From a virus (taxonomy: Duplodnaviria > Heunggongvirae > Uroviricota > Caudoviricetes): a stretch of DNA of 64,000 nt. The translations under genes and the position numbers were made by a program. The stretch lies in the IMG/VR virus record IMGVR_UViG_3300028534_000001, positions 132,338 to 196,337 of that record; one strand, written 5' to 3'. How positions within the stretch are numbered: the stretch's first letter is position 1; each line of letters opens with the position of its first letter. The notes below the pieces were generated by a model. It was not told the origin of the DNA, did not search any database, and saw nothing but the letters and a program-made list of their open reading frames with translations. Below are positions 1-64,000 of this stretch, piece by piece.

Positions 1-510
1 AAATTACTTAATAAAATTGATATAAATATTGAAGAAAAAAATAAAAATTCTTCAATAAAAAAATCTAAAAATGAATTTTTAGAAATGCTTATTGAAAAAT
101 TTGGTGATAAAGCTAAATCTTATTATGATAATTATATGACTAAATTAAAATCAATTATTAAATCTTTAAATAATCCTCCTATGGCTTATAAAAAATCTAC
201 TTTATTCTATTATAGAATAATAGAAGACAATAAAATTTTTTATGGTTTAGAAATAATTGATGGTATTGACGATAAATTAAATTCAAATTTAAATTTAACT
301 ATATTAGATATAAAATGGGGTGATTATTTTGATTTATTTTATATTTCACAATCTATTTTAAGAGAATTCAAACATAAAAGAACTGCTGAAATATTTAAAG
401 GTTATTTATTTCTTGAAGGATTTTCAGAAGATGTTTTAAATGGTAATCTCCCTGAATATCCTTTGCAAAAAATAGAATATATGGATAAAATTAAAATAGG
501 TGAAATTTAA
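1..510 (+). CDS. hypothetical protein, 5' end outside window
   Basis: The frame is open from nt 1 with no stop until TAA at 508-510. Composition is protein-like. It is the only plausible + strand gene and converges on 507..1253. Confidence 0.35.
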   Translation, partial: KLLNKIDINIEEKNKNSSIKKSKNEFLEMLIEKFGDKAKSYYDNYMTKLKSIIKSLNNPPMAYKKSTLFYYRIIEDNKIFYGLEIIDGIDDKLNSNLNLTILDIKWGDYFDLFYISQSILREFKHKRTAEIFKGYLFLEGFSEDVLNGNLPEYPLQKIEYMDKIKIGEI

Positions 511-1253
511 ATTTTATATTTCTTTTTAATTTTAATCCATTCTAAATATTTTTTATGAATTTTTTTCAAATATTTAATATTTTTTGTACCACCATTATAT
601 CTACTTATAGCTATATGATAAGGGTCTTTATAACCTTTTAATTTATAAGTATTATATAAATAAATAAAATAAATTGTCATTATTTTAGTATTAAATGTAT
701 AATCTGTTAAAAGATATTGAGCTAATTGAATATCTTTTTCATATTGATTTTTATAAGGTTTTATTTTATTTTTATAATAATTAAGTTCTTTTTTAGACCA
801 TTTAATAACTTTAATATCTCTTTTAGATTTATTTTTCTTATGTGAATACCTATAATAAACATCTTGAAAATAATTTATTTTTTCAAAATATATAGCATAT
901 TTTTTATATAAAAATGGATTTTTATTATTTATTAAATTTTTAATTTTATTATCAAAAAATTGTGGATATTTTTTTATTACAATGATAGCTGTCTCTAATT
1001 TGACTTGACCTACACCTAAACTTTTTAAAAGAAAAGGTTTTTCACTACCACTATTAAAATAATTATCACCTATTATAAATTTACCAGCACTACTTTCACC
1101 TAAAATAATAGAACAAATAGTATCAGGGAATGTTCTATTATCAATAGATTTATATTTTGATGCTATATTATATGATGTTTTTAATAAATTTATTTGACCT
1201 TGACTTAAAGCAAATAAATTTACAAATAATAATAAAAATAAAATTTTCTTCAT
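507..1253 (-). CDS. secreted lytic transglycosylase-like protein (SLT domain)
   Basis: It carries the signal peptide MKKILFLLLFVNLFALSQG. The ILGESSAGKF, GVGQV and ISRYNGG motifs fit the SLT catalytic region (E-S...AYN.G). Confidence 0.45.
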   Translation of the reverse strand: MKKILFLLLFVNLFALSQGQINLLKTSYNIASKYKSIDNRTFPDTICSIILGESSAGKFIIGDNYFNSGSEKPFLLKSLGVGQVKLETAIIVIKKYPQFFDNKIKNLINNKNPFLYKKYAIYFEKINYFQDVYYRYSHKKNKSKRDIKVIKWSKKELNYYKNKIKPYKNQYEKDIQLAQYLLTDYTFNTKIMTIYFIYLYNTYKLKGYKDPYHIAISRYNGGTKNIKYLKKIHKKYLEWIKIKKKYKI

Positions 1254-1261
1254 TTTAATCC

Positions 1262-1519
1262 TTATTTTTCAAAAAGTCTTTTTAAATCTCTTTCTGGATT
1301 ATAAGATTGCCATACTACATAATTTTGACCTCTAAATTTTTTACCACCTAATTTTTCTTTTAAAAAATTGATAGCGTTTAAAGGATTTTCATATATATTT
1401 TCAATTCCTCTTATTTCATTACCATAACTAAAATGAATTTTATATCTAGGATTACCATAAATATCATTATCAATTCTTCTATATTCAATTGTAATTCCAT
1501 TTTGTGTATAAGTTTTCAT
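1262..1519 (-). CDS. hypothetical protein
   Basis: An 85 aa ORF lies directly downstream of the consensus promoter at 1547..1575. Confidence 0.45.
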   Translation of the reverse strand: MKTYTQNGITIEYRRIDNDIYGNPRYKIHFSYGNEIRGIENIYENPLNAINFLKEKLGGKKFRGQNYVVWQSYNPERDLKRLFEK

Positions 1520-1546
1520 GTTTTCTCCTTTTGTTTTTATATTATA

Positions 1547-1575
1547 ATTATATCAAAAAATAGAATAAAAGTCAA
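1547..1575 (-). promoter_or_regulatory. sigma70-type early promoter TTGACT-N17-TATAAT
   Basis: On the + strand attata lies at 1547-1552 and agtcaa at 1570-1575. The reverse complement gives TTGACT, a 17 nt spacer and TATAAT. Confidence 0.7.
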
Positions 1576-1581
1576 GAAAAA

Positions 1582-2283
1582 TTAAATTTCTATTTTTGAA
1601 ATATAATTATAAAGACATATATAAGGTCCATACATTTTATCTATATGAAAATGTCCAAAAAACCAAGTATTAAATTCTATATTATCTAATATATTATCTA
1701 AGAATTTAGATACAGGGTCAGACAATTTGACAAATCCAACATTTTCAGGTAAATAATTTTCTATTAAAAATTTAGGGCAAGTATGTGATACTACATAATC
1801 AAAATTTGGATTTGATTCTATAATATTTAAAATTGTATTTTCTTCTTCTTTTGATAATAATTCTTGTTTCCACCAAGAAATATTTTCTTTTCTATGATGT
1901 TTATCAATAGATTCAGCTCCTCTTATACATAAAAATCTTTTATTATTTATAAACATTTCTGGATATTTGATAAAATGGAATCTAAAACCATCAATTTCTT
2001 TGTACCAAAATTCGCCTTTTATATTATCATTCATTTTAATAATAGGTAAATCCATAATTAAATTATAATTTTCGTGATTACCTGGGATAATAAATAATTT
2101 TATATTTTTATCTTTTAATTTATCAATCCATTTATAATAACAATTAACATCTCCTTGATTTCCTGACCACATACATCCAAAATCACCTAATTGAATTATA
2201 ATTGAATTTTCTTCAAAATCCATATTTTGGACTTTACCTATATCAATTTCTCCATGTGTATCACCAATAAAATAAATATTCAT
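1582..2283 (-). CDS. calcineurin-like metallophosphoesterase
   Basis: The GDTHGE, GDFG, GNHE and GHFH motifs are present. Confidence 0.65.
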   Translation of the reverse strand: MNIYFIGDTHGEIDIGKVQNMDFEENSIIIQLGDFGCMWSGNQGDVNCYYKWIDKLKDKNIKLFIIPGNHENYNLIMDLPIIKMNDNIKGEFWYKEIDGFRFHFIKYPEMFINNKRFLCIRGAESIDKHHRKENISWWKQELLSKEEENTILNIIESNPNFDYVVSHTCPKFLIENYLPENVGFVKLSDPVSKFLDNILDNIEFNTWFFGHFHIDKMYGPYICLYNYISKIEI

Positions 2284-2292
2284 ATAAAACCT

Positions 2293-2487
2293 TTATAATA
2301 CATTAAAATAAATACTTTCTGTCCCATAAGTATCATATAATGCTTTTTCTAATTTTATTTTATCAACATTTTTAACATAAACAATTATTTCTATTTCTTC
2401 GTCTTCATATATAATATAATCAACTTTTACATCTTCTGCACCATATCCTAAAGCAAAATTTTCAACTTTTAGTAATAATTCTTTCAT
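2293..2487 (-). CDS. hypothetical protein
   Basis: A 64 aa ORF with an AAGGAG RBS (rc of tctcctt at 2493) sits behind promoter 2515..2543. Confidence 0.4.
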   Translation of the reverse strand: MKELLLKVENFALGYGAEDVKVDYIIYEDEEIEIIVYVKNVDKIKLEKALYDTYGTESIYFNVL

Positions 2488-2514
2488 ATTTTCTCCTTGA
2501 TTTTATATATTATA

Positions 2515-2543
2515 ATTATAATAAATTTTTTTAAAAAAGTCAA
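2515..2543 (-). promoter_or_regulatory. sigma70-type early promoter
   Basis: The attata element is at 2515-2520 and agtcaa at 2538-2543, with a 17 nt spacer. Confidence 0.7.
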
Positions 2544-2550
2544 GGAAAAA

Positions 2551-2763
2551 TTAAAATATTTTTGATAAAATTATTAAAAATAATGATGAAATATTGAATA
2601 ATAATAATTCATTTGTACAAAATGTATTTGTATATTTATTATATAAATAACTAGATATTTTTGAATTATCTAAACCTAATCTTTTAGATTCTTTAACTGC
2701 TTTTTTAAAATCTACATTTTTATAATATCTACTTTTTTTATCTTTAATGTTTGGTAAATTCAT
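2551..2763 (-). CDS. hypothetical small protein
   Basis: The start was moved to the internal ATG at 2763, which is preceded by an AGGAG RBS. The C-terminus is hydrophobic. Confidence 0.3.
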   Translation of the reverse strand: MNLPNIKDKKSRYYKNVDFKKAVKESKRLGLDNSKISSYLYNKYTNTFCTNELLLFNISSLFLIILSKIF

Positions 2764-2788
2764 GTTTTCTCCTTTTAATTTTTCATGT

Positions 2789-2977
2789 TTAAGCTGCATA
2801 ATCATAAGGGATTTTTTTCATTTTTTGACGATTATAAGCTTTTTTCTTATTTTTAATTTTTCTTTCACATAAATTGATTTCACCTTTAATATGCATTTCA
2901 ATATTTTTATCTCTTCTTTTTATATTTTTAATTTCTTCTTGCAATTGTTTAAAAGATTTAATATTTTTTCTTTTCAT
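2789..2977 (-). CDS. hypothetical basic protein
   Basis: A 62 aa Lys/Arg-rich ORF with an AAGGA RBS follows promoter 3008..3036. Confidence 0.35.
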   Translation of the reverse strand: MKRKNIKSFKQLQEEIKNIKRRDKNIEMHIKGEINLCERKIKNKKKAYNRQKMKKIPYDYAA

Positions 2978-3007
2978 TTTATATCCTTTTTTATTATTTA
3001 TATTAAA

Positions 3008-3036
3008 ATTATATCAAAAAATAAATTAAAAGTCAA
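3008..3036 (-). promoter_or_regulatory. sigma70-type early promoter
   Basis: The attata element is at 3008-3013 and agtcaa at 3031-3036, with a 17 nt spacer. Confidence 0.7.
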
Positions 3037-3043
3037 GAAAATA

Positions 3044-3487
3044 TTATAAATATTTTCCTGAATTTTGATAATTTTCAATTTCTTCTGGACATTTATCATA
3101 AGCTTTTTTAATTGTTTTATAAATATTTTTAATTATTTTTTGAATATCAGAATTTAAATCTTTAAAATTACCTTCTGTTTCTATTTTAGTTTGATAAATT
3201 TTAAATTTTTTTAATCCTTCAATTTGTAAAGAATATCTAACACCATTTTTGTCATCACAATAAAATTCTAAAAATTCTGGGTTTGAAACATCTGCTAAAA
3301 TTGCGTTCATATTTCCAATAGGTAATTCAAATTCATATTTTTCATTGTATAATTTATCTAAAACAGAATAAAAATTCTTAACACATTTTGTTTCTAATTC
3401 TTTTTTGTCTTTATTTGCTTGATCAGCTGCTTTTGCAGTTTTGTCATATTCATTTTCTTTTAATTCTTTTAAAATTTCTTTTAACAT
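3044..3487 (-). CDS. MLKEIL-family hypothetical protein
   Basis: The codons lie on the minus strand: the rc of 3479-3487 reads ATGTTAAAA and the TAA stop is the rc of 3044-3046. The ORF track lists this ORF as + strand. The N-terminus MLKEILKEL is shared with at least 10 other ORFs. Confidence 0.5.
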   Translation of the reverse strand: MLKEILKELKENEYDKTAKAADQANKDKKELETKCVKNFYSVLDKLYNEKYEFELPIGNMNAILADVSNPEFLEFYCDDKNGVRYSLQIEGLKKFKIYQTKIETEGNFKDLNSDIQKIIKNIYKTIKKAYDKCPEEIENYQNSGKYL

Positions 3488-3738
3488 AATTTTAATTCCT
3501 TTTTTAATGTATTTAATAAATAATTAAATTTATTTTCATTTAGACTTATAGAATCTTCTATATCCATACATTCTTTATCAAAAACATAATATGAACCATT
3601 ATCTTTATAAACTATAAAAGGTAATGTAATATTACCTTTTTCTACATCATAATTTACTGTAGTATAATCAACAAAATAATCTTCTATTTCTTTAATTTCT
3701 TCTTTATTTCTTACAATTTTAATAATTTCTAAATTCAT
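3481..3738 (-). CDS. hypothetical protein
   Basis: An 85 aa ORF with an AGGAG RBS follows promoter 3766..3794. Confidence 0.45.
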   Translation of the reverse strand: MNLEIIKIVRNKEEIKEIEDYFVDYTTVNYDVEKGNITLPFIVYKDNGSYYVFDKECMDIEDSISLNENKFNYLLNTLKKELKLC

Positions 3739-3765
3739 TTTTTCTCCTTGATTTTTTATATTATA

Positions 3766-3794
3766 ATTATACTACATTTTTATTAAAAAGTCAA
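3766..3794 (-). promoter_or_regulatory. sigma70-type early promoter
   Basis: The attata element is at 3766-3771 and agtcaa at 3789-3794, with a 17 nt spacer. Confidence 0.7.
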
Positions 3795-3804
3795 GAAAAA
3801 TTTA

Positions 3805-5439
3805 TTATTTTATTTCTATAATAGCATCTTTAACATATAATGGTAAAAATGAACTATTTTTAAATTTTTCAAAATTTTTATCAAAAATATAAAAAATAGC
3901 TTTATCATTTTTATGTCTAACAGCTCTACCATAACTTTGGATTATTTTATTAGCTGCATCTTGTTGATACCATTTAGGATATAATTGTGTTTTAATTTTA
4001 ACATAAGTATCTCCTAAACTAGCATAAGGAATTTTAGTTAAAATTTGCCATCTTGCAAAATCATCTTTAAAATCATGACCCTCATATAAAGTAGGTCCTA
4101 TTAAGATTTTTTTACCTTTGTATTTATTTATAGTTTCACTATCTTTTGCTACTACAATTTTATTACTATATTTAGAATTATTTTTAATTTCCCAAGCTAT
4201 ATTATAACTTGAAGTATGTATAATACCATTTTCATTTGAATGTTTTTCTATAATCTTATCAACTATTTTTGATATTTGTTTTATTGCATTATCAAAATTA
4301 TTATAATTAAAATCAATAACAGGTTTATATACTATTTTTCTATTTTTAATAGGGAAAGGACTATTACATTCATAACTACTATAATTTTTAATACCATTTT
4401 CTTTTGCATATACTTCAATATCACCTATTGTTGCTGATAAATGAATAAAAAAACTTCCTTTATTAAAAATATAATTAGCTATTTGATTAGCAAAAATAGG
4501 TTTTATACTAATAATTTTATATGGTTCATTAAAAGCATCTTCATTTATTTTTGTTAAATTTAATATAAATTCCCCTGAAGAATTATGAAAAATTTCTACT
4601 TTATTTATTAAATTTTCAACATAATTATATAATTTATTAAAAAATGAATTTTCATCTTTTAATTCTTCTAATTCTTCAAATCTATCTTTTAATACATTTA
4701 ATAAATTTTTACTCATATTTGCTAATTCTTTTGATGATAAAACAATTTTATTTATTTTACTAATAAAATCTTCTAATGAAATTATTATAGTTTCAAAATT
4801 TAAATATGCATTATCTAAACTTTTTTCTTTAAAAAAATTTATTTCTTTTTCATCTATTGTTAATGTCCCAAAATTAACTAATTCATCACTTAAAGTATGA
4901 CATTCATCAATAATTACTATATCAGAATTAGCTTTCTTATAACTAACATAAAAACTCATATTTGTTATTCTATCTTCTTCAGTATTTTCCCAAAAAGTTC
5001 TTTGTTTTAAATATGGACAATTTTCTCTATTACATTTTTTTGATTTTACTAATTTTAAACATTCATCTGTAGTATATGAAGTCCCAAATGAACAAATATA
5101 ATTTGTTTTTCCTTTAATGTCAACTAATTCAGGAAATTCATTAGTATATTGATCTTGTAAAGCTTTTGTTTTTGTTAAAATAACACTTCTTTTTAAATGA
5201 GAATTTATTTCTTTTAAAATTTTAGGTATAATTATTGCTATATAACTTTTACCTACACCTGTTGGTAATTGTCCTATAAAATGATCTTTATTATTTATAT
5301 AAGCTTCTATTATTTTATAAATAGTTTCTAATTGTTCTTTTCTTGGAGTTTTACCAAAAGGGAAATATTTTTTAATTAAATTATCAATTGATTCTTTATT
5401 TATTATATTATTCATATTATTACTCCTAAAATTTTTCAT
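3805..5439 (-). CDS. SF2 DinG/XPD-like ATP-dependent helicase with Fe-S domain
   Basis: Walker A is QLPTGVGKS and motif II is IIDECH. Four Cys (ICSFG, ECLKL, KKCNR, ENCPY) lie between motifs Ia and II as in the XPD Fe-S insertion. QSYGRAVRH fits motif VI. Confidence 0.6.
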   Translation of the reverse strand: MKNFRSNNMNNIINKESIDNLIKKYFPFGKTPRKEQLETIYKIIEAYINNKDHFIGQLPTGVGKSYIAIIIPKILKEINSHLKRSVILTKTKALQDQYTNEFPELVDIKGKTNYICSFGTSYTTDECLKLVKSKKCNRENCPYLKQRTFWENTEEDRITNMSFYVSYKKANSDIVIIDECHTLSDELVNFGTLTIDEKEINFFKEKSLDNAYLNFETIIISLEDFISKINKIVLSSKELANMSKNLLNVLKDRFEELEELKDENSFFNKLYNYVENLINKVEIFHNSSGEFILNLTKINEDAFNEPYKIISIKPIFANQIANYIFNKGSFFIHLSATIGDIEVYAKENGIKNYSSYECNSPFPIKNRKIVYKPVIDFNYNNFDNAIKQISKIVDKIIEKHSNENGIIHTSSYNIAWEIKNNSKYSNKIVVAKDSETINKYKGKKILIGPTLYEGHDFKDDFARWQILTKIPYASLGDTYVKIKTQLYPKWYQQDAANKIIQSYGRAVRHKNDKAIFYIFDKNFEKFKNSSFLPLYVKDAIIEIK

Positions 5440-5444
5440 GGTTT

Positions 5445-5464
5445 TAATGGGTAAAAACCCATTA
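5445..5464 (-). other. GC-containing hairpin (8 bp stem taatgggt/acccatta, loop aaaa)
   Basis: A perfect inverted repeat lies between the HU stop and the helicase RBS. No U-tract follows it on the minus-strand RNA. Confidence 0.4.
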
Positions 5465-5467
5465 AAA

Positions 5468-5773
5468 TTATTTATTGATAGATTCTTTTAATGATTTACT
5501 AGGTTCTAATTTAGCTCTTTTTCCAGCTGGTACATCATATGGAATTTCTTCTCCATCTCTTTTAATAACACCTTTTCTTGGTGCTTTATCAACAATTTTA
5601 ACTTTACCAATACCAGGGATTACAACTTCACCATCTTTTACTAAAGAATCTGTAATTGCTCCAAATAGAGTTTCTGTAATTTCTTTTGCATCTTTGTTTG
5701 TTACTTTTACAGTTTCTCCAAATTTACCTACTAAAATTTCTTTTACTTTTACTACTAATTCTGATTTATTCAT
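5468..5773 (-). CDS. HU/IHF-like histone-like DNA-binding protein
   Basis: The 101 aa protein begins MNKSELV. GIGKVKIVDKAPRKG followed by P.G fits the HU arm and fold pattern. Confidence 0.7.
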   Translation of the reverse strand: MNKSELVVKVKEILVGKFGETVKVTNKDAKEITETLFGAITDSLVKDGEVVIPGIGKVKIVDKAPRKGVIKRDGEEIPYDVPAGKRAKLEPSKSLKESINK

Positions 5774-5862
5774 TAAATCTCCTTTTTTATTTTATTTAAT
5801 TTTTTTAAGATTTATTTTCAAACTATTTCATCAATCTTATATATGTATATTTATTTAAAATT

Positions 5863-7959
5863 TTAATAAAGATTAGTTAAAAGAAAATTAACTAATTCAT
5901 TTAAATCTTTAATGATATTAGGTTTATTTTCTTCAATTTCTTTTTTAAATTTTTCTAATTCTTCTTCATTTAATCCTTCAGGAATTTTTGTTTCTTCATA
6001 AATTAAATTTTCATCTAATATTTCATTTAATGATAATTTATTTGTATGCAATAAAATAGCATCTTCATTCATATCATAAGATACAATTTCATATGCTTTA
6101 ATATTACAAGGATATAATAATCCTAATTTAATATCAACTAAACCTACAAATAATTCATTATTTTCATCAAATGAATTTGAATATCCTACTTTTAATTTTT
6201 CAGGTTTAAAATATTCAGTAGAATTTTTTGAAACATTTTTTGTAATAGGTTCTATATTACTCATAATTCCTATATAAAAATTTTTAGGTGTTCCTGAATA
6301 TTTATTTACTTTTAATCCTATAAATCTAATGTTACTTGGATTATTTATATCAATAAATTCAGCTGCTCCATTAGGTGCATCTGTAACATCACCACTAAAT
6401 ACAACAGAACCATCATCAGTTTTATAATTTCCATTCCATCCAATTTTTTTAATTTTATTGTCTTCAAGTTTTAAAATAGCACTTAAATCTAAATCTACTC
6501 TACTTTCAGAGTTTTCCCAATAGATTCCACATCTTAAAGTTTTAGTTACATCAAATTTTATTGAACTTCCTAACTCATAATAAAATGTACTGTTTTCATT
6601 TATTCTTAGAGATACTGGATATTTAATATCATTTTCTAAAATATAATCTAAAAGATTTAAATCAATTTTAGTATTTTTTTCTTCAAATAAATTTACTAAA
6701 TTTCTTTTTATTACTTCTGATAAATTACTATCTAATTTTAATAGTCTTCTAGCCTCAGGTTCTGTTAAAACATCTTCAATATTTTCTTTTGTAAAAGATG
6801 CGTGTGGTAAAACATATGTTTCAGTTAAATCTCTCCCTGTTTTAATTAAATTGTGTTTTGTTAATACTTTTCTAATATAATTTAAAACTTGAACTTGATT
6901 TTTAATAGACATTTTTTCAAAATTTTCAATAATTTTATTGTCATCATAAACTCTAAAATATTCAATAAATTTATCTCTCATTACATCTAAATGAGATTTT
7001 AAATGGTTTGTACTTTTATTTAAAACTTTACTATATTTAGTTTTAATTTTTTGAATTTTTTTATTTTCTCTTAAAAATGGTTTAATTTTATCATATAAAT
7101 CACTTTTATTATATTCAATCACAGCAAGTAATTTTTTAACCATTCTTCTTTTTTGTTTTAAAAGTTCTAAAAATGAATTATCAGCATCACTTTCTACAAT
7201 ACCATCAATAATATTTCTTGCTTTTGATTTAATTGATTCATCAATATGATTACTTACCATATATTTTAATTGTTTAGTATATAACATATTAGGACTTAAA
7301 CCTAAAATATGTTTAACAAATCTAATTGCTAAATCTGGATTAGTTGTCTTAAATCCATTTTCTAAAAGTTTAATTTGATTTTCTTTAAATACCATTTTTT
7401 CTAATTTTACAGGGATTTTTTCTTCTAAAATTATTTTAATATCTAAAATTGATAAAGGTCTAGCATAATTTTCATAAAATTTTGCTAATTCTTCTTTAAC
7501 ATCATCAATATATTTAAAATTTACATTGATAATATTATCTTTAAATTCAACTTCTTCTAACATTTCTTTAATTTTAGAATATTTAGATTTATCTTCTTCA
7601 GACATTTCATTAGGAAAATATGTATCAATATCTACACCGAAAAATTCTGCACCATATGTTGACATATAATGTAAAAGTGTTTTTAATCTTGCTAATTCTT
7701 CATTTTCTATAACTTCATCAAAAGAAAATAAAGTATTTTCCCAATTATTATCTAAACCTCTAATATTAGCAATTACTTTAATTACTTTTTTAATAGATTT
7801 AGGAGTTCCTTTAACATTTTCAAAACCACCTTCAACAACAACACCTAATTTTGCTAATCTATGTGCAGCTAAAACTTTTTCTTTCTCTGTAAGAGTATCT
7901 TTTTCAAAAGGTACTACATTTAAATTTAAAATACTAACTCTTACTAAATCTTTTTTCAT
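5863..7959 (-). CDS. large multidomain protein with C-terminal TerD-like domain
   Basis: The 698 aa protein has GIYWENSESRVDLDLSAIL...DGSVVFSGDVTDAPNGAAEFIDI at residues about 480-560. This matches the TerD core (GLGWD...DLDASA...DGSV.HSGDN.TGEG). The N-terminal roughly 450 aa are unassigned. Confidence 0.5.
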   Translation of the reverse strand: MKKDLVRVSILNLNVVPFEKDTLTEKEKVLAAHRLAKLGVVVEGGFENVKGTPKSIKKVIKVIANIRGLDNNWENTLFSFDEVIENEELARLKTLLHYMSTYGAEFFGVDIDTYFPNEMSEEDKSKYSKIKEMLEEVEFKDNIINVNFKYIDDVKEELAKFYENYARPLSILDIKIILEEKIPVKLEKMVFKENQIKLLENGFKTTNPDLAIRFVKHILGLSPNMLYTKQLKYMVSNHIDESIKSKARNIIDGIVESDADNSFLELLKQKRRMVKKLLAVIEYNKSDLYDKIKPFLRENKKIQKIKTKYSKVLNKSTNHLKSHLDVMRDKFIEYFRVYDDNKIIENFEKMSIKNQVQVLNYIRKVLTKHNLIKTGRDLTETYVLPHASFTKENIEDVLTEPEARRLLKLDSNLSEVIKRNLVNLFEEKNTKIDLNLLDYILENDIKYPVSLRINENSTFYYELGSSIKFDVTKTLRCGIYWENSESRVDLDLSAILKLEDNKIKKIGWNGNYKTDDGSVVFSGDVTDAPNGAAEFIDINNPSNIRFIGLKVNKYSGTPKNFYIGIMSNIEPITKNVSKNSTEYFKPEKLKVGYSNSFDENNELFVGLVDIKLGLLYPCNIKAYEIVSYDMNEDAILLHTNKLSLNEILDENLIYEETKIPEGLNEEELEKFKKEIEENKPNIIKDLNELVNFLLTNLY

Positions 7960-8054
7960 TTTTATTCTCCTTAAATTTTTAAATTTACATGTATTAAAAT
8001 GAATAAGTATAATAAATTTAATTTTAAGTAACTTATTCTATTTTTAACTTTATA

Positions 8055-8083
8055 ATTATATCATAATTTGGATAAAAAGTCAA
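8055..8083 (-). promoter_or_regulatory. sigma70-type early promoter
   Basis: The attata element is at 8055-8060 and agtcaa at 8078-8083, with a 17 nt spacer. It probably drives 5863..7959, the HU gene and the helicase gene. Confidence 0.65.
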
Positions 8084-8101
8084 CTTTTTTAATAAAAATT
8101 T

Positions 8102-8467
8102 TTAATAATTTTTTAAAGCTTCAATAAATGTTAAAGATTCATTTTTTAAATTTTCAAAATTTGAAAATTTTGGTGGTGTAGTATTTTCTAAAATTTCTAA
8201 AAAAGATATTATATCATCTATTAAAGAATAATATAAAATTTCATTTTTAGGTATTATTTCTATTTTATTATTTAAAATAATACTATGATCTGATATTTCT
8301 AAATATAATTTTTGATTTTTTGAAATAATGATATTATATTTATCTAATATATTACCTTCTTCATCTAATATTGTATAATTATCATAAGCTATTATATTTA
8401 GAATTTTAATATCATCTATATTTAAATTATTTCCAATATTATCAACTAATTGATCTAATAAATCCAT
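8102..8467 (-). CDS. hypothetical acidic protein
   Basis: 121 aa ORF. Confidence 0.4.
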   Translation of the reverse strand: MDLLDQLVDNIGNNLNIDDIKILNIIAYDNYTILDEEGNILDKYNIIISKNQKLYLEISDHSIILNNKIEIIPKNEILYYSLIDDIISFLEILENTTPPKFSNFENLKNESLTFIEALKNY

Positions 8468-8476
8468 TTTAACTCC

Positions 8477-8680
8477 TTATAACCATATTAAAAAACAAAT
8501 AACAAATGTTAAAAATGCACTTATTTTAGCTAATGCTAAATTTATAATTTTTAATCTATCTTCCATATTTAAATTCATAATTATATGATTTATATCAGCT
8601 CCTTTTTCAATTTCGTCTTCAAATCCAAAAGGGATGCTTAAAACAATAACTAAAATTAAGATACTCGTTAATAAATACAT
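8477..8680 (-). CDS. small membrane protein
   Basis: The 67 aa ORF has two hydrophobic segments. Confidence 0.3.
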   Translation of the reverse strand: MYLLTSILILVIVLSIPFGFEDEIEKGADINHIIMNLNMEDRLKIINLALAKISAFLTFVICFLIWL

Positions 8681-8707
8681 GATTTTTCCTTTTATATAAA
8701 GGAGAAA

Positions 8708-9289
8708 TTATTCTCCTTTTTTTGCTTTTTTATTTTTTGAATATTTATTTACTATTTCTTCATAATTATCATCAGTACTTTTAACAAAAGTTCCATCTGG
8801 TGTTAAAAAACCTGTTCTATCTTTGATAACATTATAAGCAGCTTCTACACATTCATTAAATTCTAAACCATTTTCTAATGATAAATTTGATAAATATGGT
8901 AATGATTCATTTAAAAATTCTACTGCTTTTTCCATTTGATTTTTAGCAATAGCATCAGCTACTTCTCCTAAAATAACATCTAAATGAGTTAAATTTAATA
9001 AAATAGTTTTAACATTTTTATCTTCATTTAATTTAGATAAATTTAATTTTACATTATTATCTTTTTTAATAATTTCTGTTACCATAACTATAGTTACAAA
9101 TGTATCACCAATAGCATCTTTGAATTCTTCTTTATCATCTTCTAAAAATGCTTTTGAAATTTCTGATTTTTCAGAAATTGTTTTTAAAAATTGAATATTT
9201 GCTTTGGCATTTTGAATAATACCATTTTTTTCACCCCATTCTTTAATTTTATCATATAATTCTTGGATTTTTTTTGTATTTTTTGACAT
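8708..9289 (-). CDS. MazG-like NTP pyrophosphohydrolase (all-alpha)
   Basis: EKSEISKAF (E..E) and AIGDTFVTIVMV (E-L-G-D-V-L-like) are spaced as in the MazG metal-binding helices. GEVADAIAK is also present. Confidence 0.4.
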   Translation of the reverse strand: MSKNTKKIQELYDKIKEWGEKNGIIQNAKANIQFLKTISEKSEISKAFLEDDKEEFKDAIGDTFVTIVMVTEIIKKDNNVKLNLSKLNEDKNVKTILLNLTHLDVILGEVADAIAKNQMEKAVEFLNESLPYLSNLSLENGLEFNECVEAAYNVIKDRTGFLTPDGTFVKSTDDNYEEIVNKYSKNKKAKKGE

Positions 9290-9290
9290 A

Positions 9291-9656
9291 TTATTCTCCT
9301 TCTTTAAATTTATCTTTCATAATTGCTGGTTTAATGATATTTTCCCATAACATTTTATGATTTTCTTTTAATTTTTCTATATTTTCTAATAATTTTTTAA
9401 AATCTTCATCAGATAATGAATTAAATCTATTATCAGATGGAATTTCTTTTAATAATTTATCTAAAATTTCTTTAATACAATCACTATTTTCGCATTTAGA
9501 AAATAAAAATAAAATTCCTTCATCTAAAATAGTTGTATAATCATCATCAACTTCTTTCCAAATAGTCCCTAAATCTGGTAAAGATAAACTTTCAATTTCA
9601 TTTTGATTTTTGTCTTCTTTTTCATTTTTAATTTCATTTAATAATTCTTTTAACAT
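9291..9656 (-). CDS. MLKEIL-family hypothetical protein
   Basis: N-terminus is MLKELLNEIKNE. 121 aa. Confidence 0.45.
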   Translation of the reverse strand: MLKELLNEIKNEKEDKNQNEIESLSLPDLGTIWKEVDDDYTTILDEGILFLFSKCENSDCIKEILDKLLKEIPSDNRFNSLSDEDFKKLLENIEKLKENHKMLWENIIKPAIMKDKFKEGE

Positions 9657-10063
9657 TAAATTTCCTTTAAAATTTGACTAGCAACTTTCATATCAAATGT
9701 TCCATCATTTAATTTTTTCAATTGACCCATAATTTTTCCAAAATCTTTAGGTAAAGTAAATTCATTAGAAGATAAAATATTTTGAATAATTATTTTCATT
9801 TCGTCTTTTGATTTAATTTTAGGTAAAAAATTTAAACTTAAAATAAAATCTAATTCATCTTTAACATCCATTCCATTTTGCATAGAATCTTCTAATTGTT
9901 TAACATATTTTTTTGTACCTTCAACAATCATTTCATCTTCTGATTTCTTTTTTTCTTTTGCTAGTTTTTGAATAGTATCAATTAACATCATTAAAGCATA
10001 AGCTTTATTAGGTGCTTCTTTTTTATATTTAAACATTAGTTTTTTCAATTCAATCATTTTCAT
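9656..10063 (-). CDS. hypothetical protein
   Basis: 135 aa ORF. Confidence 0.4.
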   Translation of the reverse strand: MKMIELKKLMFKYKKEAPNKAYALMMLIDTIQKLAKEKKKSEDEMIVEGTKKYVKQLEDSMQNGMDVKDELDFILSLNFLPKIKSKDEMKIIIQNILSSNEFTLPKDFGKIMGQLKKLNDGTFDMKVASQILKEI

Positions 10064-10355
10064 TTGTATCTCCTCTTATAATTGCTTTAATATCTCTTAA
10101 TTCTAAAAGAAAAAATTCACCTTCTTCAAATTTAATAGCAGTTGATATTGGCATTCTTCCATAATAAACAGAATCTCCTACAGAAATTTTATCATTTAAA
10201 TCTTTAAAAACTGCTACAACTTTACCTGTTTCAGGTTCTTTAGATGTTTGTAAAACTATTCCACTTGATGTTGTTTCTTCTTTATTTATTTCTATTAAAA
10301 TTCTCCCACCAATAGGTTCAAAATTTTTAATTGTCATTTTGTTTCTCCTTGACAT
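10050..10355 (-). CDS. GroES-like co-chaperonin (Hsp10)
   Basis: The FEPIGGRILIE, SGIVL, GKVVAV, VGDSV and DIKAII motifs align to the GroES IRPLHDRVIVK, GGIVL, GEVLAV, VGDIV and DILAIV motifs. Confidence 0.6.
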   Translation of the reverse strand: MSRRNKMTIKNFEPIGGRILIEINKEETTSSGIVLQTSKEPETGKVVAVFKDLNDKISVGDSVYYGRMPISTAIKFEEGEFFLLELRDIKAIIRGDTNEND

Positions 10356-10723
10356 TTTTCTTTATGTTTTTGATAACTAGAAAATCTTTTATATTCTTTT
10401 TTACAATTTTCACATATAAATGTTAAATCAATTTGTTTATTATATTTTTTTAAAAGATTTAATAATTTTTGTTTTTCTTGATTATTTAATAAAGAATTTA
10501 AAGGAATTAAATCAAATATTTTCGAATTTATAAATTCTTCAAATTCTTGATTTTCTTTATCAGAAAATCCATCAGTATAATATTTATCTATCATATATAT
10601 CAAATATTTTTTTAAATTATAAGCTGCTTGGGCTTCAAATAATACTCTTTTTTGTTCTTCTTTTAAATATTTTTTAAATTTTTTTAATTTTTTTCTTTTA
10701 ATATTCCTTTCAAATTTACCCAT
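10334..10723 (-). CDS. hypothetical protein with C-terminal C2HC-like zinc finger
   Basis: CENCKKEYKRFSSYQKHKEKC lies at the C-terminus. Confidence 0.4.
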   Translation of the reverse strand: MGKFERNIKRKKLKKFKKYLKEEQKRVLFEAQAAYNLKKYLIYMIDKYYTDGFSDKENQEFEEFINSKIFDLIPLNSLLNNQEKQKLLNLLKKYNKQIDLTFICENCKKEYKRFSSYQKHKEKCQGETK

Positions 10724-10732
10724 TTTTAATCC

Positions 10733-11299
10733 TTAAATTTTATATTGTTCTACAATTATACCACATTCTTTTAAAAAATCCAAACTTTTAGTATCTCTAT
10801 ATTTTTCTTTATAAACAACTCTTTTAATTCCTGCTTGAATAATCATTTTAGCGCATTCAAAACAAGGTGAAAGTGTAACATATAAAGTAGCTCCATTTGT
10901 ACTTATTCCATTTTTTGTACAAAATAAAATAGCATTTGCTTCAGCATGAACTACTTCTGGAATTGTTTTATTATTACATTCACATTTATCTTCTCTAATT
11001 TCTTTTTTACCTGTACCACCACATTCATAACATAAAATTTCATTTTTATCAGGTATACTAAATCCATAAACATCACTTAAAGGTATTTTTAAATTTTCTT
11101 TATCTAAAATACCTTTACCATTACATAATTTACAAGTTTCTAATTTTTTTATAGTATAACCTGAAGGTAATCCATTATAACCTATACTTATGATTCTTCC
11201 ATCTTTTACTAAAACAGCTGCTACTTTTTTTCTTGTACATTTACTTTGATTTTTCCAAACATCAGCTGTTTCCATCATAACTTTATCATATTTTTTCAT
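10733..11299 (-). CDS. cd: dCMP deaminase with inserted DnaJ-type zinc-finger module
   Basis: GYNGLPSG, HAEANAI and SPCFECA are the CDA zinc motifs. A roughly 45 aa insert between YNG and HAE carries CKLCNGKG and CYECGGTG. Confidence 0.8.
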   Translation of the reverse strand: MKKYDKVMMETADVWKNQSKCTRKKVAAVLVKDGRIISIGYNGLPSGYTIKKLETCKLCNGKGILDKENLKIPLSDVYGFSIPDKNEILCYECGGTGKKEIREDKCECNNKTIPEVVHAEANAILFCTKNGISTNGATLYVTLSPCFECAKMIIQAGIKRVVYKEKYRDTKSLDFLKECGIIVEQYKI

Positions 11300-11368
11300 A
11301 TATACTCCTAATTTTAAAAATATTTTATAATATAATTATAATATAAAAAATTAAAAAATATAACTTAT

Positions 11369-12196
11369 TTACCATTGAATTTTTTTAAATCTCATATCTT
11401 GAAAAGTATTTTGTTTAATATTAACATTTATAGTATTTTTAGAAGGTTTATTAGAATCTTCTCCTGTACTTATTCCTCCCCAATATTTACTACTTTCACC
11501 TACATTTAAATCAGTTTTTCCATAAATTTCTCTTATATCTAAAGGTGTATCATTTTTATCAATATCACAATAATGATAATCATAAAGAGTTATACTATGT
11601 TTTCCATTTTTAAAAGAAGCATAAATATAATTAGGATATATAGAATATTTCATTTTATTACCTTTTATTGAAGGTATATTATTATAAGATGTTTTATTAC
11701 CTATAAAATCAATAGCATTATAATTTATTTTATAAATTCTTCCTTCTTTTAAACTATTGGGAACATCAAAAGTAAAAGTATAAGGTCTTATACAAAAATG
11801 ATCTTTACTATATTCAGTTTTTATTTTTCCATCAGCTAATTTAAATGTTATTTTATATCTAGCATCTCTACTAATTTTATCAAATTTAGGAAATAAAAAA
11901 ATACCTATTCTTTTAACATTTCCAATTTTTTCATCTTTATTATTTACAATTGAAATATCATAAATTTTTATTATAGGACAAAATATTTGAATATTTTCAA
12001 AAGCACTTTTACCTTTTATTTTTGTTCCTATAATAGATAATATTTCATTTTTACATGAAACATCAACAACATTAACACATCTATGCATAATAGGATTAGT
12101 TTCTGGATGTTTGACATATGGGTGTTTTATGTTTGTATAATTTTCACTATATAAAAAACTAATCAAAATAACAATAAACATTAAAATTTTTTTCAT
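11369..12196 (-). CDS. secreted/membrane-anchored hypothetical protein
   Basis: The N-terminus has a hydrophobic signal/anchor MKKILMFIVILISFLYS. It overlaps the Sir2 gene by 4 nt (ATGA). Confidence 0.45.
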   Translation of the reverse strand: MKKILMFIVILISFLYSENYTNIKHPYVKHPETNPIMHRCVNVVDVSCKNEILSIIGTKIKGKSAFENIQIFCPIIKIYDISIVNNKDEKIGNVKRIGIFLFPKFDKISRDARYKITFKLADGKIKTEYSKDHFCIRPYTFTFDVPNSLKEGRIYKINYNAIDFIGNKTSYNNIPSIKGNKMKYSIYPNYIYASFKNGKHSITLYDYHYCDIDKNDTPLDIREIYGKTDLNVGESSKYWGGISTGEDSNKPSKNTINVNIKQNTFQDMRFKKIQW

Positions 12197-12903
12197 AATA
12201 TCCCCTTATTTTTTAATAATATTTCTAATTCTTTAGGGTTGCTACAATAATTATTATAACCTTTTCTATTATTTTTATCAACTAAAAAGGTCTCACAATT
12301 TGCAAATTTTGCTATTCCATCAATATCTATAACTATAGAACTACTACCTATTACAATTAACTTACTATTAGGGTTTTGTAAATATTCAAAAGCTCTTCTC
12401 ATATATGTATATAACCAAGCATATCCATTAAAAAATACAATATCAGGTTTTACTCCTTTTATACTATTACAATTTGGACATCTATCTTTTTCACAATCCC
12501 AATTTTTATATTTTATTTCAAATTTATTACCACAAGCTGTACATTCCATTTTAGTAATTTTACCATGTACATACATTGTAGGTATTTTTAATCTATCAAA
12601 AAAATCAGATATATTAGTTGTGATATTTATTAAAGTATCTTTATATTTATCATTTAATTTTTTTATAATATAATGATATTCATTACATTTAGAAGATTTT
12701 ATTTGATTTCTTAAAATATTATAAAATTCATGCATAACACAAAAATTTTTCTTCCAAGTTTTATCATTACAAACTATATCTTTGTTATATTTTTCCCAAA
12801 TAGAATCTTTTCCTCTAAATGTAGATAAACCAGACAAAATATCTAATCCTGCACCACTAAAAATTATAATTTTTTCACTACCATCATATCTAGGAATAAA
12901 CAT
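12193..12903 (-). CDS. Sir2-family NAD-dependent deacylase / ADP-ribosyltransferase
   Basis: GAGLDILSGLSTFRG is the Sir2 GAGIS..GIP.FR motif. The catalytic HG is present (YVHGKI). A zinc ribbon is formed by CTACG and CPNCNS. VIGSSSIV is also present. Confidence 0.7.
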   Translation of the reverse strand: MFIPRYDGSEKIIIFSGAGLDILSGLSTFRGKDSIWEKYNKDIVCNDKTWKKNFCVMHEFYNILRNQIKSSKCNEYHYIIKKLNDKYKDTLINITTNISDFFDRLKIPTMYVHGKITKMECTACGNKFEIKYKNWDCEKDRCPNCNSIKGVKPDIVFFNGYAWLYTYMRRAFEYLQNPNSKLIVIGSSSIVIDIDGIAKFANCETFLVDKNNRKGYNNYCSNPKELEILLKNKGIL

Positions 12904-12915
12904 ATGTACTCCTTT

Positions 12916-13221
12916 TTATATTACATCTTTTGATATACTAAAAATATTATGAAGTTCTAATATAAAAAATTTTATATTTTCACAAAAATTTTCAGGGAAA
13001 TTTTTATAAAAAGATATAGATTCTAATCTATGGATATTATTATCTTCGTTTAAAACTACATCAACAAGTTTTTTTTGATTTTCATTTAATTGTTCATAAT
13101 AATTTAAAATTTTGTCTACTAAATTATTTTTTTCTATGTATAAATACATATCTTTACAATCCATATCATAAACTTTTATAAGTTCGTTTAATAGTTCTTT
13201 CATAACGAACTCCTTTAACAT
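12916..13221 (-). CDS. MLKE-family hypothetical protein
   Basis: N-terminus is MLKEFVMKELLNEL. Confidence 0.4.
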   Translation of the reverse strand: MLKEFVMKELLNELIKVYDMDCKDMYLYIEKNNLVDKILNYYEQLNENQKKLVDVVLNEDNNIHRLESISFYKNFPENFCENIKFFILELHNIFSISKDVI

Positions 13222-13751
13222 TTTATATCAATATTATTTAAAATTTTTTTAATATCCTTTAAAGTTTCTGGTTTTTCGAATGTTTCTTCATTATTTTGAT
13301 TTTTAATTGTATTTTCTTTTTGTATTTGTTTAAAATCATTTTGAATATTTTTAGGTTTTATTTTTGTTAATACATCATATTCATATTTTAAATCATTATA
13401 TTTAGTTAATAATTTTTTATTTTTATCTTTCAAATTATCTAATTCTTCTAATAATAATAATTCAACTTTTTGTAAATTATTAAATTTTTTTTCTATTTTT
13501 CCTAATTTACTTTTTAGATTTTTTATTTCAACATATGATTTTTTTAATTTTTGTAAATAATGCTGTTCATAATCAAATTTATCATTTTCACAATTATTAA
13601 GAGTTACTCCAATAAATTCATAAAATCCTACAACATTTTCAAGGTATTCAACTTTGTGTAAAAGATTATCTCTTTCTCTTAAAATTTCTTTAAACATTTC
13701 AATAGAAATTTTATCTTCTTTATTGAATAAATTTTTTAGCCATTTAAACAT
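13215..13751 (-). CDS. coiled-coil hypothetical protein
   Basis: 178 aa with heptad-rich sequence. Confidence 0.4.
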   Translation of the reverse strand: MFKWLKNLFNKEDKISIEMFKEILRERDNLLHKVEYLENVVGFYEFIGVTLNNCENDKFDYEQHYLQKLKKSYVEIKNLKSKLGKIEKKFNNLQKVELLLLEELDNLKDKNKKLLTKYNDLKYEYDVLTKIKPKNIQNDFKQIQKENTIKNQNNEETFEKPETLKDIKKILNNIDIKC

Positions 13752-13753
13752 TT

Positions 13754-14032
13754 TTACTCCTTGTTAGCTTTTTCAAACATATCACAAGTTTTGACTTTGA
13801 TATCATTTAAATAAATAACATCCCATTCTTTTTTTAAAGATTCTAAATATTCATCTAATTCATCTATTACTATAAAATCAGTATCTAAATATTCAAAAGC
13901 TAGCGAAGGTAGCTCTTCGCAATTATATTTAAAATAATCTACATCAAAAGTATATTCACCTTTTGATTTTATTATTACTAAACCTATTTCATTTTTATTA
14001 AAATAATGATTATTTTTGCTTTTTATTTTCAT
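13754..14032 (-). CDS. hypothetical protein
   Basis: The start was moved to the ATG at 14032, because the track start at 14086 overlaps the -35 of promoter 14058..14086. Confidence 0.4.
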   Translation of the reverse strand: MKIKSKNNHYFNKNEIGLVIIKSKGEYTFDVDYFKYNCEELPSLAFEYLDTDFIVIDELDEYLESLKKEWDVIYLNDIKVKTCDMFEKANKE

Positions 14033-14057
14033 GATTTTACCTTTTTCTTTTTTTGTT

Positions 14058-14086
14058 ATTATACAATAAATCAAAAGAAAAGTCAA
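14058..14086 (-). promoter_or_regulatory. sigma70-type early promoter
   Basis: The attata element is at 14058-14063 and agtcaa at 14081-14086, with a 17 nt spacer. Confidence 0.7.
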
Positions 14087-14452
14087 CTAATCTTTTGATT
14101 TTAAACAGAAAAATCCTTCTAATGCTGAATCTGTTTCTAATGTAATAAAATATAATCCTTTTTTATTAGGTGTTTCACTTACATAAATTAAAATATTACC
14201 AGCTTCATAAATTTTAAATTTAGTATTATTAAAAGTTGTCCCACCTGATCTATAAAAAGTTGCGTGTGCTTTTCTATTAGTATTGATATTTTTAAGAGCA
14301 ATTTTTAATGTGTCTTCTTTTTCAATAGCATATAACATATCTTTATTATAACTAAATGCTTTACCATCAACTTGTTTTTTAACTGAAATACATTTATATT
14401 CTGACGCAAATAGACCTACAACAAACATTAACATTAACATAACTTTTTTCAT
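14087..14452 (-). CDS. secreted hypothetical protein
   Basis: Signal peptide MKKVMLMLMFVVGLFASEYKC is present. Confidence 0.45.
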   Translation of the reverse strand: MKKVMLMLMFVVGLFASEYKCISVKKQVDGKAFSYNKDMLYAIEKEDTLKIALKNINTNRKAHATFYRSGGTTFNNTKFKIYEAGNILIYVSETPNKKGLYFITLETDSALEGFFCLKSKD

Positions 14453-15550
14453 TTAAATCTCCTTTTTATTTATTATAATTTTAATTTCATCAAATTCATA
14501 CCCAAGAGGCATTTCTAAATTTTTCATCATATTATATAATACATTTTCAGGAATAAATTTTCCTTCAGTTTCAAATCTGTATTTATTTCTAAAAAATAAT
14601 TCTTTAATTGGTGTTAATAAAGTAATAGCAATAGGTGAATGATTTTTTAGATTTGTTAACCATTTTCTTCTACTTTTCCAAGTCATATTAGTCATATCTA
14701 TAATAAAATCTTCATTTGAATTTTTTAATTCAGTAAATTTTTTAGAAACTCTTCTATCAATTTCTTTATGATCATCTTCAGTTAACATATTCCAACCATC
14801 ACTATATGTAGGATAACCTTTGCCTTTGCATTTATTACAAATTGAATGATCTAAATTATCACCTACATATCCTTCAATATAACCTTTGCCATTACAAAAA
14901 TTACAAATAAATTTTTCTTTGATATAATTCATCAAAATATTATCTCTACTTAAAACTTTTAAATTAGGTAAATTTTCCTTAATATAAGTTGATTTTCCAC
15001 TTAAAGGTGTTCCGATCATAATATAACATTTATTTTTTTTAACACCTCTTTTTATGTCTTTAAAATCAACAATGCATTCTTTTGCTTTTCTATTATTTTC
15101 ATTATCGAAAAAAATATTACCAGCTTTATCAAATAATGAAAAATTATATATTTTAAGATATTTATCAATATTTTTAGCAAAATAATGTTTTATTTGTTTT
15201 TCACTTTTTTGCCATAACATCCCGTGATAATTGATTGTATATAAAACATCTAAAATTTTATCTTTACCTAAAATTCTTTCAATATCATCAATATATTCTA
15301 ATGCTTCAAAAGTCGAAATACCTTCGTGACCTCTGTAATAATCTTTTCCATCTTTGTGAGTTTTAGCATTTGGTTTTCCCAAATCATGTAACAAACCAAC
15401 AATTTTATTAAAATCATCATTTGCTTTGCTAAATACAAGACAAGTATGAGTCCAAGTATCACCTTCTAAATGGTATTTTTCACTATGTAAAATAACATTT
15501 CTCAATTTTTCAAAATGATCTTTTTTTATTTTTTTAAATAATGTTTCCAT
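14453..15550 (-). CDS. HD-phosphohydrolase + T4 Pnk-type polynucleotide 5'-kinase fusion with DnaJ-type zinc-finger insert
   Basis: The N-terminal HD domain is marked by H..H and GLLHDLGKP. The C-terminal IMIGTPLSGKSTYI, SRDNI and DMTNMTWKSRRKW align to T4 Pnk IGCPGSGKSTWA, NRDDY and DTNLNPERRLAW. The insert carries CNFCNGKG and CNKCKGKG. Confidence 0.6.
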   Translation of the reverse strand: METLFKKIKKDHFEKLRNVILHSEKYHLEGDTWTHTCLVFSKANDDFNKIVGLLHDLGKPNAKTHKDGKDYYRGHEGISTFEALEYIDDIERILGKDKILDVLYTINYHGMLWQKSEKQIKHYFAKNIDKYLKIYNFSLFDKAGNIFFDNENNRKAKECIVDFKDIKRGVKKNKCYIMIGTPLSGKSTYIKENLPNLKVLSRDNILMNYIKEKFICNFCNGKGYIEGYVGDNLDHSICNKCKGKGYPTYSDGWNMLTEDDHKEIDRRVSKKFTELKNSNEDFIIDMTNMTWKSRRKWLTNLKNHSPIAITLLTPIKELFFRNKYRFETEGKFIPENVLYNMMKNLEMPLGYEFDEIKIIINKKEI

Positions 15551-15553
15551 ATT

Positions 15554-15715
15554 TTACTCTTTATTTTTAGATTTTTTTGATTTTAAATTTTTTCTAAGAT
15601 TTTCTAATGGATTAGTTTCTGATTTACCAAAAATATAATCCATAACACTTTGTCTATTTTCTTTTGAACTTCTAATCCATTCTGTGATAATTTTTGCTTC
15701 TCCTGTTTGAATCAT
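15554..15715 (-). CDS. small hypothetical protein (53 aa), absent from ORF track
   Basis: An ATG at 15715 with an AAGGAG RBS lies immediately downstream of promoter 15745..15773. The stop TAA is the rc of 15554-15556. Confidence 0.3.
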   Translation of the reverse strand: MIQTGEAKIITEWIRSSKENRQSVMDYIFGKSETNPLENLRKNLKSKKSKNKE

Positions 15716-15744
15716 TTTTTCTCCTTTTTTATTTTCTTAATATA

Positions 15745-15773
15745 ATTATACCAAAATTTTATAAAAAAGTCAA
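15745..15773 (-). promoter_or_regulatory. sigma70-type early promoter
   Basis: The attata element is at 15745-15750 and agtcaa at 15768-15773, with a 17 nt spacer. Confidence 0.7.
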
Positions 15774-15779
15774 GAAAAT

Positions 15780-16265
15780 TTAAGAAATTTTTTCTAATAT
15801 TTTGATAACTTGATTTTTTAAATGTTCTAAATCTTTTGTATTATCTATAATATAATCAAACAATTCATCTGATAAATCTTGTTCTGTTATATGATTATCT
15901 TCATTTTTATTAAATCTTTTTACTTTTATTAGTATAGCATTCTGTTTTTTAAGAAATTCAATTTCATTCATAAATCTAACATCTGTAACTATTATTTTAT
16001 TTTTTAAATTTTGATCTACATAATTTATAAATTGATTCTCATCATATTTTCTCATTAACATACCTATATTTCTGAATATATGTCTCCAATAAGGTATTCT
16101 TTTTAGTGTATCATATGTATGTTCATCTATTTGAAATATTTTAAAAATTTCTTTTTTAATTGGGTCTGCAAAAGCAATTTTATTAAATTCATTATCTATT
16201 TCTTTTATAATTTGATATACTGTATCTTTTCCACTTCCTTTTAAACCATGTAAACCTATAATCAT
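15780..16265 (-). CDS. deoxynucleoside monophosphate kinase (T4 gp1-like)
   Basis: MIIGLHGLKGSGKDT matches T4 gp1 MKLIFLSGVKRSGKDT. DPIKKEI matches GPIKDAL and DNHITE matches DTHITE. Confidence 0.7.
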   Translation of the reverse strand: MIIGLHGLKGSGKDTVYQIIKEIDNEFNKIAFADPIKKEIFKIFQIDEHTYDTLKRIPYWRHIFRNIGMLMRKYDENQFINYVDQNLKNKIIVTDVRFMNEIEFLKKQNAILIKVKRFNKNEDNHITEQDLSDELFDYIIDNTKDLEHLKNQVIKILEKIS

Positions 16266-16303
16266 AAAAATCTCCTCAATTTTTAATTAAAAGAAAAAAT
16301 CTT

Positions 16304-17434
16304 TTAATTATCTAAATTTTTGATAAATTCTCTTGCTTTAGTAAGTTTAGAATTATCTTTTATTATTTTTTCTTTTAATAATTTATCTAAATCATTTTCA
16401 TTCTTTGCTTTCATTATAACTCCAAAATATGGGTATTTATTATATTTCATTGCAAATTCTTTTCTTTCCATATTTAGTTTTTCTTTAAAAAGATTTAAAC
16501 ATTTATTATATGTATGATTATAAAAATGTGAAACTTTGTTTGTTAATTCAGATATAATTTTATGTTTTTCACCTTTTAAATTTGATAAAATATCATCAAT
16601 TGTTTCATTTATAATATGTTCTATAAGTTTATTTTCAACTAATTCATTAGGTGATAATAATTTATGTAATGTAAAATACCACATTGTTTTAAATTTTCTA
16701 AAAGATGTTTTGAGTGGGTGATTATAATTTCTTACTACCCATCCTTCAATTCCTTCTTTTGTTTCTAGTAATTTTCTTAATTCTGATAATGTATAATTAT
16801 ATTTTTTTGCTAATTTTAAATTAAATTCTTTTGAAAAATGTTTTAAATCTTCATAATGTAAATATTCACCTGTAAATTTATTTCTTATTTGAATTAGTCT
16901 AAGTTCAAATTCTTCTTCATAATTAACAACAATTAAATTTTTCCACCCAACTAATTCAAAAAATGGAATAAATCCAATAAGTTTACAAGCTTTAATAAAA
17001 TTTAAATAATTTTCATTATTTTTAATAAATTTATTTGCTAAATCAGCTTGTTCTGAATAAAAAGAACCTTTAGTTCTAAGTAAAAAATTACCTTTTGAAG
17101 AAAATGTAGGAACAATTAAACTTCCATCTAATTTTTCCATAATTTCTAATTTATCATTATCATTCCAAGGTTTTTCTAATTCTTTATCAATAGTTAAAGG
17201 ATTTTCATTATCATTAAAAAATTTATGAAGACCTAACCATCTTTCTCCTGTATCCAAATTAAAACATAATCCTCTCATTTCTAATCTTTTAAAATCTTCA
17301 CTAAAATCGGTAAAACTTGCTAATCTATAATTAAAAATTCTAAATTTTTCTCCATCAAATTCCTCATCTTTATAATAAAAAGATTCATTATTTTCAACTA
17401 CTTTCATTGCTTCTTCTAAAGTTATTAAATTCAT
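16304..17434 (-). CDS. rnlA: RNA ligase 1 (T4 RnlA-like)
   Basis: At 376 aa it is close to T4 RnlA (374 aa). N-terminal FYYKDEEFDGEKFRIFNYRLASFTDF matches FFYSDDVS.GRTYRIFSYNYASYSDW. Motif I is EKLDGSL. Confidence 0.75.
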   Translation of the reverse strand: MNLITLEEAMKVVENNESFYYKDEEFDGEKFRIFNYRLASFTDFSEDFKRLEMRGLCFNLDTGERWLGLHKFFNDNENPLTIDKELEKPWNDNDKLEIMEKLDGSLIVPTFSSKGNFLLRTKGSFYSEQADLANKFIKNNENYLNFIKACKLIGFIPFFELVGWKNLIVVNYEEEFELRLIQIRNKFTGEYLHYEDLKHFSKEFNLKLAKKYNYTLSELRKLLETKEGIEGWVVRNYNHPLKTSFRKFKTMWYFTLHKLLSPNELVENKLIEHIINETIDDILSNLKGEKHKIISELTNKVSHFYNHTYNKCLNLFKEKLNMERKEFAMKYNKYPYFGVIMKAKNENDLDKLLKEKIIKDNSKLTKAREFIKNLDN

Positions 17435-17470
17435 TTTTATTCCTTATAATTATCATGGATATTTTATATA

Positions 17471-17499
17471 ATTATACTAAATTTTCAAATAAAAGTCAA
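17471..17499 (-). promoter_or_regulatory. sigma70-type early promoter
   Basis: The attata element is at 17471-17476 and agtcaa at 17494-17499, with a 17 nt spacer. Confidence 0.7.
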
Positions 17500-17507
17500 G
17501 AGAAATA

Positions 17508-18524
17508 TTAAATTTCTCTTTTTAAAATATCCCTTACTATTTCTTGAGCTGAAGGTCTTGCTAAATTTTGAATAATTTTTTTCTCGCCTTTATCTAATTC
17601 ATTAAATTTAGGATTATCTTTAATAAAATCTTCTAAAGCATCTTTGAAAAATAATCCTACAATTTTACCAAATTGTTTCCAATCTTTTTCAACTTCACCT
17701 TTTGAAAATAAATTATGAAGTCTATTAACTTCAAAGTATTTTGTAATTTCTTCTGCCCATTTTCTTTGTTCATCTGTAATTACAATTTGTTTTTTATTTT
17801 TAATTTTTTTAATTTTACCTTTTTCTTTAAATTTATCATTTTTATTTTTAAGAATAACTCTATCACCATTAGGCAATGTTTTATTAACTACTGGTTTAAT
17901 TACAACACCTTCACAAATATTTCCTTCTATAGGATTTAATCCATACAATTCAGGGATTTTTGTAGGAAATTCATTTGAAAATTGTAAACATTCTTCAAAT
18001 GTTCCTCTAAATAATTCTGGAACTACTTTAAATTCACAATTAAAAGCTAAATTTTTAACTTTATCCCATTCTAAAAATTCAGCATTTTCATCCTCATCAA
18101 CAGTCATAATATCAAAAACCATAAAATCAGTAAATGGAATATAATGAACTTCTTTTTGAATTTTTGTAAACCCTGGTTTAGTTTCACCATTAAAAATACC
18201 ACCAAAATGTTCTCCAAAAATTTGAACTTGTTTAATTTTTGGATTTTGTGAAATTAAAAAAGATGCAACTTTTTTAGCTGATTCTCTGTAATTTTCAAGC
18301 ATAATATCTGCATCATAAAATTTTTCTAATTCATTATCATTTAAAACAGATGTTCTTTTAGCAACTTTAACATTTTCTCCATCTGAAATGAAGCTAAAAT
18401 TTGTCCCGTGAATTTTTTCAGTAACTACCCATTCACAACAATCTATAATTCCACTTGTGATAATTCTTTTAATTTCTTTTTCTCTGTAAGAATTTTCAAT
18501 TGATGAATATTTTTTAAATTTCAT
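17508..18524 (-). CDS. rnlB: RNA ligase 2 (T4 Rnl2-like)
   Basis: MKFKKYSSIENSYREKEI...CEWVVTEKIHGTNFS is nearly identical to the T4 Rnl2 N-terminus and motif I EKIHGTN. At 338 aa it is close to T4 Rnl2 (334 aa). Confidence 0.8.
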   Translation of the reverse strand: MKFKKYSSIENSYREKEIKRIITSGIIDCCEWVVTEKIHGTNFSFISDGENVKVAKRTSVLNDNELEKFYDADIMLENYRESAKKVASFLISQNPKIKQVQIFGEHFGGIFNGETKPGFTKIQKEVHYIPFTDFMVFDIMTVDEDENAEFLEWDKVKNLAFNCEFKVVPELFRGTFEECLQFSNEFPTKIPELYGLNPIEGNICEGVVIKPVVNKTLPNGDRVILKNKNDKFKEKGKIKKIKNKKQIVITDEQRKWAEEITKYFEVNRLHNLFSKGEVEKDWKQFGKIVGLFFKDALEDFIKDNPKFNELDKGEKKIIQNLARPSAQEIVRDILKREI

Positions 18525-18557
18525 ATTTTCTCCTTTTGATTTATTTTTTATAATATA

Positions 18558-18586
18558 ATTATATCATATTTTAATAGAAAAGTCAA
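18558..18586 (-). promoter_or_regulatory. sigma70-type early promoter
   Basis: The attata element is at 18558-18563 and agtcaa at 18581-18586, with a 17 nt spacer. Confidence 0.7.
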
Positions 18587-18975
18587 GAATTTTCTTTTAA
18601 TTTTAATAATTTTTCTTTAATTTCTTTCCATATTTTATTTTTTTGTTGGTTAAATTCTAAGACATCATCACTAGGAGCACTAAAATAAAATCCTATTCCT
18701 TCGTCAAATTTATAAATTACATTTGGATTTAATAATTTTTTTAATTCATCAATTTCTACATCATTAGAAAAAGAAATATAAGGCACCCATCTTTCATCAA
18801 CTTTACCATTTTTACATAAAAGATGACCTTCACAACTCCAAGTAGTTGTATATCCTAATTCATTAAACAAAGGTATAATTTCTTGAATCATTTCATCTAT
18901 TAAAACTTTTTTTCCATTTATAATGACTGGTACTTGCATTTTTACTTCCTTATTTAATTTTTTGATAATATTCAA
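18583..18975 (-). CDS. hypothetical protein
   Basis: 130 aa ORF. Confidence 0.4.
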   Translation of the reverse strand: MNIIKKLNKEVKMQVPVIINGKKVLIDEMIQEIIPLFNELGYTTTWSCEGHLLCKNGKVDERWVPYISFSNDVEIDELKKLLNPNVIYKFDEGIGFYFSAPSDDVLEFNQQKNKIWKEIKEKLLKLKENS

Positions 18976-19402
18976 TTATTTTTTTAGAAAATTCTTCTAA
19001 AATATTTTCTAAATTTATATCAATTTTATCATTTACATTAGAATTTAATTTTGTTAAAATGTTTAATTTTTCTTTAAAATCATCTTTTAAATCTTCAATA
19101 TTTTCATCTATTGAAACACCATTTAATAATTTTTTTTCTAAATCTAAAATTTTATTAAATTCTAATTTTAATTCTTCTATATTAAAAGGGATTTTTACAA
19201 CTCTTTTTTTCACTTCTTCATTTAATTTGAATTTTATAAATTCTTTTAAATTAGTTTCAATATATTTTTCTGTCGTATATGTATGATTAAAAGGAATTTC
19301 AACATCAAACGGAATTTTACTTGATGACTCTAACAAAACTTTTATTTCCAAAATATCTTCTAATGTCTTTAAATCTTTTTTTACTGATGTAAATAATTTC
19401 AC
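18950..19402 (-). CDS. hypothetical protein
   Basis: 150 aa ORF. Confidence 0.4.
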   Translation of the reverse strand: MKLFTSVKKDLKTLEDILEIKVLLESSSKIPFDVEIPFNHTYTTEKYIETNLKEFIKFKLNEEVKKRVVKIPFNIEELKLEFNKILDLEKKLLNGVSIDENIEDLKDDFKEKLNILTKLNSNVNDKIDINLENILEEFSKKIIEYYQKIK

Positions 19403-19411
19403 TTTTTCTCC

Positions 19412-19633
19412 TTACTTAAAAATAAATAAATCTAATGGATAAAATATAAATGCTCCTATTATTGAAACAATTACTAAATGTATATATTCTTGATATTTAC
19501 CTTTACAACAATCATATTTTACTAAGATATATAAAGGTAACATCATAATAAAAGCACTTAAAATCCATCTGAATAAATAAATTAAAAAAATTTTAGTTAA
19601 ATATATACTAACAACACTCACATAATTCTCCAT
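19412..19633 (-). CDS. small membrane protein
   Basis: 73 aa with two hydrophobic helices. Confidence 0.3.
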   Translation of the reverse strand: MENYVSVVSIYLTKIFLIYLFRWILSAFIMMLPLYILVKYDCCKGKYQEYIHLVIVSIIGAFIFYPLDLFIFK

Positions 19634-20057
19634 TTTCTAATATTTCATAATTATTAAATTTATTTATAGCATAATTAAATGTTGGAATATTAGAATATAA
19701 ATTTTTAATTTTTGCTAAACAAGTTTTTTTATTTATTACAATATTTTTATCAAATTCAAAATTATCTATTATTACTTTTTTTACTATACAATTTTTATTA
19801 GTATAATAAGATATATTATAAATTAAAACATATAACATTTTTACAAATTCTTCATAATTTATATTAGATAAAATATATTTTTCGGATAAATTTTTATCAT
19901 TAGTTATAAATATATTATCAATAGAATTCAAAAAACATTCAATGTTTTTTTCACAGGATATATCAGAAATATCTATTTTTATATTTATATCTTTTACATC
20001 TAAATTGTTTGAAGCAAAACAAATTTTTATTTGTTTATTCAATTTTATCCTCCTCAA
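19608..20057 (-). CDS. hypothetical Cys-containing protein
   Basis: 149 aa ORF. Confidence 0.35.
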   Translation of the reverse strand: MRRIKLNKQIKICFASNNLDVKDINIKIDISDISCEKNIECFLNSIDNIFITNDKNLSEKYILSNINYEEFVKMLYVLIYNISYYTNKNCIVKKVIIDNFEFDKNIVINKKTCLAKIKNLYSNIPTFNYAINKFNNYEILENGELCECC

Positions 20058-20361
20058 ATAAATATTCTTCTTTAATTCCTTTAGAGTCTAAAATAAATTT
20101 TATTGTATTGTGAATTCTTTTTCCATTATCGTCTTTGAATTCAGTTAATAAAGAATTAAAACTAATTGGTTTAATTAAAATATTAACATTTTCAGATAAT
20201 TTATTTAATAAATCATAATAAAATTTTATTTCTTTTGTATTATTTACTTTTATATATAAAGAAGATGTATTTGGAAAAAAACAATTACCTAAAATATCCA
20301 TAATAAATTTTATAGTTTTGTCTTTTTCTATACTTAAATGTAATTTTTCTACATTTATCAT
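20035..20361 (-). CDS. hypothetical protein
   Basis: 108 aa ORF. Confidence 0.4.
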   Translation of the reverse strand: MINVEKLHLSIEKDKTIKFIMDILGNCFFPNTSSLYIKVNNTKEIKFYYDLLNKLSENVNILIKPISFNSLLTEFKDDNGKRIHNTIKFILDSKGIKEEYLFEEDKIE

Positions 20362-20406
20362 TTTAAAAATCCTTTTTATTTTATTATATCATATATATTA
20401 AAATTA

Positions 20407-21039
20407 TCAAACTTTTTTAGGGGCTACTTTTCTAAATTCACTCATAAGATTATTAAAAATTGGTTTATATTTTTTATTTATACAATCCCATTCAAAATTA
20501 CAATTTTTATAATCTTTTAAAATTTCATCTAAAGATATATAATAAGGAAATTCATATGCTCTTTTATCATTTTTAGCAATAAATGTTGCCCAATATATTA
20601 GTCTTAAACTATGAAAAAGACTCTTAGCAGAAATTAAAATTTCATTATGTAAATTTAATTTTTTCTTTGCTTTTACATATGAATTATTAACTTTTTTAGA
20701 TATAAATTTTCTTAATTTTATTTTATCAATATCATTTATTAGTAAATTAAAATTATATTTTTTAATAGGATTTTTATTGAAAAACATTGCTAAAAACATG
20801 TCATTACATTCATTTATTAAATCTATTAAATTTTCTTCAGATATAATATGTATATCAATTTTTTTACTTTCATAAATATCATAATAAATATCTTTATAAT
20901 TAGTAATTATTAAAAAATCATAATCAGAATTTTCATTGTTTGAACCATATAATCTAGAACCATATTCATAAATTCCTAAAATATTTTCTTTTGATATATT
21001 ATAATTTTCTTTTAAAATTTTATATATTAAATTTTCCAT
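20407..21039 (-). CDS. pol-beta superfamily nucleotidyltransferase
   Basis: GSRLYGSNNENSDYDFLII is the GS...D.D nucleotidyltransferase motif. It is paralogous to 25218..26225. Confidence 0.5.
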   Translation of the reverse strand: MENLIYKILKENYNISKENILGIYEYGSRLYGSNNENSDYDFLIITNYKDIYYDIYESKKIDIHIISEENLIDLINECNDMFLAMFFNKNPIKKYNFNLLINDIDKIKLRKFISKKVNNSYVKAKKKLNLHNEILISAKSLFHSLRLIYWATFIAKNDKRAYEFPYYISLDEILKDYKNCNFEWDCINKKYKPIFNNLMSEFRKVAPKKV

Positions 21040-21041
21040 AT

Positions 21042-21560
21042 TTACTCCTTTTTGTGTTTAATCAATTCTTCAACAAAACTATACATATTTTTTGGAATTT
21101 CATATAAATCCTCAGCAAATAAATAATATTTATTATCAATTTCACAAATATACTCAGGTTCTTCCATATAAGAATTTTTAGTATTTTTTATTTTAATTTT
21201 ATATGATTTTACTTTATTTCCTCTTAATTTATTAAGTTTTTCTGACAAAGAATTAAAATAAATTTTTACTTTTTCTTTTAAATCTTCAAAAAAATATCCT
21301 TTTATTTTTAATAAATCTTTATAATCACCATAAGATTGTTGTCCAAATTCTTTAGGATATATTTCGTATATATTATAAATAAAAATTTCTTCGTAAGGTT
21401 TATCAGAAATTATATTTTTAGCATTTTTTTTAATAAGTTTTAAAGTATCTTCCAAATTATTTGGAAGTACAATTAAATCTTGATACCCTAATTCTTCCCC
21501 ATATAATTGAATTCTATAACCTTTAAATTTTAATTTTACATTTACATTTAATTCTTTCAT
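21042..21560 (-). CDS. hypothetical protein
   Basis: 172 aa ORF. Confidence 0.4.
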   Translation of the reverse strand: MKELNVNVKLKFKGYRIQLYGEELGYQDLIVLPNNLEDTLKLIKKNAKNIISDKPYEEIFIYNIYEIYPKEFGQQSYGDYKDLLKIKGYFFEDLKEKVKIYFNSLSEKLNKLRGNKVKSYKIKIKNTKNSYMEEPEYICEIDNKYYLFAEDLYEIPKNMYSFVEELIKHKKE

Positions 21561-21622
21561 ATTTTTAAACCTTTATTCAATGTATGTACAAAATGAAATA
21601 GAGTAAATAAATTTACTTCCAA

Positions 21623-21910
21623 TTATACTAAAAACCATACCAACATTATTGATGTGTAAAATAAAAAAGTTAAAAACGTTACGCTTTTCCAATTAGATTC
21701 ATTTACTAATAATAAAATAATAATACTAGGTAAAATACCTAAAGAAGGGCTTACTAATATATTTATAGCTATATTTATAAAAATATTTAACAAAGCTATT
21801 ATAATAAATATAAAATCATAATTTTTAAATCTATTTTCAAATTTTTGAAAAGACATCAATCTTTTCAAAATATTATCTAATTTTTCTTTTTTAGATATTC
21901 TTTTAATCAT
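21623..21910 (-). CDS. small membrane protein
   Basis: 95 aa with hydrophobic segments. Confidence 0.35.
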   Translation of the reverse strand: MIKRISKKEKLDNILKRLMSFQKFENRFKNYDFIFIIIALLNIFINIAINILVSPSLGILPSIIILLLVNESNWKSVTFLTFLFYTSIMLVWFLV

Positions 21911-21919
21911 ATTTACCCT

Positions 21920-22876
21920 TTAATATTTTTCATATTTTAACCTTGGTTTAATATTACCATTTAATAAAGGTGTATTTTCTACTGTTTTAATATAAGATGT
22001 AATTTCTTTATTTAATTCTTCTTTTTTAATTTCTAATTGATTTACTAAACTATCTAATTCTTTTTTGAAATTTAATCTACTATCAGTTAAAGTTTTTACT
22101 GTTTTTGCTTCAATTAAATTATCTTGACTAAGTTCAATAGCATCTTTAATAGCTTCTTTTGTATTTTTATCATTTAGTATTATGAATTCATTTAAAACTT
22201 CTTTAACTACATCATAATTTTGTTTAATATTTTTCATTTTATTATTTTGTGATGCAATTACAAATTGCATTTTTAACATAGATTGAATTTGTGGAGACAT
22301 TTCTTCTGCTTTTTGTTTCATACTAGCAAAAGATTGAATTTGTAATCTACATTCCTCTAAATTATTTGTATTGATGACATTTAAACTTTTTAAACTTCTA
22401 ATCATATTATCAATTTCAATTTTTTCAAGTTCATTTCTAGGTTTTAATTTTTTTAATTCTTTAATTTGATTTTCAATATCTTTTTTTGCTTGTTCATTTA
22501 CTACATAAATTTCTTTATAATATTGAAATTTTTCTTCAGTATCTTTAATTATTTCATCTTGAATTCTTTTTAAATCATCAGAAATATCTTTTAATGAACT
22601 TCTATTTATTTCAAAATCATCTATTTTTTCTTTTACAAAAGGGACATATGACAAAACTTTACCAAAAAATGTTTGTTTTCTAGATGTATCTAATAATTGT
22701 CTTGCTTGCATCAATTTAGATACTAATTCTTGGAAATTTTCATTTAATTCATCAACATTAGTATTAGATAAAATATCATCTGTTACATTTTCAATATTTT
22801 CTTGGATTCTTTTATATTCATATTTTATTTCTGTTAAAGTGTCTTCATAATACCCTTCAAAAATTTCTTTATTCAT
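21920..22876 (-). CDS. coiled-coil hypothetical protein
   Basis: 318 aa ORF. Confidence 0.45.
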   Translation of the reverse strand: MNKEIFEGYYEDTLTEIKYEYKRIQENIENVTDDILSNTNVDELNENFQELVSKLMQARQLLDTSRKQTFFGKVLSYVPFVKEKIDDFEINRSSLKDISDDLKRIQDEIIKDTEEKFQYYKEIYVVNEQAKKDIENQIKELKKLKPRNELEKIEIDNMIRSLKSLNVINTNNLEECRLQIQSFASMKQKAEEMSPQIQSMLKMQFVIASQNNKMKNIKQNYDVVKEVLNEFIILNDKNTKEAIKDAIELSQDNLIEAKTVKTLTDSRLNFKKELDSLVNQLEIKKEELNKEITSYIKTVENTPLLNGNIKPRLKYEKY

Positions 22877-22887
22877 TTTAACTCCTT

Positions 22888-23877
22888 TTAATATTGGTAA
22901 ACATAAGTTAAATTAGGAATATTGCCTAATAAATTTTGTAATTCATATAACATTTCTTTGTTATCAATTTTATATACAATTTTTAAATCATCTTTTGTGT
23001 CATTATTTTTTAAATACAATCCTATAATATAAGATGTTAAAAATTTATTTCTATTAAAATATTTATCTTTTTGAATATCAAGTAAAGAATTTATATTTTT
23101 TATTTCAATATTTAAATATTTTTTTACTTTTTTTGGTAATAAAGATGGACTATCTAAATAATTGTTTAAAATCATATATAATAATCCAAATTCTTGTTGA
23201 ATATTTTTATCATCTAAAATTTTAGTTTGAATTCTAAATGAATTATTTATTGTAATTTCTTCACTTAAAAAACTTTTTTTTGATTTTTCACAATATGTCA
23301 TTCCAATATATTTTGGAAATACACCTAAAAACATCAATTCTTCTTTAAAAATATTATAATCAGATTTTAAATTATTTATTGTTGTTTTTACCATTTTTTC
23401 AATTTCTTTTTCATTATTTTCTTTGATTTTTTTTGCTTTTTCAATAAATTCTAAACTTTCTAAATATCTTTTAATAAAATTTAAAAGTTTATCATTTACT
23501 TTTATGTTTACTTTATTATTTTTAAAATTATTATAACTTTCATCAAATAAAATTTTTTTATTTTTAGGTTTTAATAATATATGATATCCTTTTTCTTTAA
23601 GTATATCTTGAAGTATAAACACATTATAATCTTTACTAAATATATCATTAAAAAAAGATTCTGGTATCATATATGGAGTATTTTTTGATAAATTTACAAA
23701 TATTGAATTAGAATTATATATTTTTGTTTCTTCAATAATATATCCATCTAAAAATTCTTCATAATTTTTTAAAATATTTTCTATTTTTTCTAATTCTTTA
23801 ATAGTTTCAAAAATAGATAATTTTTCTACTTTATGTTCTTTTATATTTTTTAATTTTAAAAATCCAAATAAATTCAT
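22888..23877 (-). CDS. hypothetical protein
   Basis: 329 aa ORF. Confidence 0.45.
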   Translation of the reverse strand: MNLFGFLKLKNIKEHKVEKLSIFETIKELEKIENILKNYEEFLDGYIIEETKIYNSNSIFVNLSKNTPYMIPESFFNDIFSKDYNVFILQDILKEKGYHILLKPKNKKILFDESYNNFKNNKVNIKVNDKLLNFIKRYLESLEFIEKAKKIKENNEKEIEKMVKTTINNLKSDYNIFKEELMFLGVFPKYIGMTYCEKSKKSFLSEEITINNSFRIQTKILDDKNIQQEFGLLYMILNNYLDSPSLLPKKVKKYLNIEIKNINSLLDIQKDKYFNRNKFLTSYIIGLYLKNNDTKDDLKIVYKIDNKEMLYELQNLLGNIPNLTYVYQY

Positions 23878-23886
23878 ATTTTCTCC

Positions 23887-24264
23887 TTATAATTGATTAA
23901 CAATATAATTCCCTGCTTCAATAATTGCTTCTATCTCTGTATTACCAAAAAATTCCTTATTTAATAATGATATATAACATATAGATTTATTTTTATTACA
24001 AAATGAACTATTTAGAATATAACCTTGGTAATCATAAGCCCATTTTTTTATTTCAAAAACAAATTCAAAAACATTTAATTCTTTATAAAAATTTTGTTTA
24101 GTGTTATAATAATCATTTTGCAAATGTTTATTAAATTCTGTTTTATGTAATTCATTAGGAGTGCAATAAATTTTACAAATTATTTTATTACCTTCAATAG
24201 TAATATATTCAATAAATTTTTCATCAATTCCTATAATTTTACTAAATAATTTTTTACTAATCAT
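23887..24264 (-). CDS. hypothetical protein
   Basis: The start was moved to the ATG at 24264 with an AAGGAG RBS, because the track start overlaps the promoter -10. Confidence 0.4.
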   Translation of the reverse strand: MISKKLFSKIIGIDEKFIEYITIEGNKIICKIYCTPNELHKTEFNKHLQNDYYNTKQNFYKELNVFEFVFEIKKWAYDYQGYILNSSFCNKNKSICYISLLNKEFFGNTEIEAIIEAGNYIVNQL

Positions 24265-24291
24265 GATTTCTCCTTGACTTTTTATAATATA

Positions 24292-24320
24292 ATTATACAA
24301 TAAAAAAAGAAAAAAGTCAA
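24292..24320 (-). promoter_or_regulatory. sigma70-type early promoter
   Basis: The attata element is at 24292-24297 and agtcaa at 24315-24320, with a 17 nt spacer. Confidence 0.7.
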
Positions 24321-24526
24321 GGTTTTTTAATATAAATTTGATTTTTATATTTAATACCTTTATTTATACATTTTCCTGTTTGTTTACTATATTCAAAACA
24401 TATCTCTTCTACATCAGGTTTTGTAAAAGCTTTATATATACCATAAAATAGAAAAAATATCATTACTAATAATATTAAATTTCCTATAATTTTTTCTTCT
24501 AAAGTTGGTTTAGGGAAATAACCCAT
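24317..24526 (-). CDS. small membrane protein
   Basis: 69 aa with one transmembrane helix. Confidence 0.35.
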   Translation of the reverse strand: MGYFPKPTLEEKIIGNLILLVMIFFLFYGIYKAFTKPDVEEICFEYSKQTGKCINKGIKYKNQIYIKKP

Positions 24527-24553
24527 AATTTATCCTTTTAATTTAAAAATTTT

Positions 24554-25141
24554 TTAATTTTTTAAAAAATTATAAAGTTTTAACATTGGAGGATTATATA
24601 AATTATTTTTATCATAAGTATCTAATTGAATTAAATCTTTTTTAATATCTTTAAGTGTTAAAGGATGTAATGATATATATCTAACATCTCTTTGCCAAGA
24701 CATAGAACTTCTTTCGAAACCTTTAAAAGAAAATATAAATACTAATTCATCTCTTTTAATATCCATAAATGATGTTCTTCCATCAGGAACTAATCTATCT
24801 GTAATAATAAAAACATATTTAAAAGATATAACTTTTTTAATTGTTTTTTTATTTTTAGAATAAATATCATTAAAAAAATCTTCAAAATCATTTTTTAAAA
24901 AAGATATAAATTCTTTATCATTATCAAAAAATATTCTTATTTCTTTTTTTGTAAAAAGTTTAAATGCATGATTTTTTAAACCTTTTCTTATTTTTTTAGC
25001 ATAACTTTTTAAGTTGAAATTTTTCTTTTCAATTTCATCTAATACTAAATCAAAAACTACTCTATCAAATTCATTATCAAGTAATTTATAAATTAACTTA
25101 TGCGATATTGAATGTTTTAATTCTTTTAAACTTATTTTCAT
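24554..25141 (-). CDS. hypothetical protein
   Basis: 195 aa ORF. Confidence 0.4.
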   Translation of the reverse strand: MKISLKELKHSISHKLIYKLLDNEFDRVVFDLVLDEIEKKNFNLKSYAKKIRKGLKNHAFKLFTKKEIRIFFDNDKEFISFLKNDFEDFFNDIYSKNKKTIKKVISFKYVFIITDRLVPDGRTSFMDIKRDELVFIFSFKGFERSSMSWQRDVRYISLHPLTLKDIKKDLIQLDTYDKNNLYNPPMLKLYNFLKN

Positions 25142-25192
25142 GTGAAATCCTTATATTTTTACAAAATTTTTTCATATTTTTTATATATAATA

Positions 25193-25221
25193 ATTATAAC
25201 AAAAAAGAAAGGAAAAGTCAA
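25193..25221 (-). promoter_or_regulatory. sigma70-type early promoter
   Basis: The attata element is at 25193-25198 and agtcaa at 25216-25221, with a 17 nt spacer. Confidence 0.7.
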
Positions 25222-26225
25222 GAACAAAATTCTTTTTTAAGCAATTTCATAAACATTTTTTCTAATTCATTCCAATTTGCTTTTTTAGGTAAATTTTCTT
25301 TTGCTACATCTTGAAGTTTTTCAAAATTTGCGAACTCAATTTCCATTTTTTCTTCTAATTCTTCAAGTGTAAATTCTAAATTTCTAATTTTTTTAAGTTC
25401 TTCAGCATTTTCTAATGGGAATTTTAACTGTTTTTTAACAATTAAATCTCTACCTTCTTCTAATAATCTAAATAAATGAAGAAAAAATTTAGCATCGTAT
25501 CCAAATTCTTTCCATTGTTCTGCTCTATGACTTGCACTAGTAATCTTTTCTTTCATCATTTTGTTTGCTTTTTTAATAAATAAATTTCTTGGAAATGTTA
25601 AATTACTTACAACAATTCCATCTTTTTTGAATAAATGTTTAAAAGGTGCAAATTCATTATAATGTTGAATTTCTCCAACTGTCATAATTCCATCGTGATT
25701 TTCAATAAATTTTTCAATTGTTTTTTGTAATGAAATTAAGTCTTTATAATTTACTGCTTTGTTTTTACCTTTTTTCATTTGACTTTTAGCATAACCCATA
25801 AATGAATGAAATACTCTTTGATTGATAAATAATTCACTATTATTTTGAAATTCTTCAAATTCTGGTGTATTGAATACAACTGCTTCAGGATTTGTATTGG
25901 CAAAAAGTAATTCTACAATGTTCGGATTTACATCTCCAGCTAATTTTAAAAATTTTTTTAATTCATAAACTTTACAATCTAATGCATCTTTTGTATTTTT
26001 ACCACTTTCATCTTTTACAACTTCTGATAAATCAACTTCTTCAACATTTTTAAAACCTAAGTGAAATTCAGGATTAGCTAAGAATACACCTAAAAAATCT
26101 ATGTCTGATTCAGGTGTATTTGTTCCATATAATTGACTACCACTTTTTGTCAAAAATAATAATCTCCCAAAAGGTTTAATTCTTTCTTTTACCATTTCTA
26201 AAATTTCTTGATTTGTTTTTAACAT
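25218..26225 (-). CDS. pol-beta superfamily nucleotidyltransferase
   Basis: LTKSGSQLYGTNTPESDIDFLGVF is the GS...D.D nucleotidyltransferase motif. 335 aa. Confidence 0.5.
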   Translation of the reverse strand: MLKTNQEILEMVKERIKPFGRLLFLTKSGSQLYGTNTPESDIDFLGVFLANPEFHLGFKNVEEVDLSEVVKDESGKNTKDALDCKVYELKKFLKLAGDVNPNIVELLFANTNPEAVVFNTPEFEEFQNNSELFINQRVFHSFMGYAKSQMKKGKNKAVNYKDLISLQKTIEKFIENHDGIMTVGEIQHYNEFAPFKHLFKKDGIVVSNLTFPRNLFIKKANKMMKEKITSASHRAEQWKEFGYDAKFFLHLFRLLEEGRDLIVKKQLKFPLENAEELKKIRNLEFTLEELEEKMEIEFANFEKLQDVAKENLPKKANWNELEKMFMKLLKKEFCS

Positions 26226-26255
26226 TTTTTCTCCTTGATTTTTATATATAATATA

Positions 26256-26283
26256 ATTATATCAAAAATAATAAAAAAGTCAA
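26256..26283 (-). promoter_or_regulatory. sigma70-type early promoter (16 nt spacer)
   Basis: The attata element is at 26256-26261 and agtcaa at 26278-26283. Confidence 0.55.
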
Positions 26284-26432
26284 CTATTTCAATTATTTTT
26301 TTATTTATATCTTCATGAAACTTACTAATGTTTTTGAAACCAAATCTATATGTTGAAAATAAAGTGTAATTATTGCAAATGCTTTTTTATTATCTATTTC
26401 AAAAATTTTAAATCCATATTTTATTTTTAAAA

Positions 26433-26744
26433 TTATTCTTCAATTTTTTCATATTCAATAATTTTAACAATTTTTTCAATAGGTTTGACTTTTACAATTT
26501 TTGTATTTTTCTCAAAAAACGATAAATCATTATCACAATCATAAAACCCATAAACCATAAAATATTCTTCATCTATTTTAATTATTAAATTTTCTCTATC
26601 TTTATTATAATCTGCTGAAATTGTATGATTTTTATATTCAAAATTTTTATATAAAAAATAACCAAAGTCAATCCATCCATTTTTATATATAGTTTCATTA
26701 TAATAAATTTCAGCTAATAATTCTCTTGCTTCTTTAGTATTCAT
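26433..26744 (-). CDS. hypothetical protein
   Basis: 103 aa ORF with a GGAG RBS. Confidence 0.4.
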   Translation of the reverse strand: MNTKEARELLAEIYYNETIYKNGWIDFGYFLYKNFEYKNHTISADYNKDRENLIIKIDEEYFMVYGFYDCDNDLSFFEKNTKIVKVKPIEKIVKIIEYEKIEE

Positions 26745-26957
26745 TTTAACTCCTATAATATATATATAATTTTAATAAGAAATTTTTTCAATTTCATAAA
26801 TATCTAATCCAAATGTTTCACTAAATGCTACTTTTATTTCATCTTCAATATCTTTTTTAGAAATAAAAGTCATTGTCATTGATGGCATTACTCCATTATA
26901 AGCATCAAAATAACATTCATATCCTTCAACATAAGATATTAAAACTCCTTAAACCAT

Positions 26958-27047
26958 CATAAGTTCTTTAAATTTTTTTCTAATTGATATAAATTATAAT
27001 TATCTTCCATTCCTTCGATATTTTCACTCCATACTCTATATTTCATG
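26958..27047 (-). CDS. small hypothetical protein (29 aa)
   Basis: MKYRVWSENIEGMEDNYNLYQLEKNLKNL lies directly downstream of promoter 27080..27108. It is below the ORF-track size cutoff. Confidence 0.25.
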
Positions 27048-27079
27048 ATTTTTCCTTTTTCTTTATTTTTTACATTATA

Positions 27080-27108
27080 ATTATATTAAAAATAAAAGGA
27101 AAAGTCAA
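27080..27108 (-). promoter_or_regulatory. sigma70-type early promoter
   Basis: The attata element is at 27080-27085 and agtcaa at 27103-27108, with a 17 nt spacer. Confidence 0.7.
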
Positions 27109-27416
27109 GAAATATCTTTAAATTTATCCCAATTTTTTAACTTTTCAATTAAAAATAAAATTTCATCGACATTTCTAATTTCAGGTAATATTTTATATAA
27201 TATTTTAATTACATCATATTTAGAAATACCAAATATATCTTCAATTATTTTATTTTTTAACAAAGATTCAATTTCACCTTTTGCTAAATTTTCATAATCA
27301 ATAGAAGAAATATTAAAATTAGGTGGTAGATTTACTTCAACATAATCTGTTTCTAATTTGCATTTAATAGATTTATAACCCATAATACTAGTGTCTTTTG
27401 TAACTAAATTTAACAT
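27105..27416 (-). CDS. hypothetical protein
   Basis: 103 aa ORF. Confidence 0.4.
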   Translation of the reverse strand: MLNLVTKDTSIMGYKSIKCKLETDYVEVNLPPNFNISSIDYENLAKGEIESLLKNKIIEDIFGISKYDVIKILYKILPEIRNVDEILFLIEKLKNWDKFKDIS

Positions 27417-27535
27417 ATTTTCTCCTTATTTTTTTTTAATTTATAATAAATTAAGGAATTTAATCCCTATTTATAATAAAAGAATTATTTTTATAAGTAA
27501 TATAATTCTTATTATTAAATCTATTTTTTATAATA

Positions 27536-27757
27536 TTATTCTAAATTTGTAATTACGACTCCAAAATTACCTTTATCTGTGGTAACAACTTCACCTTCTC
27601 CAATTTTTACATTGTTAGCAAAAATCTCTACTTTTTCATTAACCTCTTTATCAAATTTAATTAAATCTTCAACTTTCAATGATTCAATTTCACTAAGTTT
27701 CATTTTAGTATCACATAATTTAACAAAAACATCAACTTTTACATCTTTTAAATTCAT
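27536..27757 (-). CDS. fliN: FliN/SpoA-domain flagellar motor switch-like protein
   Basis: The 73 aa protein DVKVDVFVKL..T.MKLSEIESLKVEDLIKFDK...VEIFANNVKIGEGEVVTTD..FGVVITNL fits the FliN C-terminal SpoA pattern. It overlaps the fliM-like gene by 4 nt. Confidence 0.55.
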   Translation of the reverse strand: MNLKDVKVDVFVKLCDTKMKLSEIESLKVEDLIKFDKEVNEKVEIFANNVKIGEGEVVTTDKGNFGVVITNLE

Positions 27758-28572
27758 TGTATCTCCTTTATATTATCATTTATTTTAATAGCAAAATCAT
27801 TTAATAATAAAGTATCTCCAACTTTAAAATTATCAATTTCTTTTACATTATATTTTTTAGTTTTACCTATTTCGATATCTAAATTAAAATCAAAATTTTT
27901 TTCTTTTTTATTGTTTTCTTTGAAAAAATCTTTAAATTCTTCATAAGGTAAACAAATATTTACCATACCTGAACTACTACCTACTATTATTTCAAATACA
28001 GCCATTATTGACGTTGAATGTTTTTTAGGTCTATAATAAGGTTGACTAAAATGAAAATCTATTATTTCTATATCATCACCAATTCTTTCAAAATCCTCTG
28101 AATATATAAAGGTATTTACTAATTTTCTCATTATTTCATTAGAAACTATTTTTTCAACATTATTGAATTGAATTTCACAAGATTCCATAAATGATTGTAT
28201 TAAAGATGGATTTATTTCAACAAAAAATGTTCTACCATCAAGTTTTAACTCATAAAAGAATGTTGGATGTGGTAAACACATAAGAAATTCATCAAATGTC
28301 AAAACATCTACACTATGCAATTGCATTTCAACTTCTTTTTTAACTAGACTTCTCAATTCAGGTAAAACATTATAAACAAATCTATCTAAAAGCCTTCTTA
28401 TATTTCTTAAATTTTGTTTAGAAACAATATTAGGCCTTTTAAAATCATAATATGTATATTTGTTTTGTTGATTTGAAACTTGTTCATCTTTAAATCTATT
28501 AGGTTGTATATCATCTTCTTCAACCATTTCTAAAAAAGCTTCAATTTCTTCTTGTGACATAATATCAGCCAT
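27754..28572 (-). CDS. fliM: FliM-like flagellar motor switch protein (lacks C-terminal FliN-like domain)
   Basis: MADIMSQEEIEAFL matches the FliM/FliY N-terminal LSQ-E/D-EIDALL. YDFKRPN..S...LRNIRRLLDRF matches FliM YDPNTQRRV..ERLQALEIINERF. GMVNICLPY matches GEFNICLPF and FKVGDTLLL matches LNPGDVLPI. Confidence 0.6.
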   Translation of the reverse strand: MADIMSQEEIEAFLEMVEEDDIQPNRFKDEQVSNQQNKYTYYDFKRPNIVSKQNLRNIRRLLDRFVYNVLPELRSLVKKEVEMQLHSVDVLTFDEFLMCLPHPTFFYELKLDGRTFFVEINPSLIQSFMESCEIQFNNVEKIVSNEIMRKLVNTFIYSEDFERIGDDIEIIDFHFSQPYYRPKKHSTSIMAVFEIIVGSSSGMVNICLPYEEFKDFFKENNKKEKNFDFNLDIEIGKTKKYNVKEIDNFKVGDTLLLNDFAIKINDNIKEIQ

Positions 28573-28594
28573 TCTTTCTCCTTTTTGTAAAATT

Positions 28595-29068
28595 TTAAGC
28601 TAATTCTTTAGCTACTTTTAACATTTCATTCCAAATAGGAATTGTATTGTTATCAAAAATAACATTTAATACAACATTACCAGCCATTCCACATTGAAAA
28701 TCAAATTGTTTTCTAGCTTCTTGAAATCCAACATTTACAGCTGATTCATAAGCTAATTGAATTTCATTATTATTAAAATCTGCTTCATTATTTGAATCAA
28801 TTAAATCAATTAAAGGTTCTAATATACAATAATTTTTTAAATCAAATAAAAAGTCTTGTTTACTTTTTGTATTATTTGGACAAAATAAATCATAAGGAGA
28901 TTTTTTTCCACCTGAAATAATTTTTTTAAGTAAACTTTCTGATGTAATTTCACCTTTGATCGAATACCAAAATTGTTGTTCATTCCCAAAAGCATCTTTA
29001 AACTTATTTGACTCAATAATTTTTGTATATTTTTTAACTTTTAATTCTTCAATTATTTCTTTTAACAT
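28595..29068 (-). CDS. MLKEIL-family hypothetical protein
   Basis: The preferred start is the ATG at 29068 (MLKEIIEEL) with an AAAGGTG RBS. The track start is a GTG 3 codons upstream. Confidence 0.4.
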   Translation of the reverse strand: MLKEIIEELKVKKYTKIIESNKFKDAFGNEQQFWYSIKGEITSESLLKKIISGGKKSPYDLFCPNNTKSKQDFLFDLKNYCILEPLIDLIDSNNEADFNNNEIQLAYESAVNVGFQEARKQFDFQCGMAGNVVLNVIFDNNTIPIWNEMLKVAKELA

Positions 29069-29087
29069 TACAAACACCTTTTTATTT

Positions 29088-29507
29088 TTATTTAATATGT
29101 TTTGCCCATTTTATTTTTGGTTTTAATAATTTTAATATTTCATTATATATTTTAGATTGGTTTTTTGAAATTTCATTCAAATTATCTATATTTAACCATT
29201 TAGCTTCATAAATTTCTCTTTTTTGAAATTTAAAATTATATTCATTATTTGTAAAATTATATAAAAATATACCTATGTTTTTTGAAGGATTAGTTTGAAA
29301 AAAATAATTTTCTAATTCATTTTCATTTAATTTAATACCAGTTTCTTCTTGAAATTCTCTTAAAGCACATTCTTTAAAAGTTTCCCCATTTTCAATTTTA
29401 CCTTTAAAAAAATTCCATTTACTATATTTGTTACATTTATTCATTAAAATTTCTATTTTACCATTTTTTATTCTATAAGGACAAATACCATAAGAATGTG
29501 CTTTCAT
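29088..29507 (-). CDS. Nudix hydrolase
   Basis: The Nudix box FFKGKIENGETFKECALREFQEETGI matches MutT FPGGKIEMGETPEQAVVRELQEEVGI. Confidence 0.7.
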   Translation of the reverse strand: MKAHSYGICPYRIKNGKIEILMNKCNKYSKWNFFKGKIENGETFKECALREFQEETGIKLNENELENYFFQTNPSKNIGIFLYNFTNNEYNFKFQKREIYEAKWLNIDNLNEISKNQSKIYNEILKLLKPKIKWAKHIK

Positions 29508-29509
29508 TT

Positions 29510-30001
29510 TTACTCCTTTAATGGGTTTTTACAATAAATATTTGTAGAAACAAAATCATATTTCAAAAATAATTTTTTATATGGATGTATTTCTTTTATA
29601 TAATAATAATTTTTACAAATAGGCAAATTAACTTTTTTTCTTATTTTTAATATATTATTATCTTGATAAATAAATATAAAATGATCATTTTCTATTGACG
29701 GGTATATTTTTTGTACATTTTCAATTATACTTTTTTCAAAATGAATCATTTTAATACTAATATAAATGTTTGTTAAAAACATTAAAAATAAAATTATTGA
29801 AAATATTTCCATACTAATAAATGAAACTACAATAATAAAAAAACCTAAAACAATCATTTCTAAATTTCCAAAAAATATAAATAACATTCCTATTATATAT
29901 AAATTATAAGAATATTTATCTTTTTTATAAAAATTTTTAAAATTATTAAAATACATTTTTAATTTATTCATTTGAATTTCCATATTTTTTCTCAATTTCA
30001 A
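29510..30001 (-). CDS. membrane protein
   Basis: 163 aa with two or three transmembrane helices and a C-terminal soluble domain. Confidence 0.4.
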   Translation of the reverse strand: MKLRKNMEIQMNKLKMYFNNFKNFYKKDKYSYNLYIIGMLFIFFGNLEMIVLGFFIIVVSFISMEIFSIILFLMFLTNIYISIKMIHFEKSIIENVQKIYPSIENDHFIFIYQDNNILKIRKKVNLPICKNYYYIKEIHPYKKLFLKYDFVSTNIYCKNPLKE

Positions 30002-30554
30002 TAATATTCAAAATTCTATCAATTTGTTCAAATAAATCTTCTTTATTTTCATTATATATAACAAATTTAGAATTTTTAATTTTTGAATAATCATCTAATT
30101 GTTTTTTAACAATATTTTCTGCTTCTAAATATGTAACTTTATCCCTAGTAACAATTCTTTCAATTCTAGTAATATCATCTGCATAAACACAAATTACATT
30201 ATCTTTAAACATTTCATATAATTTACCTTTTTTCTCAAAATATAAAGGATGTTCTATAAAATAAAGTTCTCCACTTTCTTCTAATTTTTTAACTACTCTT
30301 AAAATTCTATTTATAATAGTGGAGTGTAAAATTTTTTCTAAAATTTTTAATTTTTTATCATCTTCAAAAACAATTTTTCTTATTTCTTTTCTATTAGATG
30401 TTCCAAAAATTTGTTTTATTTCATTTTCTTTTTCTTCAAATACTTCTTTAGAAATATTATCCATATAAATTACTTTATAACCTTTTGTATTCAAAATATC
30501 AGCTACTGTAGATTTTCCACTACCTATACTTCCTGTGATAATATATCCATTCAT
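29964..30554 (-). CDS. dephospho-CoA kinase-like P-loop kinase
   Basis: YIITGSIGSGKSTVADIL..GYKVIYMD matches CoaE ALTGGIGSGKSTVA..G..VIDAD. C-terminal ITRIERIVTRDKVT.EAENIVKKQ matches the CoaE QL.R...RD..T.E....I..Q motif. Confidence 0.55.
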   Translation of the reverse strand: MNGYIITGSIGSGKSTVADILNTKGYKVIYMDNISKEVFEEKENEIKQIFGTSNRKEIRKIVFEDDKKLKILEKILHSTIINRILRVVKKLEESGELYFIEHPLYFEKKGKLYEMFKDNVICVYADDITRIERIVTRDKVTYLEAENIVKKQLDDYSKIKNSKFVIYNENKEDLFEQIDRILNIIEIEKKYGNSNE

Positions 30555-30565
30555 AATTTTATTCC

Positions 30566-30751
30566 TTATTTTAAAATTACAATAATTGCTCCAATAATAC
30601 CTAATAATTGCTGTAATGATAAAGGTCCAATTACAATAGGTCCTGTAAAAAATATTATAATAAATCCTATAAAATATCCTACACTAAACCCAATTATGAT
30701 TGAAATAATAAAAATAAAAAATACTAAAATTCCCAATTTTAACAATTGCAT
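30566..30751 (-). CDS. small hydrophobic membrane protein
   Basis: 61 aa, almost entirely hydrophobic. Confidence 0.3.
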   Translation of the reverse strand: MQLLKLGILVFFIFIISIIIGFSVGYFIGFIIIFFTGPIVIGPLSLQQLLGIIGAIIVILK

Positions 30752-30762
30752 AAAATCTCCTT

Positions 30763-31191
30763 TTAAAATTTAATTCTATTTATACTATTTTTACATTTAA
30801 TAATATTATATTTACTACCATCTGAATTATAACCACCTATTAAAATCAATGATACACCAGTTGATGAAGAATTTTCAATTTTGATTTTTTTAGGTTCAAG
30901 ATATAATATTTCAATATTTCCATTTTGATGTGCTTTAAAAATTATTTTATTTATCAAACCATTATAACATATTTCTCCTTTAGCAATAATAGTATTACCA
31001 TCTAAATAATTTTCTTGTTTTCTAAAAATAGAAATTTTATTTTTATTAGCAAATTCATTTAATAATTTATTTTCTTGTTTTAAAACTTGAGGGTTTTTAT
31101 TTGATTCATTTATTTTTACTACAATATAAAAAAATGCTAAAAGTGCAAACAAAATAAATAATACTGTAAATTCTTCTTTAAATTTTTTCAT
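30763..31191 (-). CDS. single-pass membrane protein (FliL-like architecture, speculative)
   Basis: An N-terminal transmembrane helix FTVLFILFALLAFFYIVV is followed by a roughly 110 aa extracytoplasmic domain. Confidence 0.4.
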   Translation of the reverse strand: MKKFKEEFTVLFILFALLAFFYIVVKINESNKNPQVLKQENKLLNEFANKNKISIFRKQENYLDGNTIIAKGEICYNGLINKIIFKAHQNGNIEILYLEPKKIKIENSSSTGVSLILIGGYNSDGSKYNIIKCKNSINRIKF

Positions 31192-31241
31192 AAATTATTC
31201 CTTATTTTAAAAATCAATTGATTTTTAATAATTTTTTATTT

Positions 31242-31457
31242 TTATCTTATAATAAATGTTATTTCATTATTTTCTCTTATGATTTTATCTATTAAATATA
31301 AATTTTCAACTCTAAAAAATTCTTCAAATTTTTCATTTAAATTTTCATTTTCATAACTTGAAACTATAAATTCTACTTGGTTTTCACTTTGAATAGGAAT
31401 AATATCTAAAATAATGCCTTCTTTTATAATTTCTTTTTGGAATTCTCTAATATTCAT
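31242..31457 (-). CDS. hypothetical protein
   Basis: A 71 aa ORF follows promoter 31491..31519. Confidence 0.4.
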   Translation of the reverse strand: MNIREFQKEIIKEGIILDIIPIQSENQVEFIVSSYENENLNEKFEEFFRVENLYLIDKIIRENNEITFIIR

Positions 31458-31490
31458 GTTTTTTCCTTTTTCTTTATTTTTTATATTATA

Positions 31491-31519
31491 ATTATACTAA
31501 ATTTTTAAAGAAAAGTCAA
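31491..31519 (-). promoter_or_regulatory. sigma70-type early promoter
   Basis: The attata element is at 31491-31496 and agtcaa at 31514-31519, with a 17 nt spacer. Confidence 0.7.
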
Positions 31520-31540
31520 GAGAAATTTAAAAAATTTCTC

Positions 31541-32434
31541 TTATTTCTTTTGATTTAATAAAAAATTTGTATTTTTCATCATATCATAAGGCATATATAC
31601 TACATTAGAATTACCTTTTAAATTTTCCATCATCTTTTCTTGAATTTCCATTTCTCTCCATTTAATTAAATTTGGAGTTATTGATTTGCTTAAAAGTAAA
31701 TTTGCATCGTGTTGTCTTTGAACTTCTGCCATTTTTACAGCATATTCAGCTTTTGCAATTTTAATCTTAGCGGCAGCTCTTGTTTGTGCAATTGCTGCAT
31801 CTGCTTCAGCTTTTTTAATTTCAAGTTCTCTCTTTTTAGCATTTTCAATTGCATCATTATAAATTTTAGGATAAACAAATTTACCTATTGAAAAGTCAAC
31901 TAATTGTAAAGGTGTATTTTTAAATTCTTTTTGAATTCTATTGAAAACTTGACCTGAAATTCTAGTATAATTTAATCTTGCTTCATCAATTGTATATTCA
32001 CTTAAAACTTCTCTAATAATTCTAGATACTTTAGATTGACCATAAATTGCATAAACTGAATTTAAAGTAATAATACTATCTTTATTTGGTTTAACATCAT
32101 TGAATAATTGATTTAAAGATTTTTTATCTTTTTTAGGTTGAACTACAATTCTAACATATTGAACTTGTAAATTCATATTATCTTTCATTCTGATAGTAAC
32201 ATTATCAACAAATTGTTTTTTAGCTGTTTCTAATAAAATAAGTTTATTATAACAATTAAAATCAAATAAACTACAAACGTGAATTGCACCAGGTTGATAT
32301 ACTTCTGGGGCATATCCATTTGATGTTAAGATTTTACCATCATATCCTACTGGAATTCTTTCTTTTTTTTGAGAACATCCACTAAAACTAAAAATAGCAA
32401 TAATTGTTGCTATAAGTATTAAAATTTTTTTCAT
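31541..32434 (-). CDS. SPFH/band-7 (prohibitin/HflKC-like) lipoprotein
   Basis: The lipobox is IFSFSGC. An Ala/Glu-rich helical segment KKAEADAAIAQTRAAAKIKIAKAEYAVKMAEVQRQ follows a beta-rich core, as is typical of SPFH proteins. Confidence 0.5.
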   Translation of the reverse strand: MKKILILIATIIAIFSFSGCSQKKERIPVGYDGKILTSNGYAPEVYQPGAIHVCSLFDFNCYNKLILLETAKKQFVDNVTIRMKDNMNLQVQYVRIVVQPKKDKKSLNQLFNDVKPNKDSIITLNSVYAIYGQSKVSRIIREVLSEYTIDEARLNYTRISGQVFNRIQKEFKNTPLQLVDFSIGKFVYPKIYNDAIENAKKRELEIKKAEADAAIAQTRAAAKIKIAKAEYAVKMAEVQRQHDANLLLSKSITPNLIKWREMEIQEKMMENLKGNSNVVYMPYDMMKNTNFLLNQKK

Positions 32435-32438
32435 TATT

Positions 32439-32708
32439 TTACTCCCTAATAATTTTTTCTATATTATAATTTTTTTCAAAATAATTTTTATTTATAAACC
32501 ATAAATCTAATTTATTTTTTGAATTTAATTCTTCAATGTCTCCTGATATATATCCTACTATATCATCATTTTCAAATTTTAATAAAAAATTTTTATCAAA
32601 TTCTGATATAGAAATAGGAAAATTAACTGACATATCTTTTAATTCTTGTTTAGTAACTTCTAAAACTTTTGTTTTTAAAGGTTTTTTGCTACAAATTATT
32701 TTTCTCAT
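32439..32708 (-). CDS. hypothetical protein
   Basis: 89 aa ORF. Confidence 0.35.
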   Translation of the reverse strand: MRKIICSKKPLKTKVLEVTKQELKDMSVNFPISISEFDKNFLLKFENDDIVGYISGDIEELNSKNKLDLWFINKNYFEKNYNIEKIIRE

Positions 32709-32934
32709 TTAATTTTCCTTTAATTTTTTCTACTTTTTCAGTAGGAATACATTTATATGATAAAAGAATTTTACCATCTTTTATAATTTCAATATTATCA
32801 AATTCATTTAAATTTAATGTTTTTGTTTCTAATCCTACAATAGTTATAGAATTTTTATTTTTTTCTAAAATAATATTATTAACTTCTATTAAAGTAGTAA
32901 TATTATCTTTATAATGTTCAATTATTAAAACCAT
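32689..32934 (-). CDS. hypothetical protein
   Basis: 81 aa ORF. Confidence 0.35.
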   Translation of the reverse strand: MVLIIEHYKDNITTLIEVNNIILEKNKNSITIVGLETKTLNLNEFDNIEIIKDGKILLSYKCIPTEKVEKIKGKLNEKNNL

Positions 32935-32958
32935 AGTTAACTCTTTAAATAAAAAATG

Positions 32959-33372
32959 TTAAGATTTTAAAATTCTTAGCATAAATACTTTAGTATCGTT
33001 ATCAATAGATTCATCTTCTAAAATTGAAATTTCTAAATTTTTTAAATCTTCTTCATTCAATGAATTTTTTAGTAAATTAACAAATTTATGAATAATTTCA
33101 TATAAAATTTCATTTTCAATTTGAAGATCATTTGCATATTCTTCACATTTGTCAATTTCTTCATAACATTCATTACAATTTTCATTTTCAACATTTTCAT
33201 TAAAATCATCATCTTCTTTTTTTAAATTTAAAAATTCTTTTAAATCTTCTGGCATATTTTTTTGAATTTCTTGAGCAATTTCTTCTGGTGTTTTGCCAAA
33301 AATTTGTTTAGAAACATCCTTTAATAATTCTTTATTACCACTTAAAATTTCTTCAATATTTATTTTTTCCAT
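32959..33372 (-). CDS. acidic hypothetical protein
   Basis: 137 aa, rich in Glu and Asp. Confidence 0.4.
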   Translation of the reverse strand: MEKINIEEILSGNKELLKDVSKQIFGKTPEEIAQEIQKNMPEDLKEFLNLKKEDDDFNENVENENCNECYEEIDKCEEYANDLQIENEILYEIIHKFVNLLKNSLNEEDLKNLEISILEDESIDNDTKVFMLRILKS

Positions 33373-33740
33373 TATTTTTCCTTTTTGTTTATATTTTCGT
33401 GTATTTGATTTGCTTGTTGTTCAATATAATTAGTTGTCGAAATATCTTTAACTTTAATTATATTTGGTAAAACTTTTTCTTTAATTTCACTTTTTTGAAT
33501 CATTGCTTTTGAATGTTCTTCAATTCTTTTTTGATCTAATTTTTCATTTTTAGCAAAATTAAAATTTAAAGTAGAAATAACATAAATAATTATCCCTAAA
33601 AGACTTAAATAAGCTATTTTAATATTTTTATTAAATTTATCATCTTTTGAAAACCTTGTTTTAATAATTTTATATGCTGAAAAAATTAACACTAATTCAA
33701 CTATTAGTTTCAAAAGAAAAAAATAACTAAATACCATCAA
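33372..33740 (-). CDS. membrane protein
   Basis: 122 aa with two transmembrane helices. Confidence 0.4.
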   Translation of the reverse strand: MMVFSYFFLLKLIVELVLIFSAYKIIKTRFSKDDKFNKNIKIAYLSLLGIIIYVISTLNFNFAKNEKLDQKRIEEHSKAMIQKSEIKEKVLPNIIKVKDISTTNYIEQQANQIHENINKKEK

Positions 33741-33749
33741 ACCTCCTTT

Positions 33750-34394
33750 TTAGATTAAAATTTCATTTGTCAATTTAACAATTATTTTAATATCTTCTTT
33801 TGCAATTTTTCCAATAACTTTTTTATACTTTTTAAAATATTTAGCAACACCATACTTTTTGTTCAATTTAACAGTTGTAAAAATTTCTATAGTTACACTA
33901 TTAGAATAACCATAAATATTATATGTAAAAGGTAAACAACCCATATTCTTAACACCAAAATCTTTTAAAACATCATTCATAAATAAAATCCTATCGAAAT
34001 GTTTTTTAGTTTTAGGTTTTTTAGCCATTATTTTTTTAACATATCCTGAATGATAAGGAGTTGCTTTCATTAAAAATTCAATTAAACCTTTATTTATATC
34101 CCTTTTACCTGATAATATCAAATTATTACTATCTCTATCTTTGATTAAAATTCTATTTTTTCTTACAACAATTTTATAAAAATTTTTTAAATCTTCTGTG
34201 GTAATAAATCCATTAAACCCTAATTGTGAATATTTTTTAAATGGGTTTGTTACATCATAATATTTAGGATTATCACATTTTCTAAAAAATATTTCATTTG
34301 AAGTATTTTCATCATTTTCAATTTTATCTCTTGAAATTAAAATAATATCATTTTTAAATAAATCTATTAAAATTTCTTTAATTGATTTTCTCAT
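33750..34394 (-). CDS. hypothetical protein
   Basis: 214 aa ORF. Confidence 0.4.
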   Translation of the reverse strand: MRKSIKEILIDLFKNDIILISRDKIENDENTSNEIFFRKCDNPKYYDVTNPFKKYSQLGFNGFITTEDLKNFYKIVVRKNRILIKDRDSNNLILSGKRDINKGLIEFLMKATPYHSGYVKKIMAKKPKTKKHFDRILFMNDVLKDFGVKNMGCLPFTYNIYGYSNSVTIEIFTTVKLNKKYGVAKYFKKYKKVIGKIAKEDIKIIVKLTNEILI

Positions 34395-34440
34395 TTATTT
34401 TTTTCTCCTTCATATTAAAATTATATCATATTTTATAAAA

Positions 34441-35100
34441 TTAAGAAACTTTTTCTAAAAGTTTTAATTCTATTTCAGTTATATAAAAATCTCTAACTAA
34501 AATATCTTTAATGTATTTTTTAGAACTTCTTTCTTTACATAATTTATAATAATTCCCAATATATTCAATTAAACAACTATCTAATCTTGAACCAAATACT
34601 TGATGAACTCTTACATCTCCTATGTTTCTAACATAATCTAAAATTTTAATAACTAAATCTTCATCAATTTTAATTAAATCTTTTGTAAGTTCTTTTTTGA
34701 TTTTTTCTTTTTCTAATTTATTGATTTCTATATTTAATTTATTGATTTTTAAATCAATAGCATATAAATGTTTAACCATTTCTTTATAATTATTTTTTTC
34801 TATAAATTCAATAAGTTTAGAAGTTATATAATTCATTTCATAAAGTGCTTGTTGTTCATCATTCCAACCACCTGAACTAGTTTTAAACTCAAAACCTTTG
34901 TTTGTTAAATATAAAGTTATAACACGTGACCACGCAGATTTTGGTTTGATTTCGATATATAAAGAATTATTATATCCTAAACTTATATTTACATCTTCTA
35001 TAATATCATCTTTTAACATATCTTCAATTTTTCTTGTTAAGTCTTTTAATTCTTCTTTTAAAAATCTTCTTTCTTCTCTTAGTGCTTCAATATTTCTCAT
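34441..35100 (-). CDS. hypothetical protein
   Basis: A 219 aa ORF follows promoter 35142..35170. Confidence 0.4.
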   Translation of the reverse strand: MRNIEALREERRFLKEELKDLTRKIEDMLKDDIIEDVNISLGYNNSLYIEIKPKSAWSRVITLYLTNKGFEFKTSSGGWNDEQQALYEMNYITSKLIEFIEKNNYKEMVKHLYAIDLKINKLNIEINKLEKEKIKKELTKDLIKIDEDLVIKILDYVRNIGDVRVHQVFGSRLDSCLIEYIGNYYKLCKERSSKKYIKDILVRDFYITEIELKLLEKVS

Positions 35101-35141
35101 GTTTTCTCCTTGTTTTGTTCTTTATTTCTTTTTACATTATA

Positions 35142-35170
35142 ATTATACTAAATTTTTAAAGAAAAGTCAA
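35142..35170 (-). promoter_or_regulatory. sigma70-type early promoter
   Basis: The attata element is at 35142-35147 and agtcaa at 35165-35170, with a 17 nt spacer. Confidence 0.7.
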
Positions 35171-35185
35171 CACTTTATATAACAT

Positions 35186-35362
35186 TTATACTAGATTTTG
35201 AAATTTCGAATGTATATTTATCGTTTATAGTAACTTTATATGAAATTGTAAACACAGATGCTCTTGACCTTATAGAAATGTATTCATTAGCTTCTTGTTC
35301 TTCAATTTTAATTGCTTCGATACCAAAAGTTGGTTTTTATTGTATTTTTTCATGATTGCTTC
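35186..35362 (-). pseudogene. frameshifted small ORF between two promoters
   Basis: An ATG at about 35360 is read as MKKYNKNQLLVSKQLKLKNKKLMNTFL*. From just after NQ, another frame encodes about 50 more residues (FGIEAIKIEEQEANEYISIRS...SSINVI) to a stop near 35190. Confidence 0.2.
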
Positions 35363-35385
35363 CTTTTTATTCTTTCTATATTATA

Positions 35386-35414
35386 ATTATACACAAAAAG
35401 AAAAGAAAAGTTAA
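35386..35414 (-). promoter_or_regulatory. sigma70-type early promoter, TTAACT -35 variant
   Basis: The attata element is at 35386-35391 and agttaa at 35409-35414, with a 17 nt spacer. Confidence 0.55.
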
Positions 35415-35426
35415 GAGATTTAGACT

Positions 35427-36020
35427 TTATCCTCTAACAAATTCTAAATATTTAAAATAACTTAAATTATTCATATAAATTGATAATTCATAACCATTAT
35501 ATTCACCTACAATTTCAGTGAAACCTTCATTTTTGAAATCTTCAAAACTACTAATAATTTTAATGACTTCACCTTTTTTAATTGTCATAGTCTCTTTAGA
35601 ATTTTTTAATCTAAATTCTTTTTGTTTTTTAACAATTGCTTTAACAGGTCCTTTTTCAAGTAATTTTATAAGGTTTATTAAAGGTTTTATATTTTTAACA
35701 TTATAAGGTTCATCATTTACAATATCTTCTGTTGCCCATAAGAAATCAAAATTACTATTATATAACTCTTCATATCCATATATCCCATCAAAATTCTTGC
35801 CCCATAATGTCTTCAATACAAATTCATCGTTATCAAAATCTACTTTTTCTAATGCTACAATAGCAATTGTTTCACTACTATCTTTCTTATTTATAAAGAA
35901 AATATAACCAGGTTTCAATTCAGCAAAATTTAATAATTTATATTTTATAAAATTCCACTTATTTTTTATTTTATCTAATAATCCTTCATTTTGGATTTCT
36001 TTTAAAATTTCTTTAAGCAT
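35427..36020 (-). CDS. MLKEIL-family hypothetical protein
   Basis: N-terminus is MLKEILKEIQNEG. 197 aa. Confidence 0.45.
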   Translation of the reverse strand: MLKEILKEIQNEGLLDKIKNKWNFIKYKLLNFAELKPGYIFFINKKDSSETIAIVALEKVDFDNDEFVLKTLWGKNFDGIYGYEELYNSNFDFLWATEDIVNDEPYNVKNIKPLINLIKLLEKGPVKAIVKKQKEFRLKNSKETMTIKKGEVIKIISSFEDFKNEGFTEIVGEYNGYELSIYMNNLSYFKYLEFVRG

Positions 36021-36052
36021 ACAGTGTCCTTTTTATACTTATTTAAATAATG

Positions 36053-37420
36053 TTATTTTCTTTTTCTTTTAAATTCGTGAACATCATTAAACATAATTTG
36101 AACAATTTTATCACTTTGTTCAATTTGAATTATATGTTTTTCATCTTTAGATAATTCTAAAAATGTTTTCCCATCACACCAAATATGAAAAGGTTTTCTT
36201 GATTTTATTTTAATTGTTAAATTTTGAGGTTCTAAAACATAATGGATTTTTCTATTAGTTTTATCTCCTGTTATAACCCAATTATTTGAAGTTAAAGGTA
36301 AAATAACACCACCATTATTTTTATTTATACCAGTACTACCTTGAGCAGTTGATACAATTATACCACTACCTTTGAAATCTTCAATTTGTTCATCTTTATC
36401 ATCAACACTAAAATCAATCCAAGACGACATATCACCACCTATACATATTTCATTAAAAGCTAAATGCCAATTATTTTCATATTTTACTTTTAATAAATGT
36501 AGTGAAATAATTTCAGGATTTGATATATTTTCTTCTTTATTCATAAGAAAATTTAAAGTACCTTTTCCAACACCATAAAAAGGTTTGTTTTTAAAAGAAA
36601 ATTCTCTTATAGCAAGAAGCATTGTTCCATCACCACCATATACTTTAATAAAATTTGTATATTCTACTATTTTATAATATTTATCAAATGTTTTTAATTC
36701 CCAAATAATTTCACCCCAAAATTTCCATTCATTTAATAATTTGAATGTTTTTTCAAAAAGGTATTTTTTACCTAATTCTTTATTTTTTCTAATTTCTCTT
36801 GCGTGAATAACATTTCCATTATTAGTAAATTCTTCAATATTTTTAATGTGATATCCTTCTAATCCAAAAATAGTAGGATAATTACCGTGATATTTTTTAT
36901 TTTTATATTCAAAATCAATCTTATCGACATCTTTTAAATGTGAATATAAAATAATATTTTTTTTAGATGATATGTCTAAAATTTGTTTTTCTATATTTTC
37001 AAACCATTTATCCCAAGATTCATAGTCATTAGCTCCTATTATAATAGCATTTGGGTATATTTTTTCAATAATTTCTTTTCTTTGTTCAAAAGATAAAGGA
37101 TTTTTATCATCAAGTATTTTATTTATACTACCTATTACAATTATAGGTATTAAACCATCTTCAATAATTTTATTAACAATACTAGCATGTCCTTTGTGGA
37201 AAGGTTGAAATCTTCCTAGAAATAATCCATATTTTTGGTTATAATTTTCATCACATATAAAACTTTCAATAAAAAATTGACCTCCCATAGGAGTATCAGA
37301 ACCTACTTTAAATCCACATTTAGAACATTTATAAATAGTTACTCCATTTCCTTTATATTCTTCTTCAATTATTTCTCTATAATTTTTTGAATATATTCCA
37401 CATTTAGGACATTTATACAT
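36053..37420 (-). CDS. bifunctional NMN adenylyltransferase (NadM-type) / NAD kinase fusion with N-terminal zinc ribbon
   Basis: The N-terminus is CPKCG...CSKCG. GLFLGRFQPFHKGHASIV...IIVIGS matches the archaeal NadM motif GRFQPFH.GH...IG.GS. The C-terminal domain carries the NAD kinase motifs GGDGTMLLA, GVGKGTLNFL, NEICIGG and GIIVSTAQGSTGINKNNGGVILP. Confidence 0.7.
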   Translation of the reverse strand: MYKCPKCGIYSKNYREIIEEEYKGNGVTIYKCSKCGFKVGSDTPMGGQFFIESFICDENYNQKYGLFLGRFQPFHKGHASIVNKIIEDGLIPIIVIGSINKILDDKNPLSFEQRKEIIEKIYPNAIIIGANDYESWDKWFENIEKQILDISSKKNIILYSHLKDVDKIDFEYKNKKYHGNYPTIFGLEGYHIKNIEEFTNNGNVIHAREIRKNKELGKKYLFEKTFKLLNEWKFWGEIIWELKTFDKYYKIVEYTNFIKVYGGDGTMLLAIREFSFKNKPFYGVGKGTLNFLMNKEENISNPEIISLHLLKVKYENNWHLAFNEICIGGDMSSWIDFSVDDKDEQIEDFKGSGIIVSTAQGSTGINKNNGGVILPLTSNNWVITGDKTNRKIHYVLEPQNLTIKIKSRKPFHIWCDGKTFLELSKDEKHIIQIEQSDKIVQIMFNDVHEFKRKRK

Positions 37421-37431
37421 TTTTTCTCCTT

Positions 37432-38322
37432 TTAAAATATTCCTAATTTCTCTGAATATTCATTTATAATATCACTATTTATTATATTTTTTCTTATATA
37501 TTTTTTCAAAGCTTTTTTAAAACCTTCATCATAAACTTTACCTTTTATAATATTAACATATATTATTTTTAAATATGAAATAATATCTATTTTAGGATAT
37601 TTTATGTTAATAGCTGTATAAAAATAATCATCAATTATTTCAAAATTAACACCAACATATTCATAATAATCTTCTTTTAAAGAATAAGACATAATAATTT
37701 CTTTTTGAATAGTATTATTTGATAAATTTTTAATAAAATCAACTTCAATAATATCACTAATTGAAAAATATCCATCTAATACTTCAATATCTTTATCTTC
37801 TAAATTGAGATCTAAATTAAAAGTTTTAATTTCATTATTTGTCATAATAGAAATTGTATTTTCTTCATAATTAACTTCAACTATTGTTCCATTTTTATTA
37901 TTTATTTTAATGTTTAAATCACAACTATTTTTAACAATATATTCATATAATTCTTTAAAATTTTTAACTAATATATTACTATAATCCATTTTGTCTCCTT
38001 CTTTTACATTTTTAACATTTTCTAAAGGCGTATCATTAAATTTATAATCAAGTAATTTAATGTTTCTATCAAATTCATCTATTACAAAAAATACATCATA
38101 TAATATATTTTCATATTTAAAAGATATATAAAATTCATTTAAATTATATTTTTGAATTTTTTCAAATCTTAAAATTTTATAATTTTTATCTAAATTTGGT
38201 TTTAATTCACATATAATTTTATCATAATTTTTTGTATATATATTAAAAATTTTAGAAATATGATCTTTAATTAAAGATTCATATTCCCCTGTTTTAAATG
38301 AATTTATTTTATCATAAAACAT
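37432..38322 (-). CDS. hypothetical protein
   Basis: 296 aa ORF. Confidence 0.4.
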   Translation of the reverse strand: MFYDKINSFKTGEYESLIKDHISKIFNIYTKNYDKIICELKPNLDKNYKILRFEKIQKYNLNEFYISFKYENILYDVFFVIDEFDRNIKLLDYKFNDTPLENVKNVKEGDKMDYSNILVKNFKELYEYIVKNSCDLNIKINNKNGTIVEVNYEENTISIMTNNEIKTFNLDLNLEDKDIEVLDGYFSISDIIEVDFIKNLSNNTIQKEIIMSYSLKEDYYEYVGVNFEIIDDYFYTAINIKYPKIDIISYLKIIYVNIIKGKVYDEGFKKALKKYIRKNIINSDIINEYSEKLGIF

Positions 38323-39428
38323 TATAAAAGTTCTCCTGAAATTATTATTTCATTTGGTGTATTTTTTTCTTTAACATATGGTTCATTTACTTGTAAAATT
38401 TTATTCCAGTCAATACTTTTTGATTTATTCCATACATTTTGTAAATAACTATAAAGCATATCTGGATTAGTTGCTAATTCATCATTTTCTAAAACAATTA
38501 ACATTTGATAAATTAGTTCTTTTAATAATTCAAAACTTTTAACATCTTTAGGTGTATAATCTATATCAAGTTTTCTCATTAAATCTCTTGTATCTTTTGC
38601 TCCTAAAAATTCTTGTAAATTTTTATCATTTAATAATTCAAAAACTTCTTTATATAATTTTAAAGACTCATTAACAATAATATTATTTAGTCCTGCAAAA
38701 ACTTTATTTGTATTAACTGCTAAATCTTCACTTGCTATAATTAAATTATCAATATTTACATCTTCTACTTTTTTAGTTTTTAAATTTTTAGCTAATATAA
38801 TTGAATTAAAATCACTCATACTTATTCTAAAATTTAATGCTTCATTGATAAAACCAACAATTGAAGGAACCATTTTATTTTTTATTTCTTTTACTACTTG
38901 GTGTCTTTTAGGAAGTAAACTTAAATTAAAATCTAAAACAGCTGCAACATTTTCATCAAAATTTCTAAATTTTGCTACTAATTTATAAATTTCAATAATT
39001 CTATTATTTGCAGGTTCTTCTAATTCTTTCATTCTTTGTTCTACTAATAAAAGAATTTCTTGTCCAATTTTATCTATATTCATTCCACTTAACATAGCCA
39101 TTTCAATAAAATTTACAATTCTTTCTACATCAATTTCTGTTTTACCAGTTACTTCAAGTTTAATACTTGATAAATCTTTTGGCATTTTTGGTATTTCAAC
39201 TTTTACTTCTTTTCTATTAAGTTTTTTTACTGCTTCTACTAATTTTGCTACTTTTACTTTTTTATATCCAAAAATGTCTGCAATATCTTCATTTTTAAGA
39301 TATCTTAAATCAGAAATTTCTTCTACTTCTTCTACATCTAATAAATTTACTATTTTTTCAATTTTACTATCTTCTTCTTTAATTCCTGCTAATTCTAATA
39401 ATTCTTTAACACTTTCTTCTGTGATCAT
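38322..39428 (-). CDS. hypothetical protein
   Basis: A 368 aa ORF follows promoter 39452..39480. Confidence 0.45.
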   Translation of the reverse strand: MITEESVKELLELAGIKEEDSKIEKIVNLLDVEEVEEISDLRYLKNEDIADIFGYKKVKVAKLVEAVKKLNRKEVKVEIPKMPKDLSSIKLEVTGKTEIDVERIVNFIEMAMLSGMNIDKIGQEILLLVEQRMKELEEPANNRIIEIYKLVAKFRNFDENVAAVLDFNLSLLPKRHQVVKEIKNKMVPSIVGFINEALNFRISMSDFNSIILAKNLKTKKVEDVNIDNLIIASEDLAVNTNKVFAGLNNIIVNESLKLYKEVFELLNDKNLQEFLGAKDTRDLMRKLDIDYTPKDVKSFELLKELIYQMLIVLENDELATNPDMLYSYLQNVWNKSKSIDWNKILQVNEPYVKEKNTPNEIIISGELL

Positions 39429-39451
39429 TTTTTCTCCTTTATTTTTTTATA

Positions 39452-39480
39452 ATTATACCAAAAATTTTATTAAAAGTCAA
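39452..39480 (-). promoter_or_regulatory. sigma70-type early promoter
   Basis: The attata element is at 39452-39457 and agtcaa at 39475-39480, with a 17 nt spacer. Confidence 0.7.
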
Positions 39481-39485
39481 GAATT

Positions 39486-40037
39486 TTAACAAAAAATATT
39501 AAATTTTTTAAGCATTTGTTTAGGATATGTAATTAAAACATCTATAAAATACTTATTCAAAGCATAATCAAAAAGCCAATAATTTACATCACTTTTAAAT
39601 AAATTTTGATATATAGATTTAAAAATTATTTCTATTTTTATACTACCAAAAGATACAAACATTTCATAATATGGTGTTCCGTATTTTATTTGTACATTAG
39701 TAGTATAATATTCTAAATTTTTATTTTTTATAATTATACTATTTATAATTTTATTATCAATAACATTTGTTAAAATATAATTTTTTGTAATACTACTAAT
39801 AAACTCTTCATAAGAAATTTTTTCATATTTTATAATTCTTTTATTTAAACTATCATAAATATTAAATTTCTTTATTTCACCTTTTTCATTTTTTATTTGA
39901 ATCATTTCTTCATCATAATTTATACTTTCAATTTTTCCTTTTTTACCATCAATTTCAATATTTAAATTGCCACCATTTTCAAATAAAAAAACTACAAGTT
40001 GTAGAAAATTTTCAATTTTCTTTTCTATTAAAATCAT
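39486..40037 (-). CDS. hypothetical protein
   Basis: 183 aa ORF. Confidence 0.4.
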   Translation of the reverse strand: MILIEKKIENFLQLVVFLFENGGNLNIEIDGKKGKIESINYDEEMIQIKNEKGEIKKFNIYDSLNKRIIKYEKISYEEFISSITKNYILTNVIDNKIINSIIIKNKNLEYYTTNVQIKYGTPYYEMFVSFGSIKIEIIFKSIYQNLFKSDVNYWLFDYALNKYFIDVLITYPKQMLKKFNIFC

Positions 40038-40047
40038 TTTGATTACC

Positions 40048-40590
40048 TTATAAGTTAAATTCTTTAAAGTGGTATGCCAAATAAATGTAAAACATTTTAT
40101 CTAAAACCATTTGAATTGTTTCATCTAAAGTGTTATAAAATTGTATATCATTTTTCATAAATTCTTTTATATATCTTACTTTTTCGGCATTTTTAGGAAT
40201 ACCTACAATTAACTTTTTATAATTTTTTGAATACCAATAACCTAATTCAAATTGTGTACTCATTCCTATCATTTTATTCATTTCTCTTGGTATCCAAAAC
40301 ATAATAAGTTGAGATTTATTCATAGCATCTTTTTCATTTTCAATTTGATTAACTAATTTCTTATCATCTAAAATAATTTGTCTTTTAGGTGTTATTAAAT
40401 TAACATCAAAATTAAATCTTTTATAAATAGGATTTTCTAACATTTTTTCAAAAATTTTATAAGCATTTTCATGCCAATCATTTTCTTTTCCTCTGACAAT
40501 AGGACCTGCTAAAAATATTGAATTTTTATATTCAATATCTTTATCAATCACATTATAAATTTTCATTGATTCTCCTTTCAATAATAACAA
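40048..40590 (-). CDS. nucleoside 2-deoxyribosyltransferase-like protein (PF05014-like)
   Basis: SIFLAGPIVRGKENDW...LITP...QLIMFWIP...STQFELGYW resembles the deoxyribosyltransferase flavodoxin-like core (S.YLAGP...W......E.G.A). Confidence 0.35.
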   Translation of the reverse strand: MLLLKGESMKIYNVIDKDIEYKNSIFLAGPIVRGKENDWHENAYKIFEKMLENPIYKRFNFDVNLITPKRQIILDDKKLVNQIENEKDAMNKSQLIMFWIPREMNKMIGMSTQFELGYWYSKNYKKLIVGIPKNAEKVRYIKEFMKNDIQFYNTLDETIQMVLDKMFYIYLAYHFKEFNL

Positions 40591-40996
40591 TAGGTTTTAA
40601 ATCATTTTTATATTTGAAAAAAATGTTTATATATTTATCACATTCATTTATAATTAAATTTTCTTTAAAGTTTATTTTTTCGACAAATTTCTCATATATA
40701 TAATCTTGTAAGAAAATTAAACTTAAATTTTTATCTAAAAGTTCTTCGTATGTTTTTGTTCTATCTAAAAATCCATTATTAAAAATACCAACATTTCTTA
40801 AAACTAATGAACCACAATTTTGGTGTATAATTTTTCCTAATGTTTTTTTAGCAAAATCTTCTAAAGATTTTTTATAATTTTTTATATTATTTTTATAAAA
40901 TAAAATTTCATATTTTAAATCTTTAAAATATTTGTACATATTTTTATCTAATTCTTCTAAAATTTTTTGTTCTAATGTTTGTAAATTAAAATCCAT
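40553..40996 (-). CDS. hypothetical protein
   Basis: The 147 aa ORF overlaps the downstream gene by 38 nt. Confidence 0.35.
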   Translation of the reverse strand: MDFNLQTLEQKILEELDKNMYKYFKDLKYEILFYKNNIKNYKKSLEDFAKKTLGKIIHQNCGSLVLRNVGIFNNGFLDRTKTYEELLDKNLSLIFLQDYIYEKFVEKINFKENLIINECDKYINIFFKYKNDLKPIVIIERRINENL

Positions 40997-40998
40997 TT

Positions 40999-41898
40999 TT
41001 ACTCCTTATTTTTTATCATAAAATTTATATAATTATATAAAACATTTACATTATCTTTAAAATATACAAATGCTTTATTTTTAGTAATAGAATTATGATA
41101 ATCATTATTCAAACAACTTTTTAAACAACTTTTTACATCATTTATCATATAATCTTTAAATATAATAATAAATGAATCTTCTAAAATTTTATTATGATAT
41201 ATATAAAATTTATCAGCAAATTCAAATGAAGTTATGTATCTTTCAAATTCTCCTTCATATATATTTTTAGGAATTTTTGAATTTTGAACAAATAATTGTT
41301 TTAATTCTTTATCATTATATTCAAATTCAAATTTTCTTATATCTTTATTATTATATAAAACTATCCCAATATACTTAGATATTTTTGATTTTCTTTTAGA
41401 AATTAAATTATTTTTATTATTTATTTTTAAAAATAATTCAAATTTTTCTACTAATTTTTCAAAATTATCTGCATAATTTTTTTCTATAAAATCATAAAAT
41501 AATTTAAAATCATTATTTATGTTTTTATATAAAATTAAAATTTGTGGAACATAATTATCTTCTATATTATAAAATATCATAAAATTATCTCTAGTATCTA
41601 TAGATTTTTTATAAAATAACCAATTTTTTTCATCGTCATTAAATATATTTTCAAATAAATCAAAAGATATATCTATTATTTTATAATGAATGTGACATTT
41701 TAAAACCATTTCTTCTATAATTTTTTTATCAATATTTAATGTTTGTGTTATTTTTTCTATATTATTTTCATCTATTAAAATTATATTATATTCATTATTT
41801 TTCTCTTCTTTTTCTTTTTTTAAATCATTAAAATTACAAAAATAATTACATAATTTTAATTTTAATTTATCCATTATAGTCATTTTATATATAGCCAT
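40999..41898 (-). CDS. hypothetical protein
   Basis: 299 aa ORF. Confidence 0.4.
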   Translation of the reverse strand: MAIYKMTIMDKLKLKLCNYFCNFNDLKKEKEEKNNEYNIILIDENNIEKITQTLNIDKKIIEEMVLKCHIHYKIIDISFDLFENIFNDDEKNWLFYKKSIDTRDNFMIFYNIEDNYVPQILILYKNINNDFKLFYDFIEKNYADNFEKLVEKFELFLKINNKNNLISKRKSKISKYIGIVLYNNKDIRKFEFEYNDKELKQLFVQNSKIPKNIYEGEFERYITSFEFADKFYIYHNKILEDSFIIIFKDYMINDVKSCLKSCLNNDYHNSITKNKAFVYFKDNVNVLYNYINFMIKNKE

Positions 41899-42227
41899 TA
41901 TAAAATTCCTTTTTCTTTTAATTTATTAACAGTATGATTTATTTTTCTTTCAATATTACTTAAATCATTTTCTAATAAATCTAATTTAATATAATTTTTA
42001 TATCTTAAATTTTTATAAGTCTTCAATTCTATATATAAATGAACATTTTTATTAAGTGCTTTTAATTTTTGTCTCATTACATTTAATTCTTCTAGTTTTG
42101 AAATAGTGATATTTTTAATTTCACCTAATTCTTCAATATCTAAATTTTTATTTACGTTTTTTAATTTAGATATTTTTCTATTTAATTCATCAATTTTTGT
42201 TTCAATTTTTCTCTTTAAATTCTCCAT
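41898..42227 (-). CDS. coiled-coil hypothetical protein
   Basis: 109 aa ORF. Confidence 0.4.
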   Translation of the reverse strand: MENLKRKIETKIDELNRKISKLKNVNKNLDIEELGEIKNITISKLEELNVMRQKLKALNKNVHLYIELKTYKNLRYKNYIKLDLLENDLSNIERKINHTVNKLKEKGIL

Positions 42228-42242
42228 GTTTTCTCCTTAATT

Positions 42243-42569
42243 TTAAAAATATAATTCAATTATTTCATATAATTTATTTCTGTTTTCTAAACATATAAAA
42301 TTTTTTGTTAATTTAAATTCTAATAAATTATTTTCTAATTTTTCTTTTAATTTAAAAAATTTATCTCCTTTAATTTCTTTTTTATTTATAATAATACTTT
42401 CAAGTGTAAATTTTTTACATTTAATTTTTTTAGTATATTTGAAATGTGCATCAAAAATTATACCATCAACAAAACCTACTATATAAAAATTTAATTTTTT
42501 TCCATGAGTTTTATCTAAAATACTAAATTTTTCTTTTTCTAAAAATGTTACTTCTTTAGTATAAATCAT
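42243..42569 (-). CDS. hypothetical protein
   Basis: A 108 aa ORF follows promoter 42598..42626. Confidence 0.4.
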   Translation of the reverse strand: MIYTKEVTFLEKEKFSILDKTHGKKLNFYIVGFVDGIIFDAHFKYTKKIKCKKFTLESIIINKKEIKGDKFFKLKEKLENNLLEFKLTKNFICLENRNKLYEIIELYF

Positions 42570-42597
42570 TTTATATCCTTTTTCTTTTTATATTATA

Positions 42598-42626
42598 ATT
42601 ATACAATAAAAAAAGAAAAAAGTCAA
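42598..42626 (-). promoter_or_regulatory. sigma70-type early promoter
   Basis: The attata element is at 42598-42603 and agtcaa at 42621-42626, with a 17 nt spacer. Confidence 0.7.
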
Positions 42627-42638
42627 GAAAAAATAAAA

Positions 42639-43160
42639 TTATTCTTCCATAACTTTCATAAGTTTAATATCAACTAAATCATTAGAATAGTAATAATTTT
42701 TCATTAAATGGTATTCAACTATTGCATCCTCTTTGTTATCAAACACAATAGTTTCAACATCAACTTTTTCAATAAATTCAATGTCCATACCTATATCTCC
42801 ATCGTAATAACTTGATTTGCTTGCTTTTAAAATTTGAATGACCCATTTTTCTTTATATTTAGAAATAATTTCTTTTTTAATTCTTTTAAAGAAGTCTTTA
42901 TAATTTTCTATTTCAAATGAAATATCATAATAGTCAGTTTCAACATTTTTAAAAACATCTTTTAATAATTTTATTAAATATTTTTTATCTTCGTTTAATT
43001 CTTTATTCGTTACATTATAGTGATCAAAACCATATGTTCCAAATTCACACTGCACAATCAATTTATCATCTTTAAACGAATATGATATATATCTTAGACA
43101 AAAATAATTTGATTTGAATTTTTCAAGTTCATATTTTAAGAGTTTTTTTATATCTAACAT
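42639..43160 (-). CDS. hypothetical protein
   Basis: 173 aa ORF. Confidence 0.4.
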   Translation of the reverse strand: MLDIKKLLKYELEKFKSNYFCLRYISYSFKDDKLIVQCEFGTYGFDHYNVTNKELNEDKKYLIKLLKDVFKNVETDYYDISFEIENYKDFFKRIKKEIISKYKEKWVIQILKASKSSYYDGDIGMDIEFIEKVDVETIVFDNKEDAIVEYHLMKNYYYSNDLVDIKLMKVMEE

Positions 43161-43169
43161 CTTTTCTCC

Positions 43170-43442
43170 TTATATACATTCAAAATTATATTTTTTTGTA
43201 TTTAGAACATATTCTGATTTTACATTTTTAATAGATTTAATTATATTATCAATTAAAAAATCAACTTTATCTTCTTGTTTGTTTATTAAATTTTTATTTA
43301 TATGTGTTTTTAAATGATAATTTGTAATACCATTTGAAATATAAAAAACTTCCCAAATTCCATCATTAAAATGTTTTATTTTATATTCATCTTTTAAAAG
43401 TTCATTAACAATTTCTAAAGTTTCATTTATAATTTCTTTCAT
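43170..43442 (-). CDS. hypothetical protein
   Basis: A 90 aa ORF follows promoter 43465..43493. Confidence 0.4.
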   Translation of the reverse strand: MKEIINETLEIVNELLKDEYKIKHFNDGIWEVFYISNGITNYHLKTHINKNLINKQEDKVDFLIDNIIKSIKNVKSEYVLNTKKYNFECI

Positions 43443-43464
43443 GGATTTTCCTTATTTTTTTATT

Positions 43465-43493
43465 ATTATACAATAAAAATAAAGAAAAGTCAA
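43465..43493 (-). promoter_or_regulatory. sigma70-type early promoter
   Basis: The attata element is at 43465-43470 and agtcaa at 43488-43493, with a 17 nt spacer. Confidence 0.7.
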
Positions 43494-43515
43494 GAAAATT
43501 TAAGAGAAAAAAAGA

Positions 43516-44901
43516 TTATTTATCTATATTTTCTCTAATTTTATCAAGTGTTATTTCGTTTTTTATTTCTCCATTCTCAAAAACAACTTTTAGCATATCA
43601 ATATCGTTAGGTTGTTTTTCACTTTCTTTAATACAGATAATTTTATCATTTCTTTTAACAGTAATTACTTTACCTTTTTTAGATTGTTTTTTACTATCTG
43701 TTATAGGATTTTTAAACACTTCAACTCCAACTTTTTTACTATCTATATTTCTTTCAATATAAGAACATTTCATAGCAAAACTAAATGTATCTCTATCAAT
43801 TCCAGTTTGCCCTAATTGTGTTCCACTACCAAAAACAAAATTTTCAGCTGCATATCCTCTTTCTGTAAATATTTTAAGGATGTTATCAATTGTTTCAGGA
43901 TTAACACCATCACCCCATAGCACGCTCGTCCAACTACTTGCTTTCTTTCCATTTATTTCAATATCAAAAACATTGTTTTTTTCCATAATTTCAAACATTT
44001 TAGAAATGACTTCAATTGGGTTTCCACTATCTGGACGAATAACAAATGTTTGATTATTTTTAATAATTGATTTTCTAATATTACTTTCAGGTTTTGTAAC
44101 TTCATTTGTAAAATTATAAATATCATAACTATCTGCCACAAATGATAGGATAGCACCTTCTTTATCATTTTCTCTAACCATTCTTTCAATAAATGCTATT
44201 TCTTTTTCAGTTGAACCTTCAGCGTTAGCAGTAGTTGAACTATGTTCCGACGCAAATACGCTAAAAGCGCTTATTTCAGAACTATAAAAATCTCTTGCGA
44301 ATTTAAGAGAATTAAAATTATCTGTCCCATAAAATACACAATTATGAGCGAAACCACTAATTGCTGCTGATTCTACACTTGTCATACTTCTATCCCCAAA
44401 GTTATGATAAGCAAATCTTGCCCATTCTTCACTTCCATATTTTTTAAGCATTTCAAAAACCTGTTTGCTTTTAGTTGTAATAACTGTAGGATACCATATT
44501 TTCATAAGTATTGTCTCCACCCATCCTACTATCCACGGAACATTTTCATCTGTGCTTTCTACTATTACAAGTGGAACACCAGGTTTAACTTTTACACCTT
44601 CTTCAATTGCTTTAATTTTAATAGGAAGTCTTCCATCAAGTTCTTTAGCAATATACATCCAACCATCATAATTAAAATCTATTCCGTGAAGTTTAGCAAA
44701 TTTTGCTGCTTCTTCTACCATTTCTGTAGTAATTCTTTGACTAAGATACCTTTTTAGGTAATATTGAAGACCACTCATAATAATTGTATCAGGACCTTTT
44801 CTTGCCTCGATATAATCATACATATAACACATATCTTTTGGGTATTGTTTATAATGACCATATTTATAAGAATCACTCATCATTACTATATTTTCAACCA
44901 T
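43516..44901 (-). CDS. nadV: nicotinamide phosphoribosyltransferase (NadV/NAMPT)
   Basis: SDSYKYGHYKQYP matches NAMPT TDSYKVTHYKQYP. ADSYDIYN, VIRPDSGNP, FGSG, KCSY and VFKNP..D..K.SKKG all match NAMPT signature blocks. The length is 461 aa. Confidence 0.85.
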   Translation of the reverse strand: MVENIVMMSDSYKYGHYKQYPKDMCYMYDYIEARKGPDTIIMSGLQYYLKRYLSQRITTEMVEEAAKFAKLHGIDFNYDGWMYIAKELDGRLPIKIKAIEEGVKVKPGVPLVIVESTDENVPWIVGWVETILMKIWYPTVITTKSKQVFEMLKKYGSEEWARFAYHNFGDRSMTSVESAAISGFAHNCVFYGTDNFNSLKFARDFYSSEISAFSVFASEHSSTTANAEGSTEKEIAFIERMVRENDKEGAILSFVADSYDIYNFTNEVTKPESNIRKSIIKNNQTFVIRPDSGNPIEVISKMFEIMEKNNVFDIEINGKKASSWTSVLWGDGVNPETIDNILKIFTERGYAAENFVFGSGTQLGQTGIDRDTFSFAMKCSYIERNIDSKKVGVEVFKNPITDSKKQSKKGKVITVKRNDKIICIKESEKQPNDIDMLKVVFENGEIKNEITLDKIRENIDK

Positions 44902-44944
44902 TTTAAACTCCTTTTTTTAATTATAATATAATTTTTAATAAAAA

Positions 44945-45220
44945 CTAACTTTTTTGAAAATATTTTTTAAAATAATTATAAATTAAACTAATTATAAAAT
45001 TTATTGGTAAAAATAAAGTCAATATTATAAAAAATACAAATGATAAAATTATAACTAAAGAAACTATAGGTGTTCCTATTAAAATCCACAAATAAGTTAT
45101 AATATATTCTTTTATATTTTTAAATTTTAATTCAAATACAATTTTTCCATTTTTTTCTTTTACATAAAACAAAATCAATAATGAAAATGAAATATATAAA
45201 TACAAAATTAAATAAATCAT
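44945..45220 (-). CDS. small membrane protein
   Basis: 91 aa with two or three transmembrane helices. Confidence 0.35.
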   Translation of the reverse strand: MIYLILYLYISFSLLILFYVKEKNGKIVFELKFKNIKEYIITYLWILIGTPIVSLVIILSFVFFIILTLFLPINFIISLIYNYFKKYFQKS

Positions 45221-45484
45221 TTAATTTCCTTTTTCTAAATATTTTAAACAATGAATTTCATAAGGTTTTATACATACATATCCATAATTATCTTCATAAG
45301 GTGAAGTATAACACAAATAAATAACCCATTTTTTATTTTTATATTTTATATAAGAATCCATAGGATTTATTTTTTTATTTGTAAATACATCTAATGTAAA
45401 TTTACTAAATTTATAAATGTCTTTTAAAACTTCTAATTCTTTTAAAAGTTCATCAATACCATTAACTATACATAAGATATCCAT
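45221..45484 (-). CDS. hypothetical protein
   Basis: 87 aa ORF. Confidence 0.4.
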   Translation of the reverse strand: MDILCIVNGIDELLKELEVLKDIYKFSKFTLDVFTNKKINPMDSYIKYKNKKWVIYLCYTSPYEDNYGYVCIKPYEIHCLKYLEKGN

Positions 45485-45525
45485 TTTAAATCCTTTAATA
45501 ATTACAATTACCTATTTTAACTCCT

Positions 45526-45885
45526 TTAATATCTTTCTCTTATTAAATTATATGAAAATGAAACATTATCAATATTAGATAATATTTTAATCATATCTTT
45601 AATATTTGATTTTTCAACTAATAAACCTATATTATCAAAAATAAAATAATTAGGTTTATTTGTCTTATTATTATCATTCACTTTAGACATCATTTCTAAT
45701 AAATCTATAATAGATTTAAACTTATCATTTAAAACATTTGTAGATGAATCTAAACCTTTTTCATATAAATTAAAATCACTTTCTTCACAATTAAAGAAAA
45801 AAACATTATGTGTTCTAATTATATCATTTGCTATACTAATCAACAATTTTGTTTTACATTCATGAGAACGACCACCTATTACCAT
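45526..45885 (-). CDS. hypothetical protein
   Basis: 119 aa ORF. Confidence 0.35.
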   Translation of the reverse strand: MVIGGRSHECKTKLLISIANDIIRTHNVFFFNCEESDFNLYEKGLDSSTNVLNDKFKSIIDLLEMMSKVNDNNKTNKPNYFIFDNIGLLVEKSNIKDMIKILSNIDNVSFSYNLIRERY

Positions 45886-45902
45886 TTTCTATCTCCTTTA
45901 AT

Positions 45903-46049
45903 TTACAATATAAGTATTATCTATAATTATATTAGAATTTTCATTTTTATCTTTTTTAAATCTTTTTTTATCTTCATTCGTTATTTTTAATTCTTTTGGT
46001 AATTTAATACCTGATAATTTTAATAAAAATCTTGCTAACTTTTCCATTT
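45903..46049 (-). CDS. small hypothetical protein (about 49 aa), absent from ORF track
   Basis: MEKLARFLLKLSGIKLPKELKITNEDKKRF... lies immediately downstream of the variant promoter 46072..46100. Confidence 0.25.
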
Positions 46050-46071
46050 ATTCTCCTTTTTTTATAATATA

Positions 46072-46100
46072 ATTATACCAAAAAAGAAAAGAAAAATCAA
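46072..46100 (-). promoter_or_regulatory. sigma70-type early promoter, TTGATT -35 variant
   Basis: The attata element is at 46072-46077 and aatcaa at 46095-46100, with a 17 nt spacer. Confidence 0.5.
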
Positions 46101-46107
46101 CAAAAAA

Positions 46108-46707
46108 TTATTTTTTTAAAACAATTTTATCTTTTAATTTATAATAATTTAAAGGTTTTAAAAGATTTTGAAAAGATACCATATCCATTTCACTTCTATG
46201 AACAAACATATTTTCTACTATATGATCTTTTAAATTTACATCTTCATTCTTAACTAATTTATATAAATTATTCAAATATTCAAATTTTTTTAATAATTTT
46301 AATTTTTTATCTTTTTTAAATCTTTTAGAATTTATAATTGTTTCAATTTCTTTAATATCCATAAAAAGAATTAAAAAATCTTCTAATAATTCAAAAAACA
46401 ATTCAATATCAATAAAATTTTTACTATTGTTTAAAATATAACTATATATAACACCAGATGCATATAAAATAACATCTTCTTTTCTTTTTATTTGAAATAA
46501 TGACATTTCAGCTTCATAAACTAGTTTTGCAATATTTACAAAACCTGGTATTTTTTGTAATAAAATAGGAACATTATTATTTTCAATTTCATAATTTAAT
46601 TCATTATTAGGAATATTTACATTGAGACTTCCACCTAATGATTTATCAATTATTCCTTTAATTCCTTTATCATTTTTTAAATTTAAAATTATTTCATACA
46701 TACTCAT
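46108..46707 (-). CDS. hypothetical protein
   Basis: 199 aa ORF. Confidence 0.4.
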   Translation of the reverse strand: MSMYEIILNLKNDKGIKGIIDKSLGGSLNVNIPNNELNYEIENNNVPILLQKIPGFVNIAKLVYEAEMSLFQIKRKEDVILYASGVIYSYILNNSKNFIDIELFFELLEDFLILFMDIKEIETIINSKRFKKDKKLKLLKKFEYLNNLYKLVKNEDVNLKDHIVENMFVHRSEMDMVSFQNLLKPLNYYKLKDKIVLKK

Positions 46708-46709
46708 AT

Positions 46710-47120
46710 TTACTCCTTACATAAAAATGAATGATATGGACAATTACAATTTATAATTCTACCATAACCATATCTTTCTTTATTGTCTTCTTTTGGGCAT
46801 TCACAACCTGGTAATAAATTCCAATAAGTATAATAATTAGAGTCTTTTTCAAAACACCAAAGCTCTTGTAAATTTTCTTCTAATTTTTCTAATTTTTGAC
46901 CTATATCTTTTGCTATTCTTTTTCTAGTTTCATTCCATCCATTTAATTCTACTGTTTCATATAAATAATTAGCATTATCAAATAATTTTTTTAATTCTTT
47001 ATATTTTTCTTTCATTTTTTTGATGTTATTTTCTGGAACATTATTTTTAGTAAGTAATTTAACATTTAATTGTAATTCATTAACTATTTGCCTTGTTTCT
47101 TCAGAAACTTTACTCATCAT
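46710..47120 (-). CDS. Cys-rich hypothetical protein
   Basis: 136 aa with C-terminal PGCECPKED...NCNCPYHSFLC. Confidence 0.4.
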   Translation of the reverse strand: MMSKVSEETRQIVNELQLNVKLLTKNNVPENNIKKMKEKYKELKKLFDNANYLYETVELNGWNETRKRIAKDIGQKLEKLEENLQELWCFEKDSNYYTYWNLLPGCECPKEDNKERYGYGRIINCNCPYHSFLCKE

Positions 47121-47140
47121 ATTTACTCCTTCGTAAATTT

Positions 47141-47491
47141 TTAATTTACTTTAATACCTTCAATATATTTAGAACCTCTTTTAGAATATTTATAACCTTT
47201 ACCTGCTTCAATATACCATAAAATTTTATCAATATCTTTAATTTCTTTATCAGTATATTCTTTTAAAATATTCATTAAAATACTTTTTCTTTCTTCTCTA
47301 TCAATACTTCTTTCTACAACATGTTTAATTTTACCAAAACCATTCCATTCTTTATAATGATCAATTGTATATAAAGTATATTCTTTTCTACCTATTTTAA
47401 TTCTAATTTCTTCAGTTTTAAAATAACCTGTTTCTCCAACTTTTAAAAATCTTGAATTGATTGTTTTATTTAATGTTTTTATTTTTATCAT
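47141..47491 (-). CDS. hypothetical protein
   Basis: A 116 aa ORF follows promoter 47522..47550. Confidence 0.4.
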   Translation of the reverse strand: MIKIKTLNKTINSRFLKVGETGYFKTEEIRIKIGRKEYTLYTIDHYKEWNGFGKIKHVVERSIDREERKSILMNILKEYTDKEIKDIDKILWYIEAGKGYKYSKRGSKYIEGIKVN

Positions 47492-47521
47492 GATTTTTTC
47501 CTTGACTTTTTTTTATATTAT

Positions 47522-47550
47522 AATTATAACATATTTTTATTAAAAAGTCA
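47522..47550 (-). promoter_or_regulatory. sigma70-type early promoter
   Basis: The attata element is at 47522-47527 and agtcaa at 47545-47550, with a 17 nt spacer. Confidence 0.7.
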
Positions 47551-47567
47551 AGGATTTTTTTAAAAAA

Positions 47568-47813
47568 TTATTTTATTTTTTCAAATTTTATTTCTTTTAC
47601 GAAATCTTCTTTTTCATCTTCTGTAAACATAGCAATATAAAATTTATTTTTAATATTTAAAATATATTTAACAAAACTTTTTGAAGTTGTTAATTGAGCA
47701 TATTCAATTTCATTTAATCTAATTTTCATATCTTCAGCAATTTTTTCAAGTCTTGATTTTAATTGCTCTTTATCTAATTCAAAGTTTCTTGATTCTAAAA
47801 TTTCTTTTAACAT
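47568..47813 (-). CDS. MLKEIL-family small protein
   Basis: N-terminus is MLKEILESRNF. It is the first of four consecutive MLKEIL-family genes. Confidence 0.4.
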   Translation of the reverse strand: MLKEILESRNFELDKEQLKSRLEKIAEDMKIRLNEIEYAQLTTSKSFVKYILNIKNKFYIAMFTEDEKEDFVKEIKFEKIK

Positions 47814-47823
47814 AATTATCCTT

Positions 47824-48036
47824 TTATTTAAATTTATTTACAAATAAAAAATTTTTGATTTCTATATATTTTGAATTTATAATTTTTAATTCATTTTTTA
47901 AATCTATATCATTTTTCATTAAAAAATGTTCTAAAGAATCTACATCTTGAACAGATTGAATTTCTTCATTTTTAATATCAATTATTAAAATATCAATTTT
48001 TTCAGGTTTATTTTTATTTAATATTTCTTTTAACAT
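47824..48036 (-). CDS. MLKEIL-family small protein
   Basis: N-terminus is MLKEILNKNKPE. Confidence 0.4.
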   Translation of the reverse strand: MLKEILNKNKPEKIDILIIDIKNEEIQSVQDVDSLEHFLMKNDIDLKNELKIINSKYIEIKNFLFVNKFK

Positions 48037-48045
48037 AATTACCCT

Positions 48046-48357
48046 TTATTCAAATGTATCTTTTTCGTTATCAAGATACCAACAATTATCTTTAGGATGT
48101 TTAACAAGATAAACAGGGTCTCCACTTGCAATTGAAGTATAACCTCTACAATTTGGTGATATTGTTTTTCTTCCTATACATTTTTGTATAATTAAAGAAA
48201 TACCACCTTTATCATCAATATCTGTAACTTGTCCCATCCTACCAATAAGAACACTTTTAACACATTCACCTTTATCTAAAAGTTCTTTGACTTTTTGAAT
48301 AACTTTTTTTCTTTCTTCAGGTGATTGTTTAATTCCTTCTAAAACAATTTTTAACAT
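48046..48357 (-). CDS. MLKEIL-family small protein
   Basis: N-terminus is MLKIVLEGIKQ. Confidence 0.4.
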   Translation of the reverse strand: MLKIVLEGIKQSPEERKKVIQKVKELLDKGECVKSVLIGRMGQVTDIDDKGGISLIIQKCIGRKTISPNCRGYTSIASGDPVYLVKHPKDNCWYLDNEKDTFE

Positions 48358-48359
48358 TT

Positions 48360-48668
48360 TTAGACCTTTAAATTATAATAATTTTTTATAAAATTTTTTA
48401 ATTCTTTTATATAAGCAAATTTAAAAATTTCTTTATCATCTTTATAAACTTTATTATTTTTTAATATAAGATAATTTAATTTTGTATAATCAACTCCACC
48501 TATTCTATTATCACCTTTAAAATCTCCTTTTAAAAGTTTTTCAAGATAAGTTTCAAGATTACCAAAATTAACTATTTGTGAAGTTTTACCATCACTTATA
48601 ATAAACTCATCATCTTCAATATAAGCAATTACATTATTTGATAAACTTTCTAAAATTTTTTTTAACAT
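48360..48668 (-). CDS. MLKEIL-family small protein
   Basis: N-terminus is MLKKILESLSN. Confidence 0.4.
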   Translation of the reverse strand: MLKKILESLSNNVIAYIEDDEFIISDGKTSQIVNFGNLETYLEKLLKGDFKGDNRIGGVDYTKLNYLILKNNKVYKDDKEIFKFAYIKELKNFIKNYYNLKV

Positions 48669-48761
48669 TATATCTCACCCTCTATAATTTTAATATTTAA
48701 ATGTGGAAAATTTATGTTAAATTCATCAATATCACTTATATATTTTATTTCAAATCCTTTT

Positions 48762-49304
48762 TTATTTATTTAATTGATATGCCCATTTTGTAAAAATAAA
48801 AATTGATTTCCAATCACTATTTTCAATAAGTTCATCTACATTTAACCAAATAATTTTCTCATCTTCATCTGCACCTACAAAGTCAACATTAGTTACATCA
48901 ACAACATAACCTTTTAACATTTGATTAGATTGAGTTGAAACCATTGTTTTACCTATATATGTAATATTTCTATTATCAACTTTATAACCAGCTTCTTCTT
49001 TAACTTCTTCAATGACAATTTTTTCAGGTTCAATATTTTTATCTAAACTTCCACCAAAAGCAGTAGCTAATCTTTTAATTCCTCTTTCATATAAAGGTGG
49101 TTTAATTTCTTGAATAAGACCAATTTTATCTTTGTTATTATCAATTAAAATAAAGGCAACACTATCAATACCTGCTCTTTCTGAATATAAGTAATAACCA
49201 TCTGCTTTTTTAATTTTCATAAAAGGTTCATTATTAAGGGGATTTTTGCTATCACTTTGCCAAATTATTTCAGGTTTTTCACTTTCCATTTTTTCTATAA
49301 TCAT
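48762..49304 (-). CDS. Nudix-like hydrolase (ADP-ribose pyrophosphatase-like)
   Basis: FGGSLDKNIEPEKIVIEEVKEEAGY is a degenerate Nudix box (GG...E.E....EE..EE.G). Confidence 0.45.
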   Translation of the reverse strand: MIIEKMESEKPEIIWQSDSKNPLNNEPFMKIKKADGYYLYSERAGIDSVAFILIDNNKDKIGLIQEIKPPLYERGIKRLATAFGGSLDKNIEPEKIVIEEVKEEAGYKVDNRNITYIGKTMVSTQSNQMLKGYVVDVTNVDFVGADEDEKIIWLNVDELIENSDWKSIFIFTKWAYQLNK

Positions 49305-49319
49305 AATTTTTCTCCTTAA

Positions 49320-49421
49320 AATTTAAATCCATTTATAGCTAAATATCCTATTGCTGCAATACTTTCAATAGCTATCCATAAAAATATAATAGTTGCAATT
49401 GTTTCAAAAAATATCATTTTA
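49320..49421 (-). CDS. small membrane peptide (about 33 aa), absent from ORF track
   Basis: MIFFETIATIIFLWIAIESIAAIGYLAINGFKF lies between two genes. Confidence 0.2.
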
Positions 49422-49427
49422 TTCTCC

Positions 49428-49610
49428 TTATTTATTATAAAAATCTTGACTATTTCCATCTAACATACAAGCATAATTACAATAATTGTCGTCATATTTT
49501 TTATCAACTTCTTCTAAAATTTTTTCTTTTAGAATTTTTTTCATTTCTTTTTTTATTTTTTTCTTTTGTTCTTTTGTTAAAAGTGATTCAAATTTTGATT
49601 TTATCTTCAT
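49428..49610 (-). CDS. hypothetical protein
   Basis: A 60 aa ORF follows promoter 49638..49666. Confidence 0.35.
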   Translation of the reverse strand: MKIKSKFESLLTKEQKKKIKKEMKKILKEKILEEVDKKYDDNYCNYACMLDGNSQDFYNK

Positions 49611-49637
49611 GTTTTCTCCTTGACTTTTTATATTATA

Positions 49638-49666
49638 ATTATAATATATTTTTATTAAAAAGTCAA
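49638..49666 (-). promoter_or_regulatory. sigma70-type early promoter
   Basis: The attata element is at 49638-49643 and agtcaa at 49661-49666, with a 17 nt spacer. Confidence 0.7.
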
Positions 49667-49683
49667 GGATTTTTAAATATTTT

Positions 49684-49926
49684 TTAAAATTTAACTACTA
49701 AATAATCTCCAGCATTAAAAATTTTACCTGTTTTAAGATTTTTAATTTTTAAAATATCTTCTTCGTCAAATCCCATATCTTCATTAAAAAAACTTTCAAA
49801 ATTTTCTACAATAATAATATTTTTATTATCATAAGCTTCAATAAATACCCAACTATCTTTTGTAACATTTATTGTTTGAAAATTTTTTCCTTCTTCAATT
49901 TTTGTTTCAATAATTTCTTTTAACAT
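49684..49926 (-). CDS. MLKEIL-family small protein
   Basis: N-terminus is MLKEIIETKIEEG. Confidence 0.4.
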   Translation of the reverse strand: MLKEIIETKIEEGKNFQTINVTKDSWVFIEAYDNKNIIIVENFESFFNEDMGFDEEDILKIKNLKTGKIFNAGDYLVVKF

Positions 49927-49941
49927 TTTTATATCCTTTTT

Positions 49942-50187
49942 TTAATTATTACATAAATATAATTCAAATTCTTTTTTTAATTTTGTTACAACTAATTTTT
50001 TAAATTTAGATGGAATAGAAAAATAATAAAAACCATTATCATTTTCTGTCCAATTTTCTACATCTTTATCATTTAAACCATTTTTAACTAATTCATCATA
50101 AACTTTATTAGCATTATCTAAATTTTTGAATACTAATGTAATATTATTAGATTCTTCTATTTTAGATTTGATTATTTCTTTTAACAT
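49942..50187 (-). CDS. MLKEIL-family small protein
   Basis: N-terminus is MLKEIIKSKIEES. Confidence 0.4.
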   Translation of the reverse strand: MLKEIIKSKIEESNNITLVFKNLDNANKVYDELVKNGLNDKDVENWTENDNGFYYFSIPSKFKKLVVTKLKKEFELYLCNN

Positions 50188-50216
50188 ATAAAACCTTTAA
50201 AATATTTTTATATTAT

Positions 50217-50699
50217 TTAATTATTTATAATTTCAAAATTTAATTTTTGAACTATATTTCTTATTTTATCTATATCTTTTAATTGTAAATCATTTTTAAA
50301 TTTCAAATTTTCTAATTTATGATAAGGTCCACTAATTTCTATATCTTGAAAAGGTGTTTTAACATAATTTTGTGGGTAATATACAGCATATAATCCTTTA
50401 GATAAAATTCTAAATGGAATTTCAACATAATAATTTTTAACATTTTTAATTGTTTTTGTAACTATAGGAAATTCCCATTTAAAAATTTTAATAGTTTTTA
50501 AAATTTTTTTCTTTATTATAGTAATAGGTATTTCTAAGGCAATAGAATACATATATTCTTTTCTTCCTGAATTAAAAGTTATTTCATATTCTTTATATAA
50601 AAAAGTTTTAAAATTAGTATTATTAAAAACTTCTTTTCTTGAATTTAAAATTTTTGTTTGTTTTGAAATTATAGGAGTATTTGGACATATCATACTCAT
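50217..50699 (-). CDS. hypothetical protein
   Basis: 160 aa ORF. Confidence 0.4.
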   Translation of the reverse strand: MSMICPNTPIISKQTKILNSRKEVFNNTNFKTFLYKEYEITFNSGRKEYMYSIALEIPITIIKKKILKTIKIFKWEFPIVTKTIKNVKNYYVEIPFRILSKGLYAVYYPQNYVKTPFQDIEISGPYHKLENLKFKNDLQLKDIDKIRNIVQKLNFEIINN

Positions 50700-50866
50700 T
50701 TTATATCCATTTTTTTATAAATTTCATTTATAATTTCTTTAATTTTTTTATCATCAGTATAATATAATAAATCATTACCTATTACTTCTTCAATCATTGA
50801 AATTATTTGTCCTAATCTTAAACCTTTTTTATTCATTTTTCTAATTTTTTTACATGTTTTTTTCAT
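50696..50866 (-). CDS. hypothetical basic protein
   Basis: The start was moved to the ATG at 50866 with an AAAGGAG RBS, because the track start overlaps the -35 of promoter 50886..50914. Confidence 0.35.
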   Translation of the reverse strand: MKKTCKKIRKMNKKGLRLGQIISMIEEVIGNDLLYYTDDKKIKEIINEIYKKMDIK

Positions 50867-50885
50867 AATTTTCTCCTTTTTTATA

Positions 50886-50914
50886 ATTATACTAAAAATA
50901 AAGTAAAAAGTCAA
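50886..50914 (-). promoter_or_regulatory. sigma70-type early promoter
   Basis: The attata element is at 50886-50891 and agtcaa at 50909-50914, with a 17 nt spacer. Confidence 0.7.
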
Positions 50915-50915
50915 C

Positions 50916-51449
50916 TTATTTTAAAGTTACTTTTACTTCACAATTATTTTCTTCATTTTTATTTTGGGTTTTTTCTTTATTTTGAAAATTTTCACAAGAT
51001 TCTTTATTTTCTATATTTTCTTTATTTTTAAAATTACAAGATTCTTTATTTTTAGAGTCTTTTTCATTTTGTGAATTTTCATTACAATTTTCTTTTTCAA
51101 CTTTCCAAGTTGTTAAAATTTTTTCTATTTTAATATTACCATCTTTATCACAAACTTCTCTACAAGTTATTTCTTGTTTACAATAATATTCTTTATTATC
51201 TGGTGTACATATTAAAAAACAATCATTTTCAGCTATAAAATTCATAGCATCTAAAAAATTAACATAACCTTCTTTATCTTGAAATTGAAATTCTTTAAAT
51301 TGTATATCTATTGTTTTGTCTTTATTTGTTTTTAAAATTTCTGTTACAGCATTATATTTATTTTCATCACAATTAAAATAAAATTTACCACTTCTAATTT
51401 CATCTACTCCAAAATTTTCAAATGTTTTAAACATATCATAAACTCTCAT
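50916..51449 (-). CDS. hypothetical protein with C-terminal Cys-containing tandem peptide repeats
   Basis: The C-terminus reads KNKESCNFKNKENIENKESCENFQNKEKTQNKNEENNC. The DNA at about 50960-51075 is internally repetitive. Confidence 0.4.
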   Translation of the reverse strand: MRVYDMFKTFENFGVDEIRSGKFYFNCDENKYNAVTEILKTNKDKTIDIQFKEFQFQDKEGYVNFLDAMNFIAENDCFLICTPDNKEYYCKQEITCREVCDKDGNIKIEKILTTWKVEKENCNENSQNEKDSKNKESCNFKNKENIENKESCENFQNKEKTQNKNEENNCEVKVTLK

Positions 51450-51948
51450 CTAAATCCCTTACTATAATTTTTCTCTTTGGATCACCTATCATAAAAGCTT
51501 CACCTTGAATTATATCATTTAAATTTTTAAACAATTTATAAAATAATCTTAATATTTTAATTTCATCTTCTATTTTATAATTATTAGATATTAAATATGA
51601 AATTCTATTTTTAAATTCATAAAAATTTTTTAAAAGACTATTAACATAAAAATATAATCTTTGTTCTTTTATATCTAATTTTAAAAAATTTTTATAATCA
51701 TTTTTATTTAATTCAATCTTATCATTTTTAAAAAATTCTATTTTATCAGGGAGTTTGGAAGTAGAAAAATTATAATCAATTATTTTTCTTTCTAATTTAG
51801 AAAATAAATTATGAAGATAAATAGTTTTTTGTTTAGACAAAATTTTTAATTGTTTTCTTTTTTCTTTGTCTTTTTCGTGAATAAAAGAAAAAGAAAGATT
51901 ATATAAATTAACCATTTCTTTTTCAATTAAATCAAATAATTTTTCCAT
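51436..51948 (-). CDS. hypothetical protein
   Basis: 170 aa ORF. Confidence 0.4.
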   Translation of the reverse strand: MEKLFDLIEKEMVNLYNLSFSFIHEKDKEKRKQLKILSKQKTIYLHNLFSKLERKIIDYNFSTSKLPDKIEFFKNDKIELNKNDYKNFLKLDIKEQRLYFYVNSLLKNFYEFKNRISYLISNNYKIEDEIKILRLFYKLFKNLNDIIQGEAFMIGDPKRKIIVRDLDESL

Positions 51949-51967
51949 AATGTCTCCTTATAAATTA

Positions 51968-53455
51968 TTAAGCATTTAGATATATGTATGTATCGGGATA
52001 AATCATATCACCAACATCACTTGTAATTTTAAATTGAAAACTTCTTCCTTTTTTGAAAACAACATCATAATTATAAGTTATTCTATCAAAATAAGTCAAA
52101 TTATTAGTAATCATATTATCTATTGGATATTCTTCTTTAATATTAAATGCTGATTGATTTTCATATTGATCATCCCAATTATTATCAATACTATCATCAT
52201 CTGGTGCTAAACTACAATATAATTTATTATTAGAAATTCTATATATTATGGAAGGAGCAGATTCTAATTTATTTCCTGAAATATCAATTTTATAAATAGT
52301 TTTTTCATCTTTTCTATTTATATAATCATAATATTCTTCAGTATTATAAACACCAATATTATATTCAAATTGAGCAAATTTATTACCAATTGTTTTACTA
52401 AAAAATTCTAATAAAGTATATCTATAATCTTCTTTTCTCCAATCACTATTTTCATTTGTCTTTTGAATAGCTTTACTATTATGTCCATCTAAAACTTTTT
52501 TATTATTAACAAAAACTATAAATCTTCCATCACTTGTTAATTGAACTATAATTGAATGATATTGATCTTTTGTAAAAATAACATCTTCAGTTGTAACATC
52601 ATATGCATTTTCATCATCATTAGCTGGATATTTATAATTTTCAGTATAACTATCAAAATATCCAAATCTAATTCTTAATTTATTATCTGTTGTTTGGAAA
52701 ATATCACAAAAATAAGGTATATATTTTTTTTTACCACTATAATAATAACTTGATAATGATCCAGTAGCAAATCTATATAATAAATCGTCTTCTTCTAAAT
52801 TATCTGAAGCAGGTTTAAAAAATATAGAAGTAAATCTATCTTTAGAATAAACCATTTTATTAAAAATATTTTGGTCAAATAAATTTAATTGTACTTTTTC
52901 TACATTTCCATTTTCATCTGCTGCTGTTTTTAATACTAAACCATTTTCATCATTTTCAAAAGGACTATCTGCTTCTTGAACATATGTTCCTTTTGTTACT
53001 AATTGTTCTGTTGGTATTTTATATAAAATATCATCAAAATTTATATTAGCATAATTTTTTTGTCCATCTTTTAACATAGGTTTTGCAAAAGAATAAACAA
53101 CTAAAGGTTCAACTTCATCTTCTTTTTCAAAAGAAGAATATTCTCTAAATAAACCTTTTATTTCTGTTACTTCACCTGCAGTTATAAATTTTCCATTTGG
53201 GTTTTCATTATTAACAATGTAAAATTGTTTATCTTTTTCAATTCTACTTTGTTCTAAAAGTTGTTTAGTTAAATATATTTCATCTTTTGTTATGTTTGGA
53301 TAACCTGGAATTTCAATAATAGGTAATCTTTGTAAACCCATATTAAAATTTCTAACTTGGTAGCTAGACCAATCTGGTTGATCATCATATTGGTGTTTAA
53401 TTTCACTTTCCCAAATACTACCATCTTTTATTGAATATATTTTATCATAAGCCAT
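51968..53455 (-). CDS. hypothetical protein (possible virion/late protein)
   Basis: The 495 aa ORF has no early-promoter consensus upstream. It is the first of three large consecutive genes. Confidence 0.4.
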   Translation of the reverse strand: MAYDKIYSIKDGSIWESEIKHQYDDQPDWSSYQVRNFNMGLQRLPIIEIPGYPNITKDEIYLTKQLLEQSRIEKDKQFYIVNNENPNGKFITAGEVTEIKGLFREYSSFEKEDEVEPLVVYSFAKPMLKDGQKNYANINFDDILYKIPTEQLVTKGTYVQEADSPFENDENGLVLKTAADENGNVEKVQLNLFDQNIFNKMVYSKDRFTSIFFKPASDNLEEDDLLYRFATGSLSSYYYSGKKKYIPYFCDIFQTTDNKLRIRFGYFDSYTENYKYPANDDENAYDVTTEDVIFTKDQYHSIIVQLTSDGRFIVFVNNKKVLDGHNSKAIQKTNENSDWRKEDYRYTLLEFFSKTIGNKFAQFEYNIGVYNTEEYYDYINRKDEKTIYKIDISGNKLESAPSIIYRISNNKLYCSLAPDDDSIDNNWDDQYENQSAFNIKEEYPIDNMITNNLTYFDRITYNYDVVFKKGRSFQFKITSDVGDMIYPDTYIYLNA

Positions 53456-53568
53456 TTCCTGTCCTTTTATTTTTATTTATTCAAACAATACATTAACAAT
53501 ATAAAAAATCTTTAATAATATTATTAAATTCAATTTTAAACACAATTTTATTATAATTTGATTTTAAA

Positions 53569-54855
53569 TCATTCTATTACTTTGTCTTGATAATATTGAG
53601 CTTGTCCAAAAATATTTTTCTTAATATAATAATTATCAAATTCTGTTCTAATTATAATTCTATCAGGACTTGATTTTAAATTAGAAATTTGTTTTGACAT
53701 ATATTTAATATTATTTTCAAAACTATCTTTTGATGTATAAAAATTATTAAATTCAGTTTCAATTATAATTTTATCTTTAAAAGAATTTTTTGTAATTAAA
53801 TTTTTAATTCTAAATGATATATTATTTTCAAAGGCATCTTTTAATATATAAAAATCATTGAATTCTGTTCTAATTACAACTTTATCTTTACTATCAACAA
53901 TATCAATGGATTTATTCATAAATGTAATATTATTTATATAATCTGTTTTTAATAAATAATAATCGTCAAATTCTGTTCTAATTACAACTTTATCTTTACT
54001 ATCAACAATATCAATAGATTTATTCATAAATGTAATATTATTTACAAATTCTGTTTTTAATAAATAATAATCATCAAATTCTGTTCTAATTATTGTTCTA
54101 TCTTTTGAATTAACTATTATATCATCTTTTCTTAAATATTTTATATTTTTTATAAAAGAATCACTATATTTAAAAATATTATCAAATTCTGTTCTAATTA
54201 TTATATTATCTCTAATATTAGATAAATAAATATTTTTATCTATAAATCCAATGTCGTAAATAAAACCTTCTGATATTTTAAATTTAGATAAATCAGGTAA
54301 AACAAAATTATATTCTGGTTGACTTTCTGATGTTTCTTTAGGAATTTCAATAGAAAAATTTGTACCTACCAAAGGTATAGGAAATGTTATTTTATAATCA
54401 TCAAAATTATCTCCATTATAATTTCCGTAATATTTTATTACGACTTCTGCTTCAAAAGGTTCTTTGAAAGAATTTCTCCAATTTCCTTTTAAAGGGAATT
54501 TTATTAAAATTTCTTCTTCTTTATTGTTATATGCAAATGCAATAAATGTTGGTTCCCCATTTGGGGCATCTTTCCATAATTTTGACCAATCTTCTTCATA
54601 TAAATTTTGGAAATCATTTAAATTATTACCATTTTCTAATATTTTTTCTACATCTTCTTCAGGTAATCTATCAAGTCTTGAATCTTTGATACCTTCATAT
54701 ACTAATTTCCATTCTTTATCATCAAAGTCATAATAATACCATTTTAATAAATCTGTAGTTACTAATACTTTAGCGTTGATTGATACCTTACTTCTTAATT
54801 GAAAAATTTTATCAAATGGATACAAATCCACCAATCTTTTTGGTGTAAAAATCAT
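53569..54855 (-). CDS. repeat-containing protein (about 36 aa IIRTEFD..Y..K..F.NNI.FM.K repeats)
   Basis: At least six tandem peptide repeats are present. Two adjacent DNA copies at 53861..54076 are nearly identical. Confidence 0.45.
   Translation of the reverse strand: MIFTPKRLVDLYPFDKIFQLRSKVSINAKVLVTTDLLKWYYYDFDDKEWKLVYEGIKDSRLDRLPEEDVEKILENGNNLNDFQNLYEEDWSKLWKDAPNGEPTFIAFAYNNKEEEILIKFPLKGNWRNSFKEPFEAEVVIKYYGNYNGDNFDDYKITFPIPLVGTNFSIEIPKETSESQPEYNFVLPDLSKFKISEGFIYDIGFIDKNIYLSNIRDNIIIRTEFDNIFKYSDSFIKNIKYLRKDDIIVNSKDRTIIRTEFDDYYLLKTEFVNNITFMNKSIDIVDSKDKVVIRTEFDDYYLLKTDYINNITFMNKSIDIVDSKDKVVIRTEFNDFYILKDAFENNISFRIKNLITKNSFKDKIIIETEFNNFYTSKDSFENNIKYMSKQISNLKSSPDRIIIRTEFDNYYIKKNIFGQAQYYQDKVIE
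53861..54076. repeat. intragenic tandem direct repeat, 2 x about 108 bp, near-identical
   Basis: aattctgttctaattacaactttatctttactatcaacaatatcaat[g/a]gatttattcataaatgtaatattattta... occurs twice back to back. More diverged copies extend across about 53600-54250. Confidence 0.6.
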
Positions 54856-54893
54856 ATCATATCCTTTTATCTAATAAAGGAAAAAATCCCTTA

Positions 54894-56330
54894 TTAGAAT
54901 TGTTTATCCATATTTTCTACAGTAACTCTAATTTTAGAAGCACTTGTTAGATCAATATGAATAGTATTAGCATCAATAACACTTATTGTAGCACTGTCAT
55001 TGTAATATTTTTTCTCATCATCATCATAAACCCATAACATAACATCTATAAATTCACTTCCAAGATTGTGTTTAATATCAAAACTTGTAGCTTCATCACT
55101 TGATTCATATGTATATCTAATTGAATTTATTTCAGTTCTAATTGTAGTGTTATTTGTATCACATTTATCACTTACAGATTTAATAGCTGCGTCTAATTTA
55201 TTATCAGCATCTGCTAAACTTGAAGCTCCAGAAATGTAATTAGCATTACTATTTACTACATAATTTCCATCAGAATCTAAACCAGCTCCTGCTTCTACTC
55301 TATCAACTTCTTTTTGAAGAGCATCTGCATCACCACCAGTTGCAACTTTAACTAAAATATAATTACCATTAGAATCTTTTTCACCTGTTGGGATTTTTAC
55401 AGTATCATCATTTTCATCCCAAATTAGTAATGGCATAATACCTTCTTTACCTCTATTTACTTCCATACCTGCATTTTCTGTAGGGTCTGCATCATTAGGT
55501 ACATCAGAATTTAAAGTAAAGATATTATCTGATATTAACATTTGTTTAGTATTTACTTGTGTTACTTCACCTTTAATAGTTAAATCACCATTAACATATA
55601 GATTTTTTTGGAATGTAACATTACTTGCAACTGTTTGATCATCTGTAGTAACTTTATCTAAAAATCTACCATTAGCATCAGCTTCAAAATCATCAATTTG
55701 TTTTTGAAGAGCAGCATCAGCATCTTTTCTATCTGAAACTTCTTGTACTAAACTTTTATCTAATAATTGTGTTGCTTCATTTATTGATTTAGCATCTTTA
55801 ATATATGCTCCATTATCATAAGGAACATAATTTCCATCTTTATCTAATCCAGCTCCAGATTGAGTATTATCTAATTCATCTTGAACTTTAGAAATATCAT
55901 CTTCTGCTTTAGCTAAATTGTCGTCAATAACTTTTCTATCAGCATCAATACCATCTACTAAAGATTTTAATGTATCTTCTAAATTTCCTGAAGGAATACT
56001 AAATTTATCATTAGCTCCATCGTGACCCATAAATCCAACTAAATGAGAACCTTCACCTGGTTTTACAGAAGCTAATTTTTCAATAAATCCATAAAATTCT
56101 TCTGCTGTATTAAATTTAAAAATTTTAGGAGTTTCTGTAGTATTTCCATCACTATCTTTTGTTTCTTCTACAAAAACACCTTTAAAACATTTATCATTTG
56201 AATTATACCAAATTCTACCTGGTACTAATTCTGTAGGGTCTTTTTCTAAATTTTCAAAAACTGCATTTCTAAAATCAGCATTAGGTGCTAATTCAATACA
56301 GTGAAATTTTTGAACTCTACTCATAATCAT
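54894..56330 (-). CDS. tail-fiber-like protein (speculative)
   Basis: The 478 aa protein has an internal duplicated motif, SGAGLDKDGNYVPYDNGAYI and EAGAGLDSDGNYVVNSNANYI. There is no early promoter upstream. Confidence 0.35.
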   Translation of the reverse strand: MIMSRVQKFHCIELAPNADFRNAVFENLEKDPTELVPGRIWYNSNDKCFKGVFVEETKDSDGNTTETPKIFKFNTAEEFYGFIEKLASVKPGEGSHLVGFMGHDGANDKFSIPSGNLEDTLKSLVDGIDADRKVIDDNLAKAEDDISKVQDELDNTQSGAGLDKDGNYVPYDNGAYIKDAKSINEATQLLDKSLVQEVSDRKDADAALQKQIDDFEADANGRFLDKVTTDDQTVASNVTFQKNLYVNGDLTIKGEVTQVNTKQMLISDNIFTLNSDVPNDADPTENAGMEVNRGKEGIMPLLIWDENDDTVKIPTGEKDSNGNYILVKVATGGDADALQKEVDRVEAGAGLDSDGNYVVNSNANYISGASSLADADNKLDAAIKSVSDKCDTNNTTIRTEINSIRYTYESSDEATSFDIKHNLGSEFIDVMLWVYDDDEKKYYNDSATISVIDANTIHIDLTSASKIRVTVENMDKQF

Positions 56331-56433
56331 ATCCTTTAAATATATTTTAGTATATTTTTAATATACTTTCATATATATTTAATAAAAGCTATGATTATTG
56401 CAAGTTATTGACATAAAAATTACAAAAATAAAA

Positions 56434-56712
56434 TTATAATTTTTCAATATATCTTTTATAATTAAAATTTTCTTTATATGAAAAAGATAATAATTTTAAA
56501 TTTTTTATTTTATAATTTTTAAAAAATCTTTTTACTATAATATAACAAAATTTAAATTCATCTCTAGGTGCTTGTTCATCTATAATAATTTTTATAATTT
56601 TTCCACTTATAATTTTATTTTTTATTGGGTGAGGAAAATAAACTTTATCTTTTAATTTAAAACCCATAAATTCATCAATATTTTTATAATTTGGACTCCA
56701 TTCATAAATCAT
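56434..56712 (-). CDS. hypothetical protein
   Basis: 92 aa ORF. Confidence 0.35.
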   Translation of the reverse strand: MIYEWSPNYKNIDEFMGFKLKDKVYFPHPIKNKIISGKIIKIIIDEQAPRDEFKFCYIIVKRFFKNYKIKNLKLLSFSYKENFNYKRYIEKL

Positions 56713-56723
56713 AAAATTATCCT

Positions 56724-57113
56724 TTATAAAGAAATTATCATTTCATCTTTATTAGTATGATAATCTACTACAATTTTATTATAAATTTTACTAAGTTCTT
56801 TATTAACAATTTCTAAAATTTCAGATTCATAAAGGCTTATATCATTAAATACAATTTTTAATTTATTTTTATCTTTATCATATTCAAATTCTTCAATATC
56901 ATATTTTTCATCTAATTTTTCAAAAATTTCATCAATTGTTTCTTCATAAATTGAATTATCAATTAAATTATTTTCATTGTAAATATCTTCGATAAGTTGT
57001 TTTAAATTTCTAGATAATAAACTATAACCTGCTTCCTTTTTACCTTTTCTAATTAAATTAAATGCTTCTTTTATTGTAAAATCAATTTTTTTTAATGCTT
57101 CATGTTTATTCAT
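56724..57113 (-). CDS. hypothetical protein
   Basis: 129 aa ORF. Confidence 0.4.
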   Translation of the reverse strand: MNKHEALKKIDFTIKEAFNLIRKGKKEAGYSLLSRNLKQLIEDIYNENNLIDNSIYEETIDEIFEKLDEKYDIEEFEYDKDKNKLKIVFNDISLYESEILEIVNKELSKIYNKIVVDYHTNKDEMIISL

Positions 57114-57139
57114 TCTTTTTCCTTTGTTTTTATATTATA

Positions 57140-57166
57140 ATTATGCCAAAAAAGAAAAAAATTCAA
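57140..57166 (-). promoter_or_regulatory. weak variant of early promoter (TTGAAT / CATAAT, about 15 nt spacer)
   Basis: The context tatattataattatgccaaaaaagaaaaaaattcaataa resembles the other promoters, but both hexamers are degenerate. Confidence 0.3.
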
Positions 57167-57384
57167 TAATTTAGAATTTTTTTCCATTCTTTTATATCAC
57201 ATTCCATACCTGCTCTATTTTGTTCAATTGCTTCTTCAATTTCTTTTTTTATTAAATTTTTTAAATTATTATCTATATTATCCCAATTTTTTAAAATGTC
57301 TTCTACAACAGAACTAACAATATATGTTTGTCTTCCTAAAGCATATCTAAAAGCTGCTAATATTGTATCATTACTAATATTCAT
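57163..57384 (-). CDS. hypothetical protein
   Basis: 73 aa ORF. Confidence 0.35.
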   Translation of the reverse strand: MNISNDTILAAFRYALGRQTYIVSSVVEDILKNWDNIDNNLKNLIKKEIEEAIEQNRAGMECDIKEWKKILNY

Positions 57385-57386
57385 TT

Positions 57387-57803
57387 TTAATCCTTATATC
57401 CTTTAATTTCTCTAAGAACTTCTAGTTCAACTTTAAATTCTGGATGCATAGGATAATCAAAAATATTTTTATCAGAAAAATCCATTAACATAATACCATA
57501 CATTTCTGAAAATAAATGTTCAGCATTTGCAAATCTTTTAAAAATATTATTAAATTCAAAAACATTAGCTTCATACAAATAGAAACCAGTTTTAGGATTT
57601 AATCTGTCGTCTTTAATTTGTTTAAGTCTATCTTTATTTAGATTAAAATTTATTTCTTCTAATGTTTCTCTAAGTATAGCATCAATTGGATTTTCATTAA
57701 CATCTAATTCAATTTTACCACCAGGTAATCCTATAATGTTATCGTGTCTATAAATTGTTACTAATCTTTTATTATATACAATTGCTACAAATACATTTTC
57801 CAT
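57387..57803 (-). CDS. Nudix hydrolase (MutT-like box)
   Basis: LPGGKIELDVNENPIDAILRETLEE matches MutT FPGGKIEMGETPEQAVVRELQEE. Confidence 0.55.
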   Translation of the reverse strand: MENVFVAIVYNKRLVTIYRHDNIIGLPGGKIELDVNENPIDAILRETLEEINFNLNKDRLKQIKDDRLNPKTGFYLYEANVFEFNNIFKRFANAEHLFSEMYGIMLMDFSDKNIFDYPMHPEFKVELEVLREIKGYKD

Positions 57804-57814
57804 ATTAGTTCCTT

Positions 57815-58141
57815 TTAAACTTTACAAGTTTCAACTAACATTTCAGTTAAATCAGTCCCACCATTATAATAAGAGCAAACAAATAAAACTTTATTACTTG
57901 TTTTAATTGTGATAGGTTCTAATTCTTCAGTTCTTTCTTTATGTAAAATTTTGAATAATTTATTATTTTTAAAAAAATATCCAGATTCATCATAATTTAT
58001 ACATTCAATAATATTATTATAAAAATCACAATTTAATTTTAATTCTTTTGATAAATTTTTTAAATATTCTTCAACATTTTCATTTTCTTCAAATGTTCTT
58101 ACTAATTCCATTTCTACAATTCCAGTTTCTGTATAACTCAT
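57815..58141 (-). CDS. hypothetical protein
   Basis: 108 aa ORF. Confidence 0.4.
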   Translation of the reverse strand: MSYTETGIVEMELVRTFEENENVEEYLKNLSKELKLNCDFYNNIIECINYDESGYFFKNNKLFKILHKERTEELEPITIKTSNKVLFVCSYYNGGTDLTEMLVETCKV

Positions 58142-58272
58142 TCTTTCTCCTTAAAAAAATTTACAATTACATCTGTATCAGGTGATATTATGTGTTCTCT
58201 TTCATTTTTTAATAAAAATTTTATCAATCTTTCTTTTTGATACTCAAATTCCTCTTCAAATAATCAATAATT

Positions 58273-58527
58273 TCATTTAAAATATGATTTTTTTTCTAAT
58301 ATAGAATTTTCACAAGTATTAAGTCTTAATATTCTAAGTTCAATAAAATCAAAAATTTTAGTTTCAATTATATTTTTTATAATTTCTTTTGTTAAAAATA
58401 CATCTAAAGGATTATCATTAACACCTTTAATAAACATATTATGAAATATAATATTAAATTTTATTTTTGATAAATCTTCGTGAATATATTTATAAGTTGT
58501 TTTATCATTTGGCGTATATATTTTCAT
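58273..58527 (-). CDS. hypothetical protein
   Basis: 84 aa ORF. Confidence 0.35.
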   Translation of the reverse strand: MKIYTPNDKTTYKYIHEDLSKIKFNIIFHNMFIKGVNDNPLDVFLTKEIIKNIIETKIFDFIELRILRLNTCENSILEKKSYFK

Positions 58528-58877
58528 TTTAAATCTTCTTTTATATAATTTTTAAAAATTTTATAAATTATATTTATAATAAATCTACATATTTTTTTAG
58601 TATAATGATCTTCAAAATATTTTGATTCATTGAATATTAGAATAATACTAAATAAAATATTTATAACAGGTATCAAACTAACAACAAATAAAAATACAAT
58701 AATATCAAAATTTAATGCAAATCTATTTTTTATAATTTCATCTACATCATATTTTTCTGATAATTTTTCTTTAAATTTAATTTCATTTTTTGTTTCTTCT
58801 TTTATTAAATTTAACTTATAATGAAAGAATATTTCTAAAGAAATTAAAATTGAAATTATATAAAAAGTCCAAAACAT
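58524..58877 (-). CDS. membrane protein
   Basis: The start was moved to the ATG at 58877 (MFWTFYI) with an AAAGGAG RBS, because the track start overlaps the promoter -35. Two transmembrane helices are present. Confidence 0.35.
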   Translation of the reverse strand: MFWTFYIISILISLEIFFHYKLNLIKEETKNEIKFKEKLSEKYDVDEIIKNRFALNFDIIVFLFVVSLIPVINILFSIILIFNESKYFEDHYTKKICRFIINIIYKIFKNYIKEDLK

Positions 58878-58920
58878 TTTTTCTCCTTTTAGATGTTTTT
58901 TATTTTGTTTTCTTAATATA

Positions 58921-58949
58921 ATTATATCAAAAAATATTAAAAAAGTCAA
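58921..58949 (-). promoter_or_regulatory. sigma70-type early promoter
   Basis: The attata element is at 58921-58926 and agtcaa at 58944-58949, with a 17 nt spacer. Confidence 0.7.
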
Positions 58950-58958
58950 GAAATTTTA

Positions 58959-59780
58959 TTAAATTTTTAATAATTTTTCAAATTCTGTTCTAACTCTTTC
59001 AGGATTAGCTTTTTTCATCATATAATCAAAATTTCTTCTAGCTGCTTCTAAAGTTCCTTTAATAGGTTTAAATCCTTTTTTAATAAATTTATATACTCTA
59101 ATAACTCTTAATGCATCTTCGTTTATTCTATCTTCAGGTTTTCCTATAAATGAAAATTCTTTATTTAAACAATGTCTAATACCTCTTTTAGAAGAGTCAA
59201 TAATAATATTTGTTTTTAAATCAAAATATAAAGCATTGATAGTAAAATCTCTTCTTTGCCAATCATCTTCTAAATTACCAAAATTGACTTCATCTGCTCC
59301 CAATCCTTTTGATTTATTATAAACATCTTTTCTAAATGTTGCTATTTCAAATGATTCTTTTGCTTTAATCATAATAACACCAAAATGTTCTCCAACTAAA
59401 TCTAATTTAATATCTTCATCTTTTAAAATATCAACAATTTCATTAGGTTTTAAATTTGTAACTAGATCAATATCTTTTGGTTTTAAACCTGCTAAAATAT
59501 CCCTAACAAACCCTCCTACAATATAAACATTACCTTTTTCTAAAAGTTTTTCAATCCATTTATTTTCTTTTTTAAATTGATTAGAATTATCTTTTAAATT
59601 TAAATATCTTTCAAATAATAAATCAAATTCTTTTAAATTTGTTTCTTCTAAAATTTTTAGTGGATTTTTATCTAATTTTTTTAAAAATTCTTTTTCAAAA
59701 ATCTTAGAATTATCATTAGTAAATTCAATACCATTTTTAAAAGCTAATTCTCTAAATTTTTCTAAAATATAATTTTTCAT
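58959..59780 (-). CDS. compact tRNA nucleotidyltransferase (CCA-adding / polyA polymerase head domain)
   Basis: YIVGGFVRDILAGLKPKDIDLVT matches GGAVRD.LLG....D.D. FEIATFRKDVY matches EVTTFR.E. QRRDFTINAL matches RRDFT.NA. The protein is only 273 aa, with an extra N-terminal segment of about 80 aa. Confidence 0.7.
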   Translation of the reverse strand: MKNYILEKFRELAFKNGIEFTNDNSKIFEKEFLKKLDKNPLKILEETNLKEFDLLFERYLNLKDNSNQFKKENKWIEKLLEKGNVYIVGGFVRDILAGLKPKDIDLVTNLKPNEIVDILKDEDIKLDLVGEHFGVIMIKAKESFEIATFRKDVYNKSKGLGADEVNFGNLEDDWQRRDFTINALYFDLKTNIIIDSSKRGIRHCLNKEFSFIGKPEDRINEDALRVIRVYKFIKKGFKPIKGTLEAARRNFDYMMKKANPERVRTEFEKLLKI

Positions 59781-59782
59781 TT

Positions 59783-60073
59783 TTACTCCTCAATATTTAT
59801 AATATCATCAATTTCAAATTTTCTATCAAATTCTTTCTCTAAATCTTCTTTTACTTTATTAACATCTACATTTAAATCATAAATTTTAGTTGTATATCTT
59901 TCAAGATCCATTCTATATAAATAATGTCTTTCTCCTTCTTTAAACCAAGGAAATTCTATTTCTAATGTAATAGTTTTTTTACCTTTTGATTTAACAATAG
60001 CTTTATAAAAACTTATTGTTTCTTCATATACTTTTACTACAATTACTTTATCATTTTTTCTTAAATCTTTCAT
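59783..60073 (-). CDS. hypothetical protein
   Basis: A 96 aa ORF follows promoter 60087..60115. Confidence 0.4.
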   Translation of the reverse strand: MKDLRKNDKVIVVKVYEETISFYKAIVKSKGKKTITLEIEFPWFKEGERHYLYRMDLERYTTKIYDLNVDVNKVKEDLEKEFDRKFEIDDIINIEE

Positions 60074-60086
60074 GATATCTCCTTAA

Positions 60087-60115
60087 CTTTTATATTATTA
60101 TATCATATTTTTAAT
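60087..60115 (-). promoter_or_regulatory. sigma70-type early promoter
   Basis: The attata element is at 60087-60092 and agtcaa at 60110-60115, with a 17 nt spacer. Confidence 0.7.
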
Positions 60116-60156
60116 AAAAAGTCAAGAAAATTTAAAAAAGATTTAAGGATATTTTA

Positions 60157-60195
60157 AAATTAAAAGTTGTATAATTATAATAGAAAAAAGAAAGA
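60157..60195 (+). repeat. promoter-like element lacking -35, inverted relative to the copies at 62129..62290
   Basis: The + strand reads aaaagttgTATAATtataatagaaaaaagaaagaat, which is about 85% identical to the reverse complement of the 62129..62290 repeat unit. Confidence 0.45.
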
Positions 60196-60248
60196 ATTTT
60201 TATTTTTTAAAATTTTAATTTAAGAATTTTAAATAATAATGAAATAAA

Positions 60249-61913
60249 TTAAGAAATATAATTTAAAAATTTCTTATTTATTTTATCAATTGATATATCA
60301 TAATCAAAATTTTCTAGAGTGTTTTTAATTGATTTTATATCATTTGATTTCACAAATAATGCATCGTGAATTCTTACACTTACAAGATTTAAAAGTGATG
60401 ATAATTCTTTCATCACTCTTTCCTCTCTTTTAGTATATTCCACAAATACAATATTGTCTTCATTAACACTCTTATCTTTTAATTCCTTATTATAAAACTT
60501 CAATTTATTTTCTACATAAAAATTTTTAAATTTAACATAAGTATCCTCTATAGCTTTCCCATAATTTTTTATAAATTCAATTGTTTCATTGTCTAATCTA
60601 TTAGTAAAATAATAAGGAACAAATTCTGCTGGCATTCCATTCATAATACTAATCCAATAAGTTTTTAATGTCTTCCTAGATTTTTTAAACATTTTTCTTT
60701 TGTTTTCATTTTGAATTTGAATTTTAGAAGCAATGTCTTGAGAAATTTCATCTAATTTATTATAAGCATTTTCAAGCACATTACTTCTAAAGAACTTTTT
60801 TTCATTATCCTTTAATAATTGAAAATTAGAAAATTTTAAATCAATTTCATATGTGAATCCCATAAAAGAAAGAACAATCGTTCTTAGTTCTTTATGTAAT
60901 TGAGTAAATAAATTATATTCTCTACCTTGGTTTTGATACTCAGTACTTAGAATACAGTTATCCTCTATTCCTTTTATAACTTTTTCAACTTGCATAATAT
61001 GACTGTTTAATTTATTTATCTTACCTTTAATAGCATCTTTTTGAAAATCTTCTAAATCTTTAGTTAAAGCAATTTCATATTTTCTAATTTTATTTTCTAA
61101 AGTTTTTTTATAACCATTTAAAACATCTTCTAATTTTAAATTTTTAGAATTTTTAATTACTTCACTAAATTCTTCTTTAGAAATTTCATCTTTTTTAAAC
61201 ATATTTTTAGCTACTTTTGTTAAATCTTCTCCTGATAAATAAGGTTTTTCAATTTCATATTTTCTTAAATAACAACTATTTATATTTTGAGTAAAATCTT
61301 TTTTATCTAAATCAATAACTTTATAATTTCTTTTTAATAATAAAGACATTCTAATAGAAGTAGCATTATAATTATATTCTTGATTTTTATATAAAAATTC
61401 TCTAGCATCTTCATATTTTTTATTAGCTATTAAATTAAAATATTCTATAGATTTATTATAATTCATAAATGTAAATTTTATAAAAGGTAATAAATTATAT
61501 GCATTAGCAATTCTTTCTTCTTCATCTTTAGTAGGATATCCTTTTATTTTAGATAAATAAAATTCTAAAATTCTAGCAACTTTGTTAGTTGAAAATTGTT
61601 TTTGGTTCTCTAAAATAGTCCCTAAAAACATACCATTGTAAATATAGTGCTCTTCTGCAAAGTAAATTTTTAAAGCTAACATAATAAGTTTTTTGTGTGA
61701 TTTTTTAATAAGAGAGTTGAATTTATTTTCTTCAATATGATGTTCTAATTCTTTGTTTATTATAGGAACAGGAACAATTAAATTAGAAAATACTTCGTCA
61801 GTAGAATTAAATTCACCCCAAAGTTTAACGTCATTTAAAGCTTTAGCGTGAATATTGTTTTTTCTTTTCCAATTTTTTCTAGCAATTTTTTTATATAATT
61901 TATTTTTATCCAT
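60249..61913 (-). CDS. hypothetical protein (554 aa), flanked by inverted promoter-like repeats
   Basis: It is a long ORF. RIHDALFV lies near the C-terminus. No family was recognised. Confidence 0.45.
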   Translation of the reverse strand: MDKNKLYKKIARKNWKRKNNIHAKALNDVKLWGEFNSTDEVFSNLIVPVPIINKELEHHIEENKFNSLIKKSHKKLIMLALKIYFAEEHYIYNGMFLGTILENQKQFSTNKVARILEFYLSKIKGYPTKDEEERIANAYNLLPFIKFTFMNYNKSIEYFNLIANKKYEDAREFLYKNQEYNYNATSIRMSLLLKRNYKVIDLDKKDFTQNINSCYLRKYEIEKPYLSGEDLTKVAKNMFKKDEISKEEFSEVIKNSKNLKLEDVLNGYKKTLENKIRKYEIALTKDLEDFQKDAIKGKINKLNSHIMQVEKVIKGIEDNCILSTEYQNQGREYNLFTQLHKELRTIVLSFMGFTYEIDLKFSNFQLLKDNEKKFFRSNVLENAYNKLDEISQDIASKIQIQNENKRKMFKKSRKTLKTYWISIMNGMPAEFVPYYFTNRLDNETIEFIKNYGKAIEDTYVKFKNFYVENKLKFYNKELKDKSVNEDNIVFVEYTKREERVMKELSSLLNLVSVRIHDALFVKSNDIKSIKNTLENFDYDISIDKINKKFLNYIS

Positions 61914-62128
61914 AATAAATATTCCTTTCTAAATTTTGTATAATCCATAATAAATATTCCTACAATAAAGTATAATTTTAGAAAGAAATATTTATTATGG
62001 ATATGATGAATAATTTATATTATTTAATTTTTTTATATTAAAATTATACAATATTTTATAAAAATAACAAACTTTTTTGTAAAAATTTTTATTAAATTTT
62101 TTCATATTTTAAAAATCCTTTATAAGAA

Positions 62129-62290
62129 ATATTCTTTTCTTTTTTCTATATATAATTATACAATTTTAAAATTGAATTAGAAATAATATATTCTTTTCTT
62201 CTTTCTATATATAATTATACAATTTTAAAATTGAATTAGAAATAATATATTCTTTTCTTCTTTCTATATATAATTATACAATTTTAAATT
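62129..62290 (-). repeat. tandem direct repeat, about 2.7 x 58 bp, each unit with a -10-like TATAAT but no TTGACT
   Basis: The unit atattcttttcttctttctatatataattatacaattttaaaattgaattagaaataat occurs at about 62129, 62187 and 62246. The third copy is truncated and overlaps the stop of 62274..63080. Confidence 0.6.
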
Positions 62291-63080
62291 CTTCTTCATT
62301 GATATACTTATCAAATAATTCTGGTTTATAATCTTCAAGTAATTCACTCCAAGTTCTAATTCTACTTCTTTCTACTGAACCATTATTTGTTTCTTTCATA
62401 TAAAGTTCTTTTTTACAAAATGTCCCATACTTAAACCATTTAGGACTATCTCCAAAACTTTTACCTGTTTTTTCATAAGCTAAAGTAATTTGTTCATTTG
62501 CTGTTTTACCTAGGAGTTCTTTATGACTGCAATATGCTTGTGCAAACCCTGTTTTAGCATTTCTAAAAACATCGTGATTTCTCCATTTGAAATTTTCAAA
62601 AACTTCTTCAAATGTTTCAACACCATAAACTCTAGCGTCAAAAAATGCTTCAAATCTTTTACTTACAATTGTATCAAGATATTTTAAATCATTTTCATTA
62701 TTTTTATAATATTCAATTTCATATTCCCAAAAAGCATTAAATTCTTTTGTAGCAAATGCTGATAATAGACTTGCCATCTTTTGAGTTCTACCAGCAAAAG
62801 GGTGTGTCTGTTTAGCATTACATTTAAGAAAATAAAGTGTAATTTCATCAGAACCTGTATATCCTAAATTAGCATTGAATTTATTTGCTAATGCTACCAT
62901 TGTATTAACCATAACTTTACCCAAAATTTCATCATAAGGTTTTTTCAAACCTTTTGTAAATTTACTAAATTTATGTCCATCAAGTCTAACAATTAAGTGA
63001 TAATCATTTGGAATTTGAGTTTCAAATTTTTTTTCTTGTTTTTTAAAAATATTATTTTTTGTGATAATTTTTTCTTTCAA
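62274..63080 (-). CDS. Thg1-like protein (tRNA-His guanylyltransferase / tRNA 5'-end repair family)
   Basis: YHLIVRLDGHKFSKFTKG..KPYDE matches Thg1 VVVRLDGRNFHRF....KPND. LGYTGSDEITLYF matches AYGQSDEYSFVF, which holds the catalytic acidic residues. Confidence 0.7.
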   Translation of the reverse strand: MKEKIITKNNIFKKQEKKFETQIPNDYHLIVRLDGHKFSKFTKGLKKPYDEILGKVMVNTMVALANKFNANLGYTGSDEITLYFLKCNAKQTHPFAGRTQKMASLLSAFATKEFNAFWEYEIEYYKNNENDLKYLDTIVSKRFEAFFDARVYGVETFEEVFENFKWRNHDVFRNAKTGFAQAYCSHKELLGKTANEQITLAYEKTGKSFGDSPKWFKYGTFCKKELYMKETNNGSVERSRIRTWSELLEDYKPELFDKYINEEEFKIV

Positions 63081-63167
63081 TTTTTCTCCTTAATGTTTAA
63101 AACTAATATTATATATTTTAAAAAATGTTTAATAAATTTTTGTCTTTTATTAAATATATTTATTAAA

Positions 63168-63368
63168 TTAAATGTTTCTTAAATCTTTTGTTAAATTATC
63201 AGTAAATAACATTTGATAAATATTTAAACTTAATAAAAATTCCATTAAATATACTAAAAATGAATTATTTTCATTTATTATAATACCTATGCAAAATAAA
63301 AATATAAAAATTGCTGGAATAAAATAACCTAAAAATTTAAATGTGAAGTATAAAATTTTATCTTTCAT
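63168..63368 (-). CDS. small membrane protein
   Basis: A 66 aa ORF follows promoter 63403..63431. Confidence 0.35.
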   Translation of the reverse strand: MKDKILYFTFKFLGYFIPAIFIFLFCIGIIINENNSFLVYLMEFLLSLNIYQMLFTDNLTKDLRNI

Positions 63369-63402
63369 GATTGTTCCTTTTCTTTTTTCTTTTTACATTA
63401 TA

Positions 63403-63431
63403 ATTATACTAAAAATAAAAAGAAAAGTCAA
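63403..63431 (-). promoter_or_regulatory. sigma70-type early promoter
   Basis: The attata element is at 63403-63408 and agtcaa at 63426-63431, with a 17 nt spacer. Confidence 0.7.
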
Positions 63432-63446
63432 GAGTTTATAAATTAT

Positions 63447-64000
63447 TTTATATAATTTTTAACTCTTTTAAAATATAAATTTCTTTCAAGTTTCTTCCAA
63501 TTTTCAAAGTCATATTTTTTAAGAATGCTATGTAAAGCGCTAGAGTCTCTTTCTTTAGCTCTATCGTAAATAGGGTTTTTGTTTAATTTGTATCTATAAT
63601 AAATAAACCCATCTTCATATTTTGCTTCTAATGAAATAAAACTATATTCAAAAGGTTCATCGAATAAACAATATGGATTTATTTCATTTCCATATTCATC
63701 AAAAGCATCAAATGTAAAATTTCTATCATTATATGTTTCTCTAGTGATTATAAATTTATCATATATAATACCTTCATCTTTATCATAATACTTAACTAGC
63801 TCAATATCACCTACGTTATATTTTTTATAAGAAAATCTAAATAGAAAATAAGTAAAACTATCGTCAATTTCTTTTTGAGATAATTTTTTCCCTTTTATTT
63901 TTCTACTTATTTTACCTTTTGTTTTAACAAATTCAAATACCCAAGCATCGTAATTTTTTTGGTAATTTCCAAAGACTCTTACTTTTTTACCTTTTTCATC
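63447..64000 (-). CDS. hypothetical protein, 5' end outside window
   Basis: A minus-strand frame is open from the window end down to a stop near 63447, with Lys/Tyr-rich protein-like composition. Confidence 0.3.

Follow-up and report, generated by a model that had tools for sequence, protein, structure and literature searches.

A divergent sirtuin gene in an uncultured jumbo phage resembles protein deacylases more than NAD-depleting defence proteins

Introduction

Sirtuins are encoded by nearly a thousand sequenced phages, and there are competing hypotheses for what they do there: activation of host enzymes by deacetylation, or NAD-dependent RNA repair. Both protein deacetylation and the removal of 2'-phosphates during RNA repair have been proposed in print (PMC5107563, PMC9503650), and no biochemically characterised phage sirtuin was found in the literature searched. 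Knowing the function would explain why NAD+ is also consumed by phages that restore it in the face of NAD-depleting host immunity. The present case is a Sir2-family gene located in a 64,000-nucleotide stretch of DNA, hereafter called the window, from an uncultured jumbo phage. The gene is a useful test case because it lies between an RNA-repair block and NAD-supply genes, because its product retains a zinc ribbon and is thus likely to be stable and expressible, and because natural substitutions fall at exactly those residues by which cofactor and substrate are bound.

Results and discussion

The sirtuin gene and its carrier

The gene and its predicted start signal are as follows.

12193..12903, minus strand: sirtuin (Sir2-family) gene encoding 236 amino acids (open reading frame, Pfam SIR2, phrog_2162, AF2 and Foldseek)
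12914..12909, minus strand: strong Shine-Dalgarno-like AAGGAG read in the sequence, 5 nucleotides 5' of the sirtuin ATG

A preliminary description of the locus had placed a Sir2 domain at 12193-12903. The open reading frame (ORF) fits this span exactly on the minus strand, starting at 12903 and ending with a TGA stop codon at 12195..12193, and its product matches Pfam SIR2 with an E-value of 8.7e-26. The ORF upstream ends at 12916, leaving an intergenic gap of 12 nucleotides.

The phage that carries the gene has a very AT-rich genome (20% GC) of about 210-220 kb. A megablast search of the 11-14 kb region against 50,697 phage records returned no match, and the source phage is without a sequenced close relative among these records. 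No tRNA genes were found by a search of the 64-kb window. The top genome match is a Malacoplasma metagenome-assembled genome (MAG), which raised the possibility of genetic code 4. This code was rejected because the sirtuin ending at TGA is co-linear with its homologues.

Family and fold assignment

The match to Pfam SIR2 (PF02146) extends over protein residues 17-191 and model positions 1-178 of 180, and is far above chance because a near-complete model is matched, scoring 91.4 bits where the cut-off is 24. Likewise, the PHROG profile phrog_2162, annotated as 'Sir2 (NAD-dependent deacetylase)', matches residues 7-208 (E 1.1e-40, 140.6 bits). A weak match to Pfam Zn_ribbon_8 is found at residues 120-147. 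The AF2 model has a pLDDT of 95.4 and a pTM of 0.91, and the Rossmann fold and small zinc-binding module expected of sirtuins are present in the model and sequence. When this model was compared with the PDB by Foldseek, the top 50 matches were all deacylase sirtuins with TM scores of 0.7-0.8, the best being E. coli CobB, Sir2-Af1/Af2 and SIRT5 at about 0.8. The nearest sequences with solved structures are CobB, Sir2-Af1/Af2, Sir2Tm and SIRT5, all of which are protein deacylases. The NCBIfam CobB models (NF040867, NF001753 and related) all score below their cut-offs, with the best values being 104.1 versus 243 and 96.4 versus 320 bits.

The preliminary description had framed the domain as a possible defence effector, and this framing does not fit the data. 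None of 5,027 PADLOC defence models matches at E <= 0.01, there is no defence-type SIR2 structure among the top 50 Foldseek matches, a zinc ribbon is present, and no sensor or partner (SLOG, HerA, pAgo or TIR) is fused to the sirtuin or encoded by its neighbours. As judged from its sequence and model, therefore, this appears to be a real NAD-using sirtuin gene whose product resembles protein deacylases more than NAD-depleting defence proteins. The product is very probably a folded and catalytically competent deacylase-type sirtuin belonging to the phage family.

Active-site motifs

The residues expected to form the active site map to the following positions.

12814..12855, minus strand: NAD-binding motif, residues G17-R30 (GAGLDILSGLSTFR), from an alignment of 29 homologues
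12604..12621, minus strand: altered QNxD motif, T95-T-N-I-S-D100, in which N97 is invariant, Q96 is replaced by T and D99 by S
12565..12567, minus strand: codon of the catalytic His113
12469..12543, minus strand: four-Cys zinc ribbon (C121, C124, C142, C145), intact in the alignments

The protein carries S-G17-A-G19, S24-G25, T28-F-R-G31, Asn97, His113 and Cys121/124/142/145. Among 29 close homologues, S24, F29 and R30 are invariant and G17, A18, G19, G25 and T28 are almost so, and the same S24, F29 and R30 are retained in nearly all of 116 aligned sirtuins. Both N97 and His113 are invariant across all 116, and His113 aligns with the HG of CobB, Af1 and Af2. Because the zinc ribbon is kept, the protein is likely to be stable and expressible. 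V156 is invariant and F158 nearly so in the sirtuin alignments; judging from the structures of Sir2Tm and CobB, we take these to be the FGE-loop residues that form the acetyl-lysine tunnel. An equivalent argument based on the acyl-lysine tunnel has been published for KVP40-type sirtuins (PMC5107563).

The preliminary description of a canonical sirtuin core holds for the GAG, SG and TFRG motifs, the His and the four Cys, but not for the remainder of the site. QNxD is replaced by TTNIS and FGE by FNG, and relatives extend about 20 residues further at the C-terminus. The Gln and Asp of a canonical QNxD contact the ribose and nicotinamide of NAD. D99 is substituted in 10 of 39 viral homologues versus none of 77 bacterial homologues, and D100 is present whenever D99 is lost. 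The F-N-G version of the FGE loop is without Glu, and E160 is lost in 8/39 viral versus 0/77 bacterial sequences. In the VYP loop, which reads V-I-D, Pro is changed to Asp; P193 is lost in 18/39 viral versus 8/77 bacterial sequences. Finally, Y61 of the YxxR pair is kept, whereas the residue at +3 is Leu64 (FYNILR versus FYNARR in CobB), with R64 lost from 12 of the 39 viral and 3 of the 77 bacterial homologues. In CobB (Y92/R95) and SIRT5 (Y102/R105), this Tyr-x-x-Arg pair recognises succinyl and malonyl groups.

What sets this sirtuin apart is that its substitutions cluster at the motifs of the cofactor and substrate sites. Taken together, D99S, Q96T, FGE to FNG, VYP to VID and YxxR to YxxL suggest a substrate or mode of regulation unlike that of bacterial CobB, and the substitutions would argue against a preference for succinyl- or malonyl-lysine. 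Since four motifs with a cofactor or peptide contact in canonical sirtuins are altered and the CobB NCBIfam scores are far below their cut-offs, deacylase activity should not be assumed.

NAD-supply genes

Two genes predicted to contribute to NAD supply are found in the window.

36053..37420, minus strand: NMNAT-like adenylyltransferase fused to an NAD-kinase C-domain (Pfam CTP_transf_like and NAD_kinase_C)
43516..44901, minus strand: nicotinamide phosphoribosyltransferase (NAMPT/NadV; Pfam NAMPT_N and NAPRTase)

The NAMPT assignment is supported by NCBIfam NF006629 (431.6 bits, above the cut-off of 405) and phrog_448 (E 4e-119). NCBIfam models for NAD kinase and NMNAT match the fusion gene, all below cut-off. 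NAMPT and NMNAT are the NAD-rebuilding genes of NARP2-type pathways (Osterman et al., bioRxiv 10.1101/2024.02.11.579819). Although the sirtuin had been described as sitting beside NAD-salvage genes, and such genes are in the window on the same strand, the fusion gene is 23 kb and NAMPT 31 kb away. In other viruses the distance is smaller: of 38 dereplicated viral loci, 7 carry NAMPT or NMNAT at 0.5-7 kb from the sirtuin gene, and in loci L049 and L013 one of these two genes directly adjoins it (<=0.5 kb). Because of these two adjoining arrangements, a functional tie between the sirtuin and NAD supply is plausible.

RNA-repair genes and the wider neighbourhood

The nearest annotated neighbours are RNA-repair genes, which are much closer to the sirtuin than are the NAD genes.

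14453..18524, minus strand: RNA-repair block upstream of the sirtuin (Pfam matches), with the four genes below
17508..18524, minus strand: Rnl2 (Pfam), 4.6 kb from the sirtuin
16304..17434, minus strand: Rnl1 (Pfam), 3.4 kb from the sirtuin
15780..16265, minus strand: dNMP kinase (Pfam), 2.9 kb from the sirtuin
14453..15550, minus strand: HD and P-loop (AAA_33) kinase (Pfam; HD seen in the homologue from locus L005), 1.5 kb from the sirtuin

Other layouts are present in relatives, such as an RNA ligase with a Nudix gene (L002) or an HD-kinase with RlaP (L005). A ligase, PNK-like or RlaP gene is found within 10 kb in 13 of the 38 viral loci and is lacking from that interval in the other 25, a count that has no matched control. 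Genes for dCMP deaminase and RNA ligase are each neighbours in 7 of the 38 loci. When 857 neighbour genes from these loci were clustered by BLASTP, dCMP deaminase and Rnl1 were the only families common to the window and at least four loci. BLASTP comparison of the immediate sirtuin neighbours in the window, Murica, KVP40, L002 and L005 gave nothing significant, and therefore there is no conserved adjacent partner. Also, the Murica gene at the 'cREC position' has no BLASTP homologue around the window's sirtuin. Among 150 neighbour genes taken from the 16 closest loci, the Pfam matches were heterogeneous. Some of the IMG/VR 'viral' contigs among these 16 loci are probably bacterial, given genes such as PrkA/DUF444/SpoVR, arginase and MmeI.

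In the window, every RNA-ligase gene is served by a separate promoter-like site (TTGACT-N17-TATAAT), and there is thus no indication that these genes are transcribed together with the sirtuin. A promoter scan of the window yielded 112 sites versus 112.4 expected from shuffled sequence, and only the repeated TTGACT-N17-TATAAT sites located 5' of genes look meaningful. A terminator-like hairpin at 13903..13920 falls inside coding sequence, and its T tail is weak. The ORF at 8708..9289, guessed by eye to be MazG-like, is without Pfam support for this assignment and was set aside.

The downstream ORF

A second ORF follows the sirtuin and overlaps its stop codon.

11369..12196, minus strand: 275-amino-acid ORF with an N-terminal signal peptide or anchor, downstream of the sirtuin
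12193..12196, minus strand: ATGA overlap formed by the sirtuin TGA (12195..12193) and the ATG of the 275-amino-acid ORF (12196..12194)

The preliminary description had the start of the sirtuin overlapping the stop of an upstream gene for a secreted protein. This order is reversed, since it is the stop codon of the sirtuin that overlaps the start of the downstream ORF. A Shine-Dalgarno-like AAGGGGA at 12207..12201 (minus strand) precedes this start within the final codons of the sirtuin. The N-terminus of the 275-residue protein has Lys-Lys followed by a 13-residue hydrophobic stretch, with a Kyte-Doolittle maximum at residue 4, and the AF2 model has a helix at residues 2-20. These features are in keeping with a secreted protein, but a membrane anchor is equally possible. 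The protein has no match in Pfam, PHROG, NCBIfam or PADLOC, and only two homologues were found among 5.8 billion proteins. An AF2 model built from these three sequences is unusable (pLDDT 42.7).

One possibility is that the two genes form a module in which the sirtuin and a translationally coupled, exported protein cooperate, perhaps with the sirtuin modifying or regulating its partner. The ATGA overlap is real, a Shine-Dalgarno-like sequence lies inside the last sirtuin codons, and the same overlap is present in a sister phage (L170) whose sirtuin is 72% identical. However, the pairing recurs only in this one phage, where the whole region is syntenic and the overlap thus reflects recent shared ancestry. 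Relatives including L002 and L005 lack the ORF at this position, its family has three members, and start/stop overlaps of this kind are common in the window, where they join no fewer than 13 pairs of genes on the same strand. Moreover, the two products would be in different compartments, one being exported and the NAD enzyme being cytoplasmic. The proposed coupling is therefore weak, the 275-amino-acid ORF is probably not a functional partner of the sirtuin, and a two-gene module seems highly improbable.

Proposed function and alternatives

An NAD-consuming modification is still the best reading of this gene, and its product is most likely an NAD-dependent deacylase or an ADP-ribosyl-transfer enzyme. 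During infection, the sirtuin would bind NAD+, cleave off nicotinamide through chemistry involving Asn97 and His113, and pass the ADP-ribosyl moiety to a bound macromolecular substrate. This substrate would most probably be an acylated lysine on a protein of the host or the phage, in which case the reaction would be a deacylation giving O-acyl-ADP-ribose. The freed nicotinamide could then be recycled to NAD+ by the phage NAMPT and NMNAT. The domain, fold, catalytic residues, family membership and lack of defence-type features are shown by the present data, whereas we infer the activity, the acyl-lysine acceptor and the tie to the NAD genes. The full statement, that an active CobB/Sir2-Af/SIRT5-like sirtuin acts as an NAD+-dependent protein deacylase during infection, is the leading candidate, although we give it somewhat less than an even chance. 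Counted against it are the altered motifs, the RNA-repair genes as nearest annotated neighbours, and a comparative analysis in which most phage sirtuins are assigned to RNA repair (PMC9503650); in addition, the genes near the sirtuin include none for an acetyltransferase or an evident protein target.

Perhaps the enzyme instead uses NAD+ in the manner of Tpt1/KptA to ADP-ribosylate and remove 2'-phosphates at tRNA or RNA junctions, which would arise after cleavage by a host anticodon nuclease and healing and sealing by the phage HD/kinase and RNA ligases. This role was predicted for the main clade of phage sirtuins by Iyer et al. 2022 (PMC9503650, section 3.7.3), based on neighbourhoods with T4-type tRNA ligase, nucleotide kinase, MazG, cREC, Nudix, 2H or HAD genes. 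We confirmed the rV5-type layout in Murica (RnlA, hypothetical gene, Sir2, NTP-pyrophosphohydrolase). In the window, the repair genes at 1.5-4.6 kb on the same strand, the similar genes in L002 and L005, the 13 loci with such a gene within 10 kb, and the lack of any Tpt1/KptA, Macro or 2H domain among ORFs of at least 90 amino acids are all consistent with this role, and the altered peptide-binding loops are compatible with a non-protein acceptor. However, the case is purely contextual, and no experimental paper was found in the literature searched. The association is also not universal (25 of 38 loci are without such a gene within 10 kb), and dCMP deaminase, a gene with no connection to RNA repair, occurs as a neighbour just as often as RNA ligase. 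The separate promoter-like sites of the ligase genes and the conserved hydrophobic tunnel for acyl-lysine also weigh against it, and the position of the sirtuin beside the rV5/KVP40 clade comes from a neighbour-joining tree without support values. Furthermore, T4-type repair by Pnkp and Rnl1 leaves no 2'-phosphate. We therefore consider RNA repair to be possible but unlikely. A related proposal concerns the window subclade (this phage, P0002, P0003, P0017, P0018 and similar sequences), in which Asp is changed to Ser/Thr and Gln to Thr/Met in the nicotinamide pocket, FGE is changed to F(N/G)G and VxP to Vx(D/N), with Asn97 and His113 fixed. Because the pocket and both peptide loops have changed together while these two residues are fixed, the subclade might have been re-tooled to use a non-protein acceptor, such as an RNA 2'-phosphate in Tpt1-independent tRNA repair, or another pyridine-nucleotide co-substrate. 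This proposal is slightly less probable; if true, the subclade would be the first sirtuin with a role in nucleic-acid repair.

SirTM, SIRT4 and SIRT6 are capable of ADP-ribosylation, and the present enzyme might similarly be a mono-ADP-ribosyltransferase that takes over or disarms a host target (a protein or nucleic acid) rather than deacylating it. Its NAD-cleaving core is intact while FGE, VYP and YxxR are relaxed in viral relative to bacterial copies, and host proteins are commonly ADP-ribosylated by phages, as by T4 Alt/ModA/ModB (PMC9503650). The invariant catalytic His is used in the deacylation step, however, class III/U deacylases are the closest proteins in both fold and sequence, and there is no adjacent macrodomain or reversal enzyme as with SirTM, all of which makes this role quite unlikely. 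Even less credible is a free NADase that manipulates the NAD pool for superinfection exclusion, host shut-off or counter-defence, in the manner of Thoeris, DSR or SIR2-HerA effectors. Sir2 domains can be NADases, and the NARP2-type NAMPT and NMNAT genes of this phage show that NAD levels matter to it. Against this stand the missing PADLOC match, partner domains and defence-type fold matches noted above, and a phage that restores NAD+ is unlikely to co-express an unregulated NADase.

Comparison with known systems

Defence SIR2 NADases (ThsA, DSR1/DSR2, SIR2-HerA, SIR2-pAgo) have the same superfamily fold and NAD+ cleavage chemistry, but the present sirtuin differs from them in being a single 236-amino-acid domain with a zinc ribbon and no match in PADLOC. 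SirTM systems have an adjacent macrodomain, whereas there is no Macro domain among window ORFs of at least 90 amino acids.

Among solved structures, CobB (1S5P/6RXJ), Sir2-Af1, Sir2-Af2 (class III/U) and SIRT5 are the best matches (sequence E 2e-16, fold TM about 0.8). They share with the phage protein the GAGxS, TFR, Asn, His-Gly, zinc ribbon and G(T/S)S features, but identity is only about 22%, and the phage protein departs from the CobB type at QNxD (TTNIS), FGE (FNG), VYP (Pro to Asp) and YxxR (Arg to Leu). Its closest cellular homologues are sirtuins of Campylobacterota (Arcobacter, Halarcobacter, Sulfurimonas and Sulfurovum MAGs) at 29-36% identity, exceeded by a single match at 37% in a MAG assigned to Malacoplasma. 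The Campylobacterota proteins have a V/I-C-x signature and zinc ribbon, as does the present sirtuin, but unlike it they retain canonical TQNVDD, FGE and YxxRR. In a neighbour-joining tree, which has no support values, the Campylobacterota sirtuins are sister to the clade of the window, and the rV5/KVP40 clade comes next.

Homologues were detected by tblastn in 976 phage records, including KVP40 and rV5-like phages. The phrog_2162 sirtuins (the 'distinct viral sirtuin clade' of PMC9503650), such as KVP40.0043 ('Sir2/CobB') and Murica gp76, are 30-38% identical to the present protein over residues 11-168, and V-C-N at 44-46, H57-x-FYN and VFF in place of VWF are common to all. Q96 is often substituted in the phage family, by T in Murica and by A in KVP40, and the N-V-S-D of the latter resembles N-I-S-D here. 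The carriers are also alike, as KVP40 is a large phage that encodes NAMPT and NMNAT (PMC5107563) and Murica, of the rV5 type, is a large phage with an RNA ligase beside its sirtuin. However, the four-Cys zinc ribbon is kept here but lost in KVP40 and the rV5 type (alignment; PMC5107563), whereas the Glu of the FGE loop is lost here and kept there. The C-terminal third is shorter than in these proteins, with matches ending by about residue 175, and the genes immediately beside the KVP40 and Murica sirtuins are not homologous to those in the window. Phage sirtuins are therefore an already established family, known since KVP40, and the present gene is a divergent but expected member of it rather than a new system.

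The sirtuin gene and its product

The sirtuin and the gene that follows it occupy these positions:

12914..12909, minus strand, AAGGAG, 5-nt spacer before the sirtuin ATG
12903..12901, minus strand, ATG start codon
12193..12903, minus strand, sirtuin ORF, 236 aa
12195..12193, minus strand, TGA stop codon
12196..12193, minus strand, ATGA, sirtuin stop overlapping the next start
11369..12196, minus strand, 275-aa ORF downstream of the sirtuin

Residues 17-191 of the protein match Pfam SIR2 (model positions 1-178 of 180, E 8.7e-26), and the sequence carries SGAGLDILSGLSTFRG at residues 16-31, His113-Gly and Cys121/124/142/145. Thus, the Sir2 domain, catalytic His and four-Cys zinc ribbon named in the preliminary description are correct far beyond chance, and its ORF bounds are exact. 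The ORF lies on the minus strand, and the gene order given there is reversed: the ATGA overlap is real, and it joins the sirtuin stop to a downstream start, not the sirtuin start to an upstream stop.

The solved relatives nearest by sequence are E. coli CobB, Sir2-Af1/Af2, Sir2Tm and SIRT5 (E about 2e-16). An AlphaFold model from a 29-sequence alignment has pLDDT 95.4 and pTM 0.91, and its top 50 Foldseek matches in the PDB are all deacylase-type sirtuins (TM 0.7-0.8). There is no match to the PADLOC defence models, and no sensor domain is fused to or neighbours the sirtuin. These observations identify a zinc-ribbon 'true sirtuin' rather than a SIR2 NADase of the defence type. It scores far under cut-off in all NCBIfam CobB models, and therefore does not qualify as a CobB equivalog. 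Among profiles, the phage family phrog_2162, 'Sir2 (NAD-dependent deacetylase)', matches best (E 1.1e-40), and by tblastn 976 phage records contain a homologue (30-38% identity over residues 11-175), among them KVP40-like Vibrio phages and rV5-like coliphages. We are highly confident that the protein folds, binds NAD, is catalytically competent, has the deacylase structural type and belongs to the phage sirtuin family.

Departures from the canonical active site

In an alignment of 39 dereplicated viral sequences and 77 bacterial homologues, N97 and H113 are invariant in both sets, S24, F29 and R30 are invariant or nearly so, and V156 and F158 are conserved. Four other elements differ.

Motif losses in viral and bacterial sequences; the sequences are phylogenetically related, so the Fisher p-values overstate independence
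QNxD D99 replaced: viral 10/39, bacterial 0/77, p 8e-6 (a fair comparison, since the genome scan pattern permitted D, S or T at 99)
FGE-loop Glu lost: viral 8/39, bacterial 0/77, p 1e-4
V-x-P-loop Pro lost: viral 18/39, bacterial 8/77, p 3e-5
Arg at Tyr+3 lost: viral 12/39, bacterial 3/77, p 1e-4

A comparison at Gln96 is not fair because the pattern permitted only Q or M there. The 'viral' set is also not purely viral: several IMG/VR contigs of 450-600 kb (L016, L017 and others) carry sirtuin homologues among bacterial-looking neighbours (PrkA/DUF444/SpoVR, arginase and an MmeI R-M system), and are probably misclassified bacterial contigs.

In the window protein, the canonical (T)QN(V/I)D-D reads T-T-N-I-S-D. 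No aligned sequence, viral or bacterial, lacks Asp at both 99 and 100, and thus the adjacent Asp may compensate for the loss of D99. All four changes occur together in this protein, whose C-terminus is also some 20 residues shorter than those of its relatives. The core described as canonical is therefore so in GAG/SG/TFRG, His and the four Cys, and substituted in QNxD, FGE, VxP and YxxR. This suggests that viral sirtuins, particularly the window subclade, have kept the NAD-cleaving chemistry while cofactor-pocket and acceptor-binding elements were relaxed or re-tooled. CobB and SIRT5 prefer succinyl and malonyl groups; Leu at Tyr+3 argues against such a preference here.

Source phage and gene content

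The source is an uncultured jumbo phage. The window has a GC content of 19.9%. Almost all of its genes, and nearly all ORFs of 90 aa or more, lie on the minus strand. The identical sirtuin is found on metagenomic contigs of 207-222 kb. Megablast of 11-14 kb against 50,697 phage records gave no DNA-level match, and the window helicase is at most 35% identical to cultured-phage proteins. T4-type gp23, gp32 and RNase H are present in relatives that share this sirtuin family. The window itself encodes T4-type Rnl1 and Rnl2, dNMP kinase, an HD + P-loop kinase, dCMP deaminase, GroES, YqeY, two RlaP-like nucleotidyltransferases, CCA-adding-type and Thg1-like enzymes and, among cofactor genes, NAMPT, an NMNAT-NAD-kinase fusion, three Nudix proteins and CoaE.

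The nearest cellular sirtuins come from Campylobacterota (Arcobacter, Sulfurimonas, Sulfurovum; 29-36% identity), setting aside a single 37%-identity match in a Malacoplasma-binned MAG; their affiliation hints at, and does not prove, a host in that phylum. Other features are as follows:

10733..11299, minus strand, dCMP deaminase with an inserted pair of DnaJ-type CxxCxGxG zinc fingers, CKLCNGKG...CYECGGTG (the sister phage deaminase has a weak DnaJ_CXXCXGXG match)
14453..15550, minus strand, HD/P-loop kinase with a similar insert, CNFCNGKG...CNKCKGKG
27754..28572, minus strand, clear FliM domain (flagellar motor switch; Pfam E 1.3e-19), which is unexpected in a phage and suggests a flagellated host or motility manipulation
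31541..32434, SPFH/Band-7 protein
19600..60100, region with CoaE (dephospho-CoA kinase, E 5e-30), three NUDIX proteins (one at 29088..29507), a nucleoside 2-deoxyribosyltransferase-like protein, an HU-like DNA-binding protein and a calcineurin-like phosphoesterase

The promoter-like sequence TTGACT-N17-TATAAT (11/12 consensus positions) recurs before minus-strand genes:

18586..18558, minus strand, before Rnl2
17499..17471, minus strand, before Rnl1
15773..15745, minus strand, before a 53-aa ORF
14086..14058, minus strand, before the ORF block leading to the sirtuin
8083..8055, minus strand, before a gene at about 8 kb

They may be early promoters of the phage; the promoter-like total in the window is not above shuffled expectation.

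Gene neighbourhood

The sirtuin had been placed beside NAD-salvage genes, which in fact lie 23 and 31 kb away:

36053..37420, minus strand, 455 aa, NMNAT-like cytidylyltransferase (residues about 60-165) fused to NAD kinase (residues about 215-450)
43516..44901, NAMPT

Together these could allow the phage to make NAD+ and, onward, NADP+. On the same strand, the sirtuin is 1.5 kb downstream of the HD/P-loop kinase, and 2.9, 3.4 and 4.6 kb from dNMP kinase, Rnl1 and Rnl2.

There is an unusually complete tRNA/RNA repair kit at 14453..18524, 25218..26225, 58959..59780 and 62274..63080, all on the minus strand, comprising Rnl2, Rnl1, HD + P-loop kinase, RlaP, a CCA-adding-type nucleotidyltransferase and a Thg1-like 3'-5' polymerase. 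A second RlaP/Pol-beta-like ORF lies elsewhere in the window. No tRNA genes are found within the 64 kb.

Of 38 dereplicated viral loci, scored within 10 kb on either side of the sirtuin, 7 have an RNA ligase, 6 a PNK-like kinase and 3 RlaP (13 have at least one of these); 4 have NAMPT, 6 NMNAT and 7 dCMP deaminase. NAMPT/NMNAT genes are directly adjacent in two loci (L049 and L013). No conservation of immediate neighbours was found. Since both associations recur, neither is universal and the counts have no matched control, context does not decide between the published proposals of RNA repair and of protein deacetylation.

Possible reactions of the sirtuin

Our preferred reading, a tentative one with somewhat less than even confidence, is that the sirtuin would deacylate acyl-lysine of host or phage proteins, with the released nicotinamide recycled by phage NAMPT/NMNAT. 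Three observations favour it: the identity of the nearest structural relatives, the conservation of the His and of the tunnel residues, and the repeated adjacency of NAMPT/NMNAT to the sirtuin in relatives. A 2'-phosphotransferase-like activity in RNA repair is unlikely, though it ranks second. Iyer et al. 2022 (PMC9503650) proposed from gene neighbourhoods that most phage sirtuins form a distinct RNA-repair clade, which would remove 2'-phosphates as KptA/Tpt1 does. The rV5-type operon of Escherichia phage Murica has the order RnlA, hypothetical gene, Sir2, NTP-pyrophosphohydrolase; a P-loop NTPase and a metallophosphoesterase are divergent from it. No Tpt1/KptA, Macro or 2H domains were found within the window, about one third of the genome. 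ADP-ribosylation of protein or nucleic acid is improbable, and a free NADase or counter-defence factor more improbable still.

We consider it very improbable that the sirtuin and the exported 275-aa protein, which the preliminary description called translationally coupled, form a functional pair. The ATGA overlap and an SD-like AAGGGGA within the final sirtuin codons could be read in its favour. The N-terminus of the 275-aa ORF is Lys-Lys followed by a hydrophobic stretch. This ORF has only two homologues, at 52% identity, among 5.8 billion proteins. One of them is in the sister phage, which shares the ATGA overlap and is syntenic throughout the region, and a third contig (L171) with the 72%-identical sirtuin has an equal 4-nt overlap with a gene running to the contig end. 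However, stop/start overlaps link at least 13 pairs of same-strand genes in this window, and the next relatives, whose sirtuins are 47-53% identical, have other small genes after the sirtuin. The arrangement is thus ordinary phage gene packing from recent shared ancestry and no evidence of a functional pair. The 275-aa ORF has no family match in any library searched, and its AF2 model is unusable (pLDDT 42.7). In the same gene block there is a second small ORF (14087..14452, minus strand, 121 aa) with a signal-peptide-like N-terminus, MKKVMLMLMFVVGLFA, and no family match.

Comparison with known systems

Phage sirtuins beside NAD-salvage and RNA-repair genes have been known since KVP40 and are systematically surveyed, and the window sirtuin is a new divergent member of this group. 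Skliros et al. 2016 (PMC5107563) described the KVP40-type Sir2/CobB alongside phage NAMPT/NMNAT and proposed that it deacetylates enzymes of the host, for example acetyl-CoA synthetase. No experimental test of either phage-sirtuin hypothesis was found in the literature searched. NARP2 systems pair NAMPT with NMNAT or NMNAT/Nudix (Osterman et al., bioRxiv 10.1101/2024.02.11.579819); those described have no kinase partner, whereas this phage has NAMPT and an NMNAT-NAD-kinase fusion. Zinc ligands are absent from the KVP40-type protein (PMC5107563), whereas the window sirtuin keeps the ribbon. What distinguishes it, while not yet making a new class, is this retained ribbon combined with substitutions in QNxD, FGE, VxP and YxxR, which makes it a good experimental probe.

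Follow-up and report, generated by a model that had tools for sequence, protein, structure and literature searches.

A probable HD-domain polynucleotide kinase with a recurrent Cys4 insert, encoded among candidate RNA-repair genes of a large AT-rich phage

A single 365-aa open reading frame with an ATG start, at 14453..15550 (−) of the window (the whole 64,000-nucleotide stretch of phage DNA analysed here), encodes what its sequence identifies as a member of the HD-Pnk family (the end coordinate takes in the stop codon). The protein comprises an N-terminal HD phosphoesterase domain (aa 1–145; 15116..15550 (−)), a weakly conserved interdomain linker of varying length and lower model confidence (aa 146–170; 15041..15115 (−)) and a C-terminal P-loop polynucleotide 5'-kinase domain (aa 171–365; 14456..15040 (−)). 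Inside the kinase domain lies a Cys4 zinc-ribbon insert (aa 214–246; 14813..14911 (−)), which is a minor recurrent variant within this known family. From the homology and gene linkage established here, we consider that the protein probably heals RNA ends as part of a repair set encoded by the phage, and that the RNA repaired is most likely tRNA.

A previous sequence-only reading of this locus had proposed an unusual, domain-swapped analogue of Pnkp, in which an HD domain replaces the HAD phosphatase and precedes a T4-type kinase. All of the motifs quoted in that reading were found in the 365-aa frame: YHLEGDTWTH (aa 26–35) and LLHDLGK (aa 53–59) in the HD half, and IGTPLSGKST (aa 179–188), SRDNI (aa 201–205) and DMTNMTWKSRRKW (aa 285–297) in the kinase half. 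The kinase half further contains RNKYR (aa 321–325).

Kinase and HD active-site motifs

We compared the protein with its relatives in family alignments of 25 sequences (A1) and 46 sequences (A3). In the kinase half, G180, G185, K186, S187, T188, S201, R202, D203, D285, T287, K292, R321, R325 and K331 were invariant or nearly so in both. The features recognized there were a P-loop (G180-x4-G185-K186-S187-T188), a catalytic Asp within SRD (D203), D285-x-T287-N and a lid (R321-N-K-Y-R325), so that the C-terminal half carries the GxxxxGK[ST], catalytic Asp and RxxxR lid of the polynucleotide kinase clade. As a single sequence, the protein matched Pfam AAA_33 over aa 177–348 (E = 2e-8, above the gathering score), and its best phmmer match in the PDB was the Pnkp1 kinase from the Pnkp1–Rnl–Hen1 repair complex. 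Searching the PDB with the A1 profile returned the kinase domains of Pnkp1 (E = 2.7e-16), PSTK (E = 1e-13), T4 Pnk (E = 2e-10), CthPnkp (E = 2.7e-10) and mammalian PNKP (E = 4e-8).

In the printed profile alignment, GKST, (S/N)RD, DxTN and RNxxR fell in register with T4 Pnk, where we take their counterparts to be K15/S16, D35, D85-T86-N87 and R122/R126. These alignments, together with the PDB profile matches to Pnkp1, T4 Pnk and CthPnkp, bear out the T4 Pnk-like character that had been claimed for the kinase block. The position matching T4 Pnk R38 is hydrophobic in the phage protein and across the family, with no basic counterpart, so acceptor binding may differ from that of T4. PSTK was the second-best PDB match, and a PSTK-like role as a tRNA-aminoacyl kinase was judged less likely because the full-length homologues are proven polynucleotide kinases whose kinase is fused to an end-healing HD domain.

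The HD half was similarly conserved, with H27, E29, H35, H55, D56, G58, K59, H75, H109 and D141 invariant or nearly so in A1 and A3, giving an N-terminal HD domain with the conserved His/Asp metal ligands in the order H…HD…H…H…D. Because the six ligands H35 (or H27), H55, D56, H75, H109 and D141 are invariant, the domain probably carries a two-metal centre. Loss of the metal ligands on careful alignment had been named beforehand as evidence that would count against an HD phosphoesterase; all were kept in the 46-sequence alignment, so that objection falls away.

The single-sequence Pfam match to HD was below the gathering score (aa 49–119, E = 0.013). The A1 profile matched the HD domain of the Aquifex aeolicus class II nucleotidyltransferase 3wfo (E = 3.7e-5), and hhalign paired the HD half with residues 214–355 of Escherichia coli Cca (probability 94%, E = 9e-8). 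In the latter alignment, YHLEGD..H paired with WHPEID..H of Cca, and H55-D56, counted from the printed alignment, landed on Cca residues 255–256. By sequence, the domain is thus most like the HD domain of tRNA CCA enzymes; it sits N-terminal to the kinase in a protein that has no detectable HAD domain, as the sequence-only reading had it.

Relationship to known end-healing enzymes

The phage protein differs in architecture from three groups of enzymes with which it shares a domain. T4 polynucleotide kinase-phosphatase (PseT; PDB 1ltq, 1ly1) has its kinase first, followed by a phosphatase of the HAD (DxDxT) type. Pfam, NCBIfam and PDB profile searches of the phage protein gave no HAD match, the protein ends ~20 aa past the kinase fold, and PDB matches to T4 Pnk spanned only T4 residues 2–144; a C-terminal HAD 3'-phosphatase after the kinase, as in T4-type Pnkp, was therefore not found. 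Class II CCA enzymes (E. coli Cca; A. aeolicus 3wfo) have a Pol-beta nucleotidyltransferase head, whereas in the phage protein the HD domain begins the chain at residue 1 and its fusion partner is a kinase: only the HD region of Cca aligns, and Pfam gave no match to PolyA_pol or NTP_transf, leaving no Pol-beta head N-terminal to the HD domain of the kind that marks a CCA enzyme or poly(A) polymerase. Pnkp1 (of Pnkp1–Rnl–Hen1) and CthPnkp (PDB 4xrp, 4gp6) have the solved kinase domains closest to ours by sequence, but their phosphatase is a binuclear metallophosphoesterase rather than an HD domain, and their partners are Hen1 and a ligase domain or subunit of their own. Against the bacterial Pnkp model TIGR04075 (bacter_Pnkp) the phage protein scored 13 bits, over the kinase segment alone, where the cut-off is 750 bits, and Pfam gave no Metallophos match; neither the central metallophosphoesterase nor the C-terminal ligase-like adenylyltransferase of bacterial Pnkp was present.

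A close architectural match among characterized enzymes came from phage RM378; we take its characterized PNK to be Rm378p110, whose record (NP_835697) reads 'probable poly A polymerase'. At ~361 aa, Rm378p110 too is encoded by a phage and joins, in one chain, an HD domain at the N terminus to a T4-like kinase at the C terminus; the two proteins were collinear over aa 22–348 (26% identity, BLASTP E = 5e-28), with HD and kinase motifs kept. RM378 differs in that a single alignment gap replaces the Cys4 insert and in that its host is thermophilic. In PMC1997131, the RM378 enzyme is credited with 3'-phosphatase activity and counted as a PNKP of the HD-domain type (citing Blondal et al. 2005, J Biol Chem 280:5188); the same paper notes an earlier proposal that PNKPs having an HD phosphohydrolase domain make up a subfamily.

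Two bacterial proteins extended this comparison. Deinococcus radiodurans DRB0098 is an HD-plus-kinase PNKP with demonstrated 5'-kinase activity (Blasius 2007, PMC1997131); its gene lies on megaplasmid MP1, within a published operon that also includes genes for a macro-like protein (TIGR02452) and an RNA-ligase-family protein, and hhalign aligned both of its domains with A1 (probability 99.0, E = 4.9e-18, 290 columns). [quoted passage not shown] In our alignment Runella was represented by a plasmid homologue from Chondrinema litorale (Cytophagales, the order that includes Runella), which matched A1 with a probability of 99.6 (E = 7e-24) and whose gene directly abuts an 'RNA ligase family protein' gene, the arrangement described for Runella. 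The bacterial HD-Pnk proteins share the domain order and motifs of the phage protein, and all are linked to a polynucleotide ligase. They differ in having a longer linker (proteins of 376–413 aa), L rather than R before the catalytic Asp and neither YSDxW nor the zinc insert, and in place of Rnl1 or Rnl2 they are partnered by an uncharacterized ligase-like protein of the ATP-dependent kind, together with a macro-like protein or Tpt1.

Full-length collinear homology thus linked the phage protein to the characterized HD-Pnk enzymes of RM378 and D. radiodurans, with the Cytophagales homologue standing in for that of Runella. Because these homologues align across both domains, we place the protein by sequence in the HD-Pnk family rather than in a new architecture. 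The functional part of the earlier proposal is very likely right, the exchange of HAD for HD being supported in silico in both structure and function; what does not stand is its description as unusual or newly predicted, since the family is established. The same exchange, with reversed domain order, was reported for the RM378 phage enzyme in 2005 and for bacterial HD-Pnk enzymes between 2007 and 2018 (including Schmier & Shuman 2018), as these reports are cited in later papers, and a new member adds little conceptually.

The family is large and its annotation is poor. We recovered 43 relatives from a collection of 5.8 billion proteins, many with precomputed PF01966 (HD) and PF13671 (AAA_33) matches. 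A profile search of 1.84 billion cluster representatives (50% identity clusters) matched 978 clusters at E ≤ 1e-30 and 8,845 at E ≤ 1e-10; among the best 150 cluster matches, the profile aligned end to end in all but a few that were truncated at one end. By tblastn, 57 of 50,697 phage records matched, 52 of them Campylobacter T4-like phages with 27–30% identity over 90% of the query; the others were RM378, Salicola phage SCTP-2 and three uncultured phages. Homologues in the Campylobacter phages are variously labelled 'polyA polymerase', 'AAA family ATPase' and 'putative polynucleotide 5' kinase and 3' phosphatase', and the full-length PHROGs match, phrog_6931 (E = 7e-53), is labelled 'unknown function'. 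In BFVD, the homologue of Campylobacter phage PC5 gave a full-length fold match (TM 0.71/0.75). The 'polyA polymerase' labels on phage homologues were carried over from the similarity of the HD domain to CCA enzymes. A phage family of at least 978 clusters, mostly misannotated in these ways, could now be corrected.

A candidate RNA-repair gene set

The gene is carried by a large (about 207–222 kb), very AT-rich phage with T4-like nucleotide-metabolism genes. An identical protein is encoded on metagenomic contigs of 207–222 kb; the window has a G+C content of ~20%, all its open reading frames of at least 150 aa lie on the − strand, and it contains no tRNA genes. Phage-type genes in it encode a phage helicase, nicotinamide phosphoribosyltransferase, cytidylyltransferase, dNMP kinase, dCMP deaminase and Sir2. 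The HD-Pnk gene is tightly packed head-to-tail with its neighbours: an upstream 53-aa frame stops 3 nt short of it, and a downstream 121-aa frame begins at the very next base.

Upstream of HD-Pnk, beyond the neighbouring dNMP kinase gene (15780–16265 (−)), lie two RNA ligase genes. An Rnl1-family (T4 RnlA-like) ligase of 376 aa (16304..17434 (−)), 0.75 kb away, matched PF09511 (E = 2e-20) and, under the equivalog cut-off, TIGR02308 (E = 4e-41), and has a KLDG adenylylation motif at K101. An Rnl2-family ligase of 338 aa (17508..18524 (−)), ~2 kb away, has KIHGTN at K37 and matched PF09414 (E = 2e-26), TIGR02307 above its cut-off (E = 4e-65) and the T4 Rnl2 C-terminal domain PF18043 (E = 5e-13). 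Further upstream are a 210-aa RlaP-like nucleotidyltransferase of Pol-beta fold (20407..21039 (−); PF18765, E = 9e-6; PF10127, E = 3e-5) and a 335-aa RlaP (RNA-ligase-associated Pol-beta) nucleotidyltransferase (25218..26225 (−); PF10127, E = 2e-22). The two ligases and the two RlaP-type enzymes are all encoded on the HD-Pnk strand within 11 kb, associating HD-Pnk with polynucleotide ligases in this genome.

RlaP enzymes extend the 3' ends of damaged RNA by one or two nucleotides, helping to restore tRNA function (PMC12776372). In a survey of jumbo phages, sets of ligase, kinase, phosphatase and RlaP were described as countering host tRNA cleavage, with an HD-like phosphatase in the RNA-repair sets of a few (PMC7824862). 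The Rnl1, Rnl2 and RlaP neighbours of HD-Pnk therefore point to the repair of nuclease-cut RNA, most likely tRNA, and the window offers a compact candidate RNA-repair set for reconstitution: HD-Pnk, Rnl1, Rnl2 and two RlaP-type enzymes.

Reading the chemistry and substrate across from the characterized relatives, we propose the following course of events. [quoted passage not shown] The N-terminal HD domain would strip the 2',3'-cyclic, 3'- or 2'-phosphate to give a 3'-OH, and the C-terminal P-loop domain would move the gamma-phosphate of an NTP onto the 5'-OH, with K186 and S187 holding NTP and Mg, D203 acting as general base and R321 and R325 forming the lid. The healed 3'-OH and 5'-PO4 ends could then be sealed by the Rnl1- and/or Rnl2-family ligases encoded 0.75–3 kb upstream, and the two RlaP-type nucleotidyltransferases could make good any loss of nucleotides from the broken ends. 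Since characterized relatives can work on ends of either RNA or DNA, RNA is put forward here only as the probable natural substrate.

Linkage to RNA ligase genes recurs in the family. Two distant relatives on unrelated contigs (L014 and L015) have an Rnl1 gene in the same orientation 3–6 kb upstream; an RlaP gene accompanies it on one contig, and a capsid gene of T4 Gp23 type is present on the other. Not all relatives show this linkage: no RNA ligase was found in the flanks examined of the homologues P0007 and P0011, Campylobacter phage CP220 and RM378 (4-kb flanks). A 380-aa gene upstream of P0011, considered as a possible Rnl1, was not an Rnl1 homologue.

The main competitor to RNA repair is healing of DNA, in which the enzyme would ready breaks or nicks in phage DNA for a DNA ligase by converting their 3'-phosphate and 5'-OH termini. 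The D. radiodurans HD-Pnk has been proposed to act on DNA in radiation and mitomycin C resistance, DRB0098 phosphorylates a 5'-OH DNA 25-mer (PMC1997131), and the Runella enzyme is termed a DNA/RNA end-healing enzyme in a reference title in PMC6097658. Genomic context also lends this idea something, as the nearest ligase-like gene to P0011 is an ATP-dependent DNA ligase (PF01068) ~3 kb upstream and our gene itself adjoins a dNMP kinase and other DNA-precursor genes. We nevertheless regard DNA healing as unlikely: the nearest ligases in the window belong to the Rnl1 and Rnl2 families of RNA ligases and lie with RlaP nucleotidyltransferases, a family whose substrate is RNA, the Rnl1 linkage is seen again in distant relatives, and the HD domain is closest to that of tRNA CCA enzymes.

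That similarity also makes it very unlikely that the substrates are small molecules, with the HD domain hydrolysing a nucleotide or signalling nucleotide (cyclic oligonucleotide, (p)ppGpp or dNTPs) and an AAA_33/Zeta-like kinase phosphorylating a nucleoside, nucleotide or sugar, in nucleotide metabolism or counter-defence. The HD half fits the CCA-enzyme type best, the best matches of the kinase half (Pnkp1, PSTK, T4 Pnk, CthPnkp and PNKP) are all polynucleotide or tRNA kinases, and polynucleotide kinase activity has been demonstrated for two full-length homologues, DRB0098 and (as cited in PMC1997131) RM378 Pnk. We give hardly any credence to the idea that the kinase alone is catalytic, with a degenerate HD domain serving as an RNA-binding or scaffold module and 3' ends healed by another phage or host enzyme. 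Such degeneracy would suit the sub-threshold Pfam score of the single-sequence HD domain and one study of DRB0098, in which the HD-motif mutants H81A and D82E showed no drop in 3'-phosphatase signal; the authors of that study blamed E. coli contamination (PMC1997131). However, none of the six putative metal ligands varies among 46 divergent sequences, as expected of an HD domain that is still catalytic, and relatives are credited with HD catalysis: the RM378 PNK is cited as having HD 3'-phosphatase activity (in PMC1997131), and the Runella HD-Pnk is described as a 2',3'-phosphoesterase (in PMC6097658).

The Cys4 insert in the kinase domain

Relative to most of the family, the phage protein and the two relatives nearest to it (72% and 70% identity) have ~30 extra residues, placed after the helix that follows the catalytic Asp and before the conserved YSDxW motif. 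This insert contains two DnaJ-type CxxCxGxG knuckles (C216-NF-C219-NGKG…C238-NK-C241-KGKG), and its region gave weak Pfam matches to DnaJ_CXXCXGXG and Anti-TRAP. Among the family members examined, the insert was missing from RM378, CP220, Chondrinema, DRB0098 and most metagenomic homologues.

We scanned 276 family proteins, of which 222 could be scored for the spacing between the catalytic Asp and DxTN. This was 40–59 residues in 194, and 13 of the 222 combined at least four Cys in the segment with a spacing of 74–108. The homologues P0053 and P0116 likewise bear a Cys4 insert. With an insert at the same site in at least 13 other family members, the idea that it is exclusive to the lineage of the phage protein was ruled out. 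In a neighbour-joining tree built from columns outside the insert, that lineage fell among relatives without an insert, and a second, larger branch held most of the other inserts. This pattern would fit at least two gains of the insert within the family, a reading that we offer only as a suggestion because the tree has no support values.

By sequence register rather than coordinates, the insert matches residues of about 43–50 in T4 Pnk, which we presume to be the phosphate-acceptor side of the kinase fold. From this position, we infer that the zinc ribbon either touches the RNA substrate or merely stabilizes the loop. A more far-reaching idea, which we put forward tentatively and regard as less likely than not, is that the ribbon is an element for substrate recognition or partner docking (for example, of the tRNA anticodon stem-loop or Rnl1), gained separately at one site in two or more branches and defining an undescribed zinc-dependent subclass of polynucleotide kinase with altered substrate specificity. 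The HD-Pnk literature covered, in which the Runella and RM378 enzymes figure through later citing papers, contained no description of the Cys4 insert.

PDB searches found no HD-Pnk structure. The phage protein would be worth pursuing structurally, and its zinc-ribbon insert, a recurrent feature beside the kinase active site, provides a handle on substrate selection. In structure models, the insert region had pLDDT < 50 when the alignment held only three insert-bearing sequences; with more such sequences, a beta-hairpin (aa 224–229 and 232–237) was predicted between the two knuckles with pLDDT 75–85.

Inserts in the kinase and HD domains

The kinase domain of HD-Pnk, the 365-aa ORF in which an N-terminal HD domain precedes a C-terminal P-loop polynucleotide 5'-kinase, carries a predicted Cys4 zinc-ribbon insert (window 14813-14911; residues 214-246 of the ORF). 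Sequence scanning, alignment and a neighbour-joining tree (built on the columns outside the insert, without support values) placed Cys4 inserts at the identical kinase-domain site in two separate branches of the family. Among relatives retrieved from protein collections, the insert was also found in P0053, P0066, P0116, P0151, P0187, P0188, P0196, P0204, P0214-P0216 and P0242. These inserts were unlike one another in both sequence and length, which suggests that the site is an insertion hot-spot or under repeated selection.

The HD domain of P0053, P0116 and P0025 has a further lineage-specific insert of about 30 residues, directly after the HDxGKP motif (columns ~113-146 of the family alignment A2; for example, VIPFEAKKPAHTESNEIRNEGKNDGKDSGLNR). 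The branch with this insert is the one that also holds most of the zinc inserts.

Database labels of HD-Pnk homologues

GenBank records commonly give the homologues from phage RM378 (NC_004735, Rm378p110) and from Campylobacter phages (for example, CP21, NCTC12673, CP30A and PC14) the label 'poly A polymerase' or 'AAA family ATPase'. PHROG 6931, the phage family that matches HD-Pnk over its full length, is listed as 'unknown function'. As the homologues do not have a nucleotidyltransferase head, the polymerase label appears to be a carry-over from the likeness of the HD domain to class II CCA/poly(A) enzymes.

Genes neighbouring HD-Pnk and elsewhere in the window

Upstream of HD-Pnk lies a candidate RNA-repair cluster (window 16304-26225, minus strand). 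It codes for two RNA ligases, one of the Rnl1 family and one of the Rnl2 family, and for two nucleotidyltransferases, of which the first (20407-21039) is an RlaP-like Pol-beta enzyme and the second (25218-26225) an RlaP; several ORFs without a family match are scattered among them. Directly downstream, a 121-aa ORF (14087-14452, minus strand) begins at the base next after the HD-Pnk stop codon; its N-terminus is hydrophobic and signal-peptide-like (MKKVMLMLMFVVGLFASEYKC), a Pfam scan gave no match to it, and the contig of a 72%-identity HD-Pnk relative has an ORF of comparable length (125 aa) in the equivalent place.

Three further minus-strand genes are NAD-related. They encode a Sir2-family protein whose zinc site has the form CxxC...CxxC (12193-12903), a cytidylyltransferase-like protein, possibly an NMN adenylyltransferase (36053-37420), and a nicotinamide phosphoribosyltransferase (43516-44901; PHROG 448, E 4e-119), and together they resemble a set used by phages for NAD+ salvage or counter-defence. 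Four large minus-strand ORFs of 428-554 aa (51968-56330 and 60249-61913) had no PHROG match at E<=1e-5, and for that reason may encode novel structural or other phage proteins.

Composition of the window and nature of the phage

G+C content is extremely low across the whole window (1-64000), at 16-26% with a mean of about 20%; a strongly negative GC skew runs along its full length, all ORFs of at least 150 aa lie on the minus strand, and a tRNA gene search over 1-64000 found none. The identical HD-Pnk gene is carried by metagenomic contigs of 207-222 kb, so the window probably comes from a phage of jumbo size whose host is AT-rich. As regards the HD-Pnk gene, its closest isolated relatives are the Campylobacter phages.

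What the first reader, a model, noticed from the sequence alone, without database searches (positions are those of the whole stretch)
14813..14905. Second copy of the CxxCNGKG...CxxCKGKG zinc-finger insert, in the Pnk-type kinase domain
CNFCNGKG and CNKCKGKG are inserted shortly after the P-loop. This closely mirrors the dCMP deaminase insert. Two unrelated enzymes carrying the same small Cys module suggests a mobile protein-level insertion, or a common partner or regulatory site such as recruitment to a complex or redox sensing.
Basis: seen in the sequence. Interest (0 to 1): 0.55.

Follow-up and report, generated by a model that had tools for sequence, protein, structure and literature searches.

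The report
Zinc-knuckle insert in phage RNA-repair kinase
A phage RNA-repair kinase carries a small, lineage-specific four-cysteine (probably zinc-binding) hairpin in the loop that walls its RNA-entry tunnel; it is a common phage zinc-knuckle motif gained independently of the look-alike insert in the phage's dCMP deaminase, not a mobile module shared between the two.

Summary
CNFCNGKG (14882-14905) and CNKCKGKG (14816-14839) lie on the minus strand in a 365-aa ORF (14453-15550). That ORF is an HD-phosphoesterase plus P-loop polynucleotide-kinase fusion (HD-Pnk type), sitting next to Rnl1- and Rnl2-like RNA ligases. The window holds four CxxCxGxG motifs against 0.007 expected by chance; the other two are in the dCMP deaminase.

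The roughly 30-aa segment is a true lineage-specific insert. Only the window protein and two 70-72% identical orthologues have it, out of about 180 HD-Pnk homologues examined. A distant clade carries a different Cys4 insert at the same site.

By profile alignment, the insertion point falls inside the T4 Pnk segment 38-59. [quoted passage not shown]

The "shared mobile module" idea is not supported:
- DNA similarity is confined to the CNGKG knuckle.
- The phage's own deaminase insert ranks 16th of 22 deaminase inserts in similarity to the Pnk insert.
- E. coli DnaJ scores about as well.
- DnaJ-type and plain zinc-ribbon inserts are widespread at the deaminase hot-spot in unrelated phages.

Best reading: a one-zinc, DnaJ-CR/Anti-TRAP-like hairpin that elaborates the acceptor-tunnel loop. 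It is a new variant of a known enzyme kind, of modest interest.

The parts
14453..15550 (-). HD-Pnk ORF (365 aa): N-terminal HD phosphoesterase domain plus C-terminal P-loop polynucleotide kinase domain
   Evidence: ORF. Pfam AAA_33 2.1e-08, HD sub-threshold. Profile hits to Pnkp1, T4 Pnk and CthPnk, and to the HD domains of CCA-adding enzymes and Cas3. AF2 model pLDDT 89.9. Best Foldseek PDB matches are polynucleotide kinases.
15119..15475 (-). HD domain core (aa 26-144), with invariant H27, E29, H35, H55-D56, H75, H109, D141
   Evidence: Invariant columns of alignment A1; PDB profile hits over profile positions 55-191.
14471..15034 (-). Polynucleotide kinase domain (aa 173-360)
14987..15013 (-). 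P-loop GTPLSGKST (aa 180-188)
   Evidence: Invariant G180, G185, K186; aligned to T4 Pnk 9-GCPGSGKS-16.
14942..14950 (-). S201-R202-D203. Asp203 aligns with the general-base Asp35 of T4 Pnk. Arg202 aligns with T4 Arg34. There is no Arg at D+3 (Leu206).
   Evidence: residue roles in T4 and CthPnk from PMC3902929 and PMC2831316.
14816..14905 (-). The lineage-specific insert (aa 216-245): CNFCNGKG-YIEGYVGDNLDHSI-CNKCKGKG, a putative one-zinc DnaJ-CR/Anti-TRAP-like hairpin
   Evidence: Lies between helix 202-213 and helix 249-255 of the AF2 model; the insert itself has low confidence (10-residue pLDDT block means 48-72; <50 over aa 224-232).
14882..14905 (-). Knuckle 1, CNFCNGKG (aa 216-223)
14816..14839 (-). 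Knuckle 2, CNKCKGKG (aa 238-245)
14792..14806 (-). Conserved Y249-S250-x-x-W253 immediately after the insert. Y249 is invariant and aligns with T4 Pnk Tyr50 in the 48-DEYKY-52 loop. T4 Tyr52 stacks on acceptor base +2.
14690..14698 (-). D285-M-T287, the equivalent of T4 Pnk D85-T86 (T86 contacts the first acceptor phosphodiester)
14576..14590 (-). Lid arginines R321...R325, aligned with T4 Pnk 121-KRNSKR-126
10733..11299 (-). dCMP deaminase ORF (188 aa) carrying the other pair of CxxCxGxG motifs
   Evidence: Pfam dCMP_cyt_deam_1 2e-24; PDB hits 4p9c and 1vq2.
10985..11149 (-). Deaminase insert (aa 51-105, relative to cyanophage S-TIM5 deaminase), with CKLCNGKG (11111-11134) and CYECGGTG (11009-11032)
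16304..17434 (-). Rnl1-like RNA ligase, the functional partner of the end-healing enzyme
   Evidence: Pfam RNA_lig_T4_1 2.2e-20.
17508..18524 (-). Rnl2-like RNA ligase
   Evidence: Pfam RNA_ligase 2.3e-26 and T4_Rnl2_C 5e-13.

Best explanation
The ORF is a phage HD-Pnk RNA end-healing enzyme: an HD 2',3'-phosphoesterase fused to a 5'-OH polynucleotide kinase, working with the adjacent Rnl1/Rnl2 ligases. The flagged segment is a roughly 30-aa lineage-specific insertion in the loop between the helix that follows the catalytic Asp203 and the next helix.

Its two CxxCxGxG knuckles most likely chelate one Zn2+ through four cysteines, forming a rigid hairpin of the DnaJ cysteine-rich-region / Anti-TRAP type (inferred from motif and conservation).

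[quoted passage not shown] The hairpin is therefore most plausibly a zinc-braced extension of the acceptor-entry rim, which stabilises that loop and reshapes docking or access of the broken (t)RNA substrate (inferred from alignment).

It arose independently of the deaminase insert. Both are separate uses of a zinc-knuckle motif that phages commonly graft onto surface loops.
For: Identity of the enzyme:
- Pfam hits, PDB profile hits to Pnkp1, T4 Pnk and CthPnk, and a confident AF2 model (pLDDT 89.9) whose best PDB fold matches are polynucleotide kinases.
- Catalytic residues are intact: K186, S187, D203, D285/T287, R321/R325.
- Ligase neighbours are present, and the arrangement is syntenic in relatives.

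Insert status:
- Present in 3 of 40 aligned homologues and in a single 50%-identity cluster among the top 150 representatives.
- The nearest relatives (about 50% identity) lack it.

Constraint:
- All four Cys are conserved, and the insert is 62-75% identical among the orthologues, against 71-74% for the rest of the protein.

Module type:
- Reproducible sub-threshold Anti-TRAP and DnaJ_CXXCXGXG hits in all three orthologues.
- Spacing resembles DnaJ zinc centre II.

Position:
- Profile alignment to a verified T4 Pnk sequence places the insertion point between T4 residues 47 and 48.
- That point lies inside 38[22 protein letters not shown]59, described as the wall and roof of the acceptor tunnel and as the key difference from the open mammalian PNKP site (PMC2831316).
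- In CthPnk, residues at Asp+13 to Asp+20 (Gln51, Thr54, Phe58) contact acceptor bases 1-3 (PMC3902929). The insert here starts at Asp203+13.

Hot-spot:
- A distant HD-Pnk clade (P0238, P0241, P0280) has a different Cys4 insert at exactly this site. It is placed far away in an NJ tree.

Independence from the deaminase insert.

Precedent:
- The DNA polymerases of HMO-2011-type phages carry a partial DnaJ central domain with two CXXCXGXG motifs (PMC9038755).
Against: - Zinc binding is not shown.
- AF2 gives the insert low confidence (10-residue pLDDT block means 48-72; <50 over aa 224-232; no strands). A single-sequence run of the excerpt was uninformative (pLDDT 55).
- No coordinates were available, so proximity to the acceptor site rests on a sequence-profile alignment to T4 Pnk at low identity.
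- The insert is not basic (net charge +1 to -2), which argues against simple electrostatic RNA binding.
- HD-Pnk lacks the Arg at D+3 (Leu206), so its acceptor site may differ in detail from those of T4 and CthPnk.
- DnaJ-CR and Anti-TRAP modules are best known for protein-protein contacts, which would favour a partner-binding role.
Confidence: 0.55

Rival explanations
1. Mobile or duplicated protein module: the Pnk insert and the deaminase insert share a recent common origin, either by intragenomic copying of a small Cys module or by a mobile DNA segment.
For: The same motif type occurs twice in one genome and nowhere else in about 84 kb of it. The first knuckles share CxxCNGKG. Both inserts are present in the sister phage. 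One more distant relative has neither DnaJ-type insert.
Against: - DNA similarity is restricted to the knuckle codons, is only marginal (score 38, equal to the null 99th percentile), and there are no shared flanks or repeats.
- Knuckle spacing differs (14 versus 26 aa).
- The phage's own deaminase insert ranks 16th of 22 deaminase inserts, and E. coli DnaJ scores as high.
- In the sister phage the knuckles are CKTCNGKG versus CELCNGTG, so the CNGKG identity is not conserved.
- Deaminases with DnaJ-type inserts occur in unrelated phages with no HD-Pnk within the ±10 kb read.
Confidence: 0.07
2. Common docking handle: the hairpins on both enzymes bind a shared partner, such as a host DnaK-type chaperone, the phage GroES/GroEL system, or a phage nucleotide/RNA-metabolism complex. 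Alternatively, the hairpin mediates oligomerisation of HD-Pnk.
For: DnaJ-CR, Anti-TRAP and BSD2-type modules are protein-protein interaction elements, and all appear as sub-threshold family hits. The insert is not basic. The two DnaJ-type inserts co-occur in this lineage. A Cpn10 gene lies nearby.
Against: There is no direct evidence for any partner. The two inserts differ in length and in loop sequence, which is unexpected for one shared binding surface. Deaminase inserts of this type are widespread and are not linked to HD-Pnk. The second HD-Pnk clade uses a different Cys pattern at the same site, which points to a property of the site rather than a partner-specific epitope.
Confidence: 0.15
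3. Neutral or purely stabilising decoration: a zinc-braced loop tolerated at a permissive surface site, with no role in substrate choice or regulation.
For: Such inserts occur sporadically at permissive loops in phage enzymes, for example the deaminase hot-spot with many unrelated zinc-ribbon variants. 177 of about 180 homologues function without the DnaJ-type insert.
Against: The insert is as conserved as the rest of the protein across 70-72% identical orthologues. The same site has acquired Cys4 inserts at least twice. The site is inside the segment that shapes the acceptor tunnel.
Confidence: 0.2
4. Redox or zinc-release switch: oxidation of the four cysteines releases Zn and switches kinase activity.
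For: Cys4 zinc centres can act as redox switches (general knowledge). The insert is positioned next to the active-site entrance.
Against: There is no specific evidence. No extra reactive-Cys context or partner redox genes were seen nearby.
Confidence: 0.03

Closest known systems
Runella slithyformis HD-Pnk (Munir & Shuman 2017, as cited in PMC6097658)
   Same: The architecture matches: an N-terminal HD 2',3'-phosphoesterase plus a C-terminal 5'-OH polynucleotide kinase, with genetic linkage to a polynucleotide ligase.
   Different: This one is phage-encoded and is paired with Rnl1- and Rnl2-type ligases. It carries a 30-aa Cys4 insert in the kinase domain that about 177 of 180 homologues lack. 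The Runella sequence itself was not compared, because the primary paper is not in the library.
T4 Pnkp kinase domain, segment 38-59 (wall and roof of the acceptor tunnel)
   Same: The P-loop, general-base Asp, D-x-T motif and lid arginines align. The biological role is the same: tRNA repair together with Rnl1. The insert falls inside the counterpart of this substrate-gating segment.
   Different: T4 has a HAD-type phosphatase rather than an HD domain, has Arg38 at D+3 (here Leu206), and has no cysteines or zinc in this loop.
HMO-2011-type phage DNA polymerase with a partial DnaJ central domain (PMC9038755)
   Same: A phage enzyme carrying an internal module with exactly two CXXCXGXG zinc-binding motifs.
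   Different: The host enzyme is different (a family A DNA polymerase, with the module between the exonuclease and polymerase domains). No sequence comparison was made.
DnaJ cysteine-rich region zinc centre II and B. subtilis Anti-TRAP
   Same: Two CxxCxGxG knuckles separated by about 14-15 residues. There are reproducible weak profile hits: Anti-TRAP E 7e-4 to 1e-2, DnaJ_CXXCXGXG E 2e-3 to 0.1.
   Different: Only one zinc centre (two repeats, not four). Scores are below the Pfam gathering cut-offs. The module is embedded in a kinase loop rather than in a chaperone or a free-standing protein.
Zinc-ribbon / DnaJ-type inserts at the GYNG...HAE loop of phage dCMP deaminases (including T4 Cd, which has its own insert at that site)
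   Same: Small Cys4 modules grafted into a surface loop of a nucleotide-metabolism enzyme. 21 of 119 listed homologues have at least two CxxCxGxG motifs.
   Different: A different enzyme and a different site. That hot-spot is family-wide and highly variable, whereas the Pnk insert is confined to one small clade.
Cys4 zinc LID of Gram-positive adenylate kinases (own knowledge; Pfam ADK_lid)
   Same: A structural zinc knuckle pair inserted in a P-loop kinase.
   Different: The Adk zinc sits in the LID over the donor site. Here the insert is in the acceptor-side (NMP-bind-equivalent) loop between the Asp helix and the next helix.

Membership tests
HD-Pnk end-healing enzymes | N-terminal HD-domain phosphoesterase with His/Asp metal ligands | tested here: met
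   Invariant H27, H55-D56, H75, H109 and D141 in A1. Profile hits to the HD domains of CCA-adding enzymes and Cas3-HD (E 3e-5 to 1e-4). Pfam HD alone is sub-threshold for the window protein (16.2 versus 22 bits).
HD-Pnk end-healing enzymes | C-terminal P-loop 5'-OH polynucleotide kinase domain | tested here: met
HD-Pnk end-healing enzymes | Genetic linkage to a polynucleotide ligase | tested here: met
   The Rnl1-like ORF at 16304..17434 and the Rnl2-like ORF at 17508..18524 lie within 3 kb on the same strand. The arrangement is conserved in L001 and L003.
HD-Pnk end-healing enzymes | Demonstrated 5'-kinase and 2',3'-phosphoesterase activities | not testable with these tools
   Requires biochemistry.
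T4/Cth-type polynucleotide kinase | GxxxxGK[ST] P-loop, general-base Asp, D-x-T acceptor motif, lid arginines | tested here: met
   G180...K186-S187, D203, D285-x-T287 and R321/R325 align to T4 K15/S16, D35, D85/T86 and R122/R126.
T4/Cth-type polynucleotide kinase | Asp-x-x-Arg motif (the Arg binds the first acceptor phosphodiester) | tested here: not met
   The motif here is S-R-D-N-I-L. Position D+3 is Leu206 (invariant among the 10 sequences of alignment A2; consensus L in A1). Arg202 sits at D-1, like T4 Arg34.
DnaJ central cysteine-rich domain (PF00684) | CxxCxGxG repeats | tested here: met
   Two exact repeats, conserved in the orthologues except that P0003 has CKGEC in the second.
DnaJ central cysteine-rich domain (PF00684) | Four repeats forming two zinc centres; score above the Pfam gathering cut-off | tested here: not met
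   Only two repeats. Scores are 13-19 bits against a cut-off of 32.7.
Anti-TRAP (PF15777) | Profile match above the gathering cut-off | tested here: not met
   16-20 bits against a cut-off of 32, although the hit is reproducible in all three orthologues.
Any Cys4 zinc finger | Binds Zn2+ through four cysteines | not testable with these tools
   Inferred from motif and conservation only. AF2 confidence in the insert is low.
Mobile or duplicated insertion shared with the deaminase | The two copies are more alike than unrelated modules of the same type; shared DNA flanks | tested here: not met
   The phage's own deaminase insert ranks 16th of 22, and DnaJ scores equally. DNA similarity is limited to the CNGKG codons.
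Adenylate-kinase-type zinc LID | Cys4 module located in the LID between the Walker-B strand and the C-terminal helix | tested here: not met
   The insert lies between the helix after Asp203 and the next helix, upstream of the D285 strand.

The most novel reading that the evidence does not exclude
In this phage lineage, two unrelated enzymes (the RNA-repair kinase and the dCMP deaminase) were both fitted with DnaJ-CR-like zinc hairpins as a common handle for one partner. The partner could be a host Hsp70/DnaK-type chaperone or a phage metabolic complex, so that folding, localisation or activity of several phage enzymes is co-ordinated through a shared mini-domain.
Probability: 0.07. Interest if true: 0.6.

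Novelty: new variant of a known kind. Interest (0 to 1): 0.33.

Why it matters
In T4 Pnk, the loop carrying this insert is the element that decides which nucleic-acid ends a polynucleotide kinase accepts: a single-strand tunnel in T4 versus the open duplex site of mammalian PNKP. A zinc-braced extension of that loop, gained at least twice in HD-Pnk enzymes, is a natural experiment in re-engineering acceptor specificity. It could explain how phages tune tRNA repair to particular anticodon-nuclease damage.

The finding also adds a documented case to a broader pattern: phages graft DnaJ-type or zinc-ribbon knuckles into surface loops of replication and nucleotide-metabolism enzymes. However, it is a small lineage-specific embellishment of a known enzyme type, and the more exciting 'mobile module' reading is not supported.

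Tried and rejected
1. Searching the 5.8-billion-protein database with the 43-aa insert alone returned nothing, because no candidate passed the word filter (one search was a parameter error).
2. A tblastn of the insert against cultured phages gave only non-significant hits (best E 0.07). These were small hypothetical Cys-rich proteins, for example a Mammaliicoccus phage protein with an N-terminal CEFCGGKGFIERFAHVEDGVCYGCKGKGY. This is useful as context but is not evidence of homology.
3. AF2 on the full protein models the two domains well but not the insert. AF2 on the 56-aa excerpt in single-sequence mode was uninformative (pLDDT 55). No coordinates could be inspected, so Cys-Cys geometry and distance to the active site could not be measured.
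4. The primary HD-Pnk paper (PMC5237116) is not in the library. Searches for the structural zinc of dCMP deaminase found nothing usable.
5. The rest of the 222-kb contig could not be scanned. Only about 20 kb beyond the window ends was reachable, and it holds no further CxxCxGxG motifs or CxxC pairs.
6. An intein or homing-endonuclease remnant, and a frameshift or assembly artefact, were considered and rejected. The insert is 30 aa, in frame, and conserved in independent assemblies.
7. An adenylate-kinase-like zinc LID was rejected on position.
Full report
**1. Observation**

The window is 19.9% G+C and almost all long ORFs are on the minus strand. The flagged coordinates fall in a 365-aa ORF, 14453..15550 (-). 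On that strand, 14882-14905 encodes CNFCNGKG (aa 216-223) and 14816-14839 encodes CNKCKGKG (aa 238-245).

A six-frame scan finds exactly four CxxCxGxG motifs in 64 kb. These are the two above plus CKLCNGKG (11111-11134) and CYECGGTG (11009-11032) in the 188-aa dCMP deaminase ORF 10733..11299. Shuffling residues within the open frames of at least 80 codons on the minus strand gives 0.007 motifs on average, with a maximum of 1 in 2000 shuffles.

**2. The host protein**

Pfam gives AAA_33 (2.1e-08, aa 177-348) and a sub-threshold HD domain. A profile built from 40 homologues hits the following PDB entries:
- Pnkp1 of the Pnkp1-Rnl-Hen1 RNA-repair complex (4xrp, 2e-17)
- T4 polynucleotide kinase (1ltq, 7e-12)
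- Clostridium thermocellum Pnk (about 1e-10)
- with its N-terminal half, the HD domains of CCA-adding enzymes and Cas3

AlphaFold2 gives a confident model (pLDDT 89.9, pTM 0.87). Its best PDB matches are CthPnk, mammalian PNKP and Pnkp1.

The invariant residues are H27, H55-D56, H75, H109, D141, G180, G185-K186 and D203. D285, T287 and R321 are nearly invariant. This is the HD-Pnk architecture described for Runella slithyformis: an HD 2',3'-phosphoesterase plus a 5'-OH kinase, encoded next to a ligase (PMC6097658).

In the window, the neighbours on the same strand are a dNMP kinase, an Rnl1-like ligase (16304..17434) and an Rnl2-like ligase (17508..18524). The closest cultured relatives are the homologous genes of T4-like Campylobacter phages, at 28-30% identity. 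Those genes are annotated variously as poly(A) polymerase or as polynucleotide kinase/phosphatase.

**3. The segment is a lineage-specific insertion**

- In the 40-sequence alignment, only the window protein, P0002 (72% identity) and P0003 (70%) contain the roughly 30 residues. The other 37 sequences run straight from '...EYGKEK....' to the invariant 'tYSeiW'.
- An exhaustive HMMER search of 1.84 billion representatives found 1575 homologues. In the top 150, nearly all align in two stretches that break at query positions about 212-245. Only the query's own cluster aligns through.
- Measuring the distance from the SRD motif to the D-x-T motif gives a median of 47.5 residues, against 80 in the window clade.
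- The three orthologues come from independent assemblies, and their genomic context is syntenic.
- All four cysteines are conserved. The insert is 62-75% identical among the orthologues, against 71-74% for the rest of the protein. It is therefore under ordinary purifying constraint.

**4. A hot-spot**

Three other representative clusters carry a different Cys4 insert at exactly the same alignment position. They are P0238, P0241 and P0280, at 28-33% identity to the window protein. Their pattern is KCxNC(N/D)ExG...GxC-x4/5-C..GY.

In a neighbour-joining tree of 180 homologues with insert columns removed, the two insert-bearing groups lie far apart; their common ancestor is the root of the tree. 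The nearest relatives of each group lack the insert. The simplest reading is at least two independent gains at a permissive and possibly functionally useful loop.

**5. Where the loop sits**

My recalled T4 Pnk sequence was verified as 100% identical to pseT and then aligned to the HD-Pnk profile. The correspondences are:

| Window protein | T4 Pnk |
|---|---|
| S201-R202-D203 | N33-R34-D35 |
| Insertion point | between residues 47 and 48 |
| Invariant Y249 | Y50, in the 48-DEYKY-52 loop |
| D285-x-T287 | D85-T86 |
| R321/R325 | 121-KRNSKR-126 lid |

[quoted passage not shown] This segment comprises the ends of two helices and their connecting loop. They also report that:
- Tyr52 stacks on base +2.
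- Lys54 lies at the tunnel entrance.
- Absence of this segment gives mammalian PNKP its open, duplex-accepting site.

In CthPnk, residues 13-20 positions after the catalytic Asp (Gln51, Thr54, Phe58) contact acceptor bases 1-3 (PMC3902929). The insert here begins 13 residues after Asp203. In the AF2 model the insert connects helix 202-213 to helix 249-255.

By inference from this alignment, the hairpin projects from the rim or roof of the acceptor entry. One caveat is that HD-Pnk has Leu, not Arg, at D+3, so the details of acceptor binding may differ from T4 and CthPnk.

**6. What the module is**

Two CxxCxGxG knuckles 14 residues apart define the DnaJ cysteine-rich-region type of zinc centre. 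All three orthologues, and the isolated 43-aa segment, give reproducible but sub-threshold hits to Anti-TRAP (E 7e-4 to 1e-2) and DnaJ_CXXCXGXG (E 2e-3 to 0.1). The E. coli DnaJ centre-II hairpin aligns without gaps.

Net charge is +1 to -2, so this is not a basic RNA-binding finger. Zinc binding is inferred, not shown.

AF2 does not model the insert with confidence (10-residue pLDDT block means 48-72; <50 over aa 224-232). A single-sequence run of the excerpt was uninformative.

**7. Relation to the deaminase insert**

Relative to the minimal cyanophage S-TIM5 enzyme (4p9c), the window deaminase has an insert at aa 51-105. T4 Cd (1vq2) has its own insert at the same place.

Among 120 listed homologues, the GYNG...HAE loop ranges from 27-28 residues to more than 120:
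- 21 of 119 listed homologues (excluding the near-identical fragment P0042) carry at least two CxxCxGxG motifs.
- Many others carry plain CxxC...CxxC ribbons.
- Some combine both types.

Such deaminases occur in unrelated phages with no HD-Pnk within the ±10 kb read. A relative whose HD-Pnk lacks the insert has a deaminase with an ordinary zinc ribbon, CPFCGS...CRKCKK.

When the Pnk insert is scored against the 22 deaminase inserts that have at least two motifs, the phage's own deaminase ranks 16th, and DnaJ scores equally well. The knuckle spacing differs, at 14 versus 26 aa.

At DNA level, the best local alignment covers only the CNGKG knuckle and adjacent AT-rich codons. Its score of 38 equals the 99th percentile of random same-strand segments. 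In the sister phage the first knuckles are CKTCNGKG and CELCNGTG, so the CNGKG identity is not a conserved link.

No further CxxCxGxG motifs occur in the rest of the window, in about 20 kb of flanking contig, or in about 56 kb from related phages. There is therefore no evidence for a mobile or duplicated module. The resemblance reflects the generic motif.

**8. Precedents**

- HMO-2011-type phage DNA polymerases carry a partial DnaJ central domain with two CXXCXGXG motifs (PMC9038755).
- Small phage proteins with the same mini-domain exist, for example in Mammaliicoccus phage PMS2, though that match is not statistically significant.
- From my own knowledge, Gram-positive adenylate kinases have a Cys4 zinc in the LID. 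That is a different position in the P-loop kinase fold.

**9. Verdict**

The idea of a common partner remains untested and unlikely.

The best explanation (confidence about 0.55) is a one-zinc hairpin that braces and extends the acceptor-tunnel loop of a phage HD-Pnk tRNA-repair kinase, gained independently of the deaminase insert. I have not found this insert described in the papers available to me. It is a new variant of a known enzyme kind, of modest interest (about 0.33). The decisive tests are zinc measurement and an insert-deletion specificity assay.

Noticed in passing
window 58959-63080 (-), 16304-18524 (-), 14453-15550 (-): The phage carries an unusually complete tRNA-repair and tRNA-maturation toolbox. 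It comprises a Thg1-like 3'-5' polymerase (62274..63080, 6e-26), a CCA-adding/PolyA_pol head-domain protein (58959..59780, 8e-28), Rnl1, Rnl2 and HD-Pnk.
   Followed up: partly
window 36053-37420 (-): A 455-aa fusion protein. It has an N-terminal CPKCG...CSKCG zinc ribbon, a cytidylyltransferase-like (NMNAT-like) domain and an NAD kinase domain. Together with the SIR2 gene at 12193..12903, this suggests phage NAD metabolism or counter-defence.
   Followed up: no
window 10733-11299 (-) and homologues P0043-P0161: The GYNG...HAE loop of phage and metagenomic dCMP deaminases is a hyper-variable hot-spot. It ranges from about 27 to more than 120 aa and has repeatedly acquired DnaJ-type knuckles, plain zinc ribbons, or both in tandem.
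   Followed up: partly
P0238, P0241, P0280 (representative-library proteins; no locus): A distant HD-Pnk clade (428-537 aa) carries a different Cys4 insert at the same kinase loop: KCxNC(N/D)ExG...GxC-x4/5-C. It also has large extra insertions in the HD domain.
   Followed up: partly
window 10050-10355 (-) and 9656-10063 (-): A phage-encoded Cpn10/GroES homologue (6e-12) and a YqeY-like protein (1.7e-09) lie just downstream of the deaminase. Both are conserved in the relatives L001 and L002.
   Followed up: no
L001 1223-1636 (+), L003 400-813 (+): In the sister phage, a free-standing 137-aa Hint/intein-splicing-domain ORF lies next to the Rnl2 gene. No Pfam hit was found for the ORFs at the corresponding place in the window (18583..19402).
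   Followed up: no
L008 1684-2376 (+), beyond the high-coordinate end of the window on the same contig: An Anti-Pycsar Apyc1-like metallo-beta-lactamase-fold gene, plus ferritin-like and Ham1p-like genes, lie just outside the window. An Apyc1-like gene is also present in the relative L006.
   Followed up: no
window 14942-14950 (-): HD-Pnk homologues have S-R-D-x-x-L in place of the D-x-x-R acceptor motif of T4 and CthPnk. The Arg sits at D-1 and an invariant Leu at D+3. This implies a somewhat different way of holding the first acceptor phosphodiester.
   Followed up: partly
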